Origin: Magallana gigas
Taxonomy: Eukaryota
Length of the DNA stretch: 64,000 nucleotides
Reading direction: 5' to 3'
NCBI RefSeq assembly: GCF_963853765.1
Contig: NC_088860.1
Span: forward strand, 868,001 to 932,000
The first letter of the stretch is position 1, and every line of letters starts with the position of its first letter. The position numbers were made by a program, and so were the translations under genes. This document shows positions 1 through 64,000 of the stretch, one piece after another. The notes under the pieces are model-generated. The model saw only the letters and a list, made by a program, of their open reading frames with translations, searched no databases and was not told the origin of the DNA.

Positions 1-1990
1 ACTGCACTCCCCTCAAAGAACTGCCGGTATATCCCCTAGATATAACTGTACTCCCCTCAAAGAACTACCGGAATATACCCTAGCTATTACTGCACTCCCC
101 TCAAAGAACTGCCGGTATATCCCCTAGCTATTACTGTACTCCCCTCAAAGAACTGCCAGTATTTCCCCTAGCTTTTACTGCACTCCCCTCAAAAACTACC
201 GGAATATACCCTAGCTATTACTGCACTCCCCTCAAAGAACTGCCGGTATATCCCCTAGCTATTACTGCACTCCCCTCAAAGAACTACCGGTATATCCCCT
301 AGCTATTACTGTACTCCCCTCAAAGAACTACCGGTATATCCCCTAGCTTTTACTGCACTCCCCTCAAAGAACTGCCAGTATATCCCCTAGCTATTACTGC
401 ACTCCCCTCAAAGAACTGCCAGTATATCCCCTAGCTATTACTGCACTCCCCTCAAAGAACTGCCGGTATATCCCCTAGCTATTACTGCACTCCCCTCAAA
501 GAACTGCCAGTATTTCCCCTAGCTATTACTGCACTCCCCTCAAAGAACTGCCGGTATATCCCCTAGCTTTTACTGCACTCCCCTCAAAAACTACCGGAAT
601 ATACCCTAGCTATTACTGCACTCCCCTCAAAGAACTACCGGAATATACCCTAGCTATTACTGCACTCCCCTCAAAGAACTGCCGGTATATCCCCTAGATA
701 TAACTGTACTCCCCTCAAAGAACTACCGGAATATACCCTAGCTATTACTGCACTCCCCTCAAAGAACTGCCGGTATATCCCCTAGCTATTACTGTACTCC
801 CCTCAAAGAACTGCCAGTATTTCCCCTAGCTTTTACTGCACTCCCCTCAAAGAACTACCGGAATATACCCTAGCTATTACTGCACTCCCCTCAAAGAACT
901 GCCCGTATATCCCCTAGCTATTACTGCACTCCCCTCAAAGAACTACCGGTATATCCCCTAGCTATTACTGTACTCCCCTCAAAGAACTACCGGTATATCC
1001 CCTAGCTTTTACTGCACTCCCCTCAAAGAACTGCCGGTATATCCCCTAGCTATTACTGCACTCCCCTCAAAGAACTGCCAGTATATCCCCTAGCTATTAC
1101 TGCACTCCCCTCAAAGAACTGCCGGTATATCCCCTAGCTATTACTGCACTCCCCTCAAAGAACTGCCAGTATTTCCCCTAGCTATTACTGCACTCCCCTC
1201 AAAGAACTGCTGGTATATCCCCTAGCTATTACTGCACTCCCCTCAAAGAACTGCCGGTATATCCCCTAGCTTTTACTGCACTCCCCTCAAAAACTACCGG
1301 AATATACCCTAGCTATTACTGCACTCCCCTCAAAGAACTGCCGGTATATCCCCTAGCTATTACTGTACTCCCCTCAAAGAACTGCCAGTATTTCCCCTAG
1401 CTTTTACTGCACTCCCCTCAAAGAACTACCGGAATATACCCTAGCTATTACTGCACTCCCCTCAAAGAACTGCCCGTATATCCCCTAGCTATTACTGCAC
1501 TCCCCTCAAAGAACTGCCGGTATATCCCCTAGCTATTACTGTACTCCCCTCAAAGAACTACCGGTATATCCCCTAGCTATTACTGCACTCCCCTCAAAGA
1601 ACTGCCGGTATATCCCCTAGCTATTACTGCACTCCCCTCAAAGAACTACAGGTATATCCCCTAGCTATTACTGCACTCCCCTCAAAGAACTGCCGGTATA
1701 TCCCCTAGCTATTACTGCACTCCCCTCAAAGAACTGCCAGTATATCCCCTAGCTATTACTGCACTCCCCTCAAAGAACTGCCGGTATATCCCCAAGCTAT
1801 TACTGCACTCCCCTCAAAGAACTGCCAGTATATCCCCTAGCTTTTACTGCACTCCCCTCAAAGAACTACCGGAATATACCCTAGCTATTACTGCACTCCC
1901 CTCAAAGAACTGCCGGTATATCCCCTAGCTATTACTTTACTCCCCTCAAAGAACTACCGGTAAATCCCCTAGCTATTACTGCACTCCCCA
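1..1990. repeat. Minisatellite, 44-bp unit (ACTGCACTCCCCTCAAAGAACTGCCGGTATATCCCCTAGCTATT), about 45 copies, runs off the window start
   Basis: Head-to-tail units with point variants and no spacers; second unit starts at 45. Confidence 0.97.
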
Positions 1991-2151
1991 CCAAGCGGCA
2001 AGTCGTACCTTGAAGCATACTGCATACAGGGAAATATCAATCCCATTTTTTTCTGTGTCTATGCGAATTCAAGTTGGGCGAAACAATTTGTAAGCATAGA
2101 AGGGTGAAAATGACCATGCTTACATATCCTTAGCGTAGGCATATCTCTTAC

Positions 2152-3891
2152 CTATTGATGGATGCTCCAGCTGAGAGTAAGCATTCCACTGCAGCATAAC
2201 TGGAGTGAACAAAGGCATTCTGGACACAGATGTACAGTGGAGTCTGTCCCTCTTTGTCAGCCTGATTGATGTCCGCCCCTACAAGTCAGCAACCAATGAA
2301 ACCTACTGCTTGTAATTACATCATCACGAACCAATGAAACCTACTGCTTTTAATTACATTGTCACGAACCAGTGGAACCTACTGCTTTTAATTACATTGT
2401 CACGAACCAGTGGAACCTACTGCTTTTAATTACATTGTCACGAACCAGTGGAACTTACTGCTTATAATTACATCGTCATGAACCAATGAAACCTACTGCT
2501 TATAATTGCATTGTCACGAACAAGCGGAACTTACTGCTTTTAATTGCATTGTCATGAACCAGTGGAACTTACTGTTTTTAATTACATTGTCACGAACCAG
2601 TGGAACTTACTGCTTATAATTACATCGTCACGAACCAACGGAATTTACTGCTTACATGAACATCATCTAGCAAAAACTCTTATATCAAGCTGAAACCTTA
2701 AAATTCCTTTTAAAAGTGTACCATATAATATATACAATCACTTATAAATACCTGACATGCTTACCACTTAAATTACAAAAATGTAAAACTAGTTAGTCTA
2801 CAGATAATGGTTGTTTTACATTTCTCTACCGGCAAATAACAAATCATTTATACTTGATTTATAGTATTTGATACGGTATTTGATATAGTTTTGTGAACAT
2901 CTAATGTTGCAGCATTTTGCCATACCTGCTTTTAGAAGCATTTCTATGAGGACTGGTCGGCCATGAAACGCTGCCTTGTACAAAGGGGAGCAACTGTTTC
3001 TGTCCGTCAAATTAATGTCTGCTCCCGCCTTAATCAGAATCTGTGATAATCACAATGATGGAAGTCAGAAGTAGCAAAGTTACTGGCAAAGACACCGTGG
3101 AATTGTTCTCTCAAAAAAGAAAATCATCAATTTCATGATCAAAAGCATGAGTTGATGTTACCTGAAGTTGTATAGTAATTACTGTAAGTTAAAATCTGTT
3201 TCATATCATTAAGCAATTAATATAAAATATGTCTGTGTTGCTGTATCTAACAGGCTATCTCTGTGTTGCTGTATCACACAGCCTACTTGTGTTGCTGTAT
3301 CTAACAACCTACTCTTGTATTGCTGTATCACACAGCCTACCTCTCTGTTGCTGAAAAAACATCACCCACCTCTGTGTTGCTGTATAACACAGCCTACTTG
3401 TGTTGCTGTGTCTAACTGTAAACATCCTACCTTTGTGTTGCTGTATCACACAGCCTATCTCTGTGTTACTGTATCACACAGCCTACCTTTGTGTTGCTGT
3501 ATCACACAGCCTACCTCTCTGTTGCTGTAGCACACAGCCTATCCTATTTTATGTGTTGCTGTATCACACAGCCTACCTCTGTGTTGCTGTAGCACAAAGC
3601 CTACTTTATGTGATGCTGTATCACACAGCTTACCTCTGTGATCTCCACATGGTTTAGGGACACGGCAGCCAGTAAGGGGGTGGTGCTGTCCTTGACACTT
3701 GGGATCAGTGGGTTGCTCCAGGGGTAGTTGATGTCCGCCCCATGGCTTATGAACAGCTTGACTCCCTCTCTGTCGTTAGCCATGACCGCCAGGTGAAGGT
3801 CACGCTCCTTCTGAGGCATCTCCAGAGACTTGAGTGTTGGAATGTCATCGTCATAGTAACGAGTCGACTTGGAGGACTTGGAGTTGCCCAT
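2152..3891 (-). CDS. Ankyrin-repeat protein, 5' coding exons (3' end not resolved)
   Basis: Phase-compatible GT-AG exons complement(3634..3891, 2926..3040, 2152..2278). They give MGNSKSS...LHLAVMANDREGVKLFISHGADIN...TPLLAAVSLNHVEITEILIKAGADINLTDRNSCSPLYKAAFHGRPVLIEMLLKAGADINQADKEGQTPLYICV...LLSAGASINR, i.e. three to four canonical ankyrin repeats. Confidence 0.88.
2291..2652. repeat. Intronic minisatellite, about 38-bp unit, about 9 copies, abutting the acceptor at 2279-2280
   Basis: Unit ACGAACCAGTGGAACCTACTGCTTTTAATTACATTGTC repeated. Confidence 0.9.
3232..3640. repeat. Intronic minisatellite, about 28-bp unit, about 14 copies, containing the exon-end/donor of the ankyrin gene
   Basis: Unit GTGTTGCTGTATCACACAGCCTACCTCT. 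On the minus strand it reads CACAGAG|GTAGGC, matching the real junction CACAGAG|GTAAGC at 3634/3633. Confidence 0.88.
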
Positions 3892-6319
3892 TTTTCCAAC
3901 ACATAAAAATGGGTTCAACTTCCTGTATCCTGAAAAATTATATGCTGTCTTATACAAATTACAAAATTCAGTTTAAAGGGTGGCTGAATAACTACACAGC
4001 TCCTAAATTTTTTTTCACTCAGACAATCTAAACTGTAAGAATAACAATAAACTGTAACCTTTCACCGATTCCCACTCCCTCATAAATTTTTCTTACTTAC
4101 ATCAACCTATCACTACTGAAGCTCATCTCACAGTGTTTTCAATAAGATTTTGAATAAAAACAAATCAATAAAAAATAGTCATTACCAAATCTAGACGAAA
4201 TTTCTGGAGTCCCTCCAAAACGTTAACAAACGTAAACATTATTTTGCCCCTCAAGGAAACAAAGAATTATAAATTGTTTTTGTTCAAATACCCATGGGGC
4301 AGAGTTCTTGTTAACTTTTTTCTGCTGTCAGTCATTTGGACTGACTATCATCTGAAGTTTGTCAGTCCTGACAGATTTCTATCAGTCCAAAAATTTTCAA
4401 TAGAAAGATGACAAAACTATGTTTGAATTTTATTATCAGTTTAATCATACTTATCTTACAAGTCTTCCAATTTCTCTCATTTTACCTTAATCTGATTCCT
4501 CCTTTCGCATTCTGGCTCCTCACATTCACATTTCTATTTATCACTTCAAACATTAATTTTAATTTCCTTCCCTCTTTATCTAATTATCAACTTTCTTCTT
4601 TTTCTCTCTTTCTTTCTCATTTTCTTTTTGCACAGATCATGCCACAGGGGCTCAATTGTTGGATACTGGAGTTTTTAATATTTGTTCCCGAAGACATAAA
4701 TGATTAATACTGTTATTCTTGTATTTCTGTGTACTGCAATAAAACCATTCACTGAAAACCTGTTTCAATCACGGCAAAAAGTGTAATATTCAATGTACAT
4801 AAAAAATGTAGAGAGATGACACTCACCATCTTGGATTTAAAGGGGCTCTCGGTTCATGCTATGTTTCAAACAAGTTTTCAAATTTCTCCAAGTGATTTCT
4901 GACGAGATCTAGGTTGTAAAATGATCGAAAGACTTATTCCTATCATCTGACTACAGGTACATTAGCCAAATTATAAATGCAACGTGTCAATATGTACTAA
5001 ATTATATCCAAATTTATTGAAAGCATCGGAAGTCTGCATTTAAGTGTCATAAATTCTATATAATAATTACTGATATGTTCTGAAAACGTATGACCAGTTT
5101 AGAAAGAGGCAAAATTTAGCAAAAACTTGTATGCATTCCGATCTCCTCAGTGATTACCAGAAGAGTTTGCATCAACTTTGTTACTTTTGCATGAAATTTA
5201 GTTGTACATGTATTTTTGCAAGTTCCTTGTCAACCTCTACCGGTCATTTGGACTGACAGGTAACCTCAAGTAATTGCTCCATGGTTATTTTTATTAGTCT
5301 TGCTGACATGACTAAAAGATTTCAAGAACTCTGCGGGGAAAAATTCAGCAGTAGACCGAGTAGGTTATCTAGCTGTGTGCTCGAGTCCGTTCGCCTTAGG
5401 TCCGTTCACTCTAATTATTGTTCACCCTAATTATCATTCATTCTAATTATCGTTCGCCCTAAACCTTGTTCGCTCCTTGTTGTTGCTAAACCATATCATT
5501 TTATGAAATTATCTTTATTTCTTTTTATTTTAACCTTTTAAATGGTATAATGTTTTTACTTTTATGAATTGCTTGTACATTTTATAATTTTATTTCTTGA
5601 AAAAAACATAATTGGTCTTATTGCTAGATTTAAAGCCGTAAGTTATAGAAAACTGTCTTGATGTATTGTAAATGATTTTGTGGTGTTTTAAACAATTACA
5701 GAAACTGAGACATTAATTGGTCCATATATAAGAAGGTAGACAGCCGATGAGAAGCTATTCTATCTTTGAAGAATTTATATACCCCCGCACAATATCTTTA
5801 ATCTCTAAATGAGATATATACATAGATGGAACATAGTACTGTATCAAAGTACTGTCAGTCATAAATAAATAATTAATTCACAGCGGCAAAAATCTATTGT
5901 ATCGTCATCAGGTCAGTCCATCGGTTATCATTAACTAAAGGTGTTAAATAGTAATTTTTTTTTTTATAATTATAAACCTTTTCATGATTTTAAAAATGAT
6001 CATTGTAAAAATTATGAAGAGGTTTGTAATTACACAAATATTAAAATATACAAATACATCTACTTTTCTGTACTATTGAAATAACTAAAGGTGAACGGAC
6101 CTTATAGGACGAAAGAAATCAAAGTGAAGAACCTAGGGCAAACAGAAACGAGGGCGAACGGCAAAGAGGGGCTGAATTGACTGGAAAGAATTGATAAGCG
6201 GAAGTTGTCCACCACCCAACAGTAACAACGTGCTTTCAGTTTAACAAACAAATCACTGATCACTTCTTTTAACACCACACCAAAGACAGACATAGAATTG
6301 ATTATCAGTTATCTATTAG

Positions 6320-6662
6320 AGTAATCTCAGCGAGATTCGTCGAGACTGAAAATTTTTTGACGGACGTCTCTTCCGAATCTCAGACCAGTGCCACACAAAG
6401 TGATTCGGGAAAATTTGCACCAACTTCGGCCGGTTGTTATGTTGAAATACGCTGAATTAAATCATCTGCTCGCTTCAACTTCTTTCTTTGAACATCCCTT
6501 TAACTCCCTATCAACATAAAATGTTAGGTTCCTACCGTTAAAAGATTTATATCCCACAAAATATGAACTTGTTTATTTTTCAATTCATTTCCACACTCAT
6601 TCACATCGGAAGAGACGTCCGTCAAAAAATTTTCAGTCTCGACGAATCTCGCTGAGATTACT
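6320..6662. mobile_element. MITE, 343 bp, perfect 57-bp TIRs, 5-bp TSD ATTAG
   Basis: AGTAATCTCAGCGAGATTCGTCGAGACTG... at 6320 and its exact reverse complement ending at 6662; ATTAG at 6315-6319 and 6663-6667. Confidence 0.9.
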
Positions 6663-7070
6663 ATTAGAGTTAAAGAGTTATCCTACATCAATTTACTATA
6701 CTATGTCGTTATTTGTAGTTAATGACAAAATGTACATCCACGGAACAAAAAATCGTTTAATTCTCAACTGTGTCAACAATAACAACATGCGGAGACTGAC
6801 AGACAAAATCGTCTGACCATATTTCAGCAACTACTAAGGCTCACTGGAATCAATTTACCTCTGCGTGGGGTTTTCACATATTCGTCTGATGGTCGTCGAT
6901 TTGCCAGTGTTAAGATTTTCTCGTACCTATTCCAAACACGATAAATAAATAAAAAGAAAAGAGATAATTATGCTAAATTCTATATATTCGCACTGTCTGT
7001 GGCATTCCCCGGATGTAAATTTTAAAACCAATGACTTTGTTATTTCCGGAAAGAACTCGTTTTAGCTTAC

Positions 7071-7249
7071 CTGGATACGTAACGTTATATCACGGCAGCA
7101 AAACACCAAGTTAAAACTTTATTTTACGAAATGATAGGACTTTTCATATAAAATAATGAAACTTAATTTATTAAAATACTCTTTTTCAAGTAATTACGAA
7201 TAAACGTACGCACAAGATACCTTGCACCTGTTGCACCCAAGAGAGAGAT
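7071..7249. promoter_or_regulatory. Putative bidirectional promoter / 5' UTR region shared by CDC23 and the ankyrin gene
   Basis: CpG-richer patch. A strong minus-strand donor CCAG|GTAAGC lies at 7071/7070, and the CDC23 ATG lies at 7250 on the plus strand. TSS positions are inferred only. Confidence 0.5.
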
Positions 7250-10200
7250 ATGGCGGATATTTCAAGTCTCTTTAAAACTTTCACACCCTCACTTTCTTCG
7301 ATAAAAGCAGATCTTTTAAGAGCCAATCGTGAATGTTCGCAAAGGAAATTATTTCACAGTTCTAAATGGTTTGTATCTATCTGATTTCTTGATTTTATTC
7401 ATGAATGACTTTATATTACAGTTGGAATTTCCTCTAAATTATTCACCATTGCTTTTAAATATTGTGTTGGGATCTCAAGACTATTAAATGAAAAAAAAAA
7501 TAATAGTTGCATGCAAGAAAATTAATTAAATGTCAGTAAGTTCAGGATTACACTGCATTAGATCACAGGGGCATCGTATCCGCTCTACACTCTATGACAT
7601 ATATTATTATATATATGTCATAGAGTGTAGAGCGGATACGATGCCCCTGTGATTAGATACTGTGTATTATTGATTACCGCAAGGTCTTGTGAATAGTAAA
7701 AGTACACACTTTTTTCAGCCAAAACTTGATCAAAGGAGGGGAATGCGAATTGTACATCATTGTATCAAGCCATGGTCCAGAGTCTGCAAAGCTCTCTCCT
7801 ACCTTTGGCTGTTTGAACTAATAATGTGGCTGAAAATTCATTAGTCATCTGTTACGTCACATTTTAACCTGTTTTAATTCTACACATAGAACACTGTAGT
7901 CACATTAACAGTAAACAACATATTTCATTTAAACTGTGATTGGATGATCAAAGGTCTTATTAAAGATCAATATTTGACTATGCTATATAGCCACTAATTT
8001 TTTAAAACTTAATCATTTGTTAATAGTGATAATATTGAATTTAGTATCAAAAGTTTTTAAACAACATCTATGTAAACAAAACATGCCACTTTATTACTGT
8101 TTCAATATCAATTATAATATGTTATACAGTGCTACCGTTGTGGCAAGTGCAGCAAGAATTACACATACCTTGCATCATTGTCAACTTACTGATATTTTGA
8201 CAGTTATCAACTAACATAAAAAAAAATTTGAGAAAGAGAGGGAGAGAATGAGAATCGTATAATGTTTCCAAGTTTAAAAAAAAATTCTTACAAAATACAT
8301 AGACTTGATCCCCCTAAAACTCTTCTTTACTATTGGAGAGAATTGATCAGTCTGTAAAATGTAATTTTGTGTTTAATTTGATCAAAAATGTAAACGATAA
8401 ATACAAGTATTATTTTTCTTTTGCACCTTGTTTTTATCTGACTTTTACTTTTTTTTTTCCTGGTTCATTTTTTTTTTGTGATTTGTTTATTTTTGCTTTC
8501 TAATGATATACCTTGTATCTGTGCCCCTGTTTGTAGCTGTTTGTAGGTGTGTTTAATTTCCCCATATTCAAATTTAAGGGTTTTACAATATGCAATATCC
8601 ACATAGATTTTTTAACTGCTTATTTTTTCTCTTTATTCTTTTTTATTTACCGTAGTTCAAAATGAATTTTTTTTAATTCCCTCCCTACTTATACGCATGT
8701 ACATGCATGCAAAAATAGCTTAAAGTATGGATCTTGCTTGTATATACCGGTATATAATCTATCAAAAAATAAAAAGCAAATCATCTGAGGCAGGTATTAC
8801 AGTCTAAACTGAAATATGATTTAATGAATATGATATATTTTGTCTCGTGCAGGGCGGCTGAATTACTATACTCCATTGAAGCACCGGTGGATTACAAACA
8901 AATCTTGACAGTGCAGGAGAGACCGGTATGAAAATCACAATTATAAAATAAAATTAACAGTTATGACTTCCTTGTTAATTAGCTGTAGGTCTGTAGCTCC
9001 CGGTCTGAAAAATACGGATTGTAGATCTGGTTGTTTATCCAAATTGTTTTCAGCCTGGGAGCTACAGACTTGCAGCTTATTGTTTATGCAATAATGTACT
9101 TTGTTTTCTATGTACAAAATTGTTCAGTGTTACACATGTTATATTTTTTGCAAAGTTATGTGTGTTTTTGTTTAGTTTTATTTTATACTTTTGAATTGTC
9201 ATCTTCATCAACAGATTGTAGAATTGAGACATTTAAAAAGATTCTATTTATATTATAAATGTATATATAGTTATTTATATAAATTATAACTACAGTTGCA
9301 TGATAATTTCTGCCTCATTTTGGGTAACCACAGTTGTGGTTAAAGGGAATTGCAGTTTTAACTGGTCCCTGTCAATGAGGATGTATGAAGCAAACATTTA
9401 ACTGGTCCCTGTTAATGAGGATGTATGGAGCAAACATTTAACTGGTCCCTGTCAATGAGGGTGTATGGAGCAAACATTTAACTGGTCCCTGTCAATGAGG
9501 ATGTATGGAGCAAACATTTAACTGGTTCCTGTCAATGAGGATGTATGGAGCAAACATTTAACTGGTCCCTGTCAATGAGGGTGTATGGAGCAAACATTTA
9601 ACTGGTCCCTGTCAATGAGGATGTATGGAGCAAACATTTAACTGGTCCCTGTTAATGAGGATGTATGGAGCAAACATTTAACTGGTCCCTGTCAATGAGG
9701 GTGTATGGAGCAAACATTTAACTGGTCCCTGTCAATGAGGATGTATGGAGCAAACATTTAACTGGTTCCTGTCAATGAGGATGTATGGAGCAAACATTTA
9801 ACTGGTCCCTGTCAATGAGGGTGTATGGAGCAAACATTTAACTGGTCCCTGTCAATGAGGATGTATGGAGCAAACATTTAACTGGTCCCTGTCAATGAGG
9901 ATGTATGGAGCAAACATTTAACTGGTCCCTGTCAATGAGGATGTATGGAGCAAACATTTAACTGGTCCCTGTCAATGAGGATGTATGGAGCAAACATTTA
10001 ACTGGTCCCTGTCAATGAGGATGTATGGAGCAAACATTTAACTGGTCCCTGTCAATGAGGATGTATGGAGCAAACATTTAACTGGTCCCTGTCAATGAGG
10101 GTGTATGGAGCAAACATTTAACTGGTCCCTGTGAGTGAGGATGTATGGAGCAAACATTTAACTGGTCCCTGTCAATGAGGGTGTATGGAGCAAACATTTA

Positions 10201-13200
10201 ACTGGTCCCTGTCAATGAGGGTGTATGGAGCAAACATTTAACTGGTCCCTGTCAATGAGGATGTATGGACCAAACATTTAACTGGTCCCTGTCAATGAGG
10301 GTGTATGGACCAAACATTTAACTGGTCCCTGTCAATGAGGGTGTATGGAGCAAACATTTAACTGGTCCCTGTCAATGAGGGTGTATGGAGCAAACATTTA
10401 ACTGGTCCCTGTCAATGAGGATGTATGGAGCAAACATTTAACTGGTCCCTGTCAATGAGGATGTATGGAGCAAACATTTAACTGGTCCCTGTCAATGAGG
10501 ATGTATGGAGCAAACATTTAACTGGTCCCTGTCAATGAGGATGTATGGAGCAAACATTTAACTGGTCCCTGTCAATGAGGATGTATGGAGCAAACATTTA
10601 ACTGGTCCCTGTCAATGAGGATGTATGGAGCAAACATTTAACTGGTCCCTGTCAATGAGGATGTATGGAGCAAACATTTAACTGGTCCCTGTCAATGAGG
10701 ATGTATGGAGCAAACATATAACTGGTCCCTGTCAATGAGGATGTATGGAGCAAACATTTAACTGGTCCCTGTCAATGAGGATGTATGGAGCAAACATTTA
10801 ACTGGTCCCTGTCAATGAGGGTGTATGGAGCAAACATTTAACTGGTCCCTGTCAATGAGGGTGTATGGAGCAAACATTTAACTGGTCCCTGTCAATGAGG
10901 ATGTATGGAGCAAACATTTAACTGGTCCCTGTCAATGAGGGTGTATGGAGCAAACATTTCCCTGCACACTTTTTACCAGATATATTTCAGACTTAGTCAA
11001 ATCTCTATATTGTTTGCATTCTTTATCATTTTGTCAAGATACATTTGATAAAATGGGATATTAATTGATGAATGATTTTTCTCAGGACTTTGTTGAGGAG
11101 TATGACAAGTTTTGCCTGGCTTCCAGTTTCTTTGATCTGAAGGAGTATGACAGGGCAGCCTTCTTTGTCCAAGACTGTAAGAACAAAAAAGCATACTTTC
11201 TTCACATGTATGGCAGGTACCTGGCTGATGAAAAGAGGAAACTGGACAATGCTCCGGATTCAATCGGTAAAGTTGTCAGTCAGTGGTTTTGTTAAGGTGG
11301 CTCTATACACCCACAGTTTATTCCAATTTTTTAATAGAAGACCACAAAACATATACTTCTCAAATATTAAAATGATGAAAGGGATACTATAGGTATTTTT
11401 AAAGAATTTTCAAATGTTTTTTCGTGTTTTTATAAAATAATTTTTAAAAGTTAACTATTAACAAATTGAGAGAATTTTTTTTGTCATATGATGGATATTT
11501 CCTTCGGACACCTAAAAATAAATATAATACTTCTTAACATTCAAAAATTTTATTATTGCAATTTTTTTTTAGTATTTCCCCAAAACATAATTTTTCACAT
11601 TTTCTTACTCTGTTGACAAATCATCTAAAAAAGCTGCTTGATGTTATAAGAAAATGTATTTTAATAACTGTGACATAAAAAGTTAGATTAAAAATCATAG
11701 CAAATAAGCACAAAATATATTTTAAATTTCATTTGGTATGAAAGTTCCTCAGATAAGAGTTAATGTTCCTAAGTCCCAAGGCCCAAACATCTTGGGGACT
11801 TTTCATTTCATTTCATCTGTCAATATTAATGTGGATTAAAGTATATTATAATTAAAATAATTTCACCGGTTTAGAATTTTCTTTCACAGTATTCAACCCA
11901 AAAATATGTTTTAGAAAAGTTTGGAAAAGTTAAAAATATATATTATTGTCCTCAACGGGATTCTAACTCATGACCTACAGATTTGTAGTGAACCCACTAA
12001 CCCACTGAGCTACGCTGTAAGGTATCAAAAATCGGAAAGAAACTATTTAAAAAATTATACTTGATTTTATTATTTTTACGATAAATAATATGACACAACA
12101 TGAAGGTGTCACATTACTTGTAAGTAATGATTTTTCCAATAAACAAATTAAATCTAAGACTATTCATTTAACAAATTTTTCAAAAGAGCGGTCCCCATAC
12201 AATTTGCCTCAGTTTAAATCAGCCAGTACCGGAATTGCATGCTTGCAGATTTACTTTTTTGCGTACTGCGTCATCAAAAAGTGGTGTATAGAGCCACCTT
12301 AACAGTCATAAATTGAAATGATAGATTTGCCTATGTTTCTGTGATTTTATTGAAATTAGCAGTTTTCTGTCAAAGCTGTATTTTACAGGTTATGAACATC
12401 AAATGAATGTTCCTTTCTTTCAAGGTCCTCCAGACAAATTAGAGAATGAACACCTTAAAACTCTGAAAACAGAGCTAGCCAAGAAGTATGCCATCAAGGA
12501 ACTGGATGGATTCTGCATCTATCTGTAAGTTAGTAGCAGTTTATACTTGTAGGTAAAAGTATTAAAGGGGCATGGTCACTACTTTTGTCAAATTTCATTT
12601 TTCACTTTTTAAGGTGAGGTTTGCGGCTTGCATCTTTTAGGAATAGTACCAAAGTTATATACCATTTTGTTAAGTGTACTAAAGCCTTTTTTTCTTATAA
12701 AATTCAAATGATTTTGCCAGACCCACTTTATAGCTACAAAAGGTCAAAGTTCATGATTTCAAACTGTCAGGTTGATGAAATGTAAATACTGGTAGTTTCA
12801 TGAAAAATGTACATTTTATATGCAACAAATATGGGGGTTATTTATGCTGAAAATGTTTGAAAATAATGTTTCATATCATGATTGATTTTTCGTAATTTCC
12901 AATGAAGTATTTAAGGCCAAAAACAAAAAATATGTGTGTTTCCTATTTCATCAGATTTTAAAATAGGGTAGGTAGGTCGGCTGTTTTTTTTTTGTTTTTT
13001 TTTTAATGAGCTTTTAAGTTTTCCCCTTTCCTAGCATATGATTTTTCTATACAATAAGAAAATGTATTTTACAGGTGGAGCAATCGTGGATAGTGACAAC
13101 TGCTTTCTTAAATCTAAGGTTAATTTGGAATGTATACGAAGACTTTATTTTCCTGTAAATAGAAAATATAAATATGACAGCCACTATGAATTAACAAAGT

Positions 13201-34393: not shown

Positions 34394-37300
34394 GTAGGTC
34401 CTCTATTGTGGTATTAAATGACTTTTATAAGGACTTTATTGAGGAGCATGACAAGTTTTACCTAGCTTTCAGTTTCTTTGATCTCATGGAATATGACAAG
34501 GCAGCCCTCTCTGTCCAAGACTGTAAGAACAAAAAAACATACTATCTTAACATGTATGGCAGGTACCTGGCTGATGAAAAGAGAAAATTAGACAATGCTC
34601 CGGATTCATTTGGTAAAGTTGTCAGTCAGTTGTTTTGTTAACAGTCATAGACAGTCAATTGATAGATTTTCCCATGTTTCTGTGATTTTATTGAAATTAG
34701 CAGTTTTCTGTCAAAGCTGTATCTAAAATGATACAGGTTATGAACATTAAATGAATGTTCCTTTCTTTCAAGGTCCTCCAGACAAATTAGAGAATGGACA
34801 CCTTAAAACTCTGAAAACAGAACTAGCCAAGAAGTATGCCATCACGGAACTGGATGGATTCTGTATCTATCTGTAAGTTAGTAGCAGTTTCTACTTGTAG
34901 GTAAAAGTATTAAAGGGGCATGGTCACTACTTTTGTCAAATTTTATTTTTCACTTTTTAAGGTAAGGTTTGCAGCTTGCATTTTTTAGGAATAGTACCAA
35001 AGTTATATACCATTTTGTTAAGTGTACTAAAGCCTTTTTTCTTATAAAATTCAAATGATTTTGCCAGACCCATTTTATAGCTACAAAAGGTCAAAGTTCA
35101 TGATTTCAAACTGTCAGGTTGATGAAATGTAAATACTAGTAGTTTTGTGAAAAATGTACGTTTTATATGGAACAAATATGGGTGTTATTTATGCTGAAAA
35201 TGTTCGAAAATAATGTCACTATATTATGATTGATTTGTCGTAATTTCCAATAAACTATTTAAGAAAAAAAGTATGTGTTTTCGTGAATGTTGCAGAATAA
35301 CCTCCGAGGTCGAGAAATGTTTTGAAATATAACAGACGAGACATTGGCCGATGCTTTTATATTTCAAACAACATTTCGAGACCGAGGAACATTCACAATA
35401 ACAAGAACTTTATTTCTGTTCTACTAACAGCCCAGTATTTCTACAGATCATTTCTCCTATGTCAAGGTCCGACATTTTGAGGACTGTTCGGAATCCGTGT
35501 AACCACAACAGTTTTGTTAGTAATGTTACATGTTTATCGATCAAAGGAATCACATGCAGACGACAGAATCTTTCTTTGGATTTTTAATACTCTTCACTTA
35601 TTTGTAAAATATTTGCGAATCACATGCCTAATTTTTATAGGGCAATTATTACTACTTCACGTTATATATTTTATGTAAAAACATGCAGTGAAAATGTGCT
35701 AGGGAGGTCCTAGGAACAGCTGCATTGGTCCCTTAAAAATAAACATTTGAGGCAAAACACATCATTTTGACTGGAATTAACACGTGAAATCGACGCAGTT
35801 TTAAAACTTTTTACGGTTTGAAGTTGTACTCTCATGGTCAGTGCGAGACAAATAGGTATTACTGATCTGATAATTTACTGATGACGTTCATGGTATATTG
35901 GAGAATAATGTCCGCGACATCTCTTTGATCTCGGCAAAAACTTTAGTAGAATAAAAATTAAGTAGAATTATCTTAGTATATGTGCAATCTAGTGTTTCTA
36001 AAACACTATTGAAAACCATATGTTGCGAACTTCATTTTTGTGTAAATCGATAAAATGCATGTTTCTTTTTGATTTTTCAATGTAAACTAGAAACCCCGTG
36101 AAATAAAAAAAACTGAAATCAAATATAATGTCATATAAATTTTTACGTCATATTGGAAATATTAAAGGGTAATTGGTGTTACATCAAAATGAAAATCTGA
36201 GAGTTATCTCCCTGTAAAAATGCTTTAGTAATGCATTTCTAATGTTCAACCAAAATTTGAGTGAGAGTCATTGAGTTATAAGCGAGTTACAGATATCACA
36301 ATTCTTTGTTATGTACAGTTATAAGTAATGATGTGATGATGTAAGTTATTTTTGAAGCTGGTTTTTATATCTGCTGATTCTTTTTTAACATTTTGAACAA
36401 ACATTTCCTCTGTTTGTCGCATTCATTGAAGGTCGAAATCTGGAATTTTTTTTCAGCATTAAGATGTAAACAATGACATTACCTGAGCTTTGTTTACATA
36501 ACAATGAATTGTGGGCTCTGTATCTCGCTTACAACTTAACGACCGACATTCATGTGTTGGTTACTTTTAGAAATGCCTAACAGAATCATTGTAAACATAA
36601 AAAAAACAGGAAAATAAATTTTGCCCCAAACCGTAACCATGCTCCTTTTAATTTGTGAGACAGATCACTCGGTGACAGTTGTCTGAACGTAAGTCAATAT
36701 AAAGTAGCTATCAAAAACAAAATCTTTATAAATTGAAAATGATGATTTTTCTATTAATTCTGTATGGAATTTTATTTTGCAGGTACGGTGTGGTGTTGAA
36801 AAAGCTGGATTTACTGAAAGAAGCTATAGAAGTGTTTGTTGATGCGGTGAACTCTGAACCACTGCACTAGGGGGCGTGGTTAGAACTAGTGACCCTCATC
36901 AAAGACAAAGAGTCTGTGAGTTATCTCCCTTATATTGGTTAGAACTAGTGACGCTCATCAAAGACAAGGAGTCATTGAGTTATCTCCCTTATACTGGTTA
37001 GGACTAGTGACTCACCAAAGACAAGAAGTCAGTGAGTTATCTCCCTTATATTGGTTAGGACCAGTGACACTCATCAAAGACAAGGAGTCTGTGAGTTATC
37101 TCCCTTATATTGGTGTGAACTAGTGACACTCATCAAAAACATGGAGTCTGTGAGTTATCTCCCTTATATTGGTTAGAACAAGTGACCCTCATCAAAGACA
37201 AGGAGTCTGTGAGTTATCTCTCTTTTATTAATAAACTGATTTGATTAGATCTCAATTCCACACAGAAAATAATTTTTTACAATCTTTTAACTAACTACAG

Positions 37301-37737
37301 TAAATTGATTTAAGCAATCTTTAATACATTGATACCATTACTGAATACATGCATAACAAACCGTCAGATGCCTTGATTCTTTTGTAGCTGATATGTTACC
37401 ATCTCTTTTAACTACAGTAGTTTGATTTTAAGCAATCTTAAACACAGTAATACATAAACTGAATTCAATTAACTGAAAATAAATATCTACACAAATTTTA
37501 ACTGCCTTGATACTGTTAAAGCTGCTGGCACTTTCCCTCCCCAATCACTGGATGAAGCATTTCTTTCAGGGTCACATTTACCTGGAACTGCAGTTGAATG
37601 AGGAGGGACTCAAGATTTACCAACACTTGATGGATAAAGGGTTCGTCAAGAGTTCCTACATTGTGTCACAGGTCGCCATGGCTTACAACAACATGAGAGG
37701 TAGGTCCTCTGGTGTACGAGGTGCTTTGATAGACATC

Positions 37738-38466
37738 GGTATTGGTCTTGATTTGTGTCAGGTGATTTAATAGACTTGGTATTGGTCTTGATTTGTGTCA
37801 GGTGATTTAATAGACTCAGTATTGGTCTTGATTTGGTTCAGGTGATTTGATAGGCTGAATGTTGGTCTTGATTTGAGCCAGGTGATTTGATAGGCTGAGT
37901 GTTGGTCTTGATTTGAGCCAGGTGATTTGATATGCTGAATGTTGGTCTTGATTTGTGTCAGGTGATTTAATAGACTCGGTATTGGTCTTGTTTTGTGCCA
38001 GGTGATTTGATAGGCTGAATGTTGATCCGGTATTGGTCTTGATATGTCAGGTGAATTGATAGACTCGGTATTGGCCTTGATTTGGTTCAGGTGATTTGAT
38101 AGGCTGAATGTTGGTCTTGATTTGGTTCAGGTGATTTGATAGGTTGAGTGTTTGTCTTGATTTGGTTCAGGTGATTTGATAGGCTGAATGTTGGTCTTGA
38201 TTTGAGCCAGGTGATTTGATAGGCTGAGTGTTGGTCTTGATTTGGTTCAGGTGATTTGATAGGTTGAGTGTTTGTCTTGATTTGGTTCAGGTGATTTGAT
38301 AGGCTGAATGTTGGTCTTGATTTGAGCCAGGTGATTTGATAGGCTGATTGTTGATCTTGATTTGGTTCAAGTGATTTGATAAACTGAGTATTGTTCTTGA
38401 TTTGGTTCAGGTGATTTGATAGACTCAGTATTGGTCTTGATTTGTGCCAGGTGATTTGATAGGCTG
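37738..38466. repeat. 40-bp minisatellite, about 18 copies (about 2 copies in unit A, about 20 in unit C)
   Basis: Unit GGTATTGGTCTTGATTTGTGTCAGGTGATTTAATAGACTC and variants, between exon 6 and the cGLR 3' end. Confidence 0.9.
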
Positions 38467-38817
38467 AGAGGAGATATAGGCCTAGGGCATTATAATTTGA
38501 TATATATTGTATCTTTAAATTGCAATCAAGGAGAGCACTTTGAGATTTCTAGTAATAAATTAGCAAATCCTTGATATTAAGATTATAAATTATCATAATA
38601 ATTCCAACCCTGGCAGAAAAAAAACTATCCTTTTGTAACAATTTACGGATGAATGCAAAAAATGTACAATTGTACAGTAAGGAGTGTCATTGTGTACGTA
38701 TTTGAATTTTTTTCCTTATATATTACTACAGTAGAACTAATTAAAAAAGTTAGTGTAAATGTTGTTTTTGTTGATGACTTCTCAATCTTGGTCTAATATT
38801 CCACCATACTGGTTTAT

Positions 38818-40988
38818 TTACTGGTGTGGTGTAGACTGAACCATATCATGTATTCTCCTCTGTGTAGCAGTTTGTATTCTGTTCATTGGATGCTGTGTGA
38901 GTGACTGTTGGTATGAGTATAGAGCAGCCTGGAGGTTCCCTGTGATCTGTTGACAGATCCCCAGGATCTCCCAGGAGATGTCTCTGAATAGATCATATAT
39001 ATACATTCCCTGATCATGGTGGACTAGGACCTGTAGCTCATCTACAGCTGCTTGTGATAATGTCATATCAATGTGTCTGTGACACAAGAACTCTAGGAAG
39101 TGTAACATTACAAACACTGGGATACCTAATGTAAGCATTCTGTTCTGTAGTACAGACTGTTGTTCTGGTATTAGTTCACTGATATAACAGATTCTGTTGT
39201 CAAGTCTGATATCCTGTGCTACAGCCTGTCTCATCTTTGTAGACCAGGACTGTCCCCCTACAGCCTCAGTATACCTCTCTCTGTCCACATGTTTATTATA
39301 CATCAGATATGGTTGTGCTAACTTGACCTTTGTCATCTCTATAACAAATAAAGCTTCCCTGTATCTGAGTGTCTTGTAATAATACATGGCAATGTACAAC
39401 ATGTCAGATACACACCCAAACTTGGCTGCTAATTTCAGCATGTGACAGGACAGTTTGTCTGCAATATACATCTGTTTGTTGACACATATGTTGTGCAATG
39501 TAAAGGCAGTAATCTGAAATATGAAGGCTGTAAGTCTCTGTAATGTAACAGCTTGATAGTGTGTCAGGGGTGACTCTACCAACTGTTCTATTATGTGTAT
39601 GTATTTGTTAGGGCTATTTGTCCTACTTGCAGCAATGTAAGAGGACTCATTAACAAGTTCTACATCATAATCAACTTCACTCCTCATTAATCTCTCATTT
39701 GTGCAAATAAAAAGTCTAGGATTGTACAGGACATTAATGATGAAGGACCTGATAGAGGAACTCTGTAACAGACAGGCCAGACCTTTCTTGTACAGTTCAT
39801 GTAACTGTAGGAACAATCTGTTTTGTGCTGATCCATAGACCTTTGTCAGAAACAGGTTGTTTAGTGGGATGAAAAAGTTCGGACAAACTCCCTCAGACAC
39901 CCATTTAAGTAGGAGTTTAAAGCAGACCCAGAAACCGGCCAGGAGATTTTGTGGACACCAGTGAGGTAGTGTGTTTTGTTGAATCGCCCAGAAAACGGTT
40001 GTCTTCATGTGATAGGAACACAACAGTTTATTGGTTTCTTCTAACTGATAATTTATTACTTCCTTTAGGAAAAGTTTTAACAACCCATATGTTAAAAATT
40101 GACTGTGGTTCATTGAATACACAAGTTTATATTCTGCCAGAGAAAAAGAAATTCTCCACGCTATGTTTTCATTTGGTCCTAATGGGTGTCCTATTGCTAC
40201 AAAATGACACCCATTTCTGACAATATCATGAACAACTTCAGGATCAGGCCATGAGTGACATCTATCTATCCATGAGGAGGCAGACAGAGGCCAAAAGTCA
40301 CAAACAAAACAGTGGGCATGGTCATATTCTAATCCCCCCATATTACCACTACCACAGGGTCCATGGACAGTAGAATTAGGCATTGTTGCTGAACAAGTTA
40401 ACTGTCTCCATATAGAACTAGATATATAGACTCTGCCATTCATTCTGACACATGCTGATTGGACTTCTCTGTATGTCGTTGGTGTCAGTAACTGAAGTAA
40501 AGTGAATCCTGGTGGACTCTCAGAACTATCAGAGAGAATCAAGGTTGTATTGGCTGTGTTGTAATACTCAGACTGAGACATGTCCATGATCACTCGGTGG
40601 TCGTTTGGCCAGAACATGATGTCCCTATCTGATCCCTTCAGTCTAAATCCTTCTCTAATACTTCCACTCACCATCTTAATGACCTCATCATTAGGTGCCA
40701 CTTGTCTCCTCACCATCTCCCTGATGTCCACTGTCTCCCTCCTGATAGCCACCTGTTGTGAGGTCCCCACTATCTCACACAGTCCCACAAACACTGACTC
40801 TGACATGTTCTGGAGTCCCTCATATCTATATTATTGTTATTTTTGGAAATATATACTTCTATCATTTTTATTCTTAATCAATTATTCCATTAACAAAATT
40901 GAAAACATTATTATAGTTTATATAATAATAAAAAGAGGATACTGATGAATGTATGATGTACTTACGTTTCGTGAGGAAAGGACTCCAT
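38818..40988 (-). CDS. cGAS-like receptor (cGLR), copy B, apparently chimeric
   Basis: 662-aa ORF 38818..40806 with [18 protein letters not shown] and LEYD. Same 23-bp first exon complement(40966..40988), acceptor with exon 2 starting at 40825. Confidence 0.92.
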
Positions 40989-43330
40989 ATTAATTATAAG
41001 GAAGTCAAACAACTGTGGAAATATTTTTTTCTTTTTTTAAGTGCTGGGGTTTTTTTTGGGGGGGGGGGGGTGTACTTTCATTTTGTGTCATTTTCCTCTT
41101 AAGTCTTATATCTTAAAGATCAATAATTTTTATAAACATGGTCCTCAAGTATAAACTCTTTAAAATACTGTGTGTTTGCCTTGTTTAAAGTTTAATTACA
41201 TAGATGGGAATATTTTTTGTACAAACTTCTGGGAAAAAAAGCAGACCAAAAAAAATTTGCTAGCAAGTAGATTTTTTAAAAAAAAAAATTACGATTAAAA
41301 CGGATTGAAAATATTTTTAGTCAGGTTCTTTTTGGCACAAAGGCAATTAAGTTATTTTTACTGTGCAAATTTTTGAATTGATTGATCAATGCAGTTATAA
41401 TATTTGTACTGAAAAAGAAATAATATCAACAGAAAAAGATTAATTTATGCCATGGAAAGAACTAAGTTTTATTCGTTTAGAATGTAATTAATTTGGATGT
41501 TTACCCTTTATAATTTTTTTTCTGTATGATATGATTGTGACAGCCATTTTCTGTAAAATTGACCAGGAGGAAAACTCCCATTAAAAGAAAATATTAATAG
41601 TATATTTATAGAGTTTAAAGATATTCACTGTACAACACAATTTAGACATTTTTGTATTGTGCAATAACAATACAATGTAGTTAATTTAGTGAAGGTAGTG
41701 AGCTATTTTAGCATCACAAAATTATACTCTGTCCAGAGTTTTTGCTTCCACCACTTTTCGCTTGATATTTCGATAATAATAAATACCTTTGTGCCCAAAC
41801 TACATTCATCCACTAATATCAAAAATGTCCAGATTATCTGTTTTGAAACGCCCCCTCTACCACTTCAGGTTTCAATACACATTCCAAAATAGAAAGTCTA
41901 CGGAGATTTTGCATTGCATCTGCCATTTATAAGCCCGGATGATAACGTTTAAAAATTGCGCGAGGTGTCCCAAGTACTTCCGCTGGTTTATTATCCCCTC
42001 GCACAACAAAAAGATGTAAACATTTCCCATTTTAAATCTCCATAAGAATTTTGTTTTTGTTCCTAAAAACTTTTATGAGTAAAATTGAATAATTTGTCAA
42101 TGAAGATATCATGAATATTTACCTTTTCATCAATTTCAACTGTACTTCTTTCACAGGTAATTGTATTTTTATTAAAAATCATCAAAAAATGATGGAAGCA
42201 ATAACTTGGGACAGACTTTAATTAATTTCCATCAAGTCAGCGATATTGCTCCAAAAGTTATTCCCCTTGGACTCAATTTCAAAAATTTCAACTATTTGCA
42301 GATTCCATTCATTTTCTTCAATAAAATCTTTAAGGGAGGGAGGCATAAGTGTTTCACAAACATCTCTTGTAATCAGTACACTTTCCTTCAAGTCTGCAAT
42401 ATTGCTCCTGGGCCTCACGTAAGGGGTTGGTTAGGATGGAAGAAGGAATAACTTGAGAAGTCCTTTGTGTATTTCTAATTAGTTGTTAACAAATTTAAGT
42501 GGATATTAAACAATGCATTTTCAAATATACCTGTAATAATTACCTGTAGTGTTTTATGTATTTTCACCTTTGTTTGTTGACAGAGGTAGATATGGCAGTC
42601 AACGCCTTCACTGAGCTGACAGAGATGGACCCCTACAGACTGGAGAATATGGACTACTTCTCCAATACTCTCTACATCAAGGTCAGAAGATGCCAAGTCT
42701 TGTCCATCAGATTAACCCTTTTTGATTATCAAGTGTTGAAGATCTTTGTAATTTTTTTTTCTAGGAAATGCGGGCTGATTTAGCTCACCTGGCTCACAGG
42801 TGTTGTGACATTGACAAATACAGAGAGGAGACCTGTGTAGTTATAGGTAAAGCCTGCTACATGAGCATTCAATGTTATTTAAAGAGATTGGTTATATTCA
42901 AGGACTCATTTTAAGATATTTTATTTGAACATAAGTGTCAGTTTTCACATTATGATAGATTCTAAAGCCATTGCTCGGTGGCATATGACTATGAGAGTTA
43001 TTTAGAGTTATTAAGTACCTAGACCCATTCTGTCTAAAATATAAATAGGAACATGCATATCTGCATCTTAAAATATAAAGCAATGATGTCTTCTTACTTT
43101 TAGAATCTGCCCTCGGGGATTAGCTATATACTGCTTAGCTGTCAGCTCTTGGCATTTTTTTATGAAAGGAGTTTTCTATATCAGGTAATTACTACTCTCT
43201 GCGGCAGCAGCATGAGAAGGCAGTGCTGTATTTCCAGAGAGCCCTGAAGCTGAACCCCCAGTACCTGTCCGCCTGGACTCTGATGGGGCACGAGTTCATG
43301 GAGCTGAAGAATACGACAGCCGCCATTCAA

Positions 43331-45660
43331 GCCTACAGACAAGCTATAGGTTAGTGAGGCCTTAAGACAGGCTATAGGTTAGTGAGGTTTACAGACAGGC
43401 TATGGGTTAGTGAGGTCTACAGACAGGCTATAGGTTAGTGAGGTCTACAGAGAGGCTATGGGTTAGTGAGGTCTACAGACAGGCTATAGGTTAGTGAGGT
43501 CTACAGACAGGCTATGGGTAAGTGAGGTCTACAGACAGGCTATAGGTGAGTGAGGTTTACAGACAGGCATGGGTTAGTTAGGTCTACAGACAGGCTATAG
43601 GTTAGTGAGGTCTACAGACAGGCTATAGGTTAGTGAGGTCTACAGACAGGCTATGGGTAAGTGAGGTCTACAGACAGGATATAGGTGAGTGAGGTCTACA
43701 GACAGGCTATAGGTGAGTGAGGTCTACAGACAGGCTATAGGTTAGTGAAGTATACAAACAGGCTATGGGTTAGTGAGGTCTACAGACAGGCTATAGGTTA
43801 GTGAGGCCTACAGACAGGCTATAGGTTAGTTAGGTGTACAGACAGGCTATGGGTTAATTAGGTCAACAGACAGGCTATAAGTTAGTGAGGTCTACAGACA
43901 GGCTATGGGTTAGTGAGGTCTACAGACAGGCTATTGGTTAGTGAGGTCTACACACAGGCTATTGGTTAGTGAGGTCCTCAGACAGGCTATAGGTTAGTGA
44001 GGTCTACAGACAGGCTATAGGTTAGTGAAGTCTACAGACAGGCTATTGGTTAGTGAGGTCTACAGACAAGCTATAGGTTAGTGAGGACTACAGACAGGCT
44101 AAAGGTTAGTGAGGTCTACAGACAGGCTATAGGTTAGTGAGGTCTACAGACAGGCTATAGGTAAGTGAGGTCTACAGACAGGCTATAGGTGAGTGAGGTC
44201 TACAGACAGGCTATATGTTAGTGAAGTATACAGACAGGCTATGGGTTAGTGAGGTCTACACACAGGCTATAGGTTAGTGAAATCTACAGACAGGCTATAG
44301 GTTAGTGAGGTCTACAGACAGGCTTGGGTTAGTGAGGTCTACAGACAAGCTATAGGTTAGTGAGGTCTACAGACAGGCTACAGGTTAGTGAGGTCTAGAG
44401 ACAGGCTATGGGTTAGTTAGGTCTACAGACAGGCTATAGGTTAGTGAAGTATACAGAAAGGCTATTGGTTAGTGAGGCCTACAGACAGGCAATAGGTTAG
44501 TGAAGTCTACAGACAGGCTATAGGTTAATGAGGTCTACAGACGGGATATGGGTTAGTGAGGTCTACAGACAGGCTATAGGTTAGTGAGGTATACAGACAG
44601 GCTATAGGTTAGTGAGGTTTACAGACAGGCTATAGGTTAGTGAGGTCTACAGACAGGCTATAGGTGAGTGAGGTCTACAGACAGGCTATAGGTTAGTGAA
44701 GTCTACAGACAGGCTATAGGTTAGTGAAGTATACAGACAGGCTATGGGTTAGTGAGGTCTACAGACAGGCTATAGGTTAGTGAGGCCTACAGACAGGCTA
44801 TAGGTTAGTTAGGTGTACAGACAGGCTATGGGTTAGTGAGGTCTACTGACAGGCTATGGGTTAGTTAGGTCTACAGACAGGCTATAAGTTAGTGAGGTCT
44901 ACAGACAGGCTATGGGTTAGTGAGGTCTACAGACAGCCTTTTGGTTAGTGAGGTCTACACACAGGCTATTGGTTAGTGAGGTCCTCAGACAGGCTATAGG
45001 TTAGTGAGGTCTACAGACAGGCTATAGGTTAGTGAAGTCTACAGACAGGTTATTGGTTAGTGAGGTCTACAGACAGGCTATTGGTTAGTGAGGTCTACAG
45101 ACAAGCTGTATGTTAGTGAGGTCTACAGACAGGCTATAGGTTAGTGAGGTCTACAGACAGGCTATAGGTAAGTGAGGTCTACAGACAGGCTATAGGTGAG
45201 TGAGGTCTACAGACAGGCTATTGGTTAGTGAGGTATACAGACAGGCTATGGGTTATTGAGGTCTACAGACAGGCTATAGGTTAGTGAAATCTACAGACAG
45301 ACTATAGGTTAGTGAGGTCTACACACAGGCTATAGGTTAGTGAGGTATACAGACAGGCTATGGTTTATTGAGGTCTACAGACAGGCTATAGGTTAGTGAA
45401 ATCTACAGACAGGCTATAGGTTAGTGAGGTCTACAGACAGGCTTGGGTTAGTGAGGTCTACAGACAAGCTATAGGTTAGAGAGGTCTACAGACAGGCTAC
45501 AGGTTAGTGAGGTCTACAGACAGGCTATAGGTAAGTGAAGTCTCGTACAGGCTGTAGGTTAGTGAAGTATACAGATAGGCTATTGGTTAGTGAGATCTAC
45601 AGACAGGCTATCGGTTAGTGAGGTGTACAGACAGGCTATAGGTTAGTGAGGTCTTCAGAC
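43331..45660 (+). repeat. 28-bp exon 9/donor minisatellite expanded to about 83 copies in unit B
   Basis: Same unit as 27050-27660. Confidence 0.93.
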
Positions 45661-48600
45661 ATACTTTTAGGTAAGTAACATGCCTATTGACAGGATAAAT
45701 GTTAATGAGGTTTACAAACAGGCTTTAAGTTTGTTTACGATTTTTAGGTAATAGGATAGGAAGGATAAGTTATCAGATAGGTAGACAATAGGGATGAATT
45801 GGTTTTCAATCAGGCAAGTTGCAATCTTAATTTAAAAACTCAATGCAATAGGCAACACTCATATTTCTTTTTTGGCCTCTCATTAGAGTAATGAGAGCAT
45901 TAGATAGAAAAAATCAATCCTAAAGCACGGATTTAGGCTACCACTATACATATACTTTTTTTCAGAAATCAACATACGAGATTACCGAGCCTGGTATGGT
46001 CTGGGACAGACGTATGAGATCCTTAAAATGCCATTCTATTGTTTATATTACTACAGACAGGCCCAGAAATTAAGGTAGTTGTTTAAATCTTATGATGTTG
46101 TTCTATTGTTTGTATTACTACAGACAGGCCGAGAAATTAAGGTAGATGTTTAAATCTTATGATGCTGTTCTATTGTTTGTATAACTACAGACAGGCCAAA
46201 AAGTTAAGGTTACCATAGATACTTGATTCTAAAAATGTAGATCTGATATATATTATTGTAACCGAATATATTTCCACAAGTAAGGAGGCTTGATAGTTAA
46301 AAAACACATTTACCTTAAAATTTCAATTATTTAGATAAAAAATATAAATATTTTGGTTTTGAAATCAGGGCATTATGTTATTGCAGAGCTTTTAGTCTTA
46401 AGGATATCAATAAAGTCAAAATAGTTGATGTAAATTTGGACTCAAAGTCTTGGAGCAATAAAATACTGTATGAATTATTTTGACATGTAAAAGACATCTT
46501 TTAAAACATCTGTAAGTTTTTGTTCTACAACATACAACATACTTCAAATATACAGATTAAGTTGATTGTAATTTTCAAATTCAATTTTATTCTGACAAAA
46601 ATAAGTGATCAAAATCACTTAAGGTCTTGCACTTCTTACAGTTCTTGCAGTTCTTACACATCTCCAGTTCTAAAGCAGTAGTACGTGGATTTTATTATGA
46701 TTGTTAAGACCTCATTCCCTCGTTTTCTGATTGGTTTTCTTAGGCCAAACGACTCAAGAATGGCCATGGCACTTGGGGAATCTTATGAGAAACTAGAACG
46801 ACTGCAGGAGGCCAAGAAATGCTTCTGGAAGGCCCATGTAGTGGGAGATATGGAAGGAATGGCCCTGATTAAACTCGCAAAGTAAGACACAAGGTCTATT
46901 TAGAATTGGTTTTAATATGTTAAGGGTCTATTAAGATAATGTACAGTGTCTAGTTATCTGTTACGTGAGGTTTTATTGACACATTATAATGTACATTTAC
47001 TGTCTGTTTCAGCTTACATAAAGTCTTTTGACACAGTAAATGTACAGTTACTGTTTGTTTCAGGTTACACCAGGTCTATTGACACAGTAAAATGTACAGT
47101 AACTATCTGTTTCAGGTTACACGAGGTCTATTGACACAGTAAAATGTACAGTAACTATCTGTTTCAGGTTACACGAGGTCTATTGACACAGTAAAATGTA
47201 CAGTAACTATCTGTTTCAGGTTACACGAGGTCTATTGACACAGTAAAATGTACAGTAACTATCTGTTTCAGGTTACACGAGGTCTATTGACACAGTAAAA
47301 TGTACAGTAATTATCTGTTTCAGGTTACACAAGGTCTATTGACACAGTAAAATGTACAGTAACTATCTGTTTCAGGTTACACGAGGTCTGTTGACACAGT
47401 ATAATGTACAGTAACTATCTGTTTTAGGTTACACGAGGTCTGTTGACACAGTATAATGTACAGTAACTATCTGTTTGAGGTTACACAAGGTTTATAGACA
47501 CAGCATAGTGTACAGTAACTTTCCTTTTGGTTATATAAATTCTATTGACACAGTATAACATACAGTAATTTTCTGTTTCAGGTTACATGAGCGCCTAAAT
47601 GAGGAGGACCAAGCAGCCTCAGCATACACCGAGTACATCAACGAGGCCAACAGAATGGGGGTCAGTAGATCACAGCAAGATCAAAGGTCACATTTGTGTG
47701 AAGTGTTTGTGATGTTGACCTACATTTTGTACAGTTAGATTTGTTCAAACTGTGTTCCTAACAGAGACTGATATTTTGCCACATTATAAAAAACACATAT
47801 AGAGATATGAGGTTATATAGATCTGACATATTACACGAAACTGGAATGGTATATATATATATCTCTTACATCGTATGTAGGTTTGACATATTATATGATC
47901 TGTTTTAAAGGTATAACATGTTATTTATATGGTTCTGATAATTGAAATACAGATCTATCATGTTAAAAATAAATATGAGTTCTATAGATCTTATATGTTA
48001 TTTAGGTATGTTAGATAGGGTTATTATATAGATCTGTTATATAGACACACTGTTAATTTACAGACCTTTAATGCTGAGTATGAGCATCAAGTTTACAAGT
48101 ACTTAACTACTATATACTGTAGATAGGACATGTTATATAGACATGTTATATAATTATGCATGTTACATAGATATGTTGTATATAGACCCACTGATTTTTT
48201 ACAGACGTTCAGTGCAGAGGATCAGAGTCAAGCCTACAAGTACCTGGCTAACTATCACCTGTTGAGGAACAACCTAGATGATGCTTACGCTGCCGCCCAG
48301 AAGTGTACAGAGTTCCCCGAGGTTAGAGTCCGAGTTTGTCTCATTACACCGCATCATTGGAAATTCTCATTGATTTTAATTCTGTCTAATTACATCTTAT
48401 TCATTTGATAATCCCAAAACACTTTCATATCGAATTATCTAGACATTCCTAATCAACATCCTCCAGTTCTTATTTTTTCTCTAGATACTTTAGTATTCTG
48501 TAATGCTATAATATACAGTGTTATTTATGCTATCGATATTTACTTATCCAATTGACCAAAGTAAAGATTAGGCTCTCTTTTGACATAAATTTACAATTAG

Positions 48601-50689
48601 ATGAATTTAGTGAATGAATGAATACAAAGAGAGAAGATTACCCTGTTTTATAGTAGCAGTTTGTACTAGTCTAGTAAAAGTATATCTTCCCAATTGTTCC
48701 ATTATACTAATATATTGATATTTGTAATTTACACTATTACATGTGTATTTACAGAGGAGAGAGGAGGCCAAGGGAATCCTTAAAGATATCCAGAACAGGC
48801 GGGCCAGGAGTGAGGGGGCGTACCCCCACCCAGTCAGGATGGATGACAGCCTGGGCTCCATCTGTCCCGACCCCCTCAACATCAGCACCAGGACCCCCTC
48901 CGTGTGTCTCTCCCCCGTCAATCTCAAGTTTGATATCGGCGACGACTGACCAGGAACTATTTTACAGTGTGTTCATAGACTGACTGACAACAAGCTTTTT
49001 GCCATTGTGATGAATTGGTCATCTATTGTGTTTGTGTAGTCCTGATAAGATTCAGTTGGGTTACCTAGCTCACATGATGGTTCATTGTAATCAACCAGAC
49101 AAGAACTGTGCAATCTTCTCACAGTATGTACTGACCCTGTAGTTTATTATGACACCAGAGGTCTGTTCAGCAGAGTTAACACTGTAACTATTGTGTTATA
49201 GAAAGAGGGAAATACGGGGAGTTGTGCTAACCTGGCCTCAGTTGTGATTTGATTTATAAATTGTTTCAATAAAATGGTTGAATGTTTCGATAAAACAGCC
49301 CATTCTTGTCACAGATGGTTATTGACTTCATGGAATCTTACAGTATCAACTAATAAATGCTATGTGGTCCTTATTGTTGTATAAATTTTTCTCTCGACTA
49401 TCTTAGTTTCTTGTATTTTCGTACACAACTAAAATCACTGGGTTTATTTTGGAATTATTTTGAACTTAATTCACATGCACACTTGTTATAGCTATTCATC
49501 TAATTTTAAGAAAAAGACCTCCCCAAATAAATCTACGATATAAACTTAGTTACCACCATGATTGTATGACCTGTGCTTTAATTCTTTGATGGTCATTTTG
49601 AATTTGAAAATACTGTAATATCTCTATATTTTGTGTGCCATACATTTGCACCCTAAAAAGTAGGGTGGCTCCATAACTAATAAAAAGATTAATGATTTTG
49701 TATTATGTAGATCAGTCTTTTTACATGAAATACTAGTAGTCTGTTAGACATTTTTGTATTATCTGATATAAGAAAAGAAAACATAAGAGACATATTTTGA
49801 AGACATTACACAGCGTACATGTTGCTAGTCTCAATCTTATATAATAATTACTTCCCTGTAGAAGTGTTATCTTCCTTAATTTCTTGTGTGTGGTATAAAA
49901 TAAGCATTTAAAAGTGACGAGACTTCTCAGAATACTACTGCATTTAGATGAAGTGTCAGGGAAGGATACACAGGATGTCCCTCCTAGGCTCTTTTTTGGT
50001 TAAAGTTATAATGTAACAGCTGTATATAAAATAGTTAATATGGGGATAATGTGTGGAATAAATATATAAGCAAGAGAATATTAAACTATGAACACACTTC
50101 GGTAATTCATGCGCCATGTGCACAAATATAAACATCTCCACGTGTTTTGAGTATATTTATTTTTGTAAGATTAAATAAAATCGTTCAATCTTACATAACC
50201 AATTTGACATGTACTTTTGAAAAACAATCATTAATATATTTACATTTTCAACTGTCGTTGTCTGTGATAACATTACAAATCAATTTTGAACTCTAAAACC
50301 CTATCCTATCTAATAACTACTTCACTTTTGAAGTGTTCTAGCTCTTCCTTAATTTCTTGTGTGTGATATATAATAAGCATTTAAAAGTGACTAGACTTCT
50401 CAGAATACTGCTGTATTTAAATGAAGTGTCAGGGAAGGATACACAGGATGTTCCGCCTAGGTTCTATATTGGTTACAGTCATAATGTAACACACCTGTAT
50501 ATAAGATAGTAAACATGGGGATAGAATGAAATCGATACATAACCTAGAAAATATTAAAATATAAAACAGTTCCAATACTGTTTCAACAATAGACGTTTGT
50601 GAAGTTTTGAAATGCACTTACATAGTTACAGGAAAACTTGCTAATTCAGTGGATCAAAGTTGGACATAATTTCTTGGGCAAGAACTAGT

Positions 50690-51059
50690 AACTCATTAAA
50701 GACAAAGAGTTAATGAGTTACCTCCTTTTTAATAAAAATGTAGATTTTTATTCCATAATTTATTACATAATCTTTTAAATATAGTAACTGTTATTTGATT
50801 TGAAACAATCTTTAATACATTATTTGATACGATAACTGAACAATTTAAACTAATTTTATCAAATATCTGTTCTACTGTTTTAGCTGCTTGCAATTTCCCT
50901 CGCCAATCATTGGATGAAACATTTCTTTCTGGGTGACATTTACCTTGTACTGCAGTTGAATGAGGAGGGACTCAAGATTTACCAACACCTGATACATAGG
51001 GATTGTCAAGAGTTCCTTCATTGTGTCATAGGTTGCCATGGCTGACAACAACATGAGAG
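50690..51059 (+). pseudogene. CDC23: Second orphan exon 5-end / exon 6 fragment fused to exon 3 of unit C
   Basis: Exon-6 homologue 50884..51059 (176 bp), same 38-bp junction to exon 3 as at 34394-34431. Confidence 0.83.
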
Positions 51060-54000
51060 GTAGGTCCTCTGTTGTGGTATTAAATGACTTTTATATGGAC
51101 TTTATTGAGGAGCATGACAAGTTTTATCTAGCTTTCAGTTTCTTTGATCTCATGGAATATGACAAGGCAGCCCTCTCTGTCCAAGACTGTAAGAACAAAA
51201 AAACATACTATCTTCACATGTATGGCAGGTACCTGGCTGATGAAAAGAGAAAATTAGACAATGCTCCGGATTCATTTGGTTAAGTTGTCAGTCAGTTGTT
51301 TTGTTAACAGTCATAGACAGTCAATTGATAGATTTTCCCATGTTTCTGTGATTTTATTGAAATTAGCAGTTTTCTGTCAAAGCTGTATCTAAAATGATAC
51401 AGGTTATGAACATTAAATGAATGTTCCTTTCTTTCAAGGTCCTCCAGACAAATTAGAGAATGGACACCTTAAAACTCTGAAAACAGAACTAGCCAAGAAG
51501 TATGCCATCACGGAACTGGATGGATTCTGTATCTATCTGTAAGTTAGTAGCAGTTTCTACTTGTAGGTAAAAGTATTAAAGGGGCATGGTCACTACTTTT
51601 GTCAAATTTTATTTTTCACTTTTTAAGGTAAGGTTTGCAGCTTGCATTTTTTAGGAATAGTACCAAAGTTATATACCATTTTGTTAAGTGTACTAAAGCC
51701 TTTTTTCTTATAAAATTCAAATGATTTTGCCGGACCCATTTTATAGCTACAAAAGGTCAAAGTTCATGATTTCAAACTGTCAGGTTGATGAAATGTAAAT
51801 ACTACCGGTAGTAGTTTTGTGAAAAATGTACGTTTTATATGGAACAAATATGGGTGTTATTTATGCTGAAAATGTTCGAAAATAATGTCACTATATTATG
51901 ATTGATTTGTCGTAATTTCCAATAAACTATTTAAGAAAAAAAGTATGTGTTTTCGTGAATGTTGCAGAATAACCTCCGAGGTCGAGAAATGTTTTGAAAT
52001 ATAACAGACGAGACATTGGCCGATGCTTTTATATTTCAAACAACATTTCGAGACCGAGGAACATTCACAATAACAAGAACTTTATTTCTGTTCTACTAAC
52101 AGCCCAGTATTTCTACAGATCATTTCTCCTATGTCAAGGTCCGACATTTTGAGGACTGTTCGGAATCCGTGTAACCACAACAGTTTTGTTAGTAATGTTA
52201 CATGTTTATCGATCAAAGGAATCACATGCAGACGACAGAATCTTTCTTTGGATTTTTAATACTCTTCACTTATTTGTAAAATATTTGCGAATCACATGCC
52301 TAATTTTTATAGGGCAATTATTACTACTTCACGTTATATATTTTATGTAAAAACATGCAGTGAAAATGTGCTAGGGAGGTCCTAGGAACAGCTGCATTGG
52401 TCCCTTAAAAATAAACATTTGAGGCAAAACACATCATTTTGACTGGAATTAACACGTGAAATCGACGCAGTTTTAAAACTTTTTACGGTTTGAAGTTGTA
52501 CTCTCATGGTCAGTGCGAGACAAATAGGTATTACTGATCTGATAATTTACTGATGACGTTCATGGTATATTGGAGAATAATGTCCGCGACATCTCTTTGA
52601 TCTCGGCAAAAACTTTAGTAGAATAAAAATTAAGTAGAATTATCTTAGTATATGTGCAATCTAGTGTTTCTAAAACACTATTGAAAACCATATGTTGCGA
52701 ACTTCATTTTTGTGTAAATCGATAAAATGCATGTTTCTTTTTGATTTTTCAATGTAAACTAGAAACCCCGTGAAATAAAAAAAACTGAAATCAAATATAA
52801 TGTCATATAAATTTTTACGTCATATTGGAAATATTAAAGGGTAATTGGTGTTACATCAAAATGAAAATCTGAGAGTTATCTCCCTGTAAAAATGCTTTAG
52901 TAATGCATTTCTAATGTTCAACCAAAATTTGAGTGAGAGTCATTGAGTTATAAGCGAGTTACAGATATCACAATTCTTTGTTATGTACAGTTATAAGTAA
53001 TGATGTGATGATGTAAGTTATTTTTGAAGCTGGTTTTTATATCTGCTGATTCTTTTTTAACATTTTGAACAAACATTTCCTCTGTTTGTCGCATTCATTG
53101 AAGGTCGAAATCTGGAATTTTTTTTCAGCATTAAGATGTAAACAATGACATTACCTGAGCTTTGTTTACATAACAATGAATTGTGGGCTCTGTATCTCGC
53201 TTACAACTTAACGACCGACATTCATGTGTTGGTTACTTTTAGAAATGCCTAACAGAATCATTGTAAACATAAAAAAAACAGGAAAATAAATTTTGCCCCA
53301 AACCGTAACCATGCTCCTTTTAATTTGTGAGACAGATCACTCGGTGACAGTTGTCTGAACGTAAGTCAATATAAAGTAGCTATCAAAAACAAAATCTTTA
53401 TAAATTGAAAATGATGATTTTTCTATTAATTCTGTATGGAATTTTATTTTGCAGGTACGGTGTGGTGTTGAAAAAGCTGGATTTACTGAAAGAAGCTATA
53501 GAAGTGTTTGTTGATGCGGTGAACTCTGAACCACTGCACTAGGGGGCGTGGTTAGAACTAGTGACCCTCATCAAAGACAAAGAGTCTGTGAGTTATCTCC
53601 CTTATATTGGTTAGAACTAGTGACGCTCATCAAAGACAAGGAGTCATTGAGTTATCTCCCTTATACTGGTTAGGACTAGTGACTCACCAAAGACAAGAAG
53701 TCAGTGAGTTATCTCCCTTATATTGGTTAGGACCAGTGACACTCATCAAAGACAAGGAGTCTGTGAGTTATCTCCCTTATATTGGTGTGAACTAGTGACA
53801 CTCATCAAAAACATGGAGTCTGTGAGTTATCTCCCTTATATTGGTTAGAACAAGTGACCCTCATCAAAGACAAGGAGTCTGTGAGTTATCTCTCTTTTAT
53901 TAATAAACTGATTTGATTAGATCTCAATTCCACACAGAAAATAATTTTTTACAATCTTTTAACTAACTACAGTAAATTGATTTAAGCAATCTTTAATACA

Positions 54001-54409
54001 TTGATACCATTACTGAATACATGCATAACAAACCGTCAGATGCCTTGATTCTTTTGTAGCTGATATGTTACCATCTCTTTTAACTACAGTAGTTTGATTT
54101 TAAGCAATCTTAAACACAGTAATACATAAACTGAATTCAATTAACTGAAAATAAATATCTACACAAATTTTAACTGCCTTGATACTGTTAAAGCTGCTGG
54201 CACTTTCCCTCCCCAATCACTGGATGAAGCATTTCTTCCTGGGTCACATTTACCTAGAACTGCAGTTGAATGAGGAGGGACTCAAGATTTACCAACACCT
54301 GATGGATAAAGGGTTCGTCAAGAGTTCCTTCATTGTGTCACAGGTCGCCATGGCTTACAACAACATGAGAGGTAGGTCCTCTGGTGTACGAGGTGCTTTG
54401 ATAGACATC

Positions 54410-55218
54410 GGTATTGGTCTTGATTTGTGTCAGGTGATTTAATAGACTTGGTATTGGTCTTGATTTGTGTCAGGTGATTTAATAGACTCAGTATTGGTCT
54501 TGATTTGGTTCAGGTGATTTGATAGGCTGAATGTTGGTCTTGATTTGAGCCAGGTGATTTGATAGGCTGAGTGTTGGTCTTGATTTGAGCCAGGTGATTT
54601 GATATGCTGAATGTTGGTCTTGATTTGTGTCAGGTGATTTAATAGACTCGGTATTGGTCTTGTTTTGTGCCAGGTGATTTGATAGGCTGAATGTTGATCC
54701 GGTATTGGTCTTGATATGTCAGGTGAATTGATAGACTCGGTATTGGCCTTGATTTGGTTCAGGTGATTTGATAGGCTGAATGTTGGTCTTGATTTGGTTC
54801 AGGTGATTTGATAGGTTGAGTGTTTGTCTTGATTTGGTTCAGGTGATTTGATAGGCTGAATGTTGGTCTTGATTTGAGCCAGGTGATTTGATAGGCTGAG
54901 TGTTGGTCTTGATTTGGTTCAGGTGATTTGATAGGTTGAGTGTTTGTCTTGATTTGGTTCAGGTGATTTGATAGGCTGAATGTTGGTCTTGATTTGAGCC
55001 AGGTGATTTGATAGGCTGAGTGTTGGTCTTGATTTGAGCCAGGTGATTTGATAGGCTGAGTGTTGGTCTTGATTTGAGCCAGGTGATTTGATAGGCTGAT
55101 TGTTGGTCTTGATTTGGTTCAGGTGATTTGATAAACTGAGTATTGTTCTTGATTTGGTTCAGGTGATTTGATAGACTCAGTATTGGTCTTGATTTGTGCC
55201 AGGTGATTTGATAGGCTG
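54410..55218. repeat. 40-bp minisatellite, about 20 copies
   Basis: Homologue of 37738-38466 with nearly the same order of unit variants. Confidence 0.9.
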
Positions 55219-55566
55219 AGAGGAGATATAGGCCTAGGGCATTATAATTTGATATATATTGTATCTTTAAATTGCAATCAAGGAGAGCACTTTGAGATTT
55301 CTAGTAATAAATTAGCAAATCCTTGATATTAAGATTATGAATTATCATAATAATTCCAACACTGGCAGAAAAAAAAAACTATCCTTTTGTAACAATTTAC
55401 GGATGAATGCAAAAAATGTACAATTGTAAGGAGTGTCATTGTGTACGTATTTGAATTTTTTTCCTTATATATTACTACAGTAGAACTAATTAAAAAAGTT
55501 AGTGTAAATGTTGTTTTTGTTGATGACTTCTCAATCTTGGTCTAATATTCCACCATACTGGTTTAT

Positions 55567-57740
55567 TTACTGGTGTGGTGTAGACTGAACCATATCATGT
55601 ATTCTCCTCTGTGTAGCAGTTTGTATTCTGTTCATTGGATGCTGTGTGAGTGACTGTTGGTATGAGTATAGAGCAGCCTGGAGGTTCCCTGTGATCTGTT
55701 GACAGATCCCCAGGATCTCCCAGGAGATGTCTCTGGATAGATCATATATATACATTCCCTGATCATGGTGGACTAGGACCTGTAGCTCATCTACAGCTGC
55801 TTGTGATAATGTCATATCAATGTGTCTGTGACACAAGAACTCTAGGAAGTGTAACATTACAAACACTGGGATATCTAATGTATACTCTCTGTTCTGTAGA
55901 GCAGACTGTTGTTCTGGTATTAGTTCACTGATATAACAGATTGTGTTGTCAAGTCTGATATCCTGTGCTACAGCCTGTCTCATCTTTGTAGACCAGGACT
56001 GTCCCCCTACAGCCTCAGTATACCTCTCTCTGTCTACATATCTATAATACATCAGATATGGCTGTGCTAACTTGACCTTTGTCATCTCTATAACAAATAA
56101 AGCTTCCCTGCATCTGAATGTCTTGTAATAATACATGGCAATGTACAACATGTCAGATACACACCCAAACTTGGCTGCTAATTTCAGCATGTGACATGAC
56201 AGTTTGTCTGCAATATACATCTGTTTGTTGACACATATGTTGTGCAATGTAAAGGCAGTAATCTGAAATATGAAGGCTGTAAGTCTCTGTAATATAACAG
56301 CTTGATAGTGTGTCAGGGGTGACTCTACCAACTGTTCTATTATGTGTATGTATTTGTTATGGCTATTTGTACTACTTTCAGCAATGTAAGAGGTCGCTTT
56401 AACAAGTTCTACATCATAATCAACTTCACTCCTCATTAATCTTTCATCTGTACAAATAGAAAGTCTAGGATTGTACAGGACATTAATGATGTAGGACCTG
56501 ATAGAGGAACTCTGTAACAGACAGGCCAGACCTTTCTTGTACAGTTCATGTAACTGTAGGAACAATCTGTTTTGTGCTGATCCATAGACCTTTGTCAGAA
56601 ACAGGTTGTTTTGTGGGATGAAAAAGTTCGGACAAACTCCCTCAGACACCCATTTAAGTAGGAGTTTAAAGCAGACCCAGAAACCGGCCAGGAGATTTTG
56701 TGGATGCCAGTGAGGTAGTGTGTTTTGTTGAATGGCCCAGAAAACGGTTGTCTTCATGTGATAGGAACACAACAGTTTATTGGTTTCTTCTAACTGATGA
56801 TTTATGACTTCCTTTAGGAAAAGTTTTAACAACCCATATGTTAAAAATTGACTGTGGTTCATTGAATACACAAGTTTATATTCTGCCCGAGAAAAAGAAA
56901 TTCTCCACTCTAGGTTTTCATTTGGTCCTAATGGGTGTCCTATTGCTACAAAGTGACACCCATTTCTGACAATATCATGAACAACTTCAGGATCAGGCCA
57001 TGAGTGACATCTGTCTATCCATAAAGAGGCAGATGGAGGCCAAAAGTCACAAACAAAACAGTGGGCAGTGTCATATTCTAATCCCCCATAATTACCACTA
57101 CCACAGGGTCCATGTACGGTAGAATTAGGAATTAATGCCGAACAAGTTAACTGTCTGTATATTGAACTAGATATATAGACTCTGCCATTCATTCTGACAC
57201 ATGCTGACTGGACGTATCTGTTTATTCGTGGTGTCAGTAACTGAAGTAAAGTGAATCCTGGTGGACTCTCAGAACTGTCAGAGAGAATCAAGGTTGTACT
57301 GGCTGTGTTGTAATACTCAGACTGAGACATGTCCATGATCACTCGGTAGTTGTTATACCATAACATAAAGTCCACATCTGATCCATTCAGTCTAAATCCT
57401 TCTCTGTGACTTCCACTAATCATCTTAATGAGCCCATCATACGATATCACTTGTCTCCTCACCATCTCCCAGATGTCCTCTGTCTCCCTCCTCAGGGCCA
57501 CCTGTTGTGAGGTTCCAACTATCTCACACAGTCCCACAATCACCGACTCAGACATGTGCTGGAGTCCTTCATATCTATATTATTATTATTTTGAAATATA
57601 TACTTTTATCATTTTATTCTTAATCAATTATTTCATGAACAAAATTGAAAACTTTATTATAGTATATACATGTATAATAATAAAAAGAGGATACTGATAA
57701 ATGTATGATGTACTTACGTTTCGTGAGGAAAGGACTCCAT
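55567..57740 (-). CDS. cGAS-like receptor (cGLR), copy C
   Basis: 662-aa ORF 55567..57555 with SGSHREGFRLNGSDVDFM and LEYD. First exon complement(57718..57740), exon 2 starting at 57574 ([18 protein letters not shown]...). Confidence 0.92.
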
Positions 57741-60623
57741 ATTAAATGTAAGGAAGTCAAACAACTGTGGAAATATTTAATCTTTTTTTGGGTGCTGGGT
57801 TTTTTTTTGGGGGGGGGGGGGTGTACTTTCATTTTGTGTCGTTATCCTAGAATTTTTTTTAAGTGCAAAGACATGTGACTCAAAATAATGGACTATAAAG
57901 TAATCTATAGTTAAGGCTTGTATCTTAAAGATCAACAATTTTTATAAAGATGGTCCTCAAGTATAAACTTTTTAAAACACTGTGCGGTTGCCTTGTTTAA
58001 AGTTTAATTAAATCGATGGGAATGTTTTTTTTTTTTTTTACAAACTTCTGGAAAAAAGCAGACAGAAAATAGATTTGCTAGCAAGTAGATTTCCTAAAAT
58101 ATCATGATTAAAATCTGAATGAATATAATTTTAGTCAGGTACTTTTTTTGCACACAGTCAATTAAGCTATTTTTACTGCGCTCATTTTTAAATTGATTGT
58201 TCAATGCAGTCATAATATGTGTAATGAAAAAGAAATAATATCAACAGAAAAAATTAATTTATGCCATGAAAAGAACTAAGTTTTATTCGTTTAGAATGTA
58301 ATTAATTTGGATGTTATGATTGTGACGGCCATTTTCTGTAAAATTGACCAGGAGGAAAACTCCCATTAAAGAGTATGAGAAAATATAAATAATATATTTA
58401 GCGAGATCAAAGATATTCAATGTACAGCACATTTTAGACATTTTTGTATTGTGCAGTAGTTAATTTAGTGAAATTAGAGAGCTATTTTAGCATTACAAAA
58501 TTCATTCATTTCCATCAAGTCATCAATATTGCTCCTGGGCCACTTTTAGGGGATGGTGGGGTTGGAATAAGGCATAACTTTGGGTAGTTATTTATTTCTA
58601 ATTAGTTGTTAACAAAAAGTGGATATTAAACAATGCATTTTCAAATATACCTGTAATAATTACCTGTAGTATTTTATGCATTTTTACCTTTGTTTGTTGA
58701 CAGAGGTATATATGACAGTCAACGCCTTCACTGAGCTGACAAAGATGGACCCCAACAGACTGGAGAATATGGACTACTTCTCCAATACTCTCTACATCAA
58801 GGTCAGGAGATGCCAAGTCTTGTCCATCAGATTAATCCTTTTTGATTGTGTGTTGAAGTGAAGTGTTGAAGATCTTTGCAATTTTTTTTTCTAGGAAATG
58901 CGGGCTGATTTAGCTCACCTGGCTCACAGGTGTTGTGACATTGACAAATACAGAGAGGAGACCTGTGTTGTTATAGGTAAAGCCTGCTACATGAACATTC
59001 AGTGTTATTTAAAGAGATTGTGGATATTCAAGGATTCACTTAAGATATTTGTTTGTGCCCAAGTGCCTGTTTTGACATAAGGATAGATTCTAAAGCCATT
59101 GTCTGCATCTTAAAAGATGTCGTTTGGCTTCTACAATCTGGCCTCAGGACCCAGATGTGTACAGAGTTCCCTGAGGTCCAAGTCCCAGTTTATCTCATTA
59201 CATTGCATCATTGTGAAGATCTCATTTGATTTTAATTTATTCTTACATTTTATTCATTTGACAGTCTTAAGTTATTTTCATGTCTAAGTATCTAGACATT
59301 CAGAAAAAAAATTTCAATTCATCATCAATTTCTTTTTCAGATATATTGTAAAACCAAAAACTTTCAGTTAATTGTTAGAATATACAGAGATGTTATTACT
59401 CTCAGTTTATCCAATTAACCAGTTTATCCAATTAACCAGTTTATCTAATTAACCAGTTTATCCAAGTCAAAACAAGGTTATCTCTCTTTTGACAGTAATT
59501 TAAAACTGCATGAAATATATCACAGGTAAGTGTGAATGAATGAATACAAAGAGAGAAGAGTACCCAGAATATGGTAACAATTTGTACTATAGTATATTTA
59601 TCAAATTGTTGCATTATACTGATATTTTTGTAATACACATGTATCAAATATTACGTGTGTTTTTACAGAGAGGAAGCCAAGGGAATCCAGAATGGGCGGG
59701 CCAGGAAGCAGGGGCATTACCCCATCCCTAACTTTCATTGTAAACAACCAGATATTGTTACTTTCGAATTGCACAGTCTTGGAATTGCAAGTGGTGGTCT
59801 GGTACTGTGGTTAAACAGGACGACAGACAATGTCTGATCATGGACTTGTTCTGATATAATGGACTTTTTAGGATACATCTGACAAACCATACATTTATTT
59901 ACTTGTCTCTTGTATCATGTGTACAATAAGATTGTTACTGTTATATATATATTTCTCTTGACCATCAACTATTGTTGTAAATAAATCTAACAAAACAAAA
60001 AGCTGCTGTAAATGATGTTCAGATTTATAAAACAGGAGATCCTACTGTTTGCTTTTGGGAAAGCTATTCAGATGTAGAAAATACCTGCTACTCATTTTGT
60101 TGAAGTTATCCCAATCATGGCTTATTTACAGTAATAACATTCAAAATCATAATAATTACAAAAATAATTTATTAGATAATTAATAAATATGATAATTAGA
60201 TATTCCCAATCCATGGACGATAACATCCACAAAAAGACATTAATACCATACACTTCATAACTAGCTGATGTTATGAATTCTACAAATGTTCAGGGGCAGA
60301 CAACTCCTGAGGGTTTATAACTAATCTCCTCCACCACTGGGCATGGCACAAACCTCATCATATCATATACAGTTTCTCTACATCTACAGACCTTCTAGAT
60401 GTGTAAGAAAAATATAGACAATGAGAAATTGGACTCTAGACACTGGCTCACATCCTAGTAAAGGCTAAACAAAGTGTGCTACACAGAATATCTGTTGCTC
60501 CGACTGTGACATCTCGGACTCTCCCTGCATGTTATACAATGTCTAACGGAGCGTGAACAAATCTAGAGATATCACTATCACAGACAGCTGTCCTATATCC
60601 GCCACACAGAGTCAGGCATATCT

Positions 60624-61385
60624 TTACCTCAGAGTTGCACTTTTCTTCAACACATGTCTCTGAATTCTCTGAAAAATACATCAAGGTTTTTTAATGGAAA
60701 AATTCGTTTTAAGTGACACAGCTGTATGAACACATGGATAAAATTCATTAAATATTAACATTTCTCATAACTGCTTGTTTTAGCTATAAATACTTTAAAC
60801 AGATTGTTTGCATTCAAAATAAAATGAATATTTGATAGATAAGGTCATCAAGCATGAACAACTATGATAATAGAGAGTACAAATGCACTATGTAGTACCG
60901 GTACTTAAATCTGTTATATTAGCTGCTATGTTAAAGATTTCAGACGATTCAGTAAGTTAGTTAAACTTCATGTATCATAGACCATCAGTACCTACCCTGT
61001 TAAAAACTTTAGCCTTTAGACGATTCAGCGCATAATCTTCCTGTGTCTTTTCTTGTTTCTTTTTCTGGACAACCTCTGCAAGTTTCTTATACGACCTATA
61101 AAATAAAACATTTCTGTCATTAAATCCATAACAAACCTAAGAAAGAATAAAATTTTACTAATGTTTAGTTGCAAAAATACTTTAAAATTAACCCAATAAT
61201 CAATTTACAAAACTACTTTAAAATAAACTCATTAATCAAATCAACTTAAAGGGTCTTTAGGCAATTTCGGAGATGAACTGCTTTTCCTATTAACTTGCAT
61301 AAGCTGAAGAATTTCACTTACTTGGCTGTGCGCTCTTTAATTTCTTGTTTAGTGAGGGACCTTTTCTTTGGAACATGGAGATTTT
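60624..61385 (-). CDS. Last three coding exons of an ALMS-motif centrosomal/ciliary protein (ALMS1 / CEP295 / C10orf90-like)
   Basis: GT-AG, phase-compatible exons complement(61322..61385, 60996..61095, 60624..60668) give ...NLHVPKKRSLTKQEIKERTAKSYKKLAEVVQKKKQEKTQEDYALNRLKAKVFNRRIQRHVLKKSATLR*. This resembles, from memory, the C-terminal ALMS motif (SKKEM..RSKRIY..LPEV.KK.EE.K....NRLRA..FKK). Upstream exons were not found. Confidence 0.72.
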
Positions 61386-61703
61386 CTGGAAAAATGAATA
61401 AAAATTTGTTACCGGAGTTTAATAACTTATATTTACATTCTACTGTGTTTTTCCATTAAATTCCGTGATGTTTAAATGCTTCTAAATGCAACAAGTAGTC
61501 AAAGGTCAAATTGACGAGTTTTATTATGACGTCACAAACGTTGAACGCTGTAATCTGCAACGTCACAAGCTAAAATCAAAGTTCACGCTTATGGCTGTTA
61601 CTGTGGCTCTTCCATTAATATTAACTTACCCTTAGGATAAGATAGGAATTTTAAGGTATGAATCACATTTGCAGACAAGGCAAGAAGTTCAAAAAAATGT
61701 AAA

Positions 61704-61868
61704 TATAAGCATTAAATCATGATTTTTTCAAGTATACACTCTCATAACTGCAGCGGTGTGTGCATACAAATTTTCATAACGCGCTAACGCGCGTTACTCA
61801 ATTTGTATGCACACACCGCTGCAGTTATGAGAGTGTATACTTCAAAAAATCATGATTCAATGCTATAT
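61704..61868. mobile_element. Palindromic MITE, about 165 bp
   Basis: Arms AATCATGATTTTTTCAAGTATACACTCTCATAACTGCAGCGGTGTGTGCATACAAATT and their reverse complement around a short CG-rich loop; TA-rich ends. Confidence 0.8.
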
Positions 61869-62059
61869 AATATACATTAATTTCATATAAAACTGTAGAG
61901 ATATATGTCAGCTTTAGGACAAATATATTCTGCTATTATGGTACATGCAATCTATCCTTCACAAAAAGACAACTAACTCAACCAATTATCTTAGTAAGAC
62001 AACCGGACTGACATTCATAAATTATTCATACAGCCCACTAGCTGTCATCTATTCTGATT

Positions 62060-63098
62060 CATTGATCGGTGTACCACTTACTTACCACTATTTCATTGAT
62101 CTGTCTACCACTTATTTACCACTATTTCATTGATCGGTGTACCATTTACTTTCCACTTTCATTGATCAGTGTACCATTTACTTACCACTACATGTATTTC
62201 ATTGATTGGTCTACCATTTACTTACCATTATTTCATTGATTGTTCAACATTTACTTACCACTATTTCATTGATCGGTGTACCATTTACTTACCACTATTT
62301 CATTGATCGGTGTACCATTGACTTACCAATATTTCATTGATCGGTGTACCATTGACTTACCAATATTTCATTGATCGGTGTACCATTGACTTACCACTAT
62401 TTCATTGATCGGTGTACCATTGACTTTCCACTTTTTCATTGATCGGTCTACCATTTACCTACCACTTTTTCATTGATCGGTGTACCATTTACCTACCACT
62501 ATTTCATTGATCGGTGTACCATTGACTTACCACTATTTCATTGATCGGTGTACCATTTACTTTCCACTTTTTCATTGATCGGTCTACCATTTACTTTCCA
62601 CTTTTTCACTGATCGGTCTACCATTTACTTTCCACTATTTCATTGATCGGTGTACCATTGACTTACCAATACTTCATTGATCGGTGTACCATTTACTTTC
62701 CACTATTTCATTGATCAGTGTACCATTTACTTACCAATATTTCACTGATCGGTGTACCATTTACTTACCACTATTTCATTGATCAGTGTACCATTGACTT
62801 ACCAATACTTCATTGATCGGTGTACCATTTACTTTCCACTATTTCATTGATCGGTGTACCATTGACTTACCAATATTTCACTGATCGGTGTACCATTTAC
62901 TTTCCACTATTTCATTGATCAGTGTACCATTTACTTACCAATATTTCACTGATCGGTCTACCATTTACTTACCACTATTTCATTGATCAGTGTACCATTT
63001 ACTTACCAATATTTCATTGATCAGTGTACCATTGACTTACCACTATTTCATTGACCGGTGTACCATTTACTTTCCACTATTTCATTGAACAGTGTACC
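62060..63098. repeat. 34-bp minisatellite, about 30 copies
   Basis: Unit TTCATTGATCGGTGTACCATTTACTTACCACTAT; many units contain ACTTACC (GGTAAGT on the minus strand). Confidence 0.92.
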
Positions 63099-63326
63099 TT
63101 TATCTCTTTATACTTCAAACAGACTTAGCCTAGTACCACGTTAACTTACAACTTTTCCACTGACTTAATTAACCTTTTTAACTTACAACTTTTCCACTGA
63201 CTTAATTAACCTTTTTAACTTACAACTTTTCCCCTGACTGAGACAAACATTTTAATTTACTCTTCTCTAACAAACACATATAGTGCAATACTACGAACAA
63301 CCAATTTGAATTAGTTATAAATGTGA

Positions 63327-63904
63327 AAGAACTTTATATGATAAGAGTTAAATTTGGCCCCATAATTCGCCATTTTTTAAGTGTTTCGGGTACAATAAAA
63401 TGTTATCTAATTTTTTAGAAGAGTTGATATAAAATATATTTTTCATTTATTTATTTGATTTATTTGCACTCACTGCCAGTATATGACGTCAGAAGTGCCA
63501 CCATTTCTATAATTCAATCAAAATCAGCCAAAAATTGACATTTTTCTTATCTATTTACAAATGGGAAATATAGAACGCATGCTTGAACAAGGAAAATTTT
63601 TTTGTCACTTATTAGTCTTGGCTAGATACATCTCTGATTATAATATTTTATTTGTTCAAGAATGCGCTCTGTTTTCGGAAGGAAAAACTGCTTGAAAACA
63701 AGCTGTTTTACGCTAAAAATGCAAAAATTGCGGGAAAAGGTTGTCTTTACAATGTCATATTTCTAAATTGTGGGCACTTGAACCAAAATGAATATTACGT
63801 AAACAAATCACATACATATCTGTACTAAGAAAACAAAGAATGATAGTAAAATGATGATGTTCATTTTAGGGGGCCATTTTAGGCCCTTATCATATATAGT
63901 CCTT
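63327..63904. mobile_element. Probable degenerate TIR element, about 580 bp
   Basis: AAAGAACTTTATATGATAAGAGTTAAATTTGGCCCC versus reverse complement of the end, AAAGGACTATATATGATAAGGGCCTAAAATGGCCCC; no clear TSD. Confidence 0.5.
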
Positions 63905-64000
63905 TGGTTACAAAAAGTTTTTTTACTTACATGTAGGGGAATTAAACTGAATCTGCAGCAAGCCTGAATAGTTATAAGTGTGTTTTCTCTAACTCACTAC

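Follow-up and report, generated by a model that had tools for sequence, protein, structure and literature searches.

A mosaic cGAS-like receptor gene in Magallana gigas and its probable origin by unequal crossover

Three receptor genes and their host gene

How did the middle gene of a tandem receptor array come to have an enzyme half like that of one neighbour and a tail half like that of the other? This is the question raised by a locus of Magallana gigas, of which a stretch of 64,000 nucleotides (the window) was analysed. On the minus strand, the window carries three intact Mab21/MB21D2-like ORFs of 665, 662 and 662 aa, which are called cGLR-A, cGLR-B and cGLR-C here, and the spacing between the ORFs is 18.9 kb (A-B) and 16.7 kb (B-C). 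The array locus occurs a single time in the 564-Mb assembly, and the receptor subfamily has at least 68 loci in this genome. The coding features of the three genes are as follows.

19916-21913, minus strand: cGLR-A ORF, the parent type of the 5' half of cGLR-B, nested within an intact CDC23 copy
55567-57555, minus strand: cGLR-C ORF, the parent type of the 3' half of cGLR-B, nested within a truncated CDC23 copy
38818-40825, minus strand: main coding exon of cGLR-B, consisting of the ORF (38818-40806) and 19 further coding bases upstream of the internal ATG
40966-40988, minus strand: first coding exon of cGLR-B, 23 nt, encoding MESFPHET; the intron after it is ~140 nt long and has the donor GTAAGT

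The annotated receptor products are 676-679 aa long (676 aa for cGLR-B, P0001), which is more than the ORFs encode because the 23-nt first coding exon and the ~140-nt intron precede the ORF. The end coordinate 40988, which an initial annotation made from the DNA letters had given for cGLR-B, corresponds to the start codon in this first exon.

All three proteins matched the Pfam families Mab-21 (PF03281, 38.5-40.6 bits) and Mab-21_C (PF20266, 45.8-49.5 bits), with a curated gathering cut-off of 24.1 for both. Among solved structures, the receptor matched 8gjy (cGAS-like receptor 1, E 1.5e-11), 7lt1 (human MB21D2, E 8.6e-9) and 8gjw (titled Cv-cGLR1, from C. virginica, E 9.6e-5), and cGAS chains matched at about E 1.5e-4; the aligned part of these structure matches was residues 160-330 only. 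The older database name of relatives, 'C3orf59-like', also denotes MB21D2. Like 7lt1, 8gjy and 8gjw, the oyster proteins combine a Mab-21 nucleotidyltransferase domain with a helix-bundle domain, and the GS, the D-x-D and the third Asp are conserved. All of 50 relatives had G48, S49, D60 and D62, and 49 of the 50 had D162, which aligns with the YD of MB21D2. Unlike these structures, the oyster proteins have an extra C-terminal half of ~320 residues. This half is all-helical with only faint TPR-like signals, and an Atlas feature search with it returned only unnamed mollusc clusters.

The fit to the published cGLR active-site pattern was inexact. The pattern h[QT]GS X8-20 [DE]h[DE]h X50-90 h[DE]h is criterion 1 of Li et al. 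2023 (PMC9980059), and its strict form was unmatched: a Ser replaces Q/T, the spacer is 97 residues long, the residue after the third Asp is polar, and cGLR-B has an Arg between the two Asp. The accessions of this subfamily that were tried were not found in the supplement list of that paper. The structure predicted from 50 close relatives was poor (mean pLDDT 50.7, with the core below 50). Using this model, Foldseek gave nothing at E <=0.001 against the PDB, and cGAS, MB21D2 and Cv-cGLR1 appeared only at E 0.03-0.05. The sequence evidence that the oyster proteins belong to the Mab-21/cGLR fold family is good.

Each receptor gene lies antisense inside an intron of a copy of CDC23/APC8 (ANAPC8), which is on the plus strand. 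The CDC23 exons were mapped in the window by translation and tblastn, starting from gene models on C. angulata contigs. Units A and B have twelve mapped CDC23 exons each (e_a to e_m), with the receptor gene in the e_d/e_f intron. It had been pointed out in the initial annotation that exons 9-13 are present in A and B and absent from C, and these were now identified as the last five CDC23 exons (27953-31874 in A, 45965-48946 in B). The CDC23 copy of unit C ends after its seventh mapped exon, e_g, and the later exon e_l was found there only as a 75% relic at 59152-59211. The 5' half of the copy in unit B carries the following change.

36868-36870, plus strand: TAG nonsense codon in CDC23 exon e_c of unit B; the same change is found in C (variable base 53541), and A has TGG (variable base 15577)

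The B/C-type e_a differs from that of A at 22% of residues. Because the TAG in e_c is common to B and C and e_a is of the B/C type, the 5' half of the CDC23 copy around cGLR-B is, as judged from these exons, a dead, C-type copy. On the other side of the receptor gene, to its right, A and B have exons e_f to e_h without a single nucleotide difference. In exons e_i to e_m they differ at 11 of 630 coding nt; all 11 changes are synonymous and 0 are replacements, while the surrounding introns are ~10% apart. The amino acids encoded by the CDC23 exons right of B (exons 6-13, eight exons) were all equal to those of A. As no replacement changes were found, these 3' exons would have been part of a working CDC23 for nearly all the time since the split from the version in A, and the 3' half of the copy was probably under purifying selection until recently, though it is attached to a dead 5' half. 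This argument for recency would be weaker if the truncated CDC23 copy of B (a 376 aa model in C. angulata) is itself functional, in which case selection could keep the exons clean.

The mosaic structure of cGLR-B

It was found that cGLR-B is a genuine hybrid, with the enzyme half like A and the tail half like C. The peptides that had been proposed to link it to C, namely NNLFLTKVYGSAQ, IINVLY, the NICV segment that is shorter by 4 residues and nearly the whole C-terminal part, were recovered in the protein alignment, and every quoted A-matching landmark was present there as well. Over the ORF and near flanks, A and B agreed against C at 124 sites, B and C against A at 131, and A and C against B at 35, and the first two classes were strongly segregated. 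The maximum chi-square for the switch of B was 99.1, compared with 25.6 for the best of the permutations, and 0 of 10,000 permutations reached the observed value. Trees of the two parts of the ORF were made with 23 full-length paralogs as outgroups, and A, B and C were monophyletic in both. The 5' tree (CDS 1-851) grouped A with B with 99% ultrafast bootstrap, and the 3' tree (CDS 952-1986) grouped B with C with 100%. Concordant trees of the two halves, or a breakpoint without significance, had been named beforehand as results that would contradict a hybrid; the topologies were discordant and the breakpoint was highly significant.

The raw switch statistic peaked at 39626/39629. Most of the A-like sites of B at 39629-39710 reflect changes private to this C allele, since five of five C. 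angulata genes show the 'A' state there, and the interval predicted by the initial annotation, 39857-39955, was therefore preferred over the raw peak. It is the best estimate, as lineage-diagnostic sites bracket the switch between 39855 and 39956. The parts of unit B are accordingly delimited as below.

39856-39955: preferred position of the recombination junction, a stretch of 100 bp with perfect A=C identity, longer than any other in the unit; the outer limits are 39626-40139
34615-39855: C-type tract of unit B, with CDC23 pseudo-exons, a 40-bp satellite and the 3' part of cGLR-B
39956-43995: A-type tract of unit B, with the 5' part of cGLR-B and CDC23 exons e_f to e_h; 97-99.6% identical to A, hypervariable 40313-40731 excepted (91%)
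43996-50425, plus strand: S2 of unit B, with a 28-bp satellite and CDC23 exons e_i to e_m (45965-48946)
40313-40731, minus strand: hypervariable patch in the N-terminal coding part, spanning codons ~25-165 and with them the residue that separates the two catalytic Asp

The four longest perfect runs between A and C (100, 99, 95 and 81 bp) all lie within 39736-40138, the three shorter ones next to the longest, and the junction is placed in the stretch of highest parental identity, as homology-dependent exchange predicts. In the protein, the switch corresponds to residues ~284-318. Since this is near the end of the Mab-21_C domain (to ~residue 331), the earlier description of cGLR-B as an A-lineage catalytic domain joined to a C-lineage C-terminal domain is a fair summary.

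The flanking DNA switches parent together with the gene, from the downstream parent (C) on the left to the upstream parent (A) on the right. The left flank of B, which had been described as nearly identical to that of C, differed from it by ~0.3% over 34615-38987 (99.7-100% identity), and inside the ORF the C-type tract differed from C by ~3.8%. The right flank was A-like, also as described, with ~2.4% difference over 40731-41650 and ~0.4% over 41650-43389 (97.6-99.6% identity). S2 showed ~90% identity with the matching part of unit A (S1, 27719-33756), and the exon differences between them were synonymous only. The duplicated inter-unit segment is thus present in two colinear copies, which are ~0.3% apart at one end, 0.4-3% apart at the other and ~10% apart in the middle.

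The extent of the switch bears on whether an exchange took place at all. Hypervariable positions reuse a small set of states across alleles, and a mosaic might for this reason be ascribed to chance or to parallel selection on a limited set of residues. But the switch of B covers synonymous sites, a 12-bp indel, kilobases of non-coding flank and the nonsense codon of the host gene, and it was not matched in any of the 10,000 permutations. This explanation is already refuted by the flank data, and its probability was considered to be negligible.

In the hypervariable patch at 40313-40731, A and B showed 36 differences in 419 bp (8.6%), compared with 0.4-2.4% in the adjacent flank. Because dN and dS were both raised there relative to the flank, imported segments are indicated as its source and not new mutations. 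Positive selection acting on such mutations was considered as the cause of the patch and rejected: dS was 0.12 there against ~0.5-2% in the flanks, and the variants recur in other alleles. In the C-terminal half, the dN/dS of A versus B or C was ~1.3-2.1.

C-like patches had been noticed in the N-terminal half of cGLR-B, and they proved to be real, at 40336-40344, 40645-40648 and 40703-40710. The initial annotation had also held that conversion or allelic divergence was needed in addition, in view of private changes. Short-tract shuffling is indeed pervasive, but the 'private' residues are not unique and are better described as inherited allelic segments: NMGGLEYDHAH, IPLNN and CTNERL recur in P0003 and MLTL in P0011, and the first 36 A/C-diagnostic sites of B, the C-like patches included, are the same as those of C. 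angulata P0005. The N-terminal half of cGLR-B is a fine mosaic of segments from different alleles, which implies more than one exchange.

Origin of the hybrid unit

We infer that a single unequal (non-allelic homologous) crossover between diverged haplotypes probably made cGLR-B, and this fits the locus better than gene conversion. One chromosome would contribute its last unit, of C type, and a homologue bearing a deeply diverged haplotype its first unit, of A type; the two would pair, and the exchange would resolve inside the receptor ORF, in the ~400-bp stretch of greatest likeness between A and C. If the parents were A, S1, C1 on one chromosome and A2, S2, C on the other, a crossover of C1 with A2 within the ORF would give the order A, S1, hybrid C1/A2, S2, C, which is the order in this window, and the array would gain one unit. 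On its left side, the product would have the decayed CDC23 exons with the TAG stop, the left flank and the helical C-terminal half of the receptor, all C-type; on its right side would be the A-type nucleotidyltransferase core and then CDC23 exons 6-13 in working order. The window contains three receptor units but only two full inter-unit segments, which is the count predicted by unequal crossover.

It had been proposed that B arose by mispairing of C with A on two A-C chromosomes. The unequal crossover is supported, but the chromosomes can hardly have been equal. The middle of the duplicated segment is only ~90% alike, and therefore the parents would have been deeply diverged haplotypes. Two similar chromosomes cannot yield such uneven segment identity, and the crossover model needs unusually diverged parental haplotypes. 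S1 and S2 would then be alleles of one functional CDC23 gene on these two haplotypes. This reading appears to be supported by the S2-type 3' half serving a full-length CDC23 in C. angulata: the 588-aa model on scaffold JANFPH010000012.1, which is full-length, takes its 3' exons from S2-type sequence that lies behind an A-type receptor gene. The 90% identity in the middle of the spacer was also considered as evidence against a single crossover, which was dropped, as the spacer is the CDC23 3' half and its exon differences are synonymous only. An ancestral two-unit (A-C) or a reciprocal one-unit haplotype was not found, and both C. angulata scaffolds examined hold at least three units.

The same data can be read as an old three-unit array in which B is an ordinary middle unit and the mosaic results from long gene-conversion tracts or repeated exchange (concerted evolution). 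C would have been copied into the left part of B and an A-type allele into the right part, and the tracts would happen to abut inside the ORF. The uneven identity of the two segment copies, which changes gradually towards the outer ends (over 33757-34615 it climbs from 93% to 100%), is in line with this, and a 65% relic of the late CDC23 exon region to the right of C suggests an ancient array. In the same direction point the pervasive short-tract shuffling among alleles and paralogs and the contrast of diverse coding patches with flanks that keep 99-100% identity from unit to unit and between two species. However, two independent tracts must then meet within ~100-500 bp in the ORF. Usual meiotic conversion tracts are much shorter than 4-9 kb, and those required here are far above such lengths: the left tract would measure ~5.2 kb and the right one at least 4 kb, or ~9 kb if the clean S2 exons are included. 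Besides, in an old middle unit on a dead CDC23 5' half, exons 9-13 should have decayed, but 0 replacement and 11 synonymous changes were seen. Short-tract conversion, which usually covers less than ~1-2 kb and leaves copy number and flanks unchanged, describes the three C-like patches listed above and does not describe the main mosaic. The conversion reading is thus regarded as rather doubtful.

In addition to the single crossover, which we prefer, a second layer of short-tract exchange among alleles and paralogs would shuffle small hypervariable cassettes, and the C-like patches and apparently private residues of B may be due to it.

It was also considered whether unit B is an artefact of assembly, that is, whether two two-unit haplotypes were threaded in series with a switch in the conserved middle of the ORF. 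The differences between the segment copies resemble allelic ones of oysters, in that divergence is patchy, a satellite has 24 copies in one and 83 in the other, and an indel of 2.6 kb separates them. The exact word set of B was in no indexed run: the best of the indexed public runs contained 0.59 of the sampled words, and A and C alone would give ~0.56, so that these runs speak neither for nor against B. The exact allele was also absent from four read sets. B-specific bins were empty in these four other oysters, with reads taken at 99% likeness and a coverage of ~2-3x, which is too thin for frequency or phasing; in one of the four, X21, the reads match B over 39628-39903 except at 39863. An exact-protein look-up of B gave nothing on record, and neither did those of P0011 and P0007, genes of the other C. 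gigas assembly. Nevertheless, the shared junction stretch, ~100 bp perfect and ~400 bp near-perfect, is too short for a long-read overlap, and a false join would rather be looked for within the left flank, which is identical over 4 kb, and would there not create a hybrid ORF. There are no N gaps in the window, the locus is found once in the assembly, and the independent C. angulata assembly has a second-position gene of the same architecture. An assembly error behind unit B is therefore unlikely, and we give it a low probability, well below that of conversion.

The second-position gene of C. angulata, P0002, has a C-left/A-right build as in B, with the switch between CDS 976 and 1295. P0008 keeps the A type through its middle and does not change to the C type before ~CDS 1500, and at least three distinct C-left/A-right junctions were counted (B and C. 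angulata P0002 and P0008). On C. angulata scaffold JANFPH010000078.1, a right flank, S2 and a left flank come after the A-type gene P0005, and they share 99-100% identity with the B-C segment here; in the unit of P0005, the left flank starts C-type and is followed by A-type sequence. The 'A lineage' and the 'C lineage' are blurred, the whole array being a patchwork with several different hybrid junctions, and cGLR-B is one product of a generally recombining array.

Comparison with known systems and meaning for the receptor family

Unequal crossing-over is a familiar route to new immune-gene variants, and hybrid genes made in this way in tandem arrays include haemoglobin Lepore and anti-Lepore, the red-green opsin hybrids, and those of KIR and plant NLR clusters. 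The oyster case resembles these systems in that misaligned direct-repeat paralogs would exchange inside a coding region, with the junction in the best-conserved stretch; the left part with its flank comes from the downstream copy, the right part with its flank comes from the upstream copy, and the copy number would shift by one. Unlike them, the oyster gene is a cGAS-like receptor and lies antisense in an intron of a co-duplicated essential cell-cycle gene, its parents were apparently haplotypes ~10% apart in introns, and the parental and reciprocal haplotypes were not observed.

The consulted sections of Li et al. 2023 (PMC9980059) give 168 cGLRs for C. gigas and more than 200 in C. virginica. 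The present family is like that bivalve radiation in being very large (at least 68 loci) and arranged in tandem arrays. Unlike the present analysis, those sections cover numbers and biochemistry and not recombination between copies, and no description of recombination of this kind in this gene family was found in the literature searched. The event is of a known kind, with a textbook mechanism, and apparently new for this gene family; it is a well-documented example rather than a new principle.

Bivalves carry hundreds of cGLR genes, and the origin of that diversity is largely undescribed. The locus offers a specific case, open to testing, in which recombination between tandem copies has reshuffled a receptor at the level of its domains. 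cGLR-B is a natural swap of the catalytic core versus the C-terminal domain, and A, B and C may serve as a set for asking which half sets the ligand and which the product specificity, including any change in receptor function that the swap may have brought. Because each receptor gene nests in the essential gene CDC23, the decay of host exons offers a rare internal clock for such events.

On a tentative reading, which we consider less likely than not, the locus may act as a combinatorial diversity generator for cGAS-like receptors through recurrent intragenic unequal crossovers at different positions. Old hypervariable cassettes would be common to C. gigas and C. angulata, and NTase cores, active-site-loop variants and C-terminal helical domains would be reshuffled, with selection keeping the coding patches diverse and the flanks near-identical. 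If this is true, oyster cGLR arrays would be an animal counterpart of plant NLR clusters.

The repeated unit and its receptor gene

Within the window, the repeated unit was found to comprise the entire CDC23/APC8 gene together with a cGAS-like receptor gene, which is nested antisense within one of its introns. The copies of this host gene in the three units were located as follows.

CDC23/APC8 copies in the window
11065–31874, + strand, copy of unit A
34366–48946, + strand, copy of unit B
51032–59211, + strand, copy of unit C

The copy in unit A looks intact. That in unit B is a clean 3′ half attached to a dead 5′ half, and that in unit C is truncated, with the seventh mapped exon being the last before the break.

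In the receptor ORFs, the residue encoded by codon 61 (window 40620–40626), which is flanked by both catalytic aspartates, was variable: A has Leu there, B has Arg and C has Val. Most of 50 relatives carried V, L or I at this position.

Satellites in and around the array

Tandem repeats of the units
15585–16425, 18246–18952, 36877–37229 and 53549–53901, 59-bp satellite
27052–27718 (unit A) and 43333–45661 (unit B), 28-bp satellite in the CDC23 intron following mapped exon e_h
22760–25359 (unit A), 2.6-kb stretch with 176-bp and 98-bp tandem repeats

The 59-bp satellite, the translation of which reads [13 protein letters not shown], is a tandemly copied 3′ end of CDC23 exon e_c plus the GTGAGT splice donor of that exon. 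Because the donor is included in the copies, the functional CDC23 gene has many repeated candidate donor sites in that intron. The 28-bp satellite was present in ∼24 copies in unit A versus 83 in unit B; it is likewise long in C. angulata, where scaffold JANFPH010000078.1 terminates in it. The 2.6-kb stretch was found only in unit A and its C. angulata ortholog, and was absent from units B and C. Other satellites, which have 44-, 40- and 34-bp periods, were observed around the array (window 1–1989, 9357–10959 and 62058–63102).

Age of the array and number of units

Partial exon copies and relics
34200–34410 (unit B) and 50866–51076 (unit C), partial additional copy of CDC23 exon e_d, immediately upstream of exon e_a
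59150–59723, relic of the exon e_l region, 65% identical, right of unit C

The partial e_d copies may have been left as a scar where the first duplication was joined. The e_l-region relic suggests that the array is of far greater age than would be judged from how alike its homogenised parts are.

On another contig of the M. gigas assembly (G000:C6:1883510–1926691), three paralogs with 20.6-kb spacing gave identical scores, which looks like a very recent triplication of another array of the same receptor family. In C. angulata (JANFPH010000012.1, record 319206–353182), the receptor genes P0002 and P0003 are separated by a 39-kb gap and two separate 376-aa CDC23-like gene models. This arrangement implies that there is a fourth unit, its receptor gene missing or broken, and thus that haplotypes differ in unit number.
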